64,000 bases of DNA from Macrostomum hystrix (lineage: Eukaryota > Animalia > Platyhelminthes): positions 434,001 through 498,000 of the forward strand of contig CATNEN010000014.1 of assembly GCA_950097015.1 (NCBI GenBank). The letters are read 5' to 3'. The translations under genes and the position numbers were made by a program. The notes beneath the pieces were generated by a model. The model did no database searches. It was not told the DNA's origin and saw only the letters and a program-made list of their open reading frames with translations. Positions 1-64,000 of the stretch are shown here, one piece after another; the stretch's first letter is position 1, and every line of letters begins with the position of its first letter.

Positions 1-33
1 CGGACTCGAATCTACAAGAGGGGGGCAGAAGCG

Positions 34-3000
34 TCAGACAGGTCGCTGAAACTCGCTGGCTGGCTTCATGGGCAGCAGCTCGCCAAAGTAGAAGTGTTGA
101 ATGATGGGGAACTTGGCCAGAATCTCGGCCTTGTACATCTTCACGAGGCCCGAGTTCACTTTGTCCCAGGAGTAGACACCGCTGATGCCGTGCAGGGTGC
201 TCGAGTGCTCCTCAAATGGGCCAGACTTCACCTGGAAATTGCAGTCAGGACCTGCGATGAGTTTCTTGCATTGGCTTGCTGGTAACATGCGACGGGTGCC
301 CTTGCCTAGCCTAGCAAGCTGGCACTAGTACCAGTTCACAGGTAGGTTCGTTACTAGTACCAGTTCACAGGTAGGTTGGTTACTAGTACCAGTTCACAGG
401 TAGGTTCGTTACTAGTACCAGTTCACAGGTAGGTTCGTTACTAGTACCAGTTCACAGGTAGGTTGGTTACTAGTACCAGTTCACAGGTAGGTTGGTTACT
501 AGTACCAGTTCACAGGTAGGTTGGTTACTAGTACCAGTTCACAGGTAGGTTGGTTACTAGTACCAGTTCACAGGTAGGTTCGTTACTAGTACCAGTTCAC
601 AGGTAGGTTGGTTACTAGTACCAGTTCACAGGTAGGTTGGTTACTAGTACCAGTTCACAGGTAGGTTCGTTACTAGTACCAGTTCACAGGTAGGTTCGTT
701 ACTAGTACCAGTTCACAGGTAGGTTCGTTACTAGTACCAGTTCACAGGTAGGTTGGTTACTAGTACCAGTTCACAGGTAGGTTGGTTACTAGTACCAGTT
801 CACAGGTAGGTTGGTTACTAGTACCAGTTCACAGGTAGGTTGGTTACTAGTACCAGTTCACAGGTAGGTTGGTTACTAGTACCAGTTCACAGGTTAGGCT
901 TGTACTAGTACCAGTTCACAGGTTAGGCTGGTTACTAGTACCAGTTCACAGGTTAGGCTTGTTACTAGTACCAGTTCACAGGTAGGCTGGCACTAGTACT
1001 AGTTCACAGGTAGGTTGGTTACTAGTACCAGTTCACAGGTTAGGCTTGTACTAGTACCAGTTCACAGGTTAGGCTTGTTACTAGTACCAGTTCACAGGTA
1101 GGTTCGTTACTAGTACCAGTTCACAGGTAGGTTGGTTACTAGTACCAGTTCACAGGTAGGTTGGTTACTAGTACCAGTTCACAGGTAGGTTGGTTACTAG
1201 TACCAGTTCACAGGTTAGGCTTGTACTAGTACCAGTTCACAGGTTAGGCTGGTTACTAGTACCAGTTCACAGGTTAGGCTTGTTACTAGTACCAGTTCAC
1301 AGGTTAGGCTTGTTACTAGTACCAGTTCACAGGTAGGCTGGCACTAGTACTAGTTCACAGGTAGGTTGGTTACTAGTACCAGTTCACAGGTTAGGCTTTT
1401 ACTAGTACCAGTTCACAGGTTAGGCTTGTTACTAGTACCAGTTCACAGGTTAGGCTTGTTACTAGTACCAGTTCACAGGTTAGGCTGGTTACTAGTACCA
1501 GTTCACAGGTAGGCTGGCACTAGTACTAGTTCACAGGTAGGCTGGCACTAGTACTAGTTCACAGGTAGGTTGGTTAATAGTACCAGTTCACAGGTTAGGC
1601 TTGTACTAGTACCAGTTCACAGGTTAGGCTTGTTACTAGTACGAGTTCACAGGTTAGGCTTGTTACTAGTACCAGTTCACAGGTTAGGCTGGTTACTAGT
1701 ACCAGTTCACAGGTTAGGCTGGTTACTAGTACCAGTTCACAGGTTAGGCTGGTTACTAGTACCAGTTCACAGGTTAGGCTGGTTACTAGTACCAGTTCAC
1801 AGGTTAGGCTTGTTACTAGTACCAGTTCACAGGTTAGGCTGGTTACTAGTACCAGTTCACAGGTTAGGCTGGTTACTAGTACCGGTTCACAGGTTAGGCT
1901 GGTTACTAGTACCAGTTCACAGGTTAGGCTGGTTACTAGTACCAGTTCACAGGTAGGTTGGTTACTAGTACCAGTTCACAGGTTAGGCTGGTTACTAGTA
2001 CCAGTTCACAGGTTAGGCTGGTTACTAGTACCGGTTCACAGGTTAGGCTGGTTACTAGTACCAGTTCACAGGTTAGGCTTGTTACTAGTACCAGTTCACA
2101 GGTTAGGCTGGTTACTAGTACCAGTTCACAGGTTAGGCTGGTTACTAGTACCAGTTCACAGGTAGGTTGGTTACTAGTACCAGTTCACAGGTTAGGCTGG
2201 TTACTAGTACCAGTTCACAGGTTAGGCTGGTTACTAGTACCGGTTCACAGATTAGGCTTGTTACTAGTACCAGTTCACAGGTTAGGCTGGTTACTAGTAC
2301 CAGTTCACAGGTAGGCTGGTTACTAGTACCAGTTCACAGGTTAGGCTGGTTACTAGTACCAGTTCACAGGTTAGGCTGGTTACTAGTACCAGTTCACAGG
2401 TAGGTTGGTTACTAGTACCGGTTCACAGGTTAGGCTGGTTACTAGTACCAGTTCACAGGTAGGCTGGTTACTAGTACCAGTTCACAAACTAGCAAACTAG
2501 CGAGCGCAACACAAATAGTCGCTGGTCTCAAAGTTAGCTGAAGACTCAGAGCAGCATTCTCACCTGGAAGATGTAATAAAGGCAGCTAAAGAAGAGATTT
2601 TCCTTGGCCAGCTGTTCCGCCTTGCTCCTGATAGGAATGTCAGACGGTTGCACCTTCGGGTTACCGATGAGCTGCGCACTGCCCCAGATAAATGGCACGA
2701 ACTGAAAGTCGTCCAGGCACCACACACCGTGGCTGCCAGCCGGCTCCATGCGGTAAGTCACCTGGTGGAATGCAGGTAAAACTTAAAACATTAGTTTACG
2801 CAATTCTTCCAATTCGCACATGCGTCCATACGTCCATACGTCCATACGTCCACTCGTATCGCCGTACTATATAGTAATAGTCAGAAAACATGGTACAATA
2901 CACACTGAACATGACACACAGTACAAGACACACAGTACAAGACACACACAGAACAAGACAAACACAGTACAATACACACAGTACAAGACACACAGTACAA

Positions 3001-3975
3001 GACACACAGTACAAGACACACCCAGTACAAGACACACACAGTACAAGACACACAGTAAAAGACACACAGTACAAGACACACACAGTATAGGACACACAGT
3101 AAAAGACACACAGTACAAGACACACAGTACAAGACACACAGTACAAGACACACCCAGTACAAGACACACAGTACAAGACACACACAGTACAGGACACACA
3201 CAGAACAAGACACACACAGTACAAGACACACACAGAACAAAACACACAGTACAAGACACACCCAGTACAAGACACACAGTACAAGACACACACAGTACAG
3301 GACACACAGTAAAAGACACACGGTACAAGACACACACAGAACAAGACACACACAGTACAAGACACACACAGTACAAGACACACACAAAGTACTTGTCTAA
3401 GCACTCAGACCACGATACTAAGATCAGCGAGGTCGCACCTGAAGTCGCCGCACCAGTGCCAGGTAGCGGGCGAACACGGACAGGCCGGCGGCAGCGCAGT
3501 CAGCTGTGACGAGGAAGCCGGCCTTGAACAGGCAGCACAGGAAGGCCACGAAGGCCAGCTCGTGCCCCGTGCCGTAGTCGATGCGGGTGGCGTTGCCGAA
3601 CGACTCGATGAAATAGCCGACGAGCTCTGCGCGCCGCTGCTCCGGCCGGTCATGGCCGAGTCCGTCAGCAAGGCAGTCAGTCAGCAGGGCTGGCGCCTCG
3701 GCTTCGAGCCTCTGAAACCAGGTCTTGAAGGCGCGGTTGCCAAAGCGGGCAGGCTGCTCCACCGGCGGGATCTCGTCGATCCAGATGTTCAGCTTGTCCA
3801 GCAGGGAGTTAAGGCGGGCGCACCGCTCGGACACCGAGTAGCTGTCCGGCCCCGGCTCCAGTGGCTTGCCGCGCACCGAGCTGCTCACGGCGGCGATAAA
3901 GCCCAGAATCTCCTGGTAGGCCAGCGACCGCTCCCAGTCGCGCATATTGGCCGGCGAGCGGACCAGTTTTTCCAT
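34..3975 (-). CDS. PTPA: Serine/threonine-protein phosphatase 2A activator, 310 aa; exons 3439-3975, 2564-2761, 34-231
   Basis: Family motifs [36 protein letters not shown] and GPFEEHS...[11 protein letters not shown]. Two phase-0 GT-AG introns join the three ORF pieces into 933 nt. Confidence 0.95.
322..2487. repeat. 29-30 bp minisatellite (TACTAGTACCAGTTCACAGGTAGGTTGGT and variants), roughly 70 copies, filling PTPA intron 2
   Basis: Directly visible tandem array; source of the spurious ORFs at 1570-2403. Confidence 0.97.
2890..3385. repeat. CA-rich degenerate repeat (CACACAGTACAAGA-type) in PTPA intron 1
   Basis: Visible low-complexity array; source of the Cys/Val-rich spurious ORFs. Confidence 0.93.
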
Positions 3976-4452
3976 GTGCGACTGCTGCGGGTGGCGAAGG
4001 CGTCTCGGGCGTCAATTTACTGGCCAAAAGGCTCGCAAACTCCTGCTCACTACTAGCTCACTAGCTCACTAGAGAAACAGCAGCTACGACTGTCGAACCA
4101 GACTAGCTGCTCACTAGGTTAGGCCTAGCGATTTCACGCAACCGTAATAATGAATAACAGCATTAGCAGCTGAGAAACAGCAGCTACGACTGTCGAACCT
4201 GACTAAGCTGGTGTTCTACTTGTAATATTGCATAGCCTGTCTGAATTAAAATCTATTATGGAAATGATCACAGAAAGCGGAAAATATTTTAAGCGGAGCA
4301 CGGAAGAAACGCGTGTATTATTATAACCATTTGTGCGAAGCGCTCGGGTTGCCTAAGGCAGAGGCAGACTTTTATGATGAACTGTGAAAGAGATTTGCAA
4401 ATGAGTGTTCAGCAATTGTCAAACAATAAGCCTAGTCAATCATCACTGCCTG

Positions 4453-4547
4453 TCACCAGGCACTGAAGTCGTTCAGCTGACTCGCATCCTTTACGGAGCG
4501 GACCTTCTTGGGCGGCCCAAGCTCCTGCCGGGCCAGTTGAGCGGGTC

Positions 4548-4581
<34 letters not shown>

Positions 4582-7500
4582 AATCTGGCGCAGGTTGAGA
4601 AACTGGCCGACCCCGGTGCCGAAGGCTTTCTTTGGCTGCGAAGTCACCGCGGGAGTCGCCGACGTTGAAGCGGCCGAGGGCACGGCGGAGGCTGCGGCCA
4701 GGGCGGCCCGCTCAGCAGCCAGTGCGGAGTCCACCTGCTCGAAGGGGTCCACGAACACCTGGAAGGGCAAGACAAAAATATTTTCTAAATACAAAGTACA
4801 AAATACAAAATTCTTTAATTTTCTAAATTAAAGAATGCATGCCGATATTTTGGTTGTTCTACACTCACCTGAGCAGCCAGGATTCGCACCTCCTCAATTG
4901 GCCGGTCATTTTTGTCCACCTCCACGGCCTCGATGCGGTCAAGCGTTTCCGAGCCACCAACCAGCCGGCCGAACACCGAGTGCCGCCTGTCCAGGTGCCG
5001 ACACGATCGGTAGGTAATGAAGAACTGGCTGCGGTTCGTGTTCGGGCCTGAGTTCGCCATGCTAAGCACGCCGCGGCCGTCGTGGTTCAGGAATGGCCGC
5101 AGCTCGTCGCGAATGGCGCCGCCCCAGGCGCTCTCGCCGCCAGTTCCCGTGCCAGTGGGGTCGCCGCCCTGCAGTACAAAGTGCCGCACGGACCTGGAAG
5201 AGCGACAGGCGCGGTGGACGTGAACCACTTGGGATCTGTGAGCTCAGTTGGTCAGAGGAGTTAATAGCTTGGGATCTGTGAGCTCAGTTGGTCAGAGGAG
5301 TTAATAGCTTGGGATCTGTGAGCTCAGTTGGTCAGAGGAGTTAATAGCTTGGGATCTGTGAGCTCAGTTGGTCAGAGGAGTTAATAGCTTGGGATCTGTG
5401 AGCTCAGTTGGTCAGAGGAGTTAATAGCTTGGGATCTGTGAGCTCAGTTGGTCAGAGGAGTTAATAGCTTGGGATCTGTGAGCTCAGCTGGTCAGAGGAG
5501 TTAATAGCTTGGGATCTGTGAGCTCAGCTGATCAGTGGAGTGAATGACCTGGAATCTGTGATCTCAGCTGGTCAGTGGAGTGAATGACCTGGAATCTGTG
5601 ATCTCAGCTGGTCAGAGGAGTGAATGACCTGGAATCTGTGATCTCAGCTGGTCAGTGGAGTGAATGACCTGGAATCTGTGAGCTCAGCTGGTCAGTGGAG
5701 TGAATGACCTGGAATCTGTGATCTCAGCTGGTCAGTGGAGTGAATGACCTGGAATCTGTGATCTCAGCTGGTCAGTGGAGTGAATGACCTGGAATCTGTG
5801 ATCTCAGTTGGTCAGCGGAGTGAATGACCTGGGATCTGTGAGCTCAGCTGTTTCGTTCAGTGAAGACTTGGGATCTGTGAGCTCAGCTGGTCAGTGGAGT
5901 GAATGACCTGGGATCTGTGAGCTCAGCTGTTTCGTTCAGTGAAGACTTGGGATCTGTGAGCTCAGCTGGTCAGAGGAGTGAATGACCTGGAATCTGTGAT
6001 CTCAGCTGGTCAGTGGAGTGAATGACCTGGAATCTGTGATCTCAGCTGGTCAGTGGAGTGAATGACCTGGAATCTGTGATCTCAGCTGGTCAGTGGAGTG
6101 AATAACCTGGAATCCGTGATCTCAGCTGGTCAGTGGAGTGAATGACCTGGAATCTGTGATCTCAGCTGGTCAGTGGAGTGAATGACCTGGAATCTGTGAT
6201 CTCAGCTGGTCAGTGGAGTGAATGACCTGGAATCTGTGAGCTCAGCTGGTCAGAGGAGTGAATGACCTGGAATCTGTGAGCTCAGCTGGTCAGTGGAGTG
6301 AATGACCTGGAATCTGTGATCTCAGCTGGTCAGTGGAGTGAATGACCTGGAATCTGTGAGCTCAGCTGGTCAGAGGAGTGAATGACCTGGAATCTGTGAG
6401 CTCAGCTGGTCAGAGGAGTTAATGACCTGGAATCTGTGATCTCAGCTGGTCAGTGGAGTGAATGACCTGGAATCTGTGATCTCAGCTGGTCAGTGGAGTG
6501 AATGACCTGGAATCTGTGAGCTCAGCTGGTCAGAGGAGTGAATGACCTGGAATCTGTGAGCTCAGCTGGTCAGAGGAGTTAATAGCTTGGGATCTGTGAG
6601 CTCAGCTGGTCAGTGGAGTGAAGACTTGGGATCTGTGAGCTCAGTTGGTCAGCGGAGTGAATGACCTGGGATCTGTGAGCTCAGCTGGTCAGTGGAGTGA
6701 AGACTTGGGATCTGTGAGCTCAGTTGGTCAGCGGAGTGAATGACCTGGAATCTGTGATCTCAGTTGGTCAGCGGAGTGAATGACCTGGGATCTGTGAGCT
6801 CAGCTGTTTCGTTCAGTGAAGACTTGGGATCTGTGAGCTCAGTTGGTCAGCGGAGTGAATGACCTGCGATCTGTGAGCTCAGCTGTTTCGTTCAGTGAAG
6901 ACTTGGGATCTGTGAGCTCAGCTGTTTCGTTCAGTGAAGACTTGGGATCTGTGAGCTCAGCTGTTCCGTTCAGTGAAGACTTGGGATCTGTGAGCTCAGC
7001 TGTTTCGTTCAGTGAAGACTTGGGATCTGTGAGCTCAGCTGTTCCGTTCAGTGAAGACTTGGGATCTGTGAGCTCAGCTGTTCCGTTCAGTGAAGACTTG
7101 GGATCTGTGAGCTCAGCTGTTTCGTTTAGTGAAGACTTGGGATCTGTGAGCTCAGCTGTTCCGTTCAGTGAAGACTTGGGATCTGTGAGCTCAGCTGTTC
7201 CGTTCAGTGAAGACTTGGGATCTGTGAGCTCAGCTGTTCAGCTGTTTTTTATTTTACCTGTGAAACACGGTGCCATTGTAGTAGCCCTTGCGGCAGAGCA
7301 GGATGAAGTTCTCGCAAGTTTTGGGGCAGTGCTCGCAGTCCAGCTCCAGATTTAGCTGACCAAAGTTGGTCTCGAGGCGCACGTAGCCTTTGGCCTTGAT
7401 CCGTGGGTATCGCACCTCGTCGTCATCCAGTCGGGCGGCTTCCAGGTGGGTGACGCGGTCCATTGTTGTGGACGTGAAGCTGGCGGCAGCAGCGCCAGTC

Positions 7501-10500
7501 GAGTAGTGGGCTGCATTGATCTTATCATCTGCCTGACAAAGGGTGGTACGGGAGTCTGTGTGCCCCAGTTCGATGGCACTCACATACAGCTCCATCCCTG
7601 AACCTTCAACAGCTGCACCCCTGACCCTTCAGCAGCTGCACCACTGACAAGCAGCTCCTCCCCTTGCCCTTCAGTAGCTACACCATCATCCTTCAGCAGC
7701 TACACCATCATCCTTCAGTAGCTACACCATCATCCTTCAGCAGCGACACCATCATCCTTCAGCAGCTACACCATCATCCTTCAGTAGCTACACCATCATC
7801 CTTCAATAGCTACACCATCATCCTTCAGTAGCTACACCATCATCCTTCAATAGCTACACCATCATCCTTCAGTAGATACATCATCATCCTTCAGTAGCTA
7901 CACCATCATCCTTCAGCAGCTACACCATCATCCTTCAGTAGCTACACCATCATCCTTCAGCAGCGACACCATCATCCTTCAGCAGCTACACCATCATCCT
8001 TCAGTAGCTACACCATCATCCTTCAATAGCTACACCATCATCCTTCAATAGCTACACCATCATCCTTCAGTAGATACACCATCATCCTTCAGCAGCTACA
8101 CCATCATCCTTCAGTAGATACACCATCATCCTTCAGTAGATACACCATCATCCTTCAGTAGATACACCATCATCCTTCAGCAGCTACACTCACAGTGGGA
8201 GCCTTACCTTCCTACGCAGCCCGGTACCATCCGCCATCTCGGGGCCACGCAGGGCCTCCCGGTTGGCCTTGGAGTTGGCAGCTGCGTCAGCGCGAATCTT
8301 GGCCACGGCGGCCAGGGCCTCGCGGGCCTCCTGGGAAGCGACTCGCGCCGACTGAGCGCCGCCGCCATCGTCCAGCCGGATGCCATTGCGCACGTGGTAA
8401 AAGTTGGTGATGTCGCGCTTGTCGAAGTTCATGGGGTCCTGGATAGTGATGATGTCAGACCTTGCGAACTTCGTCCCATCCAGCAGGTCCTGCCAGTTGC
8501 TGGGCTTCACGTTCAGCTGGTCGACAGCGTCCTGTGGATGCGATGAACAGAAATCCCCACCAACATTTAGGGCCTGGCCCGCAAGGCTGTTAAGGGTGTT
8601 CTAGCCTGGCCAGCTAGGGGTGTTCTAGCCAGCTAGGGGTGTTCTAGCCAGCTAGGGGTGTTCTAGCCAGCTAGGGGTGTTCTAGCCAGCTAGGGGTGTT
8701 CTAGCCAGCTAGGGGTGTTCTAGCCTGGCCAGCTAGGGGTGTTCTAGCCTGGCCAGCTAGGGGTGTTCTAGCCTGGCCAGCTAGGGGTGTTCTAGCCTGG
8801 CCAGCTAGGGGTGTTCTAGCCTGGCCAGCTAGGGGTGTTCTAGCCAGGCCAGCTAGGGGTGTTCTAGCCAGGCCAGCTAGGGGTGTTCTAGCCAGGCCAG
8901 CTAGGGGTGTTCTAGCCAGGCCAGCTAGGGGTGTTCTAGCCAGGCCAGCTAGGGGTGTTCTAGCCAGGCCAGCTAGGGGTGTTCTAGCCAGGCCAGCTAG
9001 GGGTGTTCTAGCCTGGCCAGCTAGGGGTGTTCTAGCCAGCTAGGGGTGTTCTAGCCAGCTAGGGGTGTTCTAGCCAGCTAGGGGTGTTCTAGCCAGCTAG
9101 GGGTGTTCTAGCCAGCTAGGGGTGTTCTAGCCAGCTAGGGGTGTTCTAGCCAGCTAGGGGTGTTCTAGCCAGCTAGGGGTGTTCTAGCCAGCTAGGGGTG
9201 TTCTAGCCAGCTAGGGGTGTTCTAGCCAGCTAGGGGTGTTCTAGCCAGCTAGGGGTGTTCTAGCCAGCTAGGGGTGTTCTAGCCAGCTAGGGGTGTTCTA
9301 GCCAGCTAGGGGTGTTCTAGCCAGCTAGGGGTGTTCTAGCCAGCTAGGGGTGTTCTAGCCAGCTAGGGGTGTTCTAGCCAGCTAGGGGTGTTCTAGCCAG
9401 CTAGGGGTGTTCTAGCCAGCTAGGGGTGTTCTAGCCAGCTAGGGGTGTTCTAGCCAGCTAGGGGTGTTCTAGCCAGCTAGGGGTGTTCTAGCCAGCTAGG
9501 GGTGTTCTAGCCAGCTAGGGGTGTTCTAGCCAGCTAGGGGTGTTCTAGCCAGCTAGGGGTGTTCTAGCCAGCTAGGGGTGTTTTAGCCAGCTAGGGGTGT
9601 TCTAGCCAGCTAGGGGTGTTCTAGCCAGCTAGGGGTGTTCTAGCCAGCTAGGGGTGTTCTAGCCAGCTAGGGGTGTTCTAGCCAGCTAGGGGTGTTCTAG
9701 CCAGCTAGGGGTGTTCTAGCCAGCTAGGGGTGTTCTAGCCAGCTAGGGGTGTTCTAGCCAGCTAGGGGTGTTCTAGCCAGCTAGGGGTGTTCTAGCCAGC
9801 TAGGGGTGTTCTAGCCAGCTAGGGGTGTTCTAGCCAGCTAGGGGTGTTCTAGCCAGCTAGGGGTGTTCTAGCCAGCTAGGGGTGTTCTAGCCAGCTAGGG
9901 GTGTTCTAGCCAGCTAGGGGTGTTCTAGCCAGCTAGGGGTGTTCTAGCCAGCTAGGGGTGTTCTAGCCAGCTAGGGGTGTTCTAGCCTGGCCAGCTAGGG
10001 GTGTTCTAGCCTGGCCAGCTAGGGGTGTTCTAGCCAGGCCAGCTAGGGGTGTTCTAGCCTGGCCAGCTAGGGGTGTTCTAGCCTGGCCAGTTAGGGTGCT
10101 CTAGCCTGGCCAGTTCTAGGCTGGAGAGTTTAGGTGTTTTAAGCTGGACTAGTTTTTAGCGATATCGGCTCGTTGGAGCAGTAGGGGTGATTACTCGCCT
10201 TTAAGTAGACGTTGCCAGACGTTGCTATGGCAACAATGTGGCTGCTGTGGGTGAACACCTTGTAGGTCACGGGGCAGAAGTAGCGGCCGTCGGCATTCTT
10301 GTGGAAGTGCAGCTCGATCAGGTCGCGCCGGGCCATCTTCTCGCCGGTGACTGGGCTGACGCCGTACTTCTTGAGGAAGTCCTGGATGTTCTTCAACTCG
10401 AACACCACGCCGTCGCGGGTGCACAGTGGCGTGGCGAACGGCTGCAGGCTCAGCGCACAGTAGTCGAAGGGCAGCCGCTGCAGCACCGTCTGGGCCGGCC

Positions 10501-10582
10501 GACCGGTCTTTCCGCCGAAGTCCTCCGCCCACTCGGTGGGCCGGATGTGCAAAGTGTCCTTCGAGTGCTGCTTCTTGCCCAT
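4453..10582 (-). CDS. PPIL2: RING/U-box-type E3 ligase cyclophilin PPIL2 (Cyp60), 537 aa; exons 10199-10582, 8208-8531, 7258-7532, 4869-5193, 4453-4758
   Basis: N-terminus MGKKQHSKD and RLPFDYCALSLQPF; cyclophilin domain (VRLETNFGQLNLEL, FHR-SVRHFVLQGGDPTGTGTGGES, SMANSGPNTNRSQFFITY); VFVDPFEQ. Exon phases are consistent (1614 nt). Intron 1 has a GC donor. Confidence 0.93.
5228..7240. repeat. 39-40 bp minisatellite (GGGATCTGTGAGCTCAG core) with three positional sub-variants, in PPIL2 intron 3
   Basis: Visible tandem array. Confidence 0.96.
7600..8190. repeat. 22-bp minisatellite (CAGTAGCTACACCATCATCCTT) in PPIL2 intron 2
   Basis: Visible tandem array. Confidence 0.95.
8595..10115. repeat. 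19/24-bp minisatellite (GCCAGCTAGGGGTGTTCTA) in PPIL2 intron 1
   Basis: Visible tandem array: 19-bp core flanked by 24-bp variants. Confidence 0.97.
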
Positions 10583-10719
10583 GGCTGCGGGATCGGCAGT
10601 GCGATTTTAAGTGGTACTTATGAAAATGCAGTACATTCGGCCTTGCTGTTCATTTCTGTCCTTTAAAATACTTGCTTTTGGCTAAAGTATGGGCAGCGAG
10701 AAATCTCACGGACCATATG

Positions 10720-11560
10720 AGCTGGGGATTTGGCTCGGCTGCCACAGTATCTGGGATTGAGCTGGGGATCTGGCTCCGCTGCAACAGCATCTGGGATTGA
10801 GCTGGGGATCTGGCTCCGCTGCCACAGTATCTGGGATTGAGCTGGAGATCTGGGTCCGCTGCCACAGTATCTGGGATTGAGCTGGGGATCTGGCTCCGCT
10901 GCCACAGCATCTGGGATTGAGCTGGGGAGCAGAGCCAAAGCTGGGGAGCAGAGCTGGGGAGCAAAGGAGCAGAGCTGGGGAGCACAGCTCAATCTGGGAT
11001 TGAGCTGGGGATCTGGCTCCGCTGCAACAGCATCTGGGGTTGAGCTGGGGATCTGGCTCCGCTGCAACAGCATCTGGGGTTGAGCTGGGGATCTGGCTCC
11101 GCTGCAACAGCATCTGGGATTGAGCTGGGGATCTGGCTCCGCTGCCACAGCATCTGGGATTGAGCTGGGATCTGGCTCCGCTGCCACAGTATCTGGGATT
11201 GAGCTGGGGATCTGGCTCCGCTGCCACAGCATCTGGGATTGAGCTGGGGATCTGGCTCCGCTGCCACAGCATCTGGGATTGAGCTGGGGATCTGGCTCCG
11301 CTGCAACAGCATCTGGGGTTGAGCTGGGAATTTGGCTCCGCTGCCACAGCATCTGGGATTGAGCTGGGGATCTGGCTCCGCTGCAACAGCATCTGGGATT
11401 GAGCTGGGGATCTGGCTCCGCTGCAACAGCATCTGGGATTGAGCTGGGGATCTGGCTCCGCTGCCACAGCATCTGGGATTGAGCTGGGGATCTGGCTCCG
11501 CTGCAACAGCATCTGGGGTTGAGCTGGGAATTTGGCTCTGCTGCCACAGCATCTGGGATT
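10720..11560. repeat. 40-bp minisatellite (GAGCTGGGGATCTGGCTCCGCTGCCACAGCATCTGGGATT) upstream of PPIL2
   Basis: Visible tandem array; source of the spurious ORFs at 10650-11552. Confidence 0.96.
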
Positions 11561-12154
11561 CTGGGATCTAAACCATTCGCTTGAGAATTTCCGGCTAATC
11601 TACCTGAACGAGTTTTTAATCGAAAGGAAATGAAGAACGGCTACAAGTTTGCGCATAAAAGACGCCTAAGTTGTCAATAACGAGTAATCATTAGTAACCA
11701 AGTTAATATTTAAACCTCAAGACAAATCGGAAAATTGGAAAATATTCTAAGTTTGAAAAATCACCTCAAATTAGTTTAGCGACAGTAAAACAAAGGTTAT
11801 AGTAGGAGACTCATTGCTTAGGCTTAGAAGTTGACATTAAATATTGCATCAGATAAAACATGGCCGCGGTCGAGGCTTAAAATTAAGAAGCATTTTATTA
11901 TTCGCCATAGGTCGCACAACAGGTGATTAGCGCTTTAAACGATAAGACAGTGCGGCAAAGTTAACATGGACATTAACATAACATTAACAACTGCCACCTG
12001 CGTTTACCAGTGGCAGCTGAAAGGGCGACCTACGAGTACATAGACATAATTTACCTTCATACTAACTCTGGGTCAAAAGACGCACAAGAAACCACCGATA
12101 CAACTAATCACAGTCCTACACTCAAGCTCCCAACTAGAATGCAAATTTTTACTT

Positions 12155-15050
<2,896 letters not shown>

Positions 15051-16033
15051 GCCACAGAAAATATTTATGAGACTTTTGTAACAGTCATCCGCGCTCAAAG
15101 TCACGGAATTAAGAGCATAGTCAAGCGCATGTGATTGTATTCCATTTAAACGCTAACAACGAGCTAAACAATCGCTAATAGTTAGAGCTAATGATAAATC
15201 ATGGTTGTACATCCATTTGATTGCAAGGATCCTCCAGTTGAATCGGCTATTCCTAGAAGAGAAGAAAAACTAACACAAAAAGCATAAGAAACTAGAAAGA
15301 CAAGCACAACAAAACAAAGCAGTAGGGATAAATAGAAGAGCTAAACGAAAAGTTTTACCAGATATCTGACCAAACAAACTTTGAAGTTACATGCACACGG
15401 AGTTGAATGCGGAAAACGCGCAGTGTAAGAGAGCAAAGCGAGGATATTGCAGTAGTGAGTTGGGATGATAAGTGTTTACAGCTGTACTTGGAGTCAGCAG
15501 AAGAGATGAGAGAAACAAGGGGCCTGATTAAAAATCTGGTAAACAGAAGCTGCTCAAAGGATTAAAGTTTCAGCATCGAAAAATTCTTTAGAGACCTGAA
15601 TCTTAAAAATGTGAAAATCTGTATGAAAACCTGGTAGAAAGCCGAAATTGAGCTAACATTTTAATAAGCTAATTCTATAAGCCAAACCATTATGCGCGAC
15701 AAGACAGGTAAAACTTTTATAATGCTAACAGATGGGCACAAGAACTGGAACGGTTTATGGTTATTTGACACTGCTACGAACGGCTCACAAATTTTTGTTT
15801 GCCAATCCAGCTGTAAGGTCAGGCCAGCCGACAGAACAATCTTAGCTTGACGAACTGAACTTACCTTATCGCCACAGTAGAGTCTCGTACATAAAAACTA
15901 AATGTAGTCATTGAGGTGATAACCGCCTATTAAGGATCACCCAGCGCGGTTAGTAGTGAGTGAATAAAAACAGTAAGTATTCATTGATCAAATAGCATAG
16001 GAAAAAAATCAGAAATAAAATCAGCTGATAAAA

Positions 16034-16922
16034 TTTGCAATTACGTAAAAACTAGCTGAGAATCAAATCAGGACTAAAATCTACCATTTACTGAAAATTG
16101 CTATTCAAAAAGACTATCAGGTTTGCAATTAAGTAAAAACTAGCTGAGAATCAAATCAGGACTAAAATCTACCATTTACTGAAAATTGCTATTCAAAAAG
16201 ACTATCATGTTTGCAATTAAGTAAAAACTAGCTGAGAATCAAATCATGACTAAAATCTACCATTTACTGAAAATTGCTATTCAAAAAGACTATCAGGTTT
16301 GCAATTACGTAAAAACTAGCTGAGAATCAAATCAGGACTAAAATCTACCATTTACTGAAAATTGCTATTCAAAAAGACTATCAGGTTTGCAATTACGTAA
16401 AAACTAGCTGAGAATCAAATCAGGACTAAAATCTACCATTTACTGAAAATTGCTATTCAAAAAGACTATCAGGTTTGCAATTAAGTAAAAACTAGCTGAG
16501 AATCAAATCAGGACTAAAATCTACCATTTACTGAAAATTGCTATTCAAAAAGACTATCAGGTTTGCAATTACGTAAAAACTAGCTGAGAATCAAATCAGG
16601 ACTAAAATCTACCATTTACTGAAAATTGCTATTCAAAAAGACTATCAGGTTTGCAATTAAGTAAAAACTAGCTGAGAATCAAATCAGGACTAAAATCTAC
16701 CATTTACTGAAAATTGCTATTCAAAAAGACTATCATGTTTGCAATTAAGTAAAAACTAGCTGAGAATCAAATCAGGACTAAAATCTACCATTTACTGAAA
16801 ATTGCTATTCAAAAAGACTATCAGGTTTGCAATTACGTAAAAACTAGCTGAGAATCAAATCAGGACTAAAATCTACCATTTACTGAAAATTGCTATTCAA
16901 AAAGACTATCATGTTTGCAATT
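16034..16922. repeat. 88-bp AT-rich tandem repeat, about 10 copies
   Basis: TTTGCAATT recurs every 88 nt from 16034. Confidence 0.96.
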
Positions 16923-17243
16923 CGGTATTCATGAAATCGAATTGACAGCTAAGCAAAACACGACGCAAAGCAATTGATGCCTTTCAATGATAACTAATAA
17001 ATTGGCAATAATTTTGGAATTCAAGAGAGATTTCTGAAGCATAAAATGTAAAATAAATAAGATAACGCATTTGTAACAACTGCAGAATAAAAAATATCTC
17101 AAATAAAAAGTTAAAATTGTGCAGCTAAATATATTAACTGCGAATTAAACGTCCTAGTCTGCTAAACTGGCAGCATAGTCAGCTATAAAAAGACGAATTA
17201 GCAGACTAGCTTTTAGAGTACACCGTGATCGAGCTGGCGATCA

Positions 17244-19382
17244 TTACCACACAATGAACGAAGACTCGCCAGAGGCAGTGACCCGGCGAGCCATGAGCCG
17301 GCAGGCTTGGGAGTCAGCCGCATCGCCGGGTCGGTGCGTCAAGGGCGAGCAGCAGGATGGTACATCAGGTGGAAGCAGCTTCCGCTCCCAAGGTAGCACG
17401 AACGGATTTCGGTTGAGATCGGTGGCCGGGAGAAAGGAAAGAGCAGAAGAGGCGGGAACTGCGGGCCCAGTAAACACTGCGGCGGACAAGTCTGTTCCTG
17501 AGCTGATTTCCGCAATGCAAGAATTCACGCGCCTGATGGAAGCCACCGACTGTCCGCCTGAGGTAACAGGCAGCATGAGCTTGCGCCGCTTTACCCCATA
17601 CCTGCCACGGTAAACAATGCTGGCAGTTTTGAACACAGGCCTTGGAGTCCAGCACAGGTAATTCGGATTGTTGCATCCGGACTCAACAGGAGTCACTGAG
17701 CCAGTACTGAGATCGGCGGGCGAGTTAGTCAGTGACTGAAGGCTGCCACCGCTACTGCTGCTGTTGCTGCTGCTACTAGTTGTGGTGGAGAGACTGCTGC
17801 TGACACAGGATGGCAGCAGACTGGGAGCATTTGCTGTTGTCTGCTTAGACAGTGGCGTAGCGGAAAAGCACTTGGCTTTCTTAGTCTGATCGCTGATGTT
17901 AGCCGCATGTAACCTTTGAATGTGCCGCTTCAATGAAGATGTGCTAGAAAAAATGCCGCTGCAGATTTCGCATTCTTTTTGTCTTTTTTTAATTGAAACT
18001 GGCGCAGACTTGCCTTTGACAGTCTTTTTAGACGCTTTAACAGGGGATACTACTGATTTAGTCACTTTTGACTTCTTGGGCATTGTCTTCTCAGTGTCAG
18101 AGGTCAAAAATGTACGCGCACCTTTGGTACTAGAACTGGGATTAACTTTAGACTTGAGAAGAAACTCATTGAAGTCAATCTCGACTTTTTGATTTAACTC
18201 AGTAGACTGGGAGTTTGATTGTGTACGATCGACAGTATCATTAGCTTGTCTATGTTTGACTTTGCTTGGTATGTTTGGCTTGTTAGACCTGCGCTGCGGC
18301 TTGTTCGGTCTACCAGCTTTGGGAGGTTCAGATGAAATATTGCCAACCTGAAGCTTCCTGTGAGCAATAGACTGCCTGTTACCTTTAATCTTTGATACAT
18401 CAGAATGATTCCTTCTATTGTGTCTGTAGAGCGATGATCGAGTGGCGAAGGAGCGCTTGCATGGAAAGCAGAACTTTTCCTTGCTGATACCAGGCTTTTC
18501 TGCTTTTGTTTTGAATACAGAGCCCACCAATTTTGTTTTGGCCTCCGAAAAAGCAGGGTTGGACCCATTGCAGAATGACGCAGATGCAGAAGTGCTTGAA
18601 GAAGGTGCAACAGTCTTAGCAGCAGCTACAATTAAACTGCGACTGCCTTGAAGACGGCAACTTTGCTTAAGATGCCGAGCTAGACTTATCTTGTGACGAT
18701 AGGACTTGCAGCAGTGATTGCAAGTGAAAACCGGTTCATTTGATTCACCTGCTTCAGCTACCTTGCCATCCTTTAGAGCATCTATAGCTTCTGTGAATTG
18801 GACTTTAGAAGGTGCGGCACACTGGCCAGGCTGGTCCGAACATGCCACGGCAGCTCCATCAGCTTGGCTTTTCTTATCTGCACTGCTGTCTGGCATGGCT
18901 TTGCAAAGCTTTGTCAAGCGGCGCCTGTTAGCAGTCCTACTGCCTGTGCCTTTGCTGCTAGCTGGCTCTTCAGCTGTGACTTCAATAAGTCCTTGCAAGA
19001 ACTTTGCAGCCGGTGACAGTGCCTTCTGCCTTTTTGACTTGCACACGGCCGGTCTAGAAGTTCCCTGTCTATCATGACAGGTGAGGTGACTGCTCAGGCA
19101 CTGGCTGCTGCGGAACACCGTCCGGCACAGGCGGCAGCTGTAGCTCCGCTTCGTAGAATTAGTCAGCTTGGAATTCACCCTTCTGTGAAGCTGGTCTCTG
19201 ACCTTCGGCAACTTGGCTAGCATTGAAGTGTATTTTGTGTGGGGCGCTGAAATCGGTCCAGCATGCCGAGCATAAACCTTTATTCGCAACGGCGACAAGG
19301 CTGAAATTGTAGAGCAAAATGCAATGGCACCTTTATCAACAGAGTAAGCTGTATTTTTCTCCGAAAATGATTTCAAGCACAA
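17244..19382 (-). CDS. Protein with four dispersed C2H2/C2HC zinc fingers; start uncertain (first ATG at 19223)
   Basis: Uninterrupted 2.1-kb ORF with CRLC...HLTCH, CNHC...HLKQSC, CFPC...HNRRNH and CEIC...HIQRLH. Confidence 0.8.
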   Translation of the reverse strand: MCLKSFSEKNTAYSVDKGAIAFCSTISALSPLRIKVYARHAGPISAPHTKYTSMLAKLPKVRDQLHRRVNSKLTNSTKRSYSCRLCRTVFRSSQCLSSHLTCHDRQGTSRPAVCKSKRQKALSPAAKFLQGLIEVTAEEPASSKGTGSRTANRRRLTKLCKAMPDSSADKKSQADGAAVACSDQPGQCAAPSKVQFTEAIDALKDGKVAEAGESNEPVFTCNHCCKSYRHKISLARHLKQSCRLQGSRSLIVAAAKTVAPSSSTSASASFCNGSNPAFSEAKTKLVGSVFKTKAEKPGISKEKFCFPCKRSFATRSSLYRHNRRNHSDVSKIKGNRQSIAHRKLQVGNISSEPPKAGRPNKPQRRSNKPNIPSKVKHRQANDTVDRTQSNSQSTELNQKVEIDFNEFLLKSKVNPSSSTKGARTFLTSDTEKTMPKKSKVTKSVVSPVKASKKTVKGKSAPVSIKKRQKECEICSGIFSSTSSLKRHIQRLHAANISDQTKKAKCFSATPLSKQTTANAPSLLPSCVSSSLSTTTSSSSNSSSSGGSLQSLTNSPADLSTGSVTPVESGCNNPNYLCWTPRPVFKTASIVYRGRYGVKRRKLMLPVTSGGQSVASIRRVNSCIAEISSGTDLSAAVFTGPAVPASSALSFLPATDLNRNPFVLPWERKLLPPDVPSCCSPLTHRPGDAADSQACRLMARRVTASGESSFIVW

Positions 19383-19842
19383 TTATGCACAAAGTGCCCA
19401 AAACCGATGTCTAAAATACTTAACCTGTCCTGTTCCTGTCGGGTAAATTAAGGACACTGCGGGGAAAGCCCGTTTTTTTCAATCGCAGGTGTGGAGGAAA
19501 GAGCAGCAGACCACGCGAGCGTGTCCCTGAATAATACATCAATAATTAAGATCCAGAAAGTGAAAATATATTCTGAGCAGCCTACAGATAAATTTCACTT
19601 TCGTACGCTAGTTGCTAATCACTTAAAAAAATAAGCAAAGACTTATGAAACAAATATTTTTTGATGATTTGTTAAACAGTCGACAACAGAAAACTGGTTT
19701 ATAGTCGAGTAGGCGGTGCTAGGAGGCGACTTGAGCATAGTGGGAACCAAAGTGGTAAAAAATCAGCAGCGAAAATAGCTAAATGCAACTGTCAGCCTCT
19801 TTCTCTGTGATCCCAAATCGAATAAGGCTAGCAGTCGCATGC

Positions 19843-20939
19843 TCAGGTATAAAGCGAACAGGTGTCCTCGGCACGGAGCTGCCTGCACAGCAGCCGCATG
19901 ACCTGCTGAGAGTTCTTTGGCCAGCTGGGCCGGCAGTAGCGCAGCGGCTCGCAGGTCAGGACAGGGGCAAACGCGGACATTGCCGCCAAGTCAGGGGCAA
20001 CGAGCTGGCGCCTAGGCACAGTGGTGGCGCAATCACAGCTGTCATCATCGACGTACGCGACGAAAGCGACGGCAGGGACGCGGCGCATCTGGCACACGCT
20101 AAGCAGTTGGGCGGGTAGCCCCGTCAGCAGGTTCGGCGGCTCGAGCTGCGGCACGGCCGCTGTACCAGCCGACCTGAGGGTTTGATTCATCGAATTCACC
20201 ATCGGCTTGAGTCACTATCGCTGCCACATGGCTGGGATAACGCCTCAACTCACCTGCCCTGTCCCAGCATGGCGCTGGTGCGCAGGCAGCGCAGCAGGGG
20301 GCCGGTCAGCGAAGAGGCTGGCTCTGCCGATTGAAAACTGGAAAGCGGCTGCGTGCCCAACACAGCCAGGTCGAGTGACTCTGCGTCCAGCACCGACAGT
20401 AGCAGCTCGGTGAACTCATGACAGTCGGCTGGCGCAACCGGAGCTGCAGCGTGGCAGATCAGCACCTGCGGAGCAAGGCGGCTAAATAGCAGAATGAGCC
20501 AAGCCACACAGCAACCAGCCGAGCTGCATAGCAACCAGCTTACCTGTGGGTTGCACTTTAGCCGATAAAAGAAACAGTTTAAGTCGCCGAGAGCGGTCTG
20601 TCCGAGACTGTTAGCCAGGCCGGCATCAGGGAAGCCGCAGCTGATAAGACCCAGAATCTCGCCATCATCGCCCTGCACGTGGGCAGTGAGGAATCCACAG
20701 GCAGCGGGTCCGACACCAACAATAAGGGTGCTGCAGTTGAGCGCACCACGGTCGCTGGCTGCTATCTCCTGACGAGCGTCAGGACCGAGCCGCAACACAC
20801 AAGTCCCAGCGGCAACTGGGCCACTACAGGCGCGGCCGCCGCAGTCCTCATCGTCGGCCTCCCAGTCCGAGTCCTCCGAGTCGTCCACGGCGCGAGAGAA
20901 CTCGGGCAGCCGTTTGGGAAACGGACTATCAGCTGCCAT
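19843..20939 (-). CDS. PSMG1: Proteasome assembly chaperone 1, 312 aa; exons 20544-20939, 20254-20465, 19843-20173
   Basis: Acidic N-terminal patch, PQLEPPNLLTGLPAQLLSVCQMRRVPAVAF (PAC1-like) and C-terminal LYT. Two short GT-AG introns in consistent phase. Confidence 0.8.
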
Positions 20940-21411
20940 GGTGATTTACCGGCTGTGGAATTTAATTGCAGATCGAGTTTTTCTAGCAATTAACAACATA
21001 GATCTGGAATCGTCCCTTTGCAGCACACACACAATGACTGCTGCCTCTTGCCATTATTAATGGCAGACACCTTGGCCATGCAAATATATCGGCACTAACC
21101 TAATTTCAGAGTATCAATTATGTATCTTAATGTTGGAATTAGTATATACTCATCCCTTGTCATCCAAGTCATCCCTTGGCAAGGGATAGGGCTAATGGGA
21201 GCTAGTGCTTTAGACAATGTTTACTATCACTTAATGTGAACATCACTTAATATATGCTTATGCTTGGAAAATGTTAATTACTACATGTTTGTTGTAAAGT
21301 TTTTTCATGTTTTTTGCCATATGCTGACATTAGCCTACATGTAATTAGATAGCATCGTAGAAATAAAAAATTTACTACAGCTAATAATCAGCAAGGCCAT
21401 GAAGAAACATA

Positions 21412-24197
21412 AAGCCCGATTAATTAATATTCATTTTAATAACCAAATAAATATTGCTCAATATTGGAAAAGCAGGCTTCGTGCCTGAGCCAAGTATAAG
21501 TCTACAACAACTGTATTCACTGATTGATCTGAAGAATGTACGTAAATTCACGGCCATGAGCTCATATACTCGTAGTTACCTGGTTTATATAAATAAAATA
21601 TAGATTAAATATAAATATTTAATCTAATTATTTACCATTATAACTATCTATATGAGATAGGCCTCGTTTTATTCCTAGAAATATTTTCCCGCGAAATTAG
21701 TATTTTGTTTGTTTAAATGCACCAAATTTGTTTAAATGCACCGATTTGTTTAAATGCACCGAAAATAAAATGTTTTAATAAAGTTGCAGAGGTGAGGAGG
21801 GGAGAAGAGATTTTTACTATAAATACATGAGCAGACTAAATCGAAAAACTAACTTGTACCACCTCGATTGGGAAAAGAGTTCAAAGTAAAGAAAAGCTTG
21901 AATCTTGAAGTGTTCGTGTTAAAGTTATTTGAGAAATAAAATTGTGAAAGAAAAGTAAATAGAGTGAAGAAAAAGCTATAAATCTAGATCCACTGGTAAA
22001 GCCCAGAAGACGGACTGAAGAGTAAATTGAAGGTTAACTGAATAACAATTGAAGAAGTGATAAAGACTGATAAAGACAGATAAAGACGGATAAAGACAGA
22101 TAAAGATGGATAAAGACTGATAAAGACAGATAAAGATTGATACAAAGTACTTATAGAAATAATACAGTAAAGTTATAAGTAGAAGGGAATATAGAGGAGA
22201 GATACCAGCCATATTGAAAGTATAACACTACCATATTGAATACATAAACGCTACCAATTGAATTTGAAATAAGAAAGTGTATAAAGCGAATAAAGTAAAG
22301 ACATTTATAAGATTGACATAAAGACAGTACTTGAATAAAGTGAATAAGAAAAGAAGCCTATAACAACTTTGGTGGCATATTAAATAATTATAAGTACAAC
22401 TTTAGTAACAGCAGTTGGATCGTTAATTTCCACCTGCAACAACTTTGGTGACATTCAGTGGAATCTTAAATATTATAAAATAGCCCTACAACAACTTTGG
22501 TGGCATCATTGGGATAAATACATAACAAATAAATTAGGCCTACAACATATATATAGTTATCCATATACCTGGATAGATAATGGTTATAGCCCTCTCTAAT
22601 TGGCCCTTGATTAAATCTAAGAGTTTGATTTACTAACTACTTCTTTTCTGGTATTCACTAGGCTGTAGGGCTAGCTAGCTGGCTCAGGAGTTTTGACGAC
22701 TCCTGAGCACACACACACACACAGATACTGTATGCAAGCATATGCTGACACCCATATTCAGGAAGGTGGCAGTTTGGTTGAAAAATTCTGGCACACAGAG
22801 ACAATTTTTTGGCACACATTGGCATACGACAGCACAAAACAATGCACAGTGGATGGACACAGGAGGACATCAGCACATGGCAGCAGGTGCCGCCGTCGCC
22901 ATGCCACATGCAGTGTTTACCATGAAAATATAAGTTGTTACTTGTTACAGTACACTATTAACTGTTCTATCTAGTGTGACATTGCATTCTTGCAAATTAA
23001 ACATTTGCATTTTCTCTTTTATATTAAATTTATAATAAAAAAGGTCTTTTATTGTTGCAAGGCAGGTAGTGACAGGCACAACAGCACACACGAGGGTTTA
23101 TGTACCAGCGCACTGTGCACACAAGGGTTTTTGTGTCTGTGCATGGCACACAATTTTGGGAGAGACAAAAATTTGCTCCAGCGCACACTCTGCCACCTTC
23201 CTGACTATGGGCTGACACAAGTGTGTACATCTGCCCAGACTTTCTCATTGTGCCTTAAAGGTAGGCCCTCACAGGGTGTAAATTTCTCAAATAAATGTGG
23301 CCCCATCATGAAATCAAGATTATGGGCATTGGTGCAGAGGTAAATGTGTTATCACTCTGTCACCAACCCTATACCTCATTAGGCTACTGAATCACTCAAA
23401 GATTTAGGTTGGAAGTATTTTTGCTTTGTATGAGTTTCATATCTTAGCCACAGAAAAATTAAATATTAACACATAAATATAGAAAATATTGACACGTTGT
23501 GATTATCTATTTCATTATACAACTCTGTTTCTGTTTTTCTACTTATTTAATGATTATGATTGTGTAGTGCTGTTTGCTTTAAAGTTTAAAGTTGCACTTT
23601 ATTGCAGAAATACATAGCTAGGACTAGGTCCACATAGATATTTATTGAAGGCCTAGTTTTGAGGATAGCGTTTAGAAGTGACGTAAACCATGTAGGATCT
23701 CGTGCAGGATAAGTTATAAGTTTTAAGTTATAAGACGACTTATTGTCATTTGTCATAGATCCATACAGTTCTAAGGAAATCTAATTTGAAATCACAATAT
23801 TCTTTTAAACAAAAAGAAAGTTGGCATCAAGCATTTAAAACTAAAATGATTTATTTGCTTTATTACAGAATGAATATTTCGCTTAATTTAATAATTTCTG
23901 GTACAATAAATAAAAGCTCGCTTCTTTCTATTTAAGTTCTGAGTAATTCGCGACATCGGGAAAGCGCAGCTTTTTCTATTCTAGACAATTCTTTACATTT
24001 TTTCATTTTAAGACCCCGAGTGGCGGGGTACGGCTAACTATATGAGCTCGTGGCCGTGAATTTACGTACATTCATTCAGATCAATCAGTGAATACAGTTG
24101 TTGTAGACTTAAACGTGGCTCAGGCACGAAGCCTGCTTTTCCAATATTGAGCGATATTTATTTGGTTATCAAAACGAATATTAATTTATCGGGACTG
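21412..24197. mobile_element. Decayed non-autonomous DNA transposon-like element with ~160-bp imperfect terminal inverted repeats
   Basis: 21412-21568 is the reverse complement of 24039-24197 with scattered mismatches. The right end ATCGGGACTG suggests a CAGT (Tc1/mariner-like) terminus. No transposase ORF. Confidence 0.5.
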
Positions 24198-25739
24198 TTC
24201 AAATTAAAATTTGTACGAAAGAGTGAAAACGAGCATTGACGAAAAATATAAAAAGCGAATTTATTATAGTAAAATTACGAGACACGATGGAGCATTAGCA
24301 GCAAAAGCGTAGTTTATTGCATAAAATTATTGCATAAAATTAGCATTAAATACAATAAACATAATAAATAAAATTATTTTGCGCAAAAGAAGGAACTATG
24401 AAAGGATCAGCGCAGGAACGGTTAAAAAGGCAGAAGGAAAACAACAAAGAAACAGGAAAACAATAAAAAAACAAAAAGAAAGAAAGAAAGAAGACAATCA
24501 GAATAGGACAGACCAGGGGAAAGAGAGAAAGCAGCTGAAGGAGAAAAAGTATGACGACAAGAAAAGTAAAAGAGAAGGGAATCACAAGAACAGAAAAGCG
24601 AATGGGGAGAGAGAGGAGGAATGGAGGAGAAAAAGGACAGCACAAGGGAGGGAGCGAGGAACAGACAGGGTACCACCAGGAGAGAGTACCACGAAAGTTA
24701 GCAAACGTTAAATTTCCGAGCGAAACATTTTAACAAAAAATGATACTGCTCAAACCCAGTGCGCAGTTTTTATTTTATATTCTAGTTTGTCCAGCGCCGT
24801 CATTTTGGCTTTGTTTTTTCTTGTATCATTAATGAAAAAGTGCTCACAGAGCCATTATTTATTTACATGCCTATAAATATGTATACCGGTACTAACGGAG
24901 CTTACTTTTCTGGTCTGTTATTTCGAGTCTCCAAAAAATTGAGACTAGCATCAACGCCACAGGACAACTGAAGTAGCTATATAGACCATGTTTCTTTTTA
25001 CGCCTTAGATTTTTAATGCATACATTTCTTAATATATAAATGAGCGCTGTTGTGTGGAGAAAACAAATGAAAAAATAAAACTGCACTAATCATGACTGCG
25101 CCCAAAATATTAAAGTCTCAGGCGACTCTGGAAGCGAATAAATTGCGTTCAAGCTAACTCGGCTCTAGATCTACCCAGGCTTCTCGCAGAAAAGTTTCCC
25201 ATTGAGCTTTGCCCACGAAACCATCCGAGAAAATCAATCAATCAGCAACAATTGAACGATGTTGCAAGAGCTCCAAATTTAATTTAAGTACGAGCAAGCA
25301 GGGCTCAAGCGGTGCTCAAAGGTTTTATTAGGGCTGTAATAGATTACTCAAAGGTATAGTATAGAAAAGAAAATTAAAAACTAAAAAATAGAAGTACTGG
25401 AAATTGCACAAAACTTGTTGCAAGCACATGCAGGCTTTAATTTCATGTCAATTGCTTCTAAACATGGATGAGCTGTCAGGATCTTGCTTTGGCCACAGCA
25501 AAATTTACTTTAATACGTGCGATTCATTTTCGCAAATTGATTGTATAACATATTGAAGGCATGTTCTACTCTTGCTAAGGTATAAAAAAGCTAAAAAATC
25601 AGATTCGGGATCTGTGCGGGTCAACAAATTTCTCCTAAAGTCTGTCAGTTGCAGAAATTTGGAGAAAAAAGAGAAAATGAAGACTAAACACTCGGATGAG
25701 ATCCTCAATCCGCTCCTCCACCAACCCCCAAATCGCAGT

Positions 25740-25979
25740 CTAGCTTCTCCTCCTTCTGTCCTTGCCCGACAGCTTCATGTAGGCGGTGATTCCAGCCCAG
25801 ATGAAGAAAAGGATAGAGTACAGAATGGGCAGCGTCACTCCCAGATGAAACCAGGGGTTGAAGTCGCCGGTGTCGTAGTGAATGTACAGGTCCGGCTTCG
25901 TCTGGCCCATCTGGTAGGTGACGCCGCGCACGGGGCCGAGCAGTGAGCCGAGCAGCAGTAGACAAATCAGCGAGCGCAT
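25740..25979 (-). CDS. 79-aa small protein with predicted signal peptide, one TM helix and a basic tail
   Basis: MRSLICLLLLGSLLGPVRG signal-like segment, hydrophobic LGVTLPILYSILFFIWAGITAYM, KDRRRRS tail. GC-rich coding-like composition. Confidence 0.6.
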   Translation of the reverse strand: MRSLICLLLLGSLLGPVRGVTYQMGQTKPDLYIHYDTGDFNPWFHLGVTLPILYSILFFIWAGITAYMKLSGKDRRRRS

Positions 25980-26092
25980 GTCGACCAGTTTCTTTTGCCT
26001 GCGAGATGAGGTTGGTACCTATGAGCATACGAGCTTGTGGGTTGCAACGATTGAGGCAAATGATCCTATCTAACTTGCCCGCGGAGCGCAAG

Positions 26093-26780
26093 GGAGCAGC
26101 CTGAAGGAACGGAAGAAATGGGGAACCACGCACACCTAGAGCAGCCCTGAAGGAATGGAAGAAATGGGGAACCGCGCACTCCTAGAGCAGCCCTGAAGGA
26201 ATGGAAGAAATGGGGAACCGCGCACTCCTAGAGCAGCCCTGAAGGAATGGAAGAAATGGGGAACCGCGCACACCTAGAGCAGCCCTGAAGGAATGGAAGA
26301 AATGGGGAACCGCGCACACCTAGAGCAGCCCTGAAGGAATGGAAGAAATGGGGAACCGCGCACTCCTAGAGCAGCCCTGAAGGAATGGAAGAAATGGGGA
26401 ACCGCGCACACCTAGAGCAGCCCTGAAGGAATGGAAGAAATGGGGAACCGCGCACACCTAGAGCAGCCCTGAAGGAATGGAAGAAATGGGGAACCGCGCA
26501 CACCTAGAGCAGCCCTGAAGGAATGGAAGAAATGGGGAACCGCGCACACCTAGAGCAGCCCTGAAGGAATGGAAGAAATGGGGAACCGCGCACTCCTAGA
26601 GCAGCCCTGAAGGAATGGAAGAAATGGGGAACCGCGCACACCTAGAGCAGCCCTGAAGGAATGGAAGAAATGGGGAACCGCGCACTCCTAGAGCAGCCCT
26701 GAAGGAATGGAAGAAATGGGGAACCGCGCACACCTAGAGCAGCCCTGAAGGAATGGAAGAAATGGGGAACCGCGCACACC
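26093..26780. repeat. 46-bp minisatellite, about 15 copies
   Basis: GAGCAGCCCTGAAGGAATGGAAGAAATGGGGAACCGCGCACACCTA repeated in tandem. Confidence 0.96.
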
Positions 26781-27720
26781 TGCTGACTAGCTTGCGGCTT
26801 AGAACATTGAAGCGTCAAAGGCTTCAAAAATAAGCCAACAGAATCTGCAGCAGACTTTTGGTAAGCTCGTATCCTACAAATAATGCTTGAAAGATTCAGT
26901 AGCATTGAAAGCAAGTGACAAGTCAAGGATGCTTTGCTACGAGTTGCCCCAGTGCAGAATTTTATATGCGAAAGCATCTGTACTCGCAGTACAATCGTAG
27001 CCTTCGAACAAAACTCATGACATGCCGAGTGCATACTGTGCAAAACAAGCATGATATTGTAAATGCAGTACCACATTAGTTAAGGTGAAAAAAAGTTCCA
27101 GGTTAATATTGCGAATGCACAAAGGTTCTCATGACTGACTTACTGAAGCTAGTGAGAAGCTGACAGGGCCTGCAGTTGGTGAAAATGTGCAAATTTCAGT
27201 GGTAACTGCTGTGCTTTTACTCTTTCTACTTGGTGGAACGGCCAACAAGATTGCAAGACTGGAATTTAAACACACTCGTTTCTCTCTAAGCCCGCGAAGG
27301 CGCGCACAGACACCCCATCCGGTCCTCCTTGTGGCAGCACAGTCACCGCCAATGGAGGTTTAAACTAGAGGACGGCCAATAAGAAAGACTGAAAAATATT
27401 TCCTCAAGCCCTACTGCTCCTCCACTGCACAGCGCACCATTGGTTTTCACCCTTGTGCCTCTCTCCCCTGCCCGACCTCACCCTGGAAAATATTGGCCTC
27501 GAAAGTGTACAGGCATATGGCAAAACCTACCAGCGGAACACTGAATGTAGCAAAAGTGCGATTCCATAAGCAAAAATTGGTGTGGGGAGGTGCTCCAGTT
27601 GAGGTTGCATGCTTCAGAATTCCTGACGGAGGGGAGGCTCCTTAACCTAGAACTGGTCTGCGGCCTGGCTGAGCTCGTGGTTCTGATGTTTATATCTGCG
27701 TGGCCTCTGTTAATGCGTGG

Positions 27721-28832
27721 CAGCTGGGGGGTGGAGGAGCAGCTAGAACTTGCGTGTTGCTGCTGTGTGTGCGTGTGTGAGGCATCATGCCCAGCAGATA
27801 CAGCTGGGGGGTGGAGGAGCAGCTAGAACTTGCGTGTTGCTGCTGTGTGTGCGTGTGTGAGGCATCATGCCCAGCAGATTCAGCTGGGGGGTGGAGGAGC
27901 AGCTAGAACTTGCGTGTTGCTGCTGTGTGTGCGTGTGTGAGGCATCATGCCCAGCAGATACAGCTGGGTGGAGGAGCAGCTAGAACTTGCGGTGTTGCTG
28001 CTGTGTGTGCGTGTGTGAGGCATCATGCCCAGCAGATACAGCTGGGGGGTGGAGGAGCAGCTAGAACTTGCGTGTTGCTGCTGTGTGTGCGTGTGTGAGG
28101 CATCATGCCCAGCAGATTCAGCTGGGGGGTGGAGGAGCAGCTAGAACTTGCGTGTTGCTGCTGTGTGTGCGTGTGTGAGGCATCATGCCCAGCAGATTCA
28201 GCTGGGGGGTGGAGGAGCAGCTAGAACTTGCGTGTTGCTGCTGTGTGTGCGTGTGTGAGGCATCATGCCCAGCAGATACAGCTGGGTGGAGGAGCAGCTA
28301 GAACTTGCGGTGTTGCTGCTGTGTGTGCGTGTGTGAGGCATCATGCCCAGCAGATTCAGCTGGGGGGTGGAGGAGCAGCTAGAACTTGCGTGTTGCTGCT
28401 GTGTGTGCGTGTGTGAGGCATCATGCCCAGCAGATTCAGCTGGGGGGTGGAGGAGCAGCTAGAACTTGCGTGTTGCTGCTGTGTGTGCGTGTGTGAGGCA
28501 TCATGCCCAGCAGATTCAGCTGGGTGGAGGAGCAGCTAGAACTTGCGGTGTTGCTGCTGTGTGTGCGTGTGTGAGGCATCATGCCCAGCAGATACAGCTG
28601 GGTGGAGGAGCAGCTAGAACTTGCGGTGTTGCTGCTGTGTGTGCGTGTGTGAGGCATCATGCCCAGCAGATACAGCTGGGTGGAGGAGCAGCTAGAACTT
28701 GCGGTGTTGCTGCTGTGTGTGCGTGTGTGAGGCATCATGCCCAGCAGATACAGCTGGGTGGAGGAGCAGCTAGAACTTGCGTGTTGCTGCTGTGTGTGCG
28801 TGTGTGAGGCATCATGCCCAGCAGATACAGCT
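27721..28832. repeat. 78-81 bp minisatellite, about 14 copies
   Basis: Visible tandem array with variable G-run length. Confidence 0.96.
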
Positions 28833-30308
28833 CACTGTACTTGGATAGTTAAGGCTTCACTCTGATTTGTGCCATTGTATATCTAGTTAGACTTCGACAT
28901 TGCGATTGCGAGATTGCAACACTGCGATTAATGCGGTAGAGCTTCACCTAATCAGAGTTGACCTTTAGCTTACTTATTGTTCCCATCCGCATGCAAGAAT
29001 TGAATCGAAACCACCGTGTAAAATCCATACAACGTCCTCCCTCTTCCTGCAGAGTGTATGGCTTTCTCCCCTCCGAGAGCTTCCCCTCCGTATGGCACGG
29101 CCATAAGTTTTGCAAGCTCGAGTGCTTGAGGGTAACTTAAAAAAGTTGATTTCAGAACCTTTTATTCCGGCGATTGACCTCAATGATTGCTTGCGTGTCC
29201 TCGACCAGTTGCTGTGCATTAGCAATCGCGCACCAGAACAGGCAATTTCAGCTGATCAGCAGATTGCGCGTTGTGCACATTGTGCACCTGTCTACTGCCA
29301 GTAGTCTGGACAGAAAACTGCTCAGCAGCACGAATTTGCTCCCGCAGGCATTCAGCGGCATTCGATCGTTAGTGAGCCAGTTCTTTGATCTGGAAATTGT
29401 GCGCAAAGAAGTGCGCTAGGAACTGCAATGAGCTCATGCGGCCCCACAAAGTGACATGAGCATATACGGGAGCTGAGTACCCAGCTCACCGCTCAGCGGG
29501 CATCATCCGCGGAACCAACAGGATCGATATCCTCCGCGCGTGCGTGGGTGCGGCTTCGCAAAACCGATCCCTAGAAAAGCCACATGTGGGAAGAGTCGAC
29601 TGGCTCTCTCTGGTCAGCAACTCGCTAGTGGGAGAAATATTAAGAATGCGTCGCATTAGGGGAAAATAATTAGCAATCAAACCAAGGATTTTCATCCCAT
29701 CGGGAAGAATAGAAAAAATAATAACTATACGCTCGGTACAATGAGCATGCACAAAGGAGTGGAAAAGATAAGGGGATATTTTTTTCTCGGAATCCAAATG
29801 AAATAATGAACGAAAGGATTTAGGTAGCGAGGCTATTTCGGCTGTAGCATGTCTGTCCCAATAACATGGCCGGGCCGCCGCTTGACAAAGCGAGGCGAGT
29901 TGAGAATGCGAAAATCGTGAACTGCAAGGAGCTTTCTTTGACTCAGCAAAATTTAGTGTTAGTCATTTGTGCTTTTCTTAGCAAACTTTCGCCCGCTTAC
30001 AACCAGTTTTGACGTACTCGAAGCACAACGCTGAAGCGATCATATTCGGACTGTGACGGGCACTATACGGCCTACAGGAAGGAACGAAAAGCACTTAGCA
30101 TTTGTGGCAAAAGTACTTATTACAAATTACAACTTGTAGAATTATCAGAAGGATACTGCTGTGGTCGTGAAGTGCTCAGATGAACTGAGAGAAACTGACC
30201 AAGCCAGCTTCTTGGACAGATGCGGAAAACCAGGACGCGCGGAAGAAGTCTTCTATCGTTGTGCAGCGGCTTTGAGCCAGCCTCTCCCTGCCATTACCGC
30301 CAGCCTTC

Positions 30309-30465
30309 AGAGATGCCAATCCACCTTATTTTTAAGCAGGCTCCGTGGTAACCCATAGAGATGCCAGTCCACCTTATTTTTAAGCAGGCTCCGTGGTAAC
30401 CCATAGAGATGCCAGTCCACCTTATTTTTAAGCAGGCTCCGTGGTAACCCATAGAGATGCCAGTC
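30309..30465. repeat. 48-bp minisatellite, left part (about 3 copies), interrupted by the Polinton
   Basis: AGAGATGCCAGTCCACCTTATTTTTAAGCAGGCTCCGTGGTAACCCAT units ending in CCAGTC. Confidence 0.95.
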
Positions 30466-30951
30466 AGTAGTATGCAAGAGGGGGCTTCTAGGACAAAAAT
30501 AATCGCAGCCTCCATTATCCACAAACCATTACTTTTATTATTCCCGAAGAGATCAGGAAAAAAAGGGTCCTCGCCCCTCTAAAAACTCCGTCTCCATATT
30601 CTAAATTCTCTACTTTTAATATCCCACATCAGTTTGTAAGTTGAATATCTAGGACAAAAATTATCGCAGCCTCCTTAATGCACAAACCATTACCTTTCCT
30701 GAAGGAACAAGGTTCCCCCACCAAAAAATCTGTCTCTACAGTTTTTGAACTTGGACAAAAAAATTATCGCAGCCACTCCCTAAGAGATCATGCACAAAAT
30801 AGCGAAGCTGCAAAAAGCGTGCCAAGACAATCAAATTAGCACTAAAATCCCAATCAAGACCCCAAACATAGGGTGCTCATCCTCCGAAAAAAAATATATT
30901 CTCATTTAAAATGCTCCCAATCATCTCTCCAGGATCTTATTACAAAAGTCA
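30466..30951 (+). repeat. Left terminal inverted repeat of the Polinton
   Basis: Reverse complement of 44098-44585. The outer ~400 bp appear identical by eye, with a few mismatches inward. Confidence 0.95.
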
Positions 30952-31076
30952 AGCAGAAGTTGAACTGCTAATAAGAAATTTTTGAAGTTACTAACTTTGA
31001 TTTACATTTTGGTTGAATAATTTCGTCGAAAAATAAATTATGCGCTTCAACATACAAATAAAAAGTGCTTCAAAAC

Positions 31077-31295
31077 GATTCTAATTTATTCTTTGAAGAT
31101 TCAAATTTATTCTTTGAAGATTCAAATTTATTCTTTGAAGATTCAAATTTATTCTTTGAAGATTCAAATTTATTCTTTGAAGATTCAAATTTATTCTTTG
31201 AAGATTCAAATTTATTCTTTGAAGATTCAAATTTGTTCTTTGAAGATTCAAATTTGTTCTTTGAAGATTCAAATTTGTTCTTTGAAGATTCAAAT
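31077..31295. repeat. 21-bp tandem array (GATTCAAATTTATTCTTTGAA, about 10 copies) inside the Polinton
   Basis: Visible tandem array. Confidence 0.95.
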
Positions 31296-31425
31296 ACGAG
31301 TATTCTTAAGCAACAAGAAAAATCGGATTCGAACCACAGGCTAAAAGTTTGCAACTGCATGCCAACCACACGCCATACCAACTATGCCAGCGAGCGATCT
31401 CTAGCCAGTACGATGGAACTCCTAT

Positions 31426-31884
31426 TTAGCCTGCAAATGTGGGTTCTGCCTTCTCAACCCCCAGCTCTTTCAGCAGTCTTCCCAGTTCTTTATTTGGCGC
31501 ATTCAATATAAAGCCAATTCCACCAAGCCCCAACCCCAACTTTGTCTTACCAAAAATAACAGCTTTAACTAGCTTCCGAGCGATCGATTCCCTCCACCCG
31601 CTTGAAGCCCCCATATTGTCTAGCATTCTGAGCATTTCTTTGTCCCAGCGAGTCTTCTCCTCTGGAAAATCCCTATACTTAATATCATGCCACATGCAGA
31701 CAGAGTCTAGCTCGTTCACAGGCTCATGCCCAGGATTTGGATTATTGTTTTTATCTAGCTGTATTTCAAGCGGATTCAAAGGCCCGCAATATTTGTAGCC
31801 GGGAATTGTCCAGCCTTTGTTTGGATGAGGAAGCTTTTCTACCAGTCCATGTGAGTCTAAGTTTCCACCAGAGCGTTGCATCAT
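31426..31884 (-). CDS. Parvovirus VP1u-type phospholipase A2 of the Polinton, 152 aa
   Basis: PGYKYCGPLNPL Ca-loop-like motif, PVNELD and HDIKY (HDxxY catalytic motif). Confidence 0.88.
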   Translation of the reverse strand: MMQRSGGNLDSHGLVEKLPHPNKGWTIPGYKYCGPLNPLEIQLDKNNNPNPGHEPVNELDSVCMWHDIKYRDFPEEKTRWDKEMLRMLDNMGASSGWRESIARKLVKAVIFGKTKLGLGLGGIGFILNAPNKELGRLLKELGVEKAEPTFAG

Positions 31885-31910
31885 TTTTATAAAAAATTAA
31901 ATAAAAAATA

Positions 31911-32900
31911 ATGGCAGATCAGAAACTTCAAAAGCTCTACTACAGCGACAAAGGATTCTTTGTAGGAAAAAATGCAGTCACCAAACTCGCGGAACTAAGT
32001 AATGAATCAAAACAAACAGTTGAAAGATGGCTCTCTAAGCAAGCAGTTTACCAAGTCTATTTCCCACCTGTTAAATTTACAAGACCTCACTTTAACATCT
32101 ATAAACCTAATGAAGCGCACCAAGCAGATCTTCTGTTTCTCCCCAATGACTCAGGCTACAAGTATGCGCTCACAGTTATAGACATTGCCTCCAGATATAA
32201 GGAAGCGAGACCGCTTAAGACTAAGAAGTCAGAAGCAGTAGCAGCTGCCCTCCAAGACATTTACAAAAACTCACCGCTCACACACCCGCAAACCTTTATG
32301 ACTGATCCTGGCAAAGAATTCATGGGGGCAGTCAAATCCCTTATGGAAAAGAACAATACGAAAATGCGCTACGGAAGAACTGAGCTCCATAGAGACCAGG
32401 CTTTTGTTGAAAGATTCAATCTAACTCTAGCAAAGAGACTTTTCACAAAGCAGACAGCTGAAGAGCTGAAACTAAAAAGTGGCCAATACTATACCAAGTG
32501 GACAGAAAGACTCCCCGCAGTAATAAGTCAACTGAACAATGAAGTATCTCGAATGACAAACCTGAAACCAAATACTGCCATCAAACAAGACACAGTTAAA
32601 TCAAAACATCCGATCGCCCAATTCCCAATTCCAAAGCTCCCTGGCGTTTATTCTCCGGAAATTCTTACTAACTCTGAATTCGTTCGCTTCCTTTACTTAC
32701 CAGGAGAGCTGGAGAAGGACACAAAGAGAAGAGCAACAGACCCATACTTTAGTCTTGATGTACATAAGATAAACAGGCATTTCACATCAGCATCCGGTGA
32801 TTACTATTTTCTATCCCAAGACTTTAATTCAAAAGCCCCCACACGATCATTCACAAGGGCTGAGCTTCTAGTGATTCCACATGACACAGAAATAAATTAA
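31911..32900 (+). CDS. Retroviral-like (rve) DDE integrase, 329 aa
   Basis: HQADL, TDPGKEF and VERFN give an intact D..D..E triad with ~35-residue spacing; Polinton-type C-terminus. Confidence 0.93.
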   Translation: MADQKLQKLYYSDKGFFVGKNAVTKLAELSNESKQTVERWLSKQAVYQVYFPPVKFTRPHFNIYKPNEAHQADLLFLPNDSGYKYALTVIDIASRYKEARPLKTKKSEAVAAALQDIYKNSPLTHPQTFMTDPGKEFMGAVKSLMEKNNTKMRYGRTELHRDQAFVERFNLTLAKRLFTKQTAEELKLKSGQYYTKWTERLPAVISQLNNEVSRMTNLKPNTAIKQDTVKSKHPIAQFPIPKLPGVYSPEILTNSEFVRFLYLPGELEKDTKRRATDPYFSLDVHKINRHFTSASGDYYFLSQDFNSKAPTRSFTRAELLVIPHDTEIN

Positions 32901-32917
32901 ATTTTTTTAAAAATAAA

Positions 32918-33334
32918 ATGATTGAAACCAGAACCGTGAATAAAATCAGCCGAATTATCGACTCTAAGAAGCCAGGAGTTGTATCAATTAAAGGTGTCAA
33001 AGTCAAAGTAGATCCAATCCAGCAAATGATCCATTGTAACAATCAAACGCACAATATCACTGATGAGAAGACAGGTGGGATTCTTCCTTTGCTAACTCTT
33101 ATCCCCATCATCGCAGGTGCTCTTGGTGCTGCAGGAGGTGTAGCCGGCGGAGTTGCATCAGCTGTGAAGGCTGGCAATGACAGAGCACATCAACAAGAGA
33201 TGGAGAAAATCGCTAGAGAAAAAGGAGTCAGAATCGGGGGTAGTTGTGAATCTGATGATGAAGTCAGCAAATCAGAAATCGTTAAAGCCATCATGACACT
33301 GCATAAAGCAGGATTTACAATACTCCGGATGTGA
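32918..33334 (+). CDS. Adenovirus protein X (pX/mu precursor)-like core/membrane-active protein, 138 aa
   Basis: TGG-ILPLLTLIPIIAGALGAAGGVAGGVASAV closely resembles the mastadenovirus pX C-terminus GG-ILPLLIPLIAAAIGAVPGIASVA. Confidence 0.7.
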   Translation: MIETRTVNKISRIIDSKKPGVVSIKGVKVKVDPIQQMIHCNNQTHNITDEKTGGILPLLTLIPIIAGALGAAGGVAGGVASAVKAGNDRAHQQEMEKIAREKGVRIGGSCESDDEVSKSEIVKAIMTLHKAGFTILRM

Positions 33335-33458
33335 AAACAGAACAGAACAGAATCTGCTCTCATAACTATATTTAGCACTGTTGGTAGTAGTTTGCCATAC
33401 TTTGCACTTCACTTGAGGGTGACCACCCTAAATTTTTTTTATAAAATTTTTATTAAAA

Positions 33459-36400
33459 ATGCCTAAAGCAATTCCAGAAAAAAAATTTGTCGAATCTTTC
33501 TTTCAAAATTATTGTCCTCAAGCCTCTTCTTTTCAGCAGAAAAGTAAAGTTTTGCAAGAGCTTTGCAGGCAGAAATTCAATACAGATCCAGGCTACCTCG
33601 GGAGCTATGCAAAGATGCAAGAAATTATTAATCAGCTTCTGCATTCAGAGCAGTACACACCCGTGATGAACCCTGCAGCTGAGCATCAACAAAAGAGCCG
33701 CAGCTTAGTCAATAAGTATGAGACACTCACAGGTCAAAATGTGTTGAAATACCCACAGAATAAGCAAGAGCAAGAAGATCTAGAACGTACAATCCACCAG
33801 GTTGAAGCAGAGCTACAAGTAGAGCTACAAACTGAAGACCTTAAATTTGCACAGAGAAAATTCACAGAGTATTATATTGAGTACACAATACAGGAAGACA
33901 CCACAAATTCCCAATCCGACATTTACGACTTCAAAGACAGAATTCAATCAGTAATTGATCACACACTGAAGTCACGTAAGACCTTCAAGCTTCAGTTATC
34001 ATTCAAGATTGAATTTTACATGCCTGCAAAACCCACTGAGCGTCTTGAATACTACATGACTACTAAAGCTCTACCCTTTACTCCCACTGACACACAGGAT
34101 CCCTTTCTTCAAGAGATCAGTAAAAAGATTGACGCCTTTACTTCCAGAGGATCAGGTTGGGTTGTCAATGGCATTCAAAAAGCTACAGTAATGATCATGA
34201 AATATGACCCTCTCAAAGCTTCATCATATATTGAGCTCCCGAAAAAGCTAGCGAGTAAAAAAGCTTGCATCAATGTGCAAAATGATGACCAATGCTGCGC
34301 ACTATGGGCCGTTCTGTCTGCAATATTGTATGAGAAAGATCAAGCCCACCCAGAGAGAACTTCTCATTATAAAATGTATTTTGACGCAAAACTTTTAGAA
34401 TGCCGTGCTAAAGGAATTTCCTTCAATAGAGGCGGCTTGGCAATCGATCAAATCCCAAAGCTAGAGGAAGTATTTAACAATAAAATCAGAATCACAGTCT
34501 TTGAATGGAATGAGAAGAGCGAAAAAGTACAATTAGTCAGAGCCAGTAAAAACACGCTAGATCCTGAAGGTAGGCGTCGCATAGATGTCGATCTTCTAAT
34601 CATAGGTGATTTGCGAGAAAATGCCCACTACGTTTGGATTAAAGATCTTTCCAGGCTCCTCCACAAGCAAATGAACAATCATCATGAATCGGTAGCAATC
34701 TGTCGTCTTTGTCTGAAGCATTATAGTGGACCCGATCGTGATGAAAAACTTAAAGAGCATGAACTGACCTGTGAAGATCATCCAACCAACTGCACACTTC
34801 CAACGGATAAGCATCTCAGATTTAAGAGTTATCACAAGATGGAGAAGCTCCCGTTTATAGTATACGCTGACTTTGAATGCACTATAAACCCTGAAACCAA
34901 TAAGCATGTCCCAAATTCTGTTGCGTATCTCTTTATTGGAAGAGACTCTTTTATTTGCTCAAACTATTTCTTAGGTGACCAGTGTGTTGAACAATTCATT
35001 TACTCGATGATGGAATTACAGAAAAATGTTGCTGCCATTCAGCCTGTTCAAATAATTATGTCCGATCAAGATGAAATCGACTTCGGATCTGCAACTCCTT
35101 GTCACATTTGCCGAAAGCTATTAACACCCTGCGACGCCAAAAACCACACAGTCAGAGACCACGATCACTTCACAGGAAAATTTAGAGGGGCAGCTCATAA
35201 CACCTGTAATCTGAAACTTCAGAAAAACATCCACGACCTTACCATTTTCTTCCATAACGGAAGGGGATATGATTATCACTTATTGGTTGAGAAGCTGGGT
35301 ATGATACCAGGCATTAAACTAGATTGCATCGCAGAGAACAAAGAAAAGTTCAAGTGCATTGATATTAAGCGAGATTCAGGCAAGATTAAGATCAAAGATT
35401 CATTCCAGTTTCTGGCCGCCAGTCTCGATGCTTTGAGTAAAAATCTCACCGATGACCAATGTACTTATACCAAGATGCTGGCAGATTCCCTCAATCCTAG
35501 AACCCCAGATTCATTTAAGTTTCTTAGAAAGAAAGGTGTCTACCCTTATGAATGTAATCACGTCTTTGCAGAACCACTACCACCCAAGGACAAGTTCTTT
35601 TCAAAGCTAACAAACTCTGGGATTTCTGATGAAGATTATGAGCATGCTCAGACTGTTTACAAACATTTTAACTGTCGAAACTTTCTTGATTATCACATGC
35701 TTTACCTTTGGACTGATGTCTTTCTTCTAGCTGATGTATTTGAAACCTTTAGAAAGACCTGGTACTCTGCTTATGGTCTTGACCCTGCTCATTATGTGTC
35801 TTTGCCTGCTACCAGTTGGGAATCATTGCTTAAAATGAAATGGGATCAAAATCCCAACTGGTACATCGAGCTGCTTACAGACATAGACATGTACAACTTT
35901 ATAGATTCATCTAAGAGAGGGGGCATCTCAATTTGTGTCCATAGGCATGCAAAGGCGAACAATCCGTATCTAGAAGACTATGATAAAGAAAAGCCTTCAA
36001 ACTACATCCTTTACCTGGATGCCAACAACCTCTATGGTTGGGCTATGAGCCAAGATTTACCTGTTAGAGATTTTAGGTGGCTAGATACTTATAAACTCGA
36101 CTTTTCAATACCTGCGATCTATGAAGTTGATGTTGAAATCCCAAGGGAACTTCACGACGATTTCTCTGACTTTGCCCCCTTCCCTGAGAACATTAACTGT
36201 CCAAAGATAATCCAGTACAATGATGGAAGCTGGCAGCTATCTGAAAAAGAAAAAGAGCGTGTGAAAAAGTTAACACAAAATCTCATGAACAAGACACGCT
36301 ACATCATTCATTACAAACTGTTGCGGTATTTTATCTCCCTAGGCTGCAGGGTCACGAATGTTCACAGGGCTCTCGCATTCACAGAAGAAGCGTGGATGAA

Positions 36401-37265
36401 ACCATACATAGAAAAAAACACCCAGTTTAGAACTAAAGCAACAAACAGCTTTGACAAGGACCTGTTCAAGCTTGCAAACAACTCTGTCTATGGCAAGACC
36501 CTAGAAAACGAACGCAACCGCACGAACCTGAAGCTCGTTACCTGTTATGAGCCTGGTACTATTCAGACAAGTTTATCAAAGCCCACTTTCAAAGAGCTTC
36601 ATATCTTTAATGATTACTTGGGTGCCATACTGTTCTATAAGACTAAAGTTACCCTATGCAAGCCGATATTCACAGGTGTGACTGTACTTGACGAATCGAA
36701 GCGCCTGATGTATAAATTCTTCTATGACATGAAGCGGCAATATGGTGAGCAACTGAAACTTCTATATACTGACACAGACTCCCTAATTCTAAACATACAG
36801 ACTGAGGATGTCTATCAGGACATGTTGAATCAAAAACATCTGTATGACCTATCCGAATATCCAGAGTCCTTCAAGACTTTGAAAGGCGATCAAGTACGCG
36901 ACACTGGAAATCAAAAAGTTGTAGGAAAAATGAAGGATGAAACGGCTGGCACCCTCATTACAGAGTTTATCGGTTTGAGGGCAAAGTCCTATTTTGTAAA
37001 AAGTTGTAAGTCTACCATTAAAAAATCAAAAGGAATCCCAAAACATGTTGTTAAAAACGATCTCCATGAAGCTTCATACAAGGACGCATTGATCAATAAT
37101 AAAAGTACTACTCATGAATTTATGAAACTGCAGTCTAAGAACCACAACATTCACACAATTCAACAGAAGAAGATAGGCCTCTCAGGTGCCGATAACAAAC
37201 GACATATCTTTGATGACAACATTAACAGCCTACCATTTGGACACTATAGATTAAATAATTTGTAA
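33459..37265 (+). CDS. Protein-primed family B DNA polymerase, 1268 aa, with an endonuclease VII-like insertion
   Basis: ExoI YADFE, ExoII FHNGRGYD, ExoIII YLWTDVFLL; Pol motifs YLDANNLYGWAM, KLANNSVYGK, YTDTDS and GKMKDE. Confidence 0.96.
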   Translation: MPKAIPEKKFVESFFQNYCPQASSFQQKSKVLQELCRQKFNTDPGYLGSYAKMQEIINQLLHSEQYTPVMNPAAEHQQKSRSLVNKYETLTGQNVLKYPQNKQEQEDLERTIHQVEAELQVELQTEDLKFAQRKFTEYYIEYTIQEDTTNSQSDIYDFKDRIQSVIDHTLKSRKTFKLQLSFKIEFYMPAKPTERLEYYMTTKALPFTPTDTQDPFLQEISKKIDAFTSRGSGWVVNGIQKATVMIMKYDPLKASSYIELPKKLASKKACINVQNDDQCCALWAVLSAILYEKDQAHPERTSHYKMYFDAKLLECRAKGISFNRGGLAIDQIPKLEEVFNNKIRITVFEWNEKSEKVQLVRASKNTLDPEGRRRIDVDLLIIGDLRENAHYVWIKDLSRLLHKQMNNHHESVAICRLCLKHYSGPDRDEKLKEHELTCEDHPTNCTLPTDKHLRFKSYHKMEKLPFIVYADFECTINPETNKHVPNSVAYLFIGRDSFICSNYFLGDQCVEQFIYSMMELQKNVAAIQPVQIIMSDQDEIDFGSATPCHICRKLLTPCDAKNHTVRDHDHFTGKFRGAAHNTCNLKLQKNIHDLTIFFHNGRGYDYHLLVEKLGMIPGIKLDCIAENKEKFKCIDIKRDSGKIKIKDSFQFLAASLDALSKNLTDDQCTYTKMLADSLNPRTPDSFKFLRKKGVYPYECNHVFAEPLPPKDKFFSKLTNSGISDEDYEHAQTVYKHFNCRNFLDYHMLYLWTDVFLLADVFETFRKTWYSAYGLDPAHYVSLPATSWESLLKMKWDQNPNWYIELLTDIDMYNFIDSSKRGGISICVHRHAKANNPYLEDYDKEKPSNYILYLDANNLYGWAMSQDLPVRDFRWLDTYKLDFSIPAIYEVDVEIPRELHDDFSDFAPFPENINCPKIIQYNDGSWQLSEKEKERVKKLTQNLMNKTRYIIHYKLLRYFISLGCRVTNVHRALAFTEEAWMKPYIEKNTQFRTKATNSFDKDLFKLANNSVYGKTLENERNRTNLKLVTCYEPGTIQTSLSKPTFKELHIFNDYLGAILFYKTKVTLCKPIFTGVTVLDESKRLMYKFFYDMKRQYGEQLKLLYTDTDSLILNIQTEDVYQDMLNQKHLYDLSEYPESFKTLKGDQVRDTGNQKVVGKMKDETAGTLITEFIGLRAKSYFVKSCKSTIKKSKGIPKHVVKNDLHEASYKDALINNKSTTHEFMKLQSKNHNIHTIQQKKIGLSGADNKRHIFDDNINSLPFGHYRLNNL

Positions 37266-37295
37266 CAAAATTTGTTACAAAAATTTGTAAAAAAA

Positions 37296-37694
37296 ATGAC
37301 AACTAATATTTATTTAGAAGAGCTAGCTCAGCAATTAAAAATCCCAAACTTCAGAGGCGTCTTTATGAAGGATACACTGCCAGAAACCCCACTAGAAAAA
37401 GAATGTGGAATCATGAACTTTGACCCTGCAGAAAAGCCAGGTTCTCATTGGGTTTGTTGGGTAATTGATCCGAACCGTAAACACAAGTACTATTACTTTG
37501 ATAGCTATGGAACTGCTGTACCTGAACAACTGAGAAATTATATGACTCATATGAGACATAAAATATACCGCTCAGATTTTATACTCCAAGGGCTTAACAG
37601 TGATATTTGTGGTGAGCTATGTATGACTGTTTTGTATGCAATGACCCACACCCGAAAGAGTTACAAAGAAATCATTTTAGGGCTGAAAAAATAA
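37296..37694 (+). CDS. Adenain-like (C5/Ulp1 fold) maturation cysteine protease, 132 aa
   Basis: GSHWV, YFDSYG and QGLNSDICG give an intact H/D/C triad plus the oxyanion Gln. ATG at 37296 follows an A-run. Confidence 0.92.
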   Translation: MTTNIYLEELAQQLKIPNFRGVFMKDTLPETPLEKECGIMNFDPAEKPGSHWVCWVIDPNRKHKYYYFDSYGTAVPEQLRNYMTHMRHKIYRSDFILQGLNSDICGELCMTVLYAMTHTRKSYKEIILGLKK

Positions 37695-37719
37695 TTTTTT
37701 TAGGTCCCGTTAGGTCCTG

Positions 37720-38355
37720 TTAGGTCTTGTTCATTTTCGCTACTTTCGCGACATGCTGTTTGAACACATTCTCCAGATCATTTCTTAGCTGGCTCATTTC
37801 ATCAATGGTATTTAGATTAAGCCTAACTCGTTGCTCATAGAGGTCTTGAATGTTTTTAAACTCATCCTCTGAAATGAACTTGTCTTCAATCGCCTTTGAG
37901 ATGTACCCGATGATAGAGCTTTGTACTGATTTCTCATTTGTTTGCTTCGCATGTAGATGCTTTAGCTTTTGTCGTCTGTTCCGTGATAGTGCTCCTGTAA
38001 CTGCTGAAATCAGACCACATGTGGCACCAGCAGCTCCGAGTGGAATGGCGATTGGCACAGTGATTACTGGAATTGTTGAAACAGCAGCTGCTGATCCCGA
38101 TAGAACAGATACAGATCCAAGAAGCATATTAAGGTAATCGAAGACCTTGCACTCTCTATTATAGCGCTTCAGTTTCTTGGTATTATGATCAATTTGCCGT
38201 TTAATATCATCTCGCATCTTTTGAATCTCCACCAATCTGAATTGCTGCGAGTTGCAAGTGAAAGTAACTGGGGTTGGGTAGATGGGTTGGTAAGGAGCAC
38301 TAGGTTGGCTTGGAGGCGCACTAGGTTCATATAGAGAGTTAATTTTTTCAGACAT
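37720..38355 (-). CDS. Polinton accessory protein with N-terminal PSAP motifs, coiled coil and hydrophobic hairpin, 211 aa
   Basis: Intact ORF with an AAATG start context; FRLVEI...hydrophobic hairpin...ISKAIEDKFISEDEF is a pattern I recall from Polinton proteins. Confidence 0.75.
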   Translation of the reverse strand: MSEKINSLYEPSAPPSQPSAPYQPIYPTPVTFTCNSQQFRLVEIQKMRDDIKRQIDHNTKKLKRYNRECKVFDYLNMLLGSVSVLSGSAAAVSTIPVITVPIAIPLGAAGATCGLISAVTGALSRNRRQKLKHLHAKQTNEKSVQSSIIGYISKAIEDKFISEDEFKNIQDLYEQRVRLNLNTIDEMSQLRNDLENVFKQHVAKVAKMNKT

Positions 38356-38386
38356 TTATTGAACGAAAAAAAATTATATAAATTTT

Positions 38387-39115
38387 TTATGACCTTTCTC
38401 GCAAATCTGTTGCACGCCTTGCCGCCTCCCTTGATACCTCTTCTGATGGTCCATCAGATACTCTTGCTTCTTCAATGTCAATGTCCGGCAGATTGTGCAG
38501 TCTCTCTAGTCGGCCGAGTCTTCTTTTCGTTTTCCCCCAGTCGTTGTATATCCTATTCAAATACTCAGTGTGTCTTGTTACGTTTAGCCCCATGGTTCTT
38601 AGTGTTTCCTTTGTTTCATTTGCTAGTCTCTGAAGAGCTGTTATATCTGACTCTGCTGCTGTGAGTCGCGAACTCAATCTATCATGCACAGTGCTTGATC
38701 TTAGCATAAAGGCTTCTAAATTTCGAACTTTATTTGAATTTTCTGTTACTCTTTCTTCCACCAAGTTTGCTCGATTATTAACGGCAGTTCTCAGAGTGGC
38801 GATGTCTGATCTTAGAGTGGCGATGTCTGATCTCAGAGTGGGTATCGCTGCAACAAGAGTATCCCGATCATGAACAAACTGTACATATAGTATGTCAATC
38901 TCTTCCTTCCGTTTTGCTACGCTCAACCGCAGGTCTTCCATGTTTATTTGTTGTTGGTGTGTTGCCCGCTCTAGGGCTTTCAATCGATCTTTAATGAGTT
39001 TGATTTCTGGAATTTTTTCGTCAACATTTATATAACGCCTGTCAAGGTAAGAAACTTGAGCACTAGTGAGTGTGCTTCCGCGATCCAACGATTCACCTGC
39101 AAAATTAATAGACAT
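38387..39115 (-). CDS. Coiled-coil (fibre/spike-like?) Polinton protein, 242 aa
   Basis: ATG at 39115 after an A-run; heptad repeats IATLRSD-IATLRSD-IATLRTA. Confidence 0.7.
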   Translation of the reverse strand: MSINFAGESLDRGSTLTSAQVSYLDRRYINVDEKIPEIKLIKDRLKALERATHQQQINMEDLRLSVAKRKEEIDILYVQFVHDRDTLVAAIPTLRSDIATLRSDIATLRTAVNNRANLVEERVTENSNKVRNLEAFMLRSSTVHDRLSSRLTAAESDITALQRLANETKETLRTMGLNVTRHTEYLNRIYNDWGKTKRRLGRLERLHNLPDIDIEEARVSDGPSEEVSREAARRATDLRERS

Positions 39116-39133
39116 TTTTTTTAATAACAAAAT

Positions 39134-39934
39134 TTAAATTACAGTTTTTTTTTCTTTGTTGATCATCACAAACTGGTAAGGTTGATTCCACTTTTCATAG
39201 CAAAGATTAACGAATTCCTCCTGTGAAATCTTTCTGTTGGAGTTTTTTGTTGGATTTACAAAATTGGCAGGCGCAATGACCTCATTGTAAAATCTTTTTA
39301 GCCTGTCCTGTGGAATTGTTGGAAACAGGAGGATCAGATTGCAGTTCCCACGAATTGTTTTGTTCGGGAGCTCGAACCAGTTCTGGGCAATGTAAATCAC
39401 GTTACAATTGTTGTGCCGTCCTCTTGTAAAATAGTTTTCTATCTGCTTCTGTGGGCCTGTCATACAATCATCAAAGACAATCAAATGTTTTCTCCCCTTT
39501 TCTAGCTCATCTGGTTGGGGTAGAAGTTTGGTCTTAGGATCAACCTGCGGATCTCCGTATGTGAACACTTTAATGTTCTGCCATTTTTCATTGTCTTTGA
39601 TGTACTTTGCATATTCGGCAGCTACAATTTCTGGGTTACTGGGAAGGCTCTTTTGGTTATTAAAACATTGAATAATGTGCTCTTTGTGCAGTCTGTTTTG
39701 CAGTCCAGAGATCAACATTTTATACTCATCTTGATACAGGGTGGGAGAGTAGATGTGCAGAGTGTCATAGTCGATAAAGCCAGGTCTAAGAAGCATGTTA
39801 AAGACTCTGAATGTTTTGCCTGAACCTGACGAACCAACAACAATGCATCTGAAGTGACCCGGGATTGACTCATGATGAGAAAACTTAATCTGATTACGTG
39901 TCCAGTGAGGATTGAAGTCGTTTGAAAAGTCCAT
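39134..39934 (-). CDS. A32/FtsK-like genome packaging ATPase, 266 aa
   Basis: Walker A GSSGSGKT, Walker B LIVFDD and FTRGRHNNCNVIYIAQ...IRGN. Confidence 0.94.
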   Translation of the reverse strand: MDFSNDFNPHWTRNQIKFSHHESIPGHFRCIVVGSSGSGKTFRVFNMLLRPGFIDYDTLHIYSPTLYQDEYKMLISGLQNRLHKEHIIQCFNNQKSLPSNPEIVAAEYAKYIKDNEKWQNIKVFTYGDPQVDPKTKLLPQPDELEKGRKHLIVFDDCMTGPQKQIENYFTRGRHNNCNVIYIAQNWFELPNKTIRGNCNLILLFPTIPQDRLKRFYNEVIAPANFVNPTKNSNRKISQEEFVNLCYEKWNQPYQFVMINKEKKTVI

Positions 39935-39976
39935 TTTTCTATGATGAAAAAAAAATTAAAAAAGAGTAAATCATTT

Positions 39977-40140
39977 ATAAGATGTGTCTAGGACTTAGAT
40001 GTGTCTAGGACTTAGATGTGTCTTTTTGGGACTTAGATGTGTCTTTTTGGGACTTAGATGTGTCTTTTTGGGACTTAGATGTGTCTATTTGGGACTTAGA
40101 TGTGTCTTTTTGGGACTTAGATGTGTCTTTTTGGGACTAG
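39977..40140. repeat. 17/21-bp tandem array (CTTAGATGTGTCTTTTTGGGA) upstream of the ATPase
   Basis: Visible tandem array. Confidence 0.93.
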
Positions 40141-40239
40141 TCTTGTACCCTTACATGTCTTGTACCCTCGGAAAGCACCCTTTAGTCAAATTTGAAACCA
40201 CTTCCTTTTTTAATGCTAGCTATGCTGGCTCTCATCTTC

Positions 40240-40584
40240 TCATAGATTGCAGGGTCCACAGTGTCTGGGTTTGGGGCCAGAGGAGCCAGCGGAGCCAGCG
40301 GAGCCAATGGGGGGCTGAATATCTTGTGTTACAGTATCCTTTATCTTTTTAGCCGCAGTGACAACGCTTCCCACAGATTCAGCCACGTTCTTAATATTAT
40401 CTTTGTTCTCACTAATGACTTTAAAGACCCGAGCACCCTGTGCAATTATATCAGCAAGACCATTCCCTGAGCGTTCTTTCCTCGGATAGTGGCCTGCCGG
40501 GAAAAGTCCGGATCCACGCTTAATTAGATTAAGTTCCTCCTTGTCATAGTATTTGTCCACGTCTTTTTCGAAAATAATCGGCAT
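40240..40584 (-). CDS. Small Polinton protein, candidate internal virion protein with GxG sites and an amphipathic helix, 114 aa
   Basis: AAAAATG start context; RGSG-L and SGNG-LADIIAQGARVFKVI. Confidence 0.65.
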   Translation of the reverse strand: MPIIFEKDVDKYYDKEELNLIKRGSGLFPAGHYPRKERSGNGLADIIAQGARVFKVISENKDNIKNVAESVGSVVTAAKKIKDTVTQDIQPPIGSAGSAGSSGPKPRHCGPCNL

Positions 40585-40601
40585 TTTTATTCGGGAAGAA
40601 A

Positions 40602-41765
40602 TTATTTTTTGTTAAAACGTGAAAGCAGAAGCTCTCTTGCCCGTTTGTCGATATACTTCTTTTCCATCATTTTGTCCAGGATGTTGACAAATTCTTTTCT
40701 ATTTTCGTCTTTCATGCCAGTCTTTGCAGCTCCAAGAAGAACAGCCACTCGCTTATAGATGTCAGAAATTCCTTTTCCTTGAAATGATTGGTCGGCAGAG
40801 GACTGGTCGGTGGAGGACTGGGGTGAACTCTCAACTGCTCTTTGTTGTGGTGTGAACACTCTTGCTTTGATTTTATTCATTTGAGCTGGGGAGAAATTTT
40901 CTAGTTGTTGCCAGGCATCTGGGTGATCATTTTTATATTTAGCTACTTGAGTCGGATCTGCATTTTCAAGGGCACTGAGTATGTCTTCGGGTTTGATTGT
41001 TTGTTGCTGCTGTGGCGGTTGCTGCTGGGGCGGTTGCTGCTGGGGCGGTTGCTGCTGTGGCGGTTGCTGTTCTAGATATTTTATGGCATCTTCTTGATCT
41101 GGCAAACCAAACCATTGTTTAAAATGCTTGTACTTTTTGAATCTAGTCAGGATGACACCGTTGTCATGCATTATTTTCAGAACTTGTGGGACCTTTAGTA
41201 TTTCTATATCTCTTGCAAGAGCAAAACTCACTAGATCTCTATAGTTCTTTAGCTGCTTGTCCGAAATTTTCTCTTGGTTTTTAGTCATAAAATTCAGTAA
41301 GGTTTCTGTGTAAATTATTCTCTTAGTTTCTGAGCCTTTGACAACAGAAATATGGTTCTTGTTTATGTCGATATAATATTCCACTGGTTCATTATAAATG
41401 TTTTTTCTCCACATACTTATTCCAAATACATATTTCCCATCATGTTCTACACGTTCTACTGGTCCAAAAATGTTATCTGTCACTTTTAGTGATTGATGCG
41501 ATTCTGCAGATTGATGTATCTGCGGTGCTTCTGGAATTTTGTCCAAAGCCTTTTGCACCTGGGTTTCCTGTATGTCGTCAATAGTTTCTTTGACTTGATC
41601 AATATTTTTCTTAGCTTCTCCATACCCGGGTTTATGAAACTCTGTGGCTGCTTGGACAAACTCATTGTAGGATTGTTGCTCCTTATTGATTAGCCCGGTA
41701 ACTCTCTTTTCTGCTTGTGCTAGCTTCTCCAATTCAGATATTTGGTGCGCATTTTTTCGCTTCAT
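40602..41765 (-). CDS. Uncharacterised Polinton protein with QQQPP repeats and a conserved-looking C-terminal helical domain, 387 aa
   Basis: Intact ORF; C-terminal GKG-ISDIYKRVAVLLGAAKTG...EFVNILDKM resembles a recurrent Polinton motif (from recollection). Confidence 0.75.
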   Translation of the reverse strand: MKRKNAHQISELEKLAQAEKRVTGLINKEQQSYNEFVQAATEFHKPGYGEAKKNIDQVKETIDDIQETQVQKALDKIPEAPQIHQSAESHQSLKVTDNIFGPVERVEHDGKYVFGISMWRKNIYNEPVEYYIDINKNHISVVKGSETKRIIYTETLLNFMTKNQEKISDKQLKNYRDLVSFALARDIEILKVPQVLKIMHDNGVILTRFKKYKHFKQWFGLPDQEDAIKYLEQQPPQQQPPQQQPPQQQPPQQQQTIKPEDILSALENADPTQVAKYKNDHPDAWQQLENFSPAQMNKIKARVFTPQQRAVESSPQSSTDQSSADQSFQGKGISDIYKRVAVLLGAAKTGMKDENRKEFVNILDKMMEKKYIDKRARELLLSRFNKK

Positions 41766-41795
41766 TTCTTATTTTATTTTTTTTTAGTTTAAAAA

Positions 41796-43082
41796 ATGAA
41801 CGACCCACTGACACCAGTTTTCTACAAAATTAACAAGCCTATTTTGAGTGATGATAGCACAATCAAAGCGACTCAAGTAAGAGTTCCCAGTCAGGAAAAT
41901 CAGAATGAAACTAATCTTGGTCCTGGTCAAACACTGACATTCACCTACAATGGATGTTCGTCTCTGGTTAGTGTGCACAGTCTTAAGAGCGGCTTCCATA
42001 TGACATTTCAATTCAAGACAAAGGGAGGTGCGGATGCAGCTCATGCTAACGTTGACAAGCATGATGCAGATGTGGCTCTGATCAGTAACTTTTGGGCGTA
42101 CATGTTCAAGGAGTTTAGTGTATCGAATGGGAGCACAGAGTTGGAGCGAATCGCCAACTTTGGAGTTGTCTATGACGCTCATTGTTTGATCGAGAATCCA
42201 GATTTTATTCAGTTGGGGAGTGGTGCAGGTTTCGTTGCAGATGAAAAAGAAGGAGATATCAATGACAGTGGCTATAAAAAGAGGAAGAAGAGATACAACT
42301 ATGCATTGCAAGGTGCTGATGATGCTGCTAAGAACCCGCTGTATCGGTCTGTTGATGTATTCGTACCACTGAGATTCATGAGTGGATTCTGTAATACATT
42401 TAATCGACTGACTAGTAACTTCAGCTACACCTTTAAGATGACTAGAGATGATCGCAGTAGAGCGTTGTGGACTGGGGCGGACCACACTAGGATGGAGGTG
42501 AAGCTAACCGGAATCGAGCTGTATTTGGAAGTCATTGAGCCAAAGACCGCACTAAAAGCAGACTATCTCAAGGCAATAGAGAAGGACATTGATGTCGCCT
42601 ACACGGCCTACATGTGTCGAGATGAGCGAAACGAAACCAGAACAAACATCTGCATTAAAGAGGGATCATGCAGCAATCCTAGGTATATTATTATTAACAT
42701 GAGAAACCCAAATAACATTATACGCTACATGCATGGAGATGTGCGGTCCATTCAGCATGAAATCAGTGATAATCTTTACCCCGCACTGCCACAAAATGGA
42801 AATTTCAGTCAGAACAAGATTAGCAAATTTTACAGCGAGTTGGTCGACTTGGCTGTGAAAGAGAACAATGGAATTGCTATCACTGCTCTTCAATATGGAA
42901 CTCTTTATCCGATGTTTGGCGCTGATGTGTCTGCCAGACAAATGCCTACTGACAACAGCCCTGTGAATATCGTGACTAACATTGAGAGGACTGCCGCAAC
43001 TGCTGTTGACCTGTACATTATCTATGCGTTCGAGAGGAAGGTGAAGCTTAACATGATCAACAATTCATCCAGTAAAGTTTAA
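41796..43082 (+). CDS. Double jelly-roll major capsid protein (PY), 428 aa
   Basis: Size, beta-rich pattern (VFVPLRFMSGF, NPRYIII, LYP...FYSEL, GTLYPMFGADV) and position next to the penton-like gene. Confidence 0.85.
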   Translation: MNDPLTPVFYKINKPILSDDSTIKATQVRVPSQENQNETNLGPGQTLTFTYNGCSSLVSVHSLKSGFHMTFQFKTKGGADAAHANVDKHDADVALISNFWAYMFKEFSVSNGSTELERIANFGVVYDAHCLIENPDFIQLGSGAGFVADEKEGDINDSGYKKRKKRYNYALQGADDAAKNPLYRSVDVFVPLRFMSGFCNTFNRLTSNFSYTFKMTRDDRSRALWTGADHTRMEVKLTGIELYLEVIEPKTALKADYLKAIEKDIDVAYTAYMCRDERNETRTNICIKEGSCSNPRYIIINMRNPNNIIRYMHGDVRSIQHEISDNLYPALPQNGNFSQNKISKFYSELVDLAVKENNGIAITALQYGTLYPMFGADVSARQMPTDNSPVNIVTNIERTAATAVDLYIIYAFERKVKLNMINNSSSKV

Positions 43083-43105
43083 ATATTTTTTTTCGGGGCT
43101 GAAAA

Positions 43106-43906
43106 ATGGAAGCGATTGCTGAAAGACTAAATAATATTATTTCTCACTCTAAGGAGAGCATTCCTATTACAATAGCTGGGCGAATTAATGACGCAAACGG
43201 GATATTTGTTGAAAAATTAGAGCAGGCGATTCGTCTGGATCCAGGTGCTAATTACCATGTATATCTTAACGACTTCACTGGTTGGTCAAACGTTCCCAAT
43301 GTGACAGCAGCAAATAATAAGTTTCATTACAAATGGAAAGGTGTAGCAGCAGCAGAAACTGTGGTATTCCCTGTGAGCACGCAAAGTGTGGATACCTACA
43401 ATTACTTTCTAGAAAGTGTTTTTACTAAAAGAGGCCATTTTGAGACACCCAATGCGAGTAAGCCAGAGCAGAAACTGTTCCCTGTCAAACTATCCTATGA
43501 TCTCACTGTAATGAGAGTGGTCATGCAAGTTCACAAAGATGCTGAGGTTGAATTTAAAGATGACACATGGTATAGGGAATTGGGATTCGAGAAGAAAGTG
43601 TATAAAAGCGGTCTGTTCTTAGCACCTAATATCGCAGACATTGTAAAGGGTTTGAATATTCTAATCAGAAGTAATCTCAGTCTTGATTGGGTGTTTAAGG
43701 GAAAGCGAACGAATATTTTGTACAACATCTCAAACTCTGTTGCTGGAGGACAGATGCTGGTAGAGAAACCAAATCCAGTGAAAAGAGTTGTGCTAAGTAA
43801 TAAGGAGATTCACGAGATTGTGCTGCAGTTTGAGACGGAAGATGGTGTTGGCGTTGATTTCAACGGTGAAGAGTTTGTATTGACGTTGATCATTGAGAGA
43901 ATGTAA
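43106..43906 (+). CDS. Single jelly-roll minor capsid (penton) protein, 266 aa
   Basis: FTGWSNVPNV, NILIRSNL...NILYNI, VEKPNPV and VDFNGEEFVLTLIIE are typical of Polinton pentons. Confidence 0.85.
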   Translation: MEAIAERLNNIISHSKESIPITIAGRINDANGIFVEKLEQAIRLDPGANYHVYLNDFTGWSNVPNVTAANNKFHYKWKGVAAAETVVFPVSTQSVDTYNYFLESVFTKRGHFETPNASKPEQKLFPVKLSYDLTVMRVVMQVHKDAEVEFKDDTWYRELGFEKKVYKSGLFLAPNIADIVKGLNILIRSNLSLDWVFKGKRTNILYNISNSVAGGQMLVEKPNPVKRVVLSNKEIHEIVLQFETEDGVGVDFNGEEFVLTLIIERM

Positions 43907-44138
43907 GCTGCTTAATGATTTCTGCAAAGTTATAGTAGCTGTCATAGTCCTTTATAATTGCTCCATACTTATGAAACCAGTGACTCTTAACTGCTAGATT
44001 AATATTAGGGACATTGATATCGACGTTGGGACAATATTTCTTCATGTACTCGCTGCATTCTTTTTTGCATTGGTACTTACTCTTGTAATTAGGCTCATGA
44101 CTTTTGTAATAAGATCCTGGAGAGACGATTGGGAGCAT
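43890..44138 (-). CDS. Small hypothetical Polinton protein, 82 aa, whose start lies inside the right TIR
   Basis: TTAAAAATG start context like the other element genes; overlaps the penton stop by 17 nt. Confidence 0.5.
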   Translation of the reverse strand: MLPIVSPGSYYKSHEPNYKSKYQCKKECSEYMKKYCPNVDINVPNINLAVKSHWFHKYGAIIKDYDSYYNFAEIIKQLTFSQ

Positions 44139-44585
44139 TTTTAATAAGAATTTAATTTTTTTTCGGAGGATGAGCACCCAAGGTTTGGGGTCTTGATTGG
44201 GATTTTAGTGCTAATTTGATTGTCTTGGCACGCTTTTTGCAGCTTCGCTATTTTGTGCATGATCTCTTAGGGAGTGGCTGCGATAATTTTTTTTGTCCAA
44301 GTTCAAAAACTGTAGAGACAGATTTTTTGGTGGGGGAACCTTGTTCCTTCAGGAAAGGTAATGGTTTGTGCATTAAGGAGGCTGCGATAATTTTTGTCCT
44401 AGATATTCAACTTACAAACTGATGTGGGATATTAAAAGTAGAGAATTTAGAATATGGAGACGGAGTTTTTAGAGGGGCGAGGACCCTTTTTTTCCTGATC
44501 TCTTCGGGAATAATAAAAGTAATGGTTTGTGGATAATGGAGGCTGCGATTATTTTTGTCCTAGAAGCCCCCTCTTGCATACTACT
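44098..44585 (-). repeat. Right terminal inverted repeat of the Polinton
   Basis: Reverse complement of 30466-30951; ends in ACTACT. Confidence 0.95.
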
Positions 44586-44998
44586 CCAGTCCCCCTTATT
44601 TTTAAGCAGGCTCCGTGGTAACCCATAGAGATGCCAGTCCACCTTATTTTTAAGCAGGCTCCGTGGTAACCCACAGAGATGCCAGTCCACCTTATTTTTA
44701 AGCAGGCTCCGTGGTAACCCATAGAGATGCCAGTCCCCCTTATTTTTTAGCAGGCTCCGTGGTAACCCATAGAGATGCCAGTCCACCTTATTTTTAAGCA
44801 GGCTCCGTGGTAACCCATAGAGATGCCAGTCCCCCTTATTTTTAAGCAGGCTCCGTGGTAACCCATAGAGATGCCAGTCCCCCTTATTTTTAAGCAGGCT
44901 CCGTGGTAACCCACAGAGATGCCAGTCCCCCTTATTTTTAAGCAGGCTCCGTGGTAACCCACAGAGATGCCAGTCCACCTTATTTTTAAGCAGGCTCC
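44586..44998. repeat. 48-bp minisatellite, right part (about 8.5 copies)
   Basis: Same unit and orientation as 30309-30465, resuming at the duplicated CCAGTC. Confidence 0.95.
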
Positions 44999-45551
44999 TT
45001 GCTCCATAGAGATACTGATAGAACTTGCCCTAAAATGTGAGGATGTCTAAGAGTACAACTGAAATTCGCTTGTGCTATTTATCTGGTCAGTGTTGAAATG
45101 TCAATAAACTGACAACATTCTGCAGGTTGCAGTTTGCAGGAAGAAGCCAATGATAACAGGGTTTGGACACTTTGCTTTGGCAATTCTGAACTGAAAGATC
45201 ACATAGCAAAAGGGTCCCCAGATAGCCATTGGCTAGGAAATGAGACTGAATGCTGCTTCCAGTTTAGGAGTTCTTGCCCCGTATTTTTCAGCAGAAGGAG
45301 GTTGGGAAATTTATACGCAGGTACCTTTTATACGTGACTCCTTGACACTTGCTAAGCTATTCTGTTGTCAGGCTGCAAAGAATAGGCAGGCCCAATGCAA
45401 GTAAGATGACGCTGGTAGACTCTGATTGGCTCGGCCAGCGATCTCAGCTCATAAAGCACTGCTTCACCCAGCGAGGCATTTCCAAAAAACACAGGCTTTG
45501 CTGCGAACATAATGGGTAAGTTCTATCCTACTTTCTTCCTACCCCCTCGTT

Positions 45552-46178
45552 GGGACTGTGGAGACTGTGGAGACTGTGGAGACTGTAGACTGTAGACTGT
45601 AGACTGTAGAGACTGGAGACTGGAGACTGTAGACTGTAGACTGTAGACTGTAGACTGTAGAGACTGGAGACTGGAGACTGTAGAGACTGTGGAGACCGTA
45701 GACTGTAGACTGTAGACTGTAGACTGTAGACTGTAGACTGTAGACTGTAGAGACTGTGGAGACTGTAGACTGTAGACTGTAGACTGTAGAGACTGTGGAG
45801 ACTGTAGACTGTAGACTGTAGACTGTAGAGACTGTGGAGACTGTAGACTGTAGACTGTAGACTGTAGACTGTATATACTGTGGAGACAGTAGAGACTGTA
45901 TATACTGTGGAGACTGTATATACTGTGGAGACAGTAGAGACTGTATATACTGTGGAGACAGTAGAGACTGTATATACTGTGGAGACATTAGAGACTGTAT
46001 ATACTGTGGAGACAGTAGAGACTGTATATACTGTGGAGACATTAGAGACTGTATATACTGTGGAGACTGTATATACTGTGGAGACATTAGAGACTGTATA
46101 TACTGTGGAGACTGTATATACTGTGGAGACATTAGAGACTGTATATACTGTGGAGACTGTATATACTGTGTAGACAGT
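45552..46178. repeat. Compound AGACTGT / GAGACTGTATATACTGTG simple repeat
   Basis: Visible; source of the spurious ORFs at 45528-46214. Confidence 0.94.
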
Positions 46179-46960
46179 ATTCCCACCATCAATTTCTGCT
46201 TTCTTATCAGTCATGGCTTAGAAGTGAAATTCGCCAAGAAAATGTTGGCACAAATGCATTTGTACCTATTGGATTGAAATCACCTTTGATATTTATTCGA
46301 CTTTTCCCCAATGACCCTCACTACGACTTATAATTTTTTAATTACAAGGATATTTTGATATTTAAGAAGGAGCGATTCAGTGCTAGTTCAAGCTTGTCAG
46401 CATAGGATTCCTAATCTACGAGAAGTTGTTCATTTCTTGTCTTCAGCTCAGACTCTACTCGTACATGAACGATATCAACATTTTCAGCAGCCGAGGAGGC
46501 CGCCCAGTTGGCGCTGGCTGCAGACTTTCCAGGCGCTACAACCGCTGCTGCTGTCGATGGTCGACTACTTCTACCGCCGCTACTGCTGCTGCCGAATCTT
46601 CAGAGCCAGCAGGTTTCGCACCTTTCTCTGGAACTTAATGCTCAGATCACATTGAGTACTACTCACAACTCAAATGAATTCACGATGGCGAGTTAGGATC
46701 GCGCGCTTACGGCCTGTCAAACTGGGAGCTTTCCGGTCCCCGGCGGTACCTGAGCAGCTTGGGATGGCGCCCTGGCAGCAACGCCGGCAGTTGGGCGTGG
46801 TTGAATTATGCATACCGGCGCTGCCACCCCTGGCGTAGCAGCTCCCGCTCACTCCCAATGAGCTATTCTTGAAGGCAGACCCTTTCAAGTTCTCACAGCG
46901 GACCTGACTAATAATAATAAGTCCTAAGCACGCTGTTCGTTCTATCGCTTCTCTACTTCT

Positions 46961-47087
46961 TTGTCTGTCTTTCTGTCTGTCTGTCTGTCTGCCTGTCTAT
47001 CTGTCTCTGCCTGTCTGTCTGTCTGTCTCTGCCTGTCTGTCTGTCTGTCTCTGCCTGTCTGTCAATCTATATGTCTGTCTGTCTCAG
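46961..47087. repeat. (CTGT)n microsatellite
   Basis: Visible. Confidence 0.9.
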
Positions 47088-47981
47088 GACAGACATTAGG
47101 AATTAAGGACAGCAGAGGGCTCGGAGGCAATGAGGCTGGAGCAGTCTTCTGTAGGCGTGACTGAAACTGCTTCACGAGAACTGAAATAACAATTTGACTG
47201 CCTGGCCGCATGTACTCGCTATGTTTCAATGAAGAAGCAACAAGATGCGTTAATAATAGATGAGCCCCACGGGAGCCTCAGGAAACAAGGCGCCTATGGG
47301 GCAGAGCAGAAAAAAGTTTTCATAAGCGGAGGTTGCATTTAAGCAGTGGGGAATCGGGTTCCTAATTCAGCCGCGGAGTGAGCAGTGTTTGAATTTTCGC
47401 ACGTCAAAAAGTCAAGCCGGGGCCGTCTCTCCTGGAGCATGTCCGTTGTGGAGCAAGTCGGCAGTGAGATGAAAGAGCCGAAACTGATGCGTGGAAGAGT
47501 TTGTCTGGCCCAGTATCGATGGGGTTCAGAATCTGACCAAGAATAGTGCATTCTCTCTTCAGCTACCTTGCCGGTCTTCAGTCTCGCCGGAAAACGCGAG
47601 CTCGCAAATCTTGATCCCAACGAGCCTCGGAATCCCTCAGAACACGCAGAGTGCTCTCGAATGCAGAGCTGTCAGCTTTCAGACCATCAGACTCGCTCAG
47701 CGACTCAGCTAACAGGCACTCCCATAGCAACCCCAAGATCCCATTTGGATTTATATCCAACCATCTATTGCTCAATTCAAATCACTATTCTATTTATTTA
47801 CTATTTTTATACTTTCATTGTCAATTATTATTTCACAGCCATCTCTCTGACTTCTAAGCTTTCTAAAAAGGCTTTTTCCAATGTAGCACGTCCTTCTTTT
47901 TTTATTTGCCTCCTTGCCCACCTGCTGCTACAGAGCTTCGACTCCGTGGAGGACTCTGCGTCGGTTGGCGCCGTCAGCGCG

Positions 47982-50900
47982 ATGGAGCCTGCGATCGCCG
48001 ACGCGGCCTGGAACTCCACCTTTTCCGTAGTCAGCTGCGACGAAGTCGAGGACCATCGTTCAAGCCTGCCTATGACCGCCGTCAATGTCATCAACTCCGT
48101 CATTGGTTCAGGGATCGTTGGTGAGGCTTGAGTTAGGCCTCAGCGTTAGCGTTTGTCTCGATGCACTTTCATGGATGAGCCAGTGAATAAAGACTGCTCA
48201 TTATCCCAAAGCCAAACTGGGCTGTCAGCACTTCGATCTCTCCATGCAGCCTCTGCAGCCTCCTCTGTCAGCACTTCGATCTCTCCATGAAGCCTCTGCA
48301 GCCTCCTCTGTCAGCACTTCGATCTCTCCATGCAGCCTCTGCAGCCTCCTCTTTCCTATGCCCAAAAGAAGAAAATATTGAGTAAAAAGTCTCCCTGGCT
48401 AAGCAGGAGAGGAGTCGTGCTCAAGCCAGGCTGCTCAACTCAGCCCCCTGGTCACTGCAGTGCCACTGAGGACACCCGCTGAGCAGAAAGCCAGAAAGAA
48501 TCGGGATTGCGGGAAGAGCTTTACACGCATAGCAACCCACAGTCTCGCCCCCTCACTGCAGCCTGGCCTCGCACTGGGTCCCGGGCCTTCAAGCCTTCCT
48601 GTGCCTCTTCTCGCCTTCTCTCCAAATCCTTGGTGCGGGTTTGGCAATGTGGAGCTCGGCGGGCCCTCCGCGGTTGCTGCCGTGCGTGAGGACGGGCTGA
48701 GATTGAGCAAATGAAATATCACCCCTACCCAGTTACTTTTCGACGCCTGCGAGTCTCGAGTGTTATATATGTACATGTGCTTCAGTCCATATAGCTACAT
48801 GTATTTGTGACTTTGTTAAGACATTTTTTACCTTCTTTACAAGGTACAGGTGACACTTTAGCGATTGTTATATAATATATTATGCACTCCAGTCTTTTGC
48901 GTCAGGCGTTAGTTTTACTAATGCACAGTTCGTGTCTGGTATTTGTGTCAGGGAGTCAGTGTTAGGTATTTTGTGTCAGCTAATTTTTACCTGGTATTTT
49001 GAGACATCTTATTTGTCTCCTGAAGATAGCGCCAGGTAGTTTATGCCATCTAGTTGGTGTCAGGAAGTTAACATCAGGTTGTTAGTGTCTGGAAGTTAAT
49101 TCCAGGTAGCTCAGACCATCTAGCTAGTGTCAGGTAGTTAATTCCAGGTAGTTCATGCCATCTAATTAGTGTCTGGAAGTTAATTCCAGGTAGCTCATGC
49201 CATCTAATTAGTGTCAGGTAGTTAATTCCAGGTAGTTCATGCCATCTAGCTAGTGTCAGGTAGTTAATTCCAGGTAGTTCATGCCATCTAATTAGTGTCA
49301 GGTAGTTAATTCCAGGTAGTTCATGCCATCTAATTAGTGTCAGGTAGTTAAACCAGGTTGTTCATGCTATCTAGTTAGTGTCAGGTAGTTAATTATAGGT
49401 AGTTCATGCCATCTAATTAGTGTCATGTAGTTAATTCCAGGTAGTCCATGCCATCTAGCTAGTGTCAGGTAGTTAATTCCAGGTAGTGCATGCCATCTAA
49501 ATGGTGTCATATAGATCGAGTCATCTAGTTCTTGTCAGATTCCTCTCTTCAGGCAAGGACCTCTGGTAGTTAGCTTTAGTAGTCCCAGTGTCAGGTAAGC
49601 AGTGTCAGTTGACAAAGCGCAGTCCGTGGAATGCTAGATCGCGCAGCCGTTAGTCCAGGACTCCAGAACTCTTACTTAAACCATCATGCAGGCATTCCGT
49701 ACGCACTGTACTGCTCCGGTTTCGGCCTCGGTCTGTTGCTGCTGGCTACCGTGGCTCTTGTAACAGACTACTCCATCCACCTCATCGTCACGGGCGGAGC
49801 TCTGTCAAACACCCTCACCTATCAGGTAGCAACTTGCCCATGGTCCCACAATGTAGCACAAGAAGACACAACACAACCTAACTTATAAGCAAAAACTTTC
49901 CAGGACATGGCACGCGTTGCACTCGGCAAGCCGGGCCTCCTGACTGTCACTGCAATGCAAGCCATCTATCCTTTCATCTGTGAGTGGCTTTCTCATCTGA
50001 ACGAATTCCATCTGGCCCTATTCAATCCTCCGTAACATGCTCCCTTCCAGCTATGGTCGGCTACAATGTCATGATCGGGGACTCGGTTGCGAAAATAGTG
50101 ATTCGAATTCGAGGACGTGAGTCGGATTTGGACGATCGAAATCTACTACGCCAATTTGAAGTTCACGCAGTGTCTATCTCGTTAACAATATGCAGTGACT
50201 ACTTCACTTGCTAGCTAATAAATTGTCAGTGTTGTATCGTTACGTAACAGTAACAACGTACCAATTGGCTTAGTAAAATGGGTACCAGAATTAGCTGGGA
50301 AAGCAATTTGTCCTTGAGCAAGACTCCAGTTGTCTCCAATCCAACAAGATTTCCAGTTGTTTCAGCTCTCCCAGCAGTAAAACGGGTACCAGAATTATCT
50401 GGGAAAGCAATGTGTCCTTAAACAAGACACTTGATTTCCAGTCGGTTGAGTTCTCCCAGCAGTAAAACGGGTACCAGAATTAGCTGAGAAAGCAATCGGA
50501 GTCTCCCAGATCGTACGCTGATCGTACGGTAAAGGTGTTATAAGCCTGTTCGCTAGCTGCGTTTTTACACCTGGCTCACCTCGGTTGCTAGTAATTTCTA
50601 CATGTCAGAGAGTGTACTTTTGAAATGATATACAATTCTACACCTTTCTCATAATGCAGAATGTAACAAAGTCGACCAACACGCGCCATTACAGCCCAAC
50701 CCAAACTCGAACCCGCAGCCTCTGCGCAGGATTCAATTCTAGCCAACCGGAATTTTATCGTCTTTCTTCTCGCCCTGTTCGTCTGCCTGCCGCTCAGTCT
50801 GTACCGAAACATTTCAAAACTGTCAAAGGTAAGGATCCTGTCTAATCAGTTATATCAGATCCTTAGAGCTCAAAGGTGCTCAGAAGGCTGGTTTAGAATC

Positions 50901-53900
50901 TTTGATTTTCGACGAGAAAACCGGGTGTTTCCGTCTGTCCTTCAAACAAAAAGCGCATTGATACCCAACGTGTCTTTATTGGCTACCCAAATGAAGTTTG
51001 TGAGGAGAGCACGCGCATTGATACCCAACGTGTCTTTATTGGCTACCCAAATGAAGTTTGTGAGGAGAGCACGCGCATTGATACCCAACGTGTCTTTATT
51101 GGCTACCCAATTGAAGTTTGTGAGGAGAGCACGCGCATTGATACCCAACGTGTCTTTATTGGCTACCCAATTGAAGTTTGTGAGGAGAGCACGCGCATTG
51201 ATACCCAACGTGTCTTTATTGGCTACCCAATTGAAGTTTGTGAGGAGAGCACGCGCATTGATACCCAACGTGTCTTTATTGGCTACCCAAATGAAGTTTG
51301 TGAGGAGAGCACGCGCATTGATACCCAACGTGTCTTTATTGGCTACCCAAATGAAGTTTGTGAGGTAGCACGCGCATTGATACCCAACGTGTCTTTATTG
51401 GCTACCCAATTGAAGTTTGTGAGGAGAGCACGCGCATTGATACCCAACGTGTCTTTATTGGCTACCCAATTGAAGTTTGTGAGGAGAGCACGCGCATTGA
51501 TACCCAACGTGTCTTTATTGGCTACCCAATTGAAGTTTGTGAGGAGAGCACGCGCATTGATACCCAACGTGTCTTTATTGGCTACCCAATTGAAGTTTGT
51601 GAGGAGAGCACGCGCATTGATACCCAACGTGTCTTTATTCGCTACCCAAATGAAGTTTGTGAGGTAGCACGCGCATTGATACCCAACGTGTCTTTATTGG
51701 CTACCCAAATGAAGTTTGTGAGGAGAGCACGCGCATTGATACCCAACGTGTCTTTATTGGCTACCCAAATGAAGTTTGTGAGGAGAGCACGCGCATTGAT
51801 ACCCAACGTGTCTTTATTGGCTACCCAATTGAAGTTTGTGAGGAGAGCACGCGCGTTGATACCCAACGTGTCTTTATTGGCTACCCAATTGAAGTTTGTG
51901 AGGAGAGCACGCGCATTGATACCCAACGTGTCTTTATTGGCTTCCCAAATGAAGTTTGTGAGGAGAGCACGCGCATTGATACCCAACGTGTCTTTATTGG
52001 CTACCCAAATGAAGTTTGTGAGGAGAGCACGCGCATTGATACCCAACGTGTCTTTATTGGCTACCCAATTGAAGTTTGTGAGGAGAGCACGCGCGTTGAT
52101 ACCCAACGTGTCTTTATTGGCTACCCAATTGAAGTTTGTGAGGAGAGCACGCGCATTGATACCCAACGTGTCTTTATTGGCTTCCCAAATGAAGTTTGTG
52201 AGGAGAGCACGCGCATTGATACCCAACGTGTCTTTATTGGCTACCCAAATGAAGTTTGTGAGGAGAGCACGCGCATTGATACCCAACGTGTCTTTATTGG
52301 CTACCCAATTGAAGTTTGTGAGGAGAGCACGCGCATTGATACCCAACGTGTCTTTATTGGCTACCCAAATGAAGTTTGTGAGGAGAGCACGCGCATTGAT
52401 ACCCAACGTGTCTTTATTGGCTACCCAATTGAAGTTTGTGAGGAGAGAATTTTTTGTGCAGTTTATCATCGTAACTCTATGTCTCCAGTTCATAAAATCC
52501 TTCGCCAACAAATCAATAAATCAAGAAATTCTTGCAGACCGTCATCCAAATATATTATACCCTTTCGGCACATTTATCGACAGAACTTAAATCTTTTTCC
52601 AAAACAACCGAAGCAGAAACGAAAAAAGGCGCCACAGCGACCACGAGGCGTAATTTTCTGGTGTCTAAGCAGTCAGAGAAATTAAAAGTTATCTAATCAT
52701 TAACTTTGTTACTGATCTCAATGATCTTAGTGAGTTGATGATGTTAGTTAAAACAATCAGTTGTTCAAGCTACCCCTGAGGTCACCATTGCTCTTCGGCT
52801 CCGCTCACGTGCTTCGGCATCTTCTCCAGCTGGGTGTACTCAGCAATGAGGTCAATGGTTCGCATCTCTGCTTCAACAAAATCGGCCTCCGTTATGCCCT
52901 CGTACCAGTGCATGAAAGCGCGTCGCTTGAACATCTTGCTAAAATTCTCTAGCGTGCGGCTCAGGGCTCGAACCACAGCTGTGTGATTGGCAACCAGGGT
53001 CGCGCAGGCCTGGAACCCTGGCGCCGGGATGTCGCACACAGAGCGCATGATGGCATCCGGCACCAGCCCGCTGCTTGCTCCGATGCGATGGTTTGCCTCG
53101 GAGATGGCTGCGTCAACCTGAGACATGCTTAGCCGTCCGCGGAACAAGGCAGCGCAAGTCAAGTAGCGGGCCTGGTTGTCCTCAGGGTCCCAGTCCATCA
53201 AAAAGTTATCTCTACTCAGTAGCTGCTGGATGGAATGAGACAGAATGGGTTGAATTAGCCTTGGAATATTTGTTGTTTTTGCTTTTAAATGGGTACACAG
53301 GGCGCTGATAAGAATGTGAATCAGTGAGAGACATGGTGAACAAAAACTTAGGAGCCCAAAATATTTTCACTGACCTCCATAAGACCGTGCGGGCTAATGT
53401 TGCGGCTCTGCTCGGCAAAGCTGCGGATTAAAGGTGCCTGGCTCAGCGTGAGGAAGTGCAGCCTTGGAAACGGCACGAGATTAGCGGTGACGCCGCGCCA
53501 GTCCATGTTCTGCTGGCCGGGAAACCGTACGCTGGCGGTGGTGCCGGACATTGCGAGTGCGACCACGGAATTCATGAGGTAGTAGTTCGGGCTCGCGACA
53601 CTTCGAGGACCGGAGCCAATGCGGTCAAGCGCCTTGTTGTCGAAGGCGCAGACAACATCCGCACAGTCAACCAGAGCGGGCACGCTCAGCACAGCATTGT
53701 ATGGCTCGACTGTGCTCGAAACCTTTGAGTCGGGCAGCAAGGTCCATGTTGTCACCAGCTTGGTAATGTCGTCTCGCAGCTCATGCAGGAACGCACTGAC
53801 GAGGCCAGAGCCGCTGCCGCCACCAATGGCGTGGATGATCTGCACGGCCTGAAGGGACTCAGTGGATTCGCTCGCCCGGCGAAATTTTTCCATTAGGCTG

Positions 53901-56264
53901 TCAACAACCTCGCGACGGTACACTAGGCCTTGCGAGAAGAGATTGCCTGTGCCAGCCGGGCCACTCACTTGCGGCAGGGCGACGAGCATGGGCAACTGCC
54001 ACGTGTTGTAGTTGGTCGTATCGATGATGTTGCCCGAGTCCACCAGGATGGCACGCGGCACGTGCCGCTTCATTTCTATATTGTTGAAATACACATCAAT
54101 ATACTGCAGTTGCAAGTAGCTGTTGCCGTTGTATACGCCCTGGTGGTCGACTCCATGCTCGGTTCGAATGTAGTCCCAGAACTTTTTGTGTCGGATATTA
54201 GGAAGTAAGATGTTTGCTATTGAGTTTTAACTGCTAAAATAGAATAAACTGCTATTGACGATGATAAAAAGTGATCTAAAAACATATGTTTACTCCCTCT
54301 ATCTTCTAATACGCCAGCTCACCTGATTTCCCAGTTTAATTCCTGCACCACCAACTTGCACTGTGATAATTTCTCTCATAGCTTTACTGAGTGTCGAAAT
54401 TCACCTCTTCTCGGGTTTTCTAAGAGCGTAGCTTTATTTTCTTTGAGAGCTGCGTGATTCACCGTTGCTGTAGTTGTCTATGGCCATTTCTTCGAGAAGG
54501 GAATTCTAGTGTACTTCATAGATACTAAAATAACTTATTTAGTATCTATAATTTAGTTATTTTAGTATCTATGGTGTACTTAGATGTCTTTTTTGAGACC
54601 AGCTCTGATGCAAAGTAAAAAAGTAAAGCACTACGCCCGCTTCGATAACCACTTTGATAGCAGCAGAGCCTGTACTGGTTGTGTGCAAATATCTGCAGCT
54701 CTATTGAAATATTCCTTGATTTCAATTGAACTTCCAGAGAAGTACTGGTTCCAGTGTCTTGGGATTATAAGCAATGCGCCTGTGCGCCAATGCGCCGGCA
54801 GTTTCCGTGCAAAACATGGTTGTTTTGAAGTGGAGTAGAGTGGAGTGGAGTGCAGTGTAGTGGAGTGGAGTGGAGTGTAGTGGAGTGTAGTGGAGTGGAG
54901 TGGAGTAGGATCGTGGCTTGATTGAAGTGGAGCAAATTATGACTAGCATGGGGTTGTGTTTCAACAGGTCCTGAATGTTATCATGCTTCTTGTAATCCTG
55001 GATTCCAGACTTCACTGATGTCAGCAGCCGTCGTGTGCCTCATTATGGTCTCCATGGCAGTCAGAGTTTCTGCGTACGCACCTCTAGCGTATGTTCCAAT
55101 TCAGCATGCAGCGTGCCTATGTTGTTGTGCATTTTTAACGCATATGATTGTATTTAGATATTCTACGGAACTACATTTTATTCACTTAAAGATGATGCAG
55201 CTTGCTTAACTCCTGATTGGGATTTCCAATGGAGGCTATTAAATCGCCTTCCAGAACTCCGGTGGACTTTCAGTGGACCTTTGCTAACGATAGAGTTCCC
55301 CAGGCAGTATGCATCATGGCAGCCGGTGAGTCTGCACTGACATTCTAAGATTTCAGAGAATTCGTCAAAGAAAATGTCGGCTCTTGTTATACTCCGCAGC
55401 CTTCATGTGCCAGCACAGCACCCACCTGTGCTTCCACTCGCTGCAGCGCCGGAGCCTCTCCCGCTGGTCGCTGGTCTCCCACGCGGCAGTCGGCAGCTGC
55501 CTACTGGCCCTGGGCCTATTTGGCAGCCTCGGTTACGCCACCTTCGCATCCGCGATTCGACCCGACGTGTTGGAGAACTACTGCAGCTGGGATGACCTCA
55601 TCAACTTCTCAAGGCTGCTGTTCGCCGCCTCGCTGGTGCTCACCTTCCCCGTGGACTGCTTCGTGGCCAGAGAAGTGGTGGAAAACTTTCTTTATCAGCG
55701 GACCGGCTCCCCTCTCTGGCGTCACGTGACCATCACCAGCACTATCGTCGGATGCGCGCTTGCTGTCTCCATGGCAACGCCCTGCCTCAGCATCGTGCTA
55801 CAGTTAAACGTGAGTGGCTTAGAGGATTCACATGAGGTGGTCAACACGTATTAAGCTACAGCAACTACTTATTTGAGAAGTAAAAAGAGCCAAAATTGAG
55901 TCTGCACCTGTCAGAAAAGCTGTTCCAGAGCTAAAAAGCTGAGGTGGAACAGGAGCGCTTCTTTCGTTCTCCACAGGGTATCCTGACGGCAGCGCCACTG
56001 GCCTTTATCCTTCCGCCGCTGTGTGTGCTGAGACTGCAGGACGACCGCTTCTGTCGTCTGGCCAACCTGCCGCTGCTGGCTACTGCCGCCTTCGGCTGTC
56101 TCACCGCTGCTGCCGGTCTTGTCGCGACAGTTGCCGACTTGTGGAACGGTGTTGGAATCGGCAGCTCCGCCATGGCCTGCTTCAGACACCGTGCTGGTGA
56201 CGCGGCTGCAATCGCGGCCTATTGCTCAACCGCAGGCAACAACAGCATAGGACCCGTCGGCTGA
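47982..56264 (+). CDS. SLC38A11: Amino acid transporter SLC38A11, ~457 aa; exons 47982-48120, 49692-49825, 49904-49979, 50051-50116, 50719-50828, 55009-55088, 55255-55325, 55400-55809, 55977-56264 (5' end and exon-5 acceptor uncertain)
   Basis: NSVIGSGIVGIPYA, TDYSI, YPFI, LPLSLYRNISKL, AFMCQH, ENYC..DDL, LTFPVDCFVAREV and PLAFILP. All GT-AG junctions are phase-consistent (1374 nt). Confidence 0.88.
48222..48350. repeat. 43-bp tandem repeat, 3 copies, in SLC38A11 intron 1
   Basis: CTGTCAGCAC starts at 48222, 48265 and 48308. Confidence 0.9.
49020..49510. repeat. 42-bp degenerate minisatellite in SLC38A11 intron 1
   Basis: GTGTCAGGTAGTTAATTCCAGGTAGTTCATGCCATCTAATTA units. Confidence 0.88.
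50270..50495 (+). mobile_element. Tandemised fragments of a Nin/Deu-domain SINE core
   Basis: GTCCTTGAGCAAGAC...CCCAGCAGTAAAACGGGTACC repeated two to three times. Confidence 0.5.
50950..52447. repeat. 60-bp minisatellite, about 25 copies, in SLC38A11 intron 5
   Basis: Visible array with occasional 59-bp variants; source of the spurious ORFs at 50925-52590. Confidence 0.97.
52782..54379 (-). CDS. Highly divergent beta-tubulin-like protein, ~435 aa; exons 54323-54379, 53375-54181, 52782-53225; nested in SLC38A11 intron 5
   Basis: MREIITVQVG start, VPRAILVD, GGGSGSG, EPYNAVL, RFPGQ, VPFPRLHF, RYLT.AALFRG and FKRRAFMHWY. The first intron follows codon 19, as in many beta-tubulins. Confidence 0.88.
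54830..54908. repeat. (GTGGA/GTGTA)n pentanucleotide repeat
   Basis: Visible. Confidence 0.88.
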
Positions 56265-58902
56265 CAATGTGGCCTGCTCGCAGCTTCCTCGGCATCCGCT
56301 GACGTGCCAATGTCTCGCAGTTGTGCTCGCAGTTCATAGTAGTGGACTTGACATCTGTCGAGTTCATATTGACTGTCAGATTTTGAAAATATTGAACTGC
56401 TTAACCTCTAAAATATTATGGAGATTCGAGGGAGCTGTGATCTCCTTGCGGGCATCACCTTAACACAGGTATATGTGATGTATAGCTATCGCCATAGCTA
56501 TTACTTGACTAAAATGTTGCTCCCTTATCGCAAAATACAGCAAGGTGGATTCAAAATGACAAAGGTCCAGCTTCTTTAAATGTCCTTGTATTTACATTTT
56601 TGCCCGCAATTACAAGTGTTTAATTCTGAATTCATAGGAAAAGAGTCAGGTAATTTTGTAATTATGAATGCAAACTCCACGGTGGTGCAATTATGGAGCA
56701 ATGTGCAAAGGTCTGCAGTTAATTGATATCTGAAAAAATTAGGGCAAATAATTTGTCTTCAAAGGTATGGATATAATGAGGCAGGTCCATTTTTAATATC
56801 GTATAAATCCGAAACCAAATTGCCGCCAAAACAGACATTATTATTCAGTGCTTTTTTAACTGTTCTGTGTTCCCGGCTTTTCCGGATGCGGGGTATAAAT
56901 ATAGTTGCCCGCAGAGGCCAAAAATCAGACGCAAAGTTTTGGCTGCAGGCCACACCCAAATCGTAATAGCAGTGGAATAGATCAGATTGGAATTGAGTTC
57001 TGTGTTGATTATTTCCCAGTGTAATAAAATGGATGTCCTAGCTGGAGCGTGAGGAATTAAAGCTAGCGACTATTCACTTTTCACCGGGGTCGGTGTTCTA
57101 CCAATCGGTTCAATAGCAGCAGGGAAAATCTGAAAATAATTAAATTGCGTTAGAGACTGGGGTAGCGAGCGAAGCGAATAGATAAGCGATGAGACCCGCG
57201 TGTCGTCCTCCGGCCCGGCGAAACTCCCAATGAAAAAAGAATAACACAGTATGAGCACGAAGACTCGAATCATTTGATTGGGAGTGATTTAGTATATTTT
57301 TGTGACTCGCCGACTCCAGATAAGAATAGGAATTGATTTGACTCTCGTTTACTTGCTCAACTTGATTCAAAAGTTACACTGACAGAATGAGGATATTCGC
57401 ACAGAAAGCAATTATAGCGCGCTCTGCACAGTGAAAAGCTATGCAGAGCTATGAAAAACTATGAAAAGCTATATATAACAATTTTATTTAAACTGGCCTA
57501 ATCCACGCCCTACTCTTCCCGAGAGGCTCCGGTTGTCTCTGCTTTCTGCGCTGCCCCGAAAGATCCTATCAGTTGGCACTCCTTCTGCCTGACGGCGGAG
57601 TCGTCTATGGACTGGGGGGACGCCACACCCACCTTCAATTATTATTACTATTATTATTATTATTACCTTCACCTCCGAAGAAAGCACGTACTGACTTCGA
57701 CAACAAGCGCCTATATCTAGACTACCCCCTAGCGACCGCCGTTCTGAGCCCCGGGATTGCTTCTTGCCGAGGGTCGACAGCTATAGTGAGGCCGGGTCGT
57801 TCGCTGATTGGCCGAGACTGTAGCCCAGGGGTAGCGCTCGCGGGGTGGTGGGCGTCCGCTCCCTCGGCTCGTCCGCCCGCCCCGGCTTGGTGTGGGTGAC
57901 TTTTAGCTAAAAAAACAAAAAAATACACAATAAGCACTGAATAATAACACTGGGAGATAGAAGGACAAACAAGCTGACACTACACCAGAGTTAAAGGATG
58001 ATTTGACAAAGTCATATGCTAGAGTCACATTGAATAAAGAAAGGAAGGTTAACAATCATACCGAAGCAAGGGATAAATTCCAGATAAGAAGAAAGGAAAT
58101 TTCAGAGTTAGTTTTTATACGCGTGGAGACTGTGAAATTTTGATCCATTGAAAGTCTGAACGGACTGGTTAGATTGCCAATGGTTAGAGAATTATAATTG
58201 GAGTGTCTTGCCGCTCGGACACAGTCAGTATACGCTACCTGGAGAAAACAAAAAGTAAATTGTTTCAGGCAATTTACTCATGTTACATAAAAATAGTATT
58301 AATTAATATGAGCATTTTGGGCATAGGGAACAAATACGTATACATGCATATGCATATGCATATATTATATATATTAGAAAGAGGTAGTTTATAAAGAAAG
58401 AGGCCTCCCACATAATATCAAACGAAACTTATATCATTAAAGCTTTATGGACCTTTACCTTAATTTAGGAGCCGAGAGAACTTGAGAAATTGAGAAATAA
58501 AACAAAACTTGATGTAACTTGCGAAAACTGATTATTATTAAACAGTCCAATCACTCTGTATCAATAAATTGAAACTTTAATTATAAAAAAAATTGTTGTA
58601 ATTAAAGCTGAGTATTTTTATTACTTAACGTTTCTAATTGATGGGTGGTTTCTAATTTTATAAGCTACTTAAATTTTATAAGCTACTTATAAAAGCTTTT
58701 TTTAGCTTAGCCATTGGCACAGGCCGTTTAGTAAGCACATCATTTTAATTCATGATGTTATGGCTGCATATCTTTTTCATCCCTTGTAAAATAACTTTTG
58801 CGATATTATTTCAATAAGTCACCACAAACTATATTATTCTGTCTACCTACATACTCAGGCGGCGAAGGCGTCTATTCTAAGCTGAAATAGCTGTTTGAAT
58901 GT

Positions 58903-59222
58903 TAATTTTGTTTTGTTTTGTTTTATTACACCTGCCCCAATTGGGTCAGCTGTTCAGCCGACAGCACAGCCGCAGCTATTGCGCGGCGCATCTGAAGGCT
59001 GCATACAGCTGTTCAGTCCATGGACTGGGGGAACGCCACACCCACCTTCAATTATACCAGCTAATGCTGGTAGCCTGGTACCTATTTAACAGCTAGGTCA
59101 ACTGAAGCAATGCAGAGTTAAGTGTCTTGCAAAAGGGCGCAAATTGTTCCAGTGGAGTCGGGAATCGAACCCCTGACCTTCAAGTCGTGAGTCCAAGGCC
59201 CTAACCACTAGGCTACAAACTC
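58903..59222 (-). mobile_element. tRNA-derived SINE with a Nin/Deu-type core and (AAAAC)n tail
   Basis: A box TAGCCTAGTGG, B box GGTTCGATTCC, core GCCCTTTTGCAAGACACTTAAC...GCTGTTAAATAGGTACC and a simple-repeat tail. Confidence 0.75.
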
Positions 59223-61432
59223 TTTTTAATGCTAATGACAATGTAGGGCCAAGTTCCCCAATCATACATTCGCAACCTCCCAAATCTTAGCCGGCTGTGC
59301 AACTTAGTTTTTGCTCTATTTACCACTTAGTTTGCTCTCATTTGTGACTTAGTTTGTTTCATTGCTCTATTTACGACTTAGTTTGCTCTCATTTGCTCTC
59401 TTTTTCTCTCCCCTTTTTCCTTTTCTTCACGTCTTTCTTTTTTGTCCCTTGGTCCCCCCTTTGATTTTTTTGTGCTTGGTTGATTGGTTTTTGCAACTTA
59501 GGCCTACCTTGTTTGGCCCTCGTTTCACCCAGCCGGGTCGGCCGGGTGTTGCGTATGTATGTCCCCAATAGACAATTTATAATGAAAATTTATAACTAGG
59601 CCTAAGCCACCTAAAGCAGATTTTTATTCATTGCACAGCTATGTAATAACTATCAACTATCCAGTTTTGAATAGGGCCTAATTAAATTAATTTTTGTACC
59701 TGACATGTAAATGACTAGGCCATGTTTTTACATGCTATTAAATCTGAACCATATATTATGCCCACTTATTTTCCCTATTGTTTTAAGTGTTATTTAGGTA
59801 GATGGCATCTGGCAAAGTTTTGTTTGCTATCATGGTGCATTATTGGTCATTGGTGCAGTCAATAGATCATGATACTGAAACTTGACTCATTTTGTGCTAT
59901 AACTGCTATAGTGTTTAGGCCTACAGTGGTCAGTGTAATCCCAAGTAGCATGTAACTGGAAGAAGTCAATAGCAAATGAAAAATCATCAGATTGATCAAA
60001 ATTCGTTAAGTGCAATGACATTGTCCATGCCACCTTATAATTTCAAAATTGCCATGACAGCCTATCCACATCACCATGTTCAGAATCAGAGGATTAGGCC
60101 TACTTTAGCACGCTGTGTACACTAGTTGAAAAATTATTCCAATAGGCTTATTTTACATAGATTCAGGTCATTTTTTCTACTACTATTTTTTCTAATGGAT
60201 AATTTATCAACTAATAGGTTGTCCAAAAATATTTAGATTCCTGGTCACATTGGCAAAATATGCATTTATTTATTGCTCATTTTGTCCAATAAAATATTAT
60301 AAAAGAGAATTTTTCTGGTATTGCAATTAAAACTTAATTAAAAGTTGTTACCAAGGTACACACCTTTATAATTGCTTTTATATGCGAAACAATTATACAC
60401 AGTCCTTAGGGTACATACCTAGATTACCTATCTAGGTGCATCTGGGGCAGGGAAACACGCTTAGCTAAAAACTAGCAATTTTTTACAAATTTGTTGTTCC
60501 CATCCAAGTTAGGACTTAGGAGTCTAAGAATTAGTCTTAGTCTAAGTCTTAGTCTGGGCTTCTTAAACTTTAATTCTAAAAAATGACTTTATGTTTTCCT
60601 ATTGACTTGAAACTTCACCCACTGTCTTGGGTTGTCTTTGAGTCTGCCTGTAGGATGTAGCTTTAAAAATGTACAAGTTTGCTTATAGTTTTTATGAAAA
60701 AGAAAATTTAAATTTTGTCTTGATTTACCTTCCTTTATTAGCAATAAGAGCTTTATTGCAAGGATTTAGTTGTTGCTGTCATTAGTCACCATTGTCAGGG
60801 TGACTGATTCAGATAATATTTGGGTGCCCAAAAAGTCTTTAAGCATTAGGCTCACCCTATAATAAATAGTATTAATTTCAATAGGTCCCCATGTCTCTTA
60901 TTATTCAGTTAAATCCTATTTATTATTCACAGAAAGTTTACCTGATCCAAAACCACATGGTCCCACTTTGTGTGATGTTCCTATGTATTAGGTATTAGGG
61001 TCTTTGTAAAAGCCTGTTGGCTAAATGCCATCCAATTATAAATATGAGTAATTGTCAATGGGTCCCCTACACTCTATTGAAGTTTGATCAGGACTATTTA
61101 TTCTCCCAAGTTCTCTCCAAAACACCCAACAAAAATTTTCTTAAAAAGAGTGTAGGGGACAACTGGTTTTCTTTTTTGCACTCAGCACCCCCAAAAGACA
61201 GACATAGAACTACCTAAGTCCTAAATTATCCTATTGTCATATTATACTCGTCAATGTTTGTTTTTCAAGCAAGGCTTTCTCAAGATTATTTATGCGCTAG
61301 CCGAACTTGACGAAATAATTAGTATAGCTAACTTTTAAGTTCTTGTTTAGGCGAATAAAAAACCAGATGGCAATGTGTAATTTGCTTTCAAAATGGCCTA
61401 AAAGAGTTCTGTTTTTGTGTTCGGCAGACTTC

Positions 61433-63738
61433 ATGAGCATCAGCCTAGCAGCGGCTGCTGCCAATGCAACCGCTGAGCCTTCGCCATTCACGGCGACTGA
61501 AGATCCTGGAGGGGTCAGTGGCATGCCGCTGTCGAACTTCAGCACCAGCTCACCATCGCTGCTGGATTCAATGGGTGCGGTAGTCGGCCGCAGCTTCGTG
61601 CTGGCCATGCTGATGGCGGCCTCCTGCTGCACCAATGTTCTGCTTATTGTTGTCTTGCAGTACAGCCGCACCCTACGGCGGCGCTCAGTCTACCGCCTCA
61701 TCTGCAATGTGTGCGTGGTAAACGGCTTGGACACCCTGCTGAACTGCACTGTGGCCTTGGGCGCCTCCATCGCCAATGGCTGGCCCCACCCCGACTGGGC
61801 CTGCCGCATGAGCGCCTTTGCCGTGTCCATGGTTGACCACCTGTGGCTATTTAGCCTTCTGCTGCTGGCATCGGACCGGCTGTGGGCTCTGCGCGATCTG
61901 GACAGCTACAGGCGCAGATTCCGTGTGGCGCCCGTCAGCCTGGCCGCATTCTCAATGTGGGCTGCGGCGCTAGCGCTTGCCCTGCCGCCCGCCGCCGCAC
62001 CGCTGACTGTGCCCAGCTCCTTTGTAGCTGGCCGCTTCGTGTGCGGTGTCGGTCCGGCCGCGCCGCTGGCCTACGTGGTGAGCTGCCTTTGTTTTGGCTT
62101 CCTAGTGCCCTTCGCCAGCCTGTGCTCTGTCTATGTGGCGATTGTCACCATTGGCGCCAAGGAGAGCGAGCGGCGCGGCGCCATGCAGAGCTCTACCGGC
62201 TACAGCCAGGACCGCGTGGCTGTGCCTCAGGTTAGCAGAAAGCTAATAAGCCATTTTCCTCTCTTAGTTTAGCCAGATCTGAAAAAAGTTTGCCTCCGCA
62301 ATCTTATAACCCACCAATTTGAATGCCATATCTGCCCAAACTGCAGACTTGGTCAGACTTAAACCTAGCCAAGATGACTGGCGGCCTGCTCGCAGCATGG
62401 ATCCTCCTGGCCGGGCCCTACACTGTGGCAATCAGCATCGACCGGATCAAAAACTCTCTGGAGCTGCGCGACACTCTCAACAGGCTGCGCGACTCCACGG
62501 ACCCCACAGTCGAGACCGTCCTGTTCTGGCTGCGCGTCGCCTTCGGCACCGCCTGTCCCTGTCTGGTGCTGGCTGTGCGGCCCGATGTGCGCAGGAAGCT
62601 CGGCCACCTCGTCATCTGCAAGACGCCCAAGTCAAGCAATCACGTAACTGACGGGCCTCGCCTACTGCCCGGCGGTGGCGTCGGAGGTGAATTGAACGGT
62701 TTCCATACAGACGTGAATGCGACTGGTACTGACTCGGCTCGGACTGGCGACGCGGCCCTGACGACTTTGTCGGACCAGGCTGCTGATGCTGTGTCCCCGG
62801 CAGATGCCAGTGATGACCAACTCGCTGCTGAGACGGACCTTGCTGAGCCCGGTGAGACGCTGCGGGTGCCTGTTCTTTTCGCTACCGACCGAGGCCTGCA
62901 CATGGAGGTGAGCTATGCATCTCAGTAGTTATAAATTATATTTTGTGCTAAAATTATATTGACTTGACCACAAGAACATACGCCACTTCAGAATGGCTAC
63001 CCGCCTGTCGTTTGCGACGTCGCCGACTCTGTGGTAGATATTCGTCAGACAGCGTTATCAGCGCATGAGAAGCAGCAACAGCAGCAGGTCAGTGCGGTGA
63101 CCAGTGATCACAGTGGCGACGAGGCAGAGCCCGCTGCCGATGCGACCAGCGACTACGAGTCAGCTTCGAGGCAGCAGCGGCAGCCGGATGAGTCGCAGAG
63201 GCCAAGGCGAAAGAAGAGCGGCGGCATTCAGGAGCCGTCAGAGCAGAAGCAGAAGAAAAAGCGAAAGAAAAAAGGTGCTGCTGCAGTTGTTGAGGCCGAG
63301 GCGCCCGCTGCAGACTCTAGCTTCAACAGCCAGTCCGGGCTGCTGCTCGCCACAAGTGAACTCCCCGACGCTCCTGGCGGTGACGCCACGGCATCCACTG
63401 CAAAGCGGCGGCCGCGCAGGGTGCGCCAGAACTCTGTAGAGCCGCCACCGCCGCCACAGCAGCAGCAACAGCAGCAGTTGCAGGCTCTTCCCCCGTGCAT
63501 CACAAAGTCGCCAGTCCGGCCGAAACCGCGCTCTGATTTGCCCGAGGCTGCCGGAGATGACTTGTCGACTCCCAGGGAAGAAGCCACAGAAATGACGGTG
63601 CTGCCCACTTCGCGGCTGCCTCCGCCGCAGCCGGAGCCGCCTCTGAAGAAAAAGCGGAAGCGGAGAGCGTCTCGACCGCTGCCGTTGATGCCTCAGCCTG
63701 TGCAGGACAATAGCGGCTTCATTGCTGGTGACGCTTGA
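61433..63738 (+). CDS. Orphan class-A (rhodopsin-like) GPCR with a long C-terminal tail; exons 61433-62230, 62347-62907, 62992-63738 (3' end may continue)
   Basis: N-glycosylation sites NAT and NFS, seven hydrophobic segments, TM3 LASDRL, disulphide Cys (WAC, FVC) and a helix-8-like VRRKLGHL. Phase-0 GT-AG junctions. Confidence 0.8.
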
Positions 63739-64000
63739 CTCTTCATTGGGTCTGACTATTCCCGTTGCCTGCTGCTGGCGGTCAGCTTTTGTACACCAAG
63801 AGAAAAAGGAAGTTTTCAGCTAATGAGATCAGAATATTCTTCTGTAGGGGCTGAACCGACCTATGCTTTCCGCTGCTGTTTTGCAATAAAGTGTGGTCTG
63901 CGATTCGCAGTTTCATTCAGCCGCCGCAGCCATTCGAAAAGGCCTGTTTTGGTCACGTATTTCTCTTGCATTGTTTGAAAAATCTCTGCGTCTATTCGCC

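Follow-up and report, generated by a model that had tools for sequence, protein, structure and literature searches.

Within the 64-kb window, by which we mean the whole stretch of DNA analysed (64,000 nucleotides of a Macrostomum contig), we found one copy of a Maverick/Polinton element. Its features and those of the adjoining host sequence are as follows.

30309-30465, host 48-bp minisatellite, left flank, 3.3 units
30460-30465, left target-site duplication CCAGTC, the final 6 nt of the left host minisatellite
30466-44585, Maverick/Polinton element, 14,120 bp, ends AGTAGT and ACTACT
30466-30951 (+), left terminal inverted repeat (TIR), 486 nt, opening with AGTAGT
31077-31295, 10.4 tandem copies of an internal 21-bp repeat, separating the left TIR from the PLA2 gene (3' end)
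31426-31884 (-), parvovirus-VP1u-type phospholipase A2 (PLA2), 152 aa, with YxGP loop and HD dyad
31911-32900 (+), rve (retrovirus-type) integrase, 329 aa, with D73, D132 and E167 (35-residue spacing)
32918-33334 (+), small protein resembling adenovirus pX, 138 aa, whose residues 51-82 are hydrophobic and rich in Gly/Ala
33459-37265 (+), protein-primed PolB, identified by PF03175 in its relatives and by motif residues
37296-37694 (+), adenain-like cysteine protease, 132 aa from ATG 37296 (the ORF opens at 37272)
37720-38355 (-), F211, 211-aa protein with Pro-rich N terminus, coiled regions and hydrophobic residues 82-120
38387-39115 (-), G247, coiled-coil protein, 242 aa from ATG 39115
39134-39934 (-), FtsK/HerA-type (poxvirus A32-like) genome-packaging ATPase, 266 aa
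40008-40138, internal 21-bp tandem repeat, 6.2 copies, within a 305-nt gap upstream of the ATPase gene
40240-40584 (-), I114, small protein of 114 aa, potentially forming an amphipathic helix
40602-41765 (-), J387, 387-aa protein with a PQQQ(Q) repeat
41796-43082 (+), double-jelly-roll major capsid protein (MCP), 428 aa
43106-43906 (+), single-jelly-roll penton (minor capsid) protein, 266 aa
43890-44138 (-), probable 13th gene, 82 aa, overlapping the 3' end of the penton gene by 17 nt
44098-44585 (-), right TIR, 488 nt, closing with ACTACT
44586-44591, right target-site duplication CCAGTC, the opening 6 nt of the right host minisatellite
44586-44998, host 48-bp minisatellite, right flank, 8.6 units

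Alignment of the two TIR arms over ~486 nt gave 480 matches, 6 mismatches and 2 single-base indels (98.4% identity); identity is 100% across the outer 291 nt, and the differences are confined to the inner 195 nt. The left TIR also contains two 50-nt direct repeats (30487-30536 and 30648-30697) with a spacing of 161 nt. CCAGTC occurs once in each uninterrupted 48-bp minisatellite unit, and the phase of the array is maintained across the element. Thus, the duplication is not a chance match, and the host provides its own "empty site." A sequence-only reading of this DNA had described canonical ends, near-identical ~486-bp TIRs, and a perfect 6-bp duplication, all of which were borne out by the TIR alignment and by CCAGTC on both sides.

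Twelve ORFs without internal stops make up 84% of the element and are arranged in four alternating strand blocks. Their 11.8 kb of coding sequence holds zero stops and zero frameshifts, in agreement with the same reading's claim of 12 intact intronless ORFs, to which we made two corrections of start codons (37296 and 39115) and one addition. An AT-rich start signature was present at 13 of the 510 ATGs, and 11 of these 13 are predicted gene starts; the signature backs the protease start at ATG 37296. It is also borne by the ORF at 43890-44138, whose start codon and AT-rich upstream tract lie within the inner right TIR and whose product shares 77% amino acid identity with contig L004 over 53 residues. 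This ORF is probably a 13th gene of the element.

Replication and virion genes

The replication and integration set consists of a protein-primed PolB and an rve integrase. The integrase matched Pfam PF00665 with 38.6 bits, which exceeds the cut-off; its PDB matches include the PFV integrase, and it is 48% identical across its full length to the integrase of a relative (L008). PolB carries ExoI (D471/E473), ExoII (N600/Y604/D605), ExoIII (Y749/D753), motif A (D854), motif B (K1004), motif C (D1105/D1107), and K1176xY1178, and the exonuclease and polymerase motif residues invariant in 20 relatives are present. It also has a conserved N-terminal domain and, between ExoI and ExoII, a zinc motif of the endonuclease-VII/HNH-like type (residues ~546-589). 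Among 5.8 billion proteins we found 3,658 PolB relatives, the best of them 36-45% identical; PF03175 was matched by most of those listed, unlike the window PolB, which did not reach the Pfam threshold.

The virion set comprises a double-jelly-roll MCP, a penton, an A32-type packaging ATPase, an adenain-like protease, PLA2, a pX-like protein, and small conserved proteins. The MCP matched Pfam PF21738 at 4e-5, under the cut-off, while all eight of its relatives have a PF21738 match. Its predicted model was poor (pLDDT 54); nonetheless, each of the 50 PDB entries listed as fold matches is a capsid-shell protein of a virus, and almost every one is a double-jelly-roll MCP, with those of Sputnik (7.7e-10), PBCV-1, mavirus, and PRD1 among them. 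An exhaustive search returned 247 penton relatives, and the AF2 model of the penton (pLDDT 94.8) matched the mavirus penton (6.7e-11), the Sputnik penton, and the adenovirus penton base in Foldseek, as well as Tetraselmis virus S1 (TsV-S1), adomavirus LO5, the MELD-virus penton, and adintoviruses in BFVD. The ATPase has Walker A (residues 34-41) and Walker B (151-156), a Pfam PF04665 score of 26.9 bits against a cut-off of 22.8, and a PHROG terminase-type match (8.5e-8, residues 16-237). In the protease, H59, D77, Q106, and C113 follow the adenain order, and Pfam PF00770 scored 22.8 bits (cut-off, 21.3) alongside an Ulp1 C48 match; adenain-type cleavage motifs were not enriched in the element (1 observed versus 3.6 expected).

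PLA2 retains Y32xG34P and H66-D67 and matched the full PF08398 model (E = 1.5e-14); its alignment with AAV VP1u is weak and covers the YxGP and HD motifs. The pX-like protein reached 25.5 bits against PF05829 (cut-off, 25) and has a homologue in L010 that is 46% identical and adjoins the capsid genes. Homologues of I114 likewise adjoin capsid genes, at 77% identity in L009 (53 residues present on a partial contig) and 42% in L010. J387, for which neither a family nor a PDB match was found, sits divergently upstream of the MCP gene in L001, L002, and L009; its C-terminal part also occurs in L010, there on the same strand as the MCP gene. The N-terminal ~73 residues of G247 are 42% conserved in L002 and the remainder is divergent; the L002 homologue lies directly 3' of the penton gene, and G247 may be a candidate vertex fibre or scaffold. 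F211, judged by its sequence, is probably a membrane protein, and it is the sole gene of the element for which the search returned no homologues. Altogether, the claims that catalytic residues are kept in the integrase, PolB, protease, ATPase, and PLA2 and that both capsid genes are present held, the former by motifs and the latter by structure prediction. As for a proposed "entry toolkit" of PLA2, pX-like, and amphipathic proteins, the genes are there, and their homology and hydrophobicity suggest roles in entry.

Relatives and selection

The protein collections searched lack the window's own genome; PolB and MCP gave no self matches. The capsid-module relatives show 58-78% amino acid identity, and all are on short contigs. 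J387, penton, pX-like, I114, MCP, and protease are still found together in a relative with as little as 43% MCP identity. Searches of IMG/VR viral contigs and JGI DNA gave no match to the element, and we found no paper on Macrostomum Mavericks in the literature. Since nothing found exceeds 45% identity to PolB or 78% to MCP, the earlier suggestion of an undescribed lineage is plausible.

Compared with L001, the MCP has a dN of 0.16, and third positions are saturated (44% identical); across the capsid genes of L001, L002, and L005, dN is 0.16-0.31 with synonymous sites saturated. The penton C terminus could be compared with a 90%-identical copy, L004, giving a dN of 0.017 and a dS of 0.229 (dN/dS about 0.08). 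L004 itself (~90% nucleotide identity) has one frameshifting deletion and one in-frame insertion in 780 nt. These substitution patterns indicate that the capsid genes evolve under strong purifying selection and that the lineage appears to have lived as a capsid-dependent virus.

Contig L001, which carries J387, MCP, and penton genes, derives from run SRR30276804 of a related Macrostomum species. A spliced PTPA mRNA of Macrostomum-like sequence comes from the same run, which is thus an RNA dataset; since the L001 genes are on both strands, the contig may reflect DNA carry-over. Set against Logan contigs L006 and L007, the host PTPA gene in the window is split into three exons, and its product is 89% identical to M. 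lignano PTPA, with the next taxa at ~50%, which identifies the host as a Macrostomum flatworm.

Age of the insertion and alternative origins

That the insertion is young, as the sequence-only reading had held, is indicated by its complete intactness, by the flawless duplication, by outer TIRs that do not differ, and by a composition that has not ameliorated. In a neutrality calculation, the probability of remaining intact fell to 0.05 already at K of ~0.001-0.003; if the element has been unselected since integration, neutral divergence since then is therefore at most about 0.1-0.3%. TIR identity is not a clock of the LTR type, because Maverick TIRs are not made identical by integration, and the 6 mismatches and 2 indels of the inner TIR may pre-date integration.

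In an alternative reading, the insertion is old and fixed, and selection at the host level (domestication) or gene conversion among copies has kept it intact. This reading would gain from the fact that terminal homogenisation can maintain TIR identity, which then gives no date. However, domestication usually keeps one or a few genes, and here none of the 12-13 genes is broken, nor is either TIR or the duplication; the composition is still foreign (GC3, 0.35-0.47 in the element versus 0.65-0.85 in host exons), and the damage in L004 shows how unselected copies look. We regard such an origin as very improbable. Even less credible is an assembly artefact that fused flatworm sequence with a viral genome of exogenous or contaminant origin. 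The flanking minisatellites are repetitive and prone to mis-assembly, and the G+C content of the element (0.40) is unlike that of the flanks; nonetheless, a chimeric join would not produce a 48-bp array in phase on both sides, the exactly duplicated hexamer is one found once per minisatellite unit, and relatives are present in a dataset with Macrostomum-like transcripts.

It is also conceivable, though unlikely, that the element spreads in the germline solely as a transposon through its polymerase and integrase, with the capsid, PLA2, and pX-like genes as inherited baggage and no virions formed. Maverick particles have never been seen (PMC8097293), and the capsid lineage was found only as integrated or short-contig copies, with no counterpart among IMG/VR viral contigs. 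Against this stand the purifying selection on the capsid genes relative to L004, L001, L002, and L005, the virion module held together at 43% MCP identity, the conserved PLA2 dyad and protease triad, and the capsid module in the RNA dataset of a related species.

Comparison with known elements

Animal Mavericks of similar architecture, intact and including PLA2 and pX-like genes, have already been described (PMC8502044, PMC8097293). Starrett et al. 2021 (PMC8502044) name PLA2 and a pX-like membrane-active domain as the hallmark of the Alpha-class virion module. Like the Alpha (Mayetiola-class) adintoviruses, the element has an animal host, a protein-primed PolB, an rve integrase, an adenovirus-like double-jelly-roll hexon, a penton, an adenain-like protease, a packaging ATPase, a parvovirus-type PLA2, and a pX-like domain, and it resembles their integrants with ITRs. 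Unlike their single fused PLA2X gene, its PLA2 and pX-like genes are separate, on opposite strands, and flank the integrase gene; it also differs in an MCP with only 8 sequence relatives and a PolB at most 45% identical to proteins found.

Intact Mavericks are recognised by core ORFs that lack introns, by TIRs, and by a 6-bp duplication, with lengths of 12.7-24.6 kb and TIRs of 46-1447 bp; the 14.1-kb element with its 486-nt TIRs fits these ranges of vertebrate Mavericks, in which purifying selection on capsid genes is also reported (Barreat and Katzourakis 2021, PMC8097293). Gene set, TIRs, duplication, and termini all agree with the earlier view of a virion-capable Polinton/Maverick. In contrast to vertebrate Mavericks, the host is a flatworm, the modules PolB-ATPase-PZ and INT-mCP-PW-MCP-PRO are replaced by four alternating strand blocks, and PLA2, pX-like, I114, J387, F211, and G247 fall outside the eight core genes; "phospholipase" is absent from the main text of that paper (PMC8097293). 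Compared by gene set and protein length, the element shares pPolB, INT, ATPase, MCP, mCP, and PRO with nematode Polintons and its proteins are longer than their "intact" cut-offs, except the integrase (329 versus 360 aa), but it has no fusogen-type ORF (Jeong et al. 2023, PMC10748475).

The best structural matches of the penton were mavirus and the polinton-like Tetraselmis viridis virus S1 (TsV-S1, 7.2e-16), and those of the MCP were Sputnik and mavirus. Mavirus carries an rve integrase and pPolB. Virophages and polinton-like viruses share compact genomes with the element, in which an AT-rich tract precedes every start codon; however, they have protist hosts, depend on giant viruses, and show sequence identity of only 10-16%, and virophages are not known to have PLA2 or pX-like genes. 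With adenoviruses the element shares the penton-base fold, double-jelly-roll hexon, adenain-type protease, pX-like core/membrane-active peptide, protein-primed PolB, and short terminal repeats; on the other hand, it shows no enrichment of adenain consensus cleavage motifs, adenoviruses are not known to have an integrase, and adenovirus genomes are about twice its size or more.

By analogy with the established biology of protein-primed replicons, adenoviruses, virophages, and Polintons, PolB would start by protein priming at the AGT-AGT terminal repeats and copy a linear genome. MCP trimers and penton pentamers would build an icosahedral shell into which the ATPase packs the genome, and the cysteine protease would mature core and lytic precursors. 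At entry, PLA2 together with the small proteins of hydrophobic or amphipathic character would breach the endosomal membrane, and the integrase would insert the genome via staggered 6-bp cuts, leaving the CCAGTC duplication as a trace. Free linear genomes have been described for adintoviruses (PMC8502044). Present activity of this copy is plausible. By its virion-module genes the element is an Alpha-adintovirus-like Maverick, and it is a complete young example, and a new member, of a well-known kind, not a new kind. Thus, the Macrostomum nuclear genome very likely harbors a young, full-length endogenous Maverick/Polinton of the adintovirus type, from a lineage that has depended on virions.

Insertion site and host flanks

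The provirus at window positions 30466-44585 possesses all of the defining Maverick/Polinton features that we tested. Its terminal inverted repeat (TIR) arms measured 486 and 488 nt, and their pairwise alignment over ~486 nt gave 480 matched positions, 6 mismatches, and two indels of one base each; every difference fell in the inner 195 nt, the outermost 291 nt being 100% identical. The element starts with AGTAGT, ends with ACTACT, and is flanked on either side by CCAGTC, giving the long TIRs, 5'-AG...CT-3' termini, and 6-bp target-site duplication (within 5 to 8 bp) of a Maverick/Polinton. The "AG" terminus criterion for Polintons reportedly goes back to the 2006 work of Kapitonov and Jurka. 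Published ranges for TIRs and target-site duplications in this group are found in PMC8097293 and PMC10748475. Tandem Repeats Finder showed that the element splits a 48-bp minisatellite into two parts, 30309-30465 and 44586-44998. CCAGTC occurs once per 48-bp unit, and the array resumes in phase past the right-hand copy, so that neighboring units serve as an internal empty site. The in-phase array across the insertion rules out a chance duplication or an assembly join and marks CCAGTC as a genuine integration footprint. No further copy or fragment of the element was found in the remaining 50 kb of the window.

Features of the element (coordinates, strand, identity, and basis)
30466-30951, left TIR (repeat finder and pairwise alignment)
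31426-31884, minus strand, PLA2 (Pfam PF08398, 1.5e-14)
31911-32900, plus strand, rve integrase (Pfam PF00665, 38.6 bits versus a cut-off of 32.6)
32918-33334, plus strand, pX-like protein (Adeno_PX PF05829, 25.5 bits, just over the cut-off)
33459-37265, plus strand, protein-primed PolB, 1268 aa (relatives and motifs)
37296-37694, plus strand, protease (adenain family C5, PF00770, 22.8 bits versus a cut-off of 21.3, plus a C48 match)
37720-38355, minus strand, 211-aa protein F211
38387-39115, minus strand, coiled-coil protein G247, 242 aa from its ATG
39134-39934, minus strand, packaging ATPase (Pox_A32 PF04665, 26.9 bits versus a cut-off of 22.8; PHROG terminase-type match)
40240-40584, minus strand, small 114-aa protein I114, with amphipathic helix potential
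40602-41765, minus strand, 387-aa protein J387
41796-43082, major capsid protein (MCP; Pfam PF21738 at 4e-5, below the cut-off; fold matches)
43106-43906, penton (fold matches of the predicted structure)
44098-44585, right TIR (repeat finder and pairwise alignment)

The 12 ORFs lack internal stops and occupy 84% of the element, with intergenic gaps mostly of 3 to 31 nt, and G+C is 0.40 in the element versus 0.44-0.52 in its surroundings. Thus, the canonical ends, ~486-bp TIRs, perfect 6-bp duplication, and 12 ORFs without frameshifts described in the sequence-only reading were borne out. With its core ORFs open and intronless, its TIRs, and its 6-bp duplication, this copy falls within the published definition of an "intact, potentially active" Maverick (PMC8097293). 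Two unrelated 21-bp tandem arrays, at 31077-31295 (10.4 copies) and 40008-40138 (6.2 copies), sit in the only long noncoding gaps of the element, and each TIR contains a pair of direct repeats of 50 nt spaced 161 nt apart (30487-30536 and 30648-30697 in the left arm). The positions of poly(A) hexamers after gene blocks were uninformative.

In the host flank, ORF 3424-3975(-) is the first exon of the gene encoding PTPA (PP2A activator). This exon shared 89% identity with the protein of Macrostomum lignano and ~50% with those of the next animals; its identity to two Logan contigs was 92% and 79%. Both contigs aligned in three blocks and are therefore spliced mRNAs, which makes their source runs RNA datasets; together, they delineated host PTPA at 31-3976(-) as three exons (3976-3436, 2764-2562, and 237-31). 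On this sequence evidence, the host is a Macrostomum flatworm, and the animal host of an adintovirus, an animal-tropic virus, is accounted for by the spliced PTPA gene and its 89% identity to M. lignano. A protist host had been prompted by a partial MscS-domain match and the high G+C of the flanks; it was ruled out by the PTPA identity. The MscS match, to the beta domain, lies in a G+C-rich region (51642-52590) open on both strands.

The flanks are also crowded with highly homogeneous minisatellites (periods of 87, 62, 88, 46, and 80 bp and a 7-bp-based array) at 12069-17037, 25962-28832, and 45562-46179, in addition to the 48-bp array with the insertion. An inverted repeat pair (21415-21533 and 24075-24193; 119 nt, 95% complementary) surrounds 2.5 kb of low-G+C DNA, and this unit may be a small DNA transposon. 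Other ORFs encode a 712-aa protein with one weak C2H2 finger (17244-19382, minus strand), a proteasome assembly chaperone of the PAC1 family (20250-20939, minus strand), and a rhodopsin-family GPCR (61343-62272, plus strand). A 255-aa ORF at 53348-54115(-) has a tubulin GTPase domain and scored ~167 bits against PDB beta-tubulins. Given the usual conservation of tubulins, this score looks low for a canonical beta-tubulin, and the ORF is a tubulin paralogue that has diverged or else a copy undergoing decay.

Replication, enzyme, and capsid genes

The PolB ORF had 3658 relatives; among those listed, identity was ~34-45%, most carried PF03175, and the named ones were mollusc and insect proteins. 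The searches brought up no named reference of either adintovirus PolB clade, Alpha (Mayetiola) or Beta (Terrapene). The window PolB itself fell below the PF03175 threshold in hmmscan, with Pfam giving a weak endonuclease-VII motif only, so its identity rests on relatives and motifs. The ExoI-III, motif A-C, and KxY residues, invariant across 19-20 aligned relatives, are all present, and the alignment also shows an invariant endonuclease-VII/HNH-like zinc motif lying between ExoI and ExoII. The rve integrase has the DDE triad (D73, D132, and E167, with 35-residue spacing), and PFV integrase was among its PDB matches. The packaging ATPase, of the FtsK/HerA (A32-like) type, contains Walker A and B motifs and gave the PHROG terminase-type match at 8.5e-8 over residues 16-237. 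In the protease, H, D, Q, and C follow the canonical order of adenain, as in the adenain/Ulp1-like cysteine maturation proteases; at 132 aa it is short, yet above the 110-aa cut-off for an "intact" protease in PMC10748475. Adenain consensus cleavage motifs were not enriched in the element (1 observed versus 3.6 expected), so the maturation substrates cannot be named. PLA2 retains the YxGP loop and HD dyad, which align with the corresponding motifs of AAV VP1u. PDB sequence searches with PolB, MCP, J387, and the ATPase returned nothing useful.

The MCP had 8 sequence relatives in 5.8 billion proteins, 7 at 66-78% identity and 1 at 43%, and all 8 matched the Pfam double-jelly-roll family PF21738. 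Its AlphaFold model, built from a shallow alignment of 9 sequences, was poor (pLDDT 54) and was used solely for a fold-class vote. In this vote, all 50 listed PDB fold matches were virus capsid-shell proteins, nearly all of them double-jelly-roll MCPs, including those of Sputnik, PBCV-1, mavirus, iridovirus, PRD1, and PM2; a double-jelly-roll MCP is thus indicated with a low-confidence model. The penton, a single-jelly-roll (minor capsid) protein, had 247 relatives in an exhaustive search and a confident model with pLDDT 94.8, which matched the pentons of mavirus (6.7e-11) and Sputnik as well as adenovirus penton bases. In the viral library BFVD, it matched Tetraselmis virus S1, adomavirus LO5, a MELD-virus penton, and adintovirus proteins. 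Judged by the Pfam family of the relatives and the matches of the predicted folds, the MCP and penton assignments are both confirmed. The sequence-only reading had named both capsid genes, had held the catalytic residues of integrase, PolB, protease, ATPase, and PLA2 to be retained, and had called the element a Polinton/adintovirus. These claims stood: all motifs were located, and PolB, integrase, MCP, penton, ATPase, and protease accompany the TIRs and duplication.

Start signature, accessory genes, and relatives

Immediately before its ATG, every gene of the element has a short, very AT-rich tract with an A-rich end. Defined as ≥80% A+T in the 30 nt before the ATG and ≥3 A at -4 to -1, this signature was present at only 13 of the 510 ATGs on both strands, and 11 of the 13 are predicted gene starts. 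By this criterion, the protease begins at ATG 37296 and G247 at ATG 39115. The twelfth, next to the start of J387, opens a trivial ORF of 10 codons. The thirteenth, at 44138(-), opens an 82-aa ORF (43890-44138) whose start and upstream tract lie inside the inner right TIR, with 77% identity over 53 residues to a sister contig, L004; this ORF is probably a 13th gene, uncounted before. The tract may serve as a promoter for each individual gene or as a context for translation start, and it recalls the gene-by-gene promoters of virophages. Divergent pairs are close, with PLA2 and integrase 26 nt apart and J387 and MCP 30 nt apart.

Relatives of the accessory genes were retrieved by exact-protein look-up. 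In three contigs (L001, L002, and L009), J387 is found upstream of MCP in divergent orientation, and I114 was 77% identical to its L009 counterpart over the 53 residues held by that partial contig. In contig L010 (MCP, 43%), the J387 C terminus, penton, pX-like (46%), I114-like (42%), MCP, and protease start stand in a single row. As neighbors of capsid genes in these contigs, the pX-like protein, I114, and J387 belong to a conserved virion module and travel with the capsid genes. Gene order and orientation vary among all relatives sharing the capsid type (the four contigs and the window), the whole virion module of L010 being on one strand. A G247 homologue sits directly behind the penton gene in L002, with conservation limited to the first ~73 residues, the pattern expected of a capsid-anchored fiber or scaffold, for which G247 would be a candidate; against PHROGs, it gave weak coiled-coil matches only. 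F211, which has a hydrophobic stretch at residues 82-120, is probably a membrane protein; it had no homologue in the collections searched. PHROGs gave no match for I114, J387, the pX-like protein, the protease, or the 82-aa ORF.

The nearest PolB (39%) and integrase (48%) are on L008, a 14.8-kb contig whose capsid module has no detectable similarity to that of the window. The replication and virion modules thus differ in history, as reported for adintoviruses (PMC8502044), for which linear genomes outside the host DNA are also described in that paper. In the Alpha-class (Mayetiola) adintovirus virion module, the PLA2 gene has a C-terminal pX-like domain (PLA2X), whereas the element has PLA2 (PF08398) and pX-like (PF05829) as two separate genes, and the Gly-rich C terminus of its PLA2 protein gave no pX match at E ≤ 0.1. 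These two genes would tie the element to the Alpha-class virion module (PMC8502044).

Selection, age, and significance

Between copies, third codon positions were saturated (42-46% identity), with dN of 0.16-0.31. L004 (ENA ERZ27309238; 780 nt) is ~90% identical in nucleotides to window 43350-44054 and so represents a close sister element in another public assembly. Its penton gene carries two lesions within the 780 nt, a frameshifting deletion and an in-frame insertion, and such damage is the appearance of unselected integrated copies; the still-open part gave a dN of 0.017 and a dS of 0.229 against the window. The low dN, at saturated third positions and in the L004 comparison, shows that capsid function has been under selection all through the divergence of the copies. 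Run SRR30276804 yielded both a spliced PTPA mRNA (79% identity) and L001, a 2.4-kb contig with J387, MCP (78%), and penton. A related species thus has the capsid module of a sister element in its RNA, although carry-over of DNA is possible.

Of all possible point substitutions in the coding sequence (11.8 kb), 4.6% would give a stop; with indels set to 5-20% of the substitution rate, the probability that all 12 genes stay open drops to 5% once neutral divergence reaches only 0.12-0.29%. GC3 is 0.35-0.47 in the element versus 0.65-0.85 in host exons (0.85 in the PTPA exons). The TIR mismatches were rejected as a clock, for the differences are confined to the innermost 195 nt and the TIRs of a Maverick do not become identical upon integration; TIR identity alone is no clock. 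The open genes, together with the foreign codon composition, perfect duplication, and identical outer TIRs, argue for an insertion that is evidently young, in keeping with the sequence-only reading. Present activity of this copy is plausible but unproven, the sole indirect evidence being the capsid module of a relative in an RNA dataset.

IMG/VR scans queried with MCP, with PolB, and with the terminus of 28 nt yielded no relative, nor did scans of JGI metagenomes, for which the terminus and the MCP alignment served as queries, and we found no description of Mavericks/Polintons in Macrostomum or Platyhelminthes in the literature. It is possible, albeit rather doubtful, that the element represents a flatworm-specific adintovirus lineage circulating today in the genus Macrostomum. 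Such a circulating lineage would fit a relative's capsid module in the RNA dataset of at least one related species, a virion module (J387, penton, pX-like, I114, MCP, and protease) kept down to 43% MCP identity yet freely rearranged, and the separate PLA2 and pX genes, 13th gene starting in the TIR, and AT-rich start tracts. If true, Macrostomum, a genus with a laboratory model species, would be a tractable animal for observing the natural biology of Mavericks.

Mavericks/Polintons are thought to be viral, yet no particle of theirs has been observed, and ~96% of vertebrate copies are wrecked (PMC8097293). Here, an unbroken, evidently young copy with a complete virion and entry gene set lies in a small, transparent, laboratory-cultured host group, which makes it well suited as a reference specimen for descriptive studies of its expression, its control by small RNAs, its distribution in populations, and the structures of its proteins. 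The element is well preserved and in a convenient host genus, and it is of a kind already known; it leaves the picture of what Mavericks are unchanged and brings Platyhelminthes within the range of the PLA2/pX-bearing adintovirus-like gene set.
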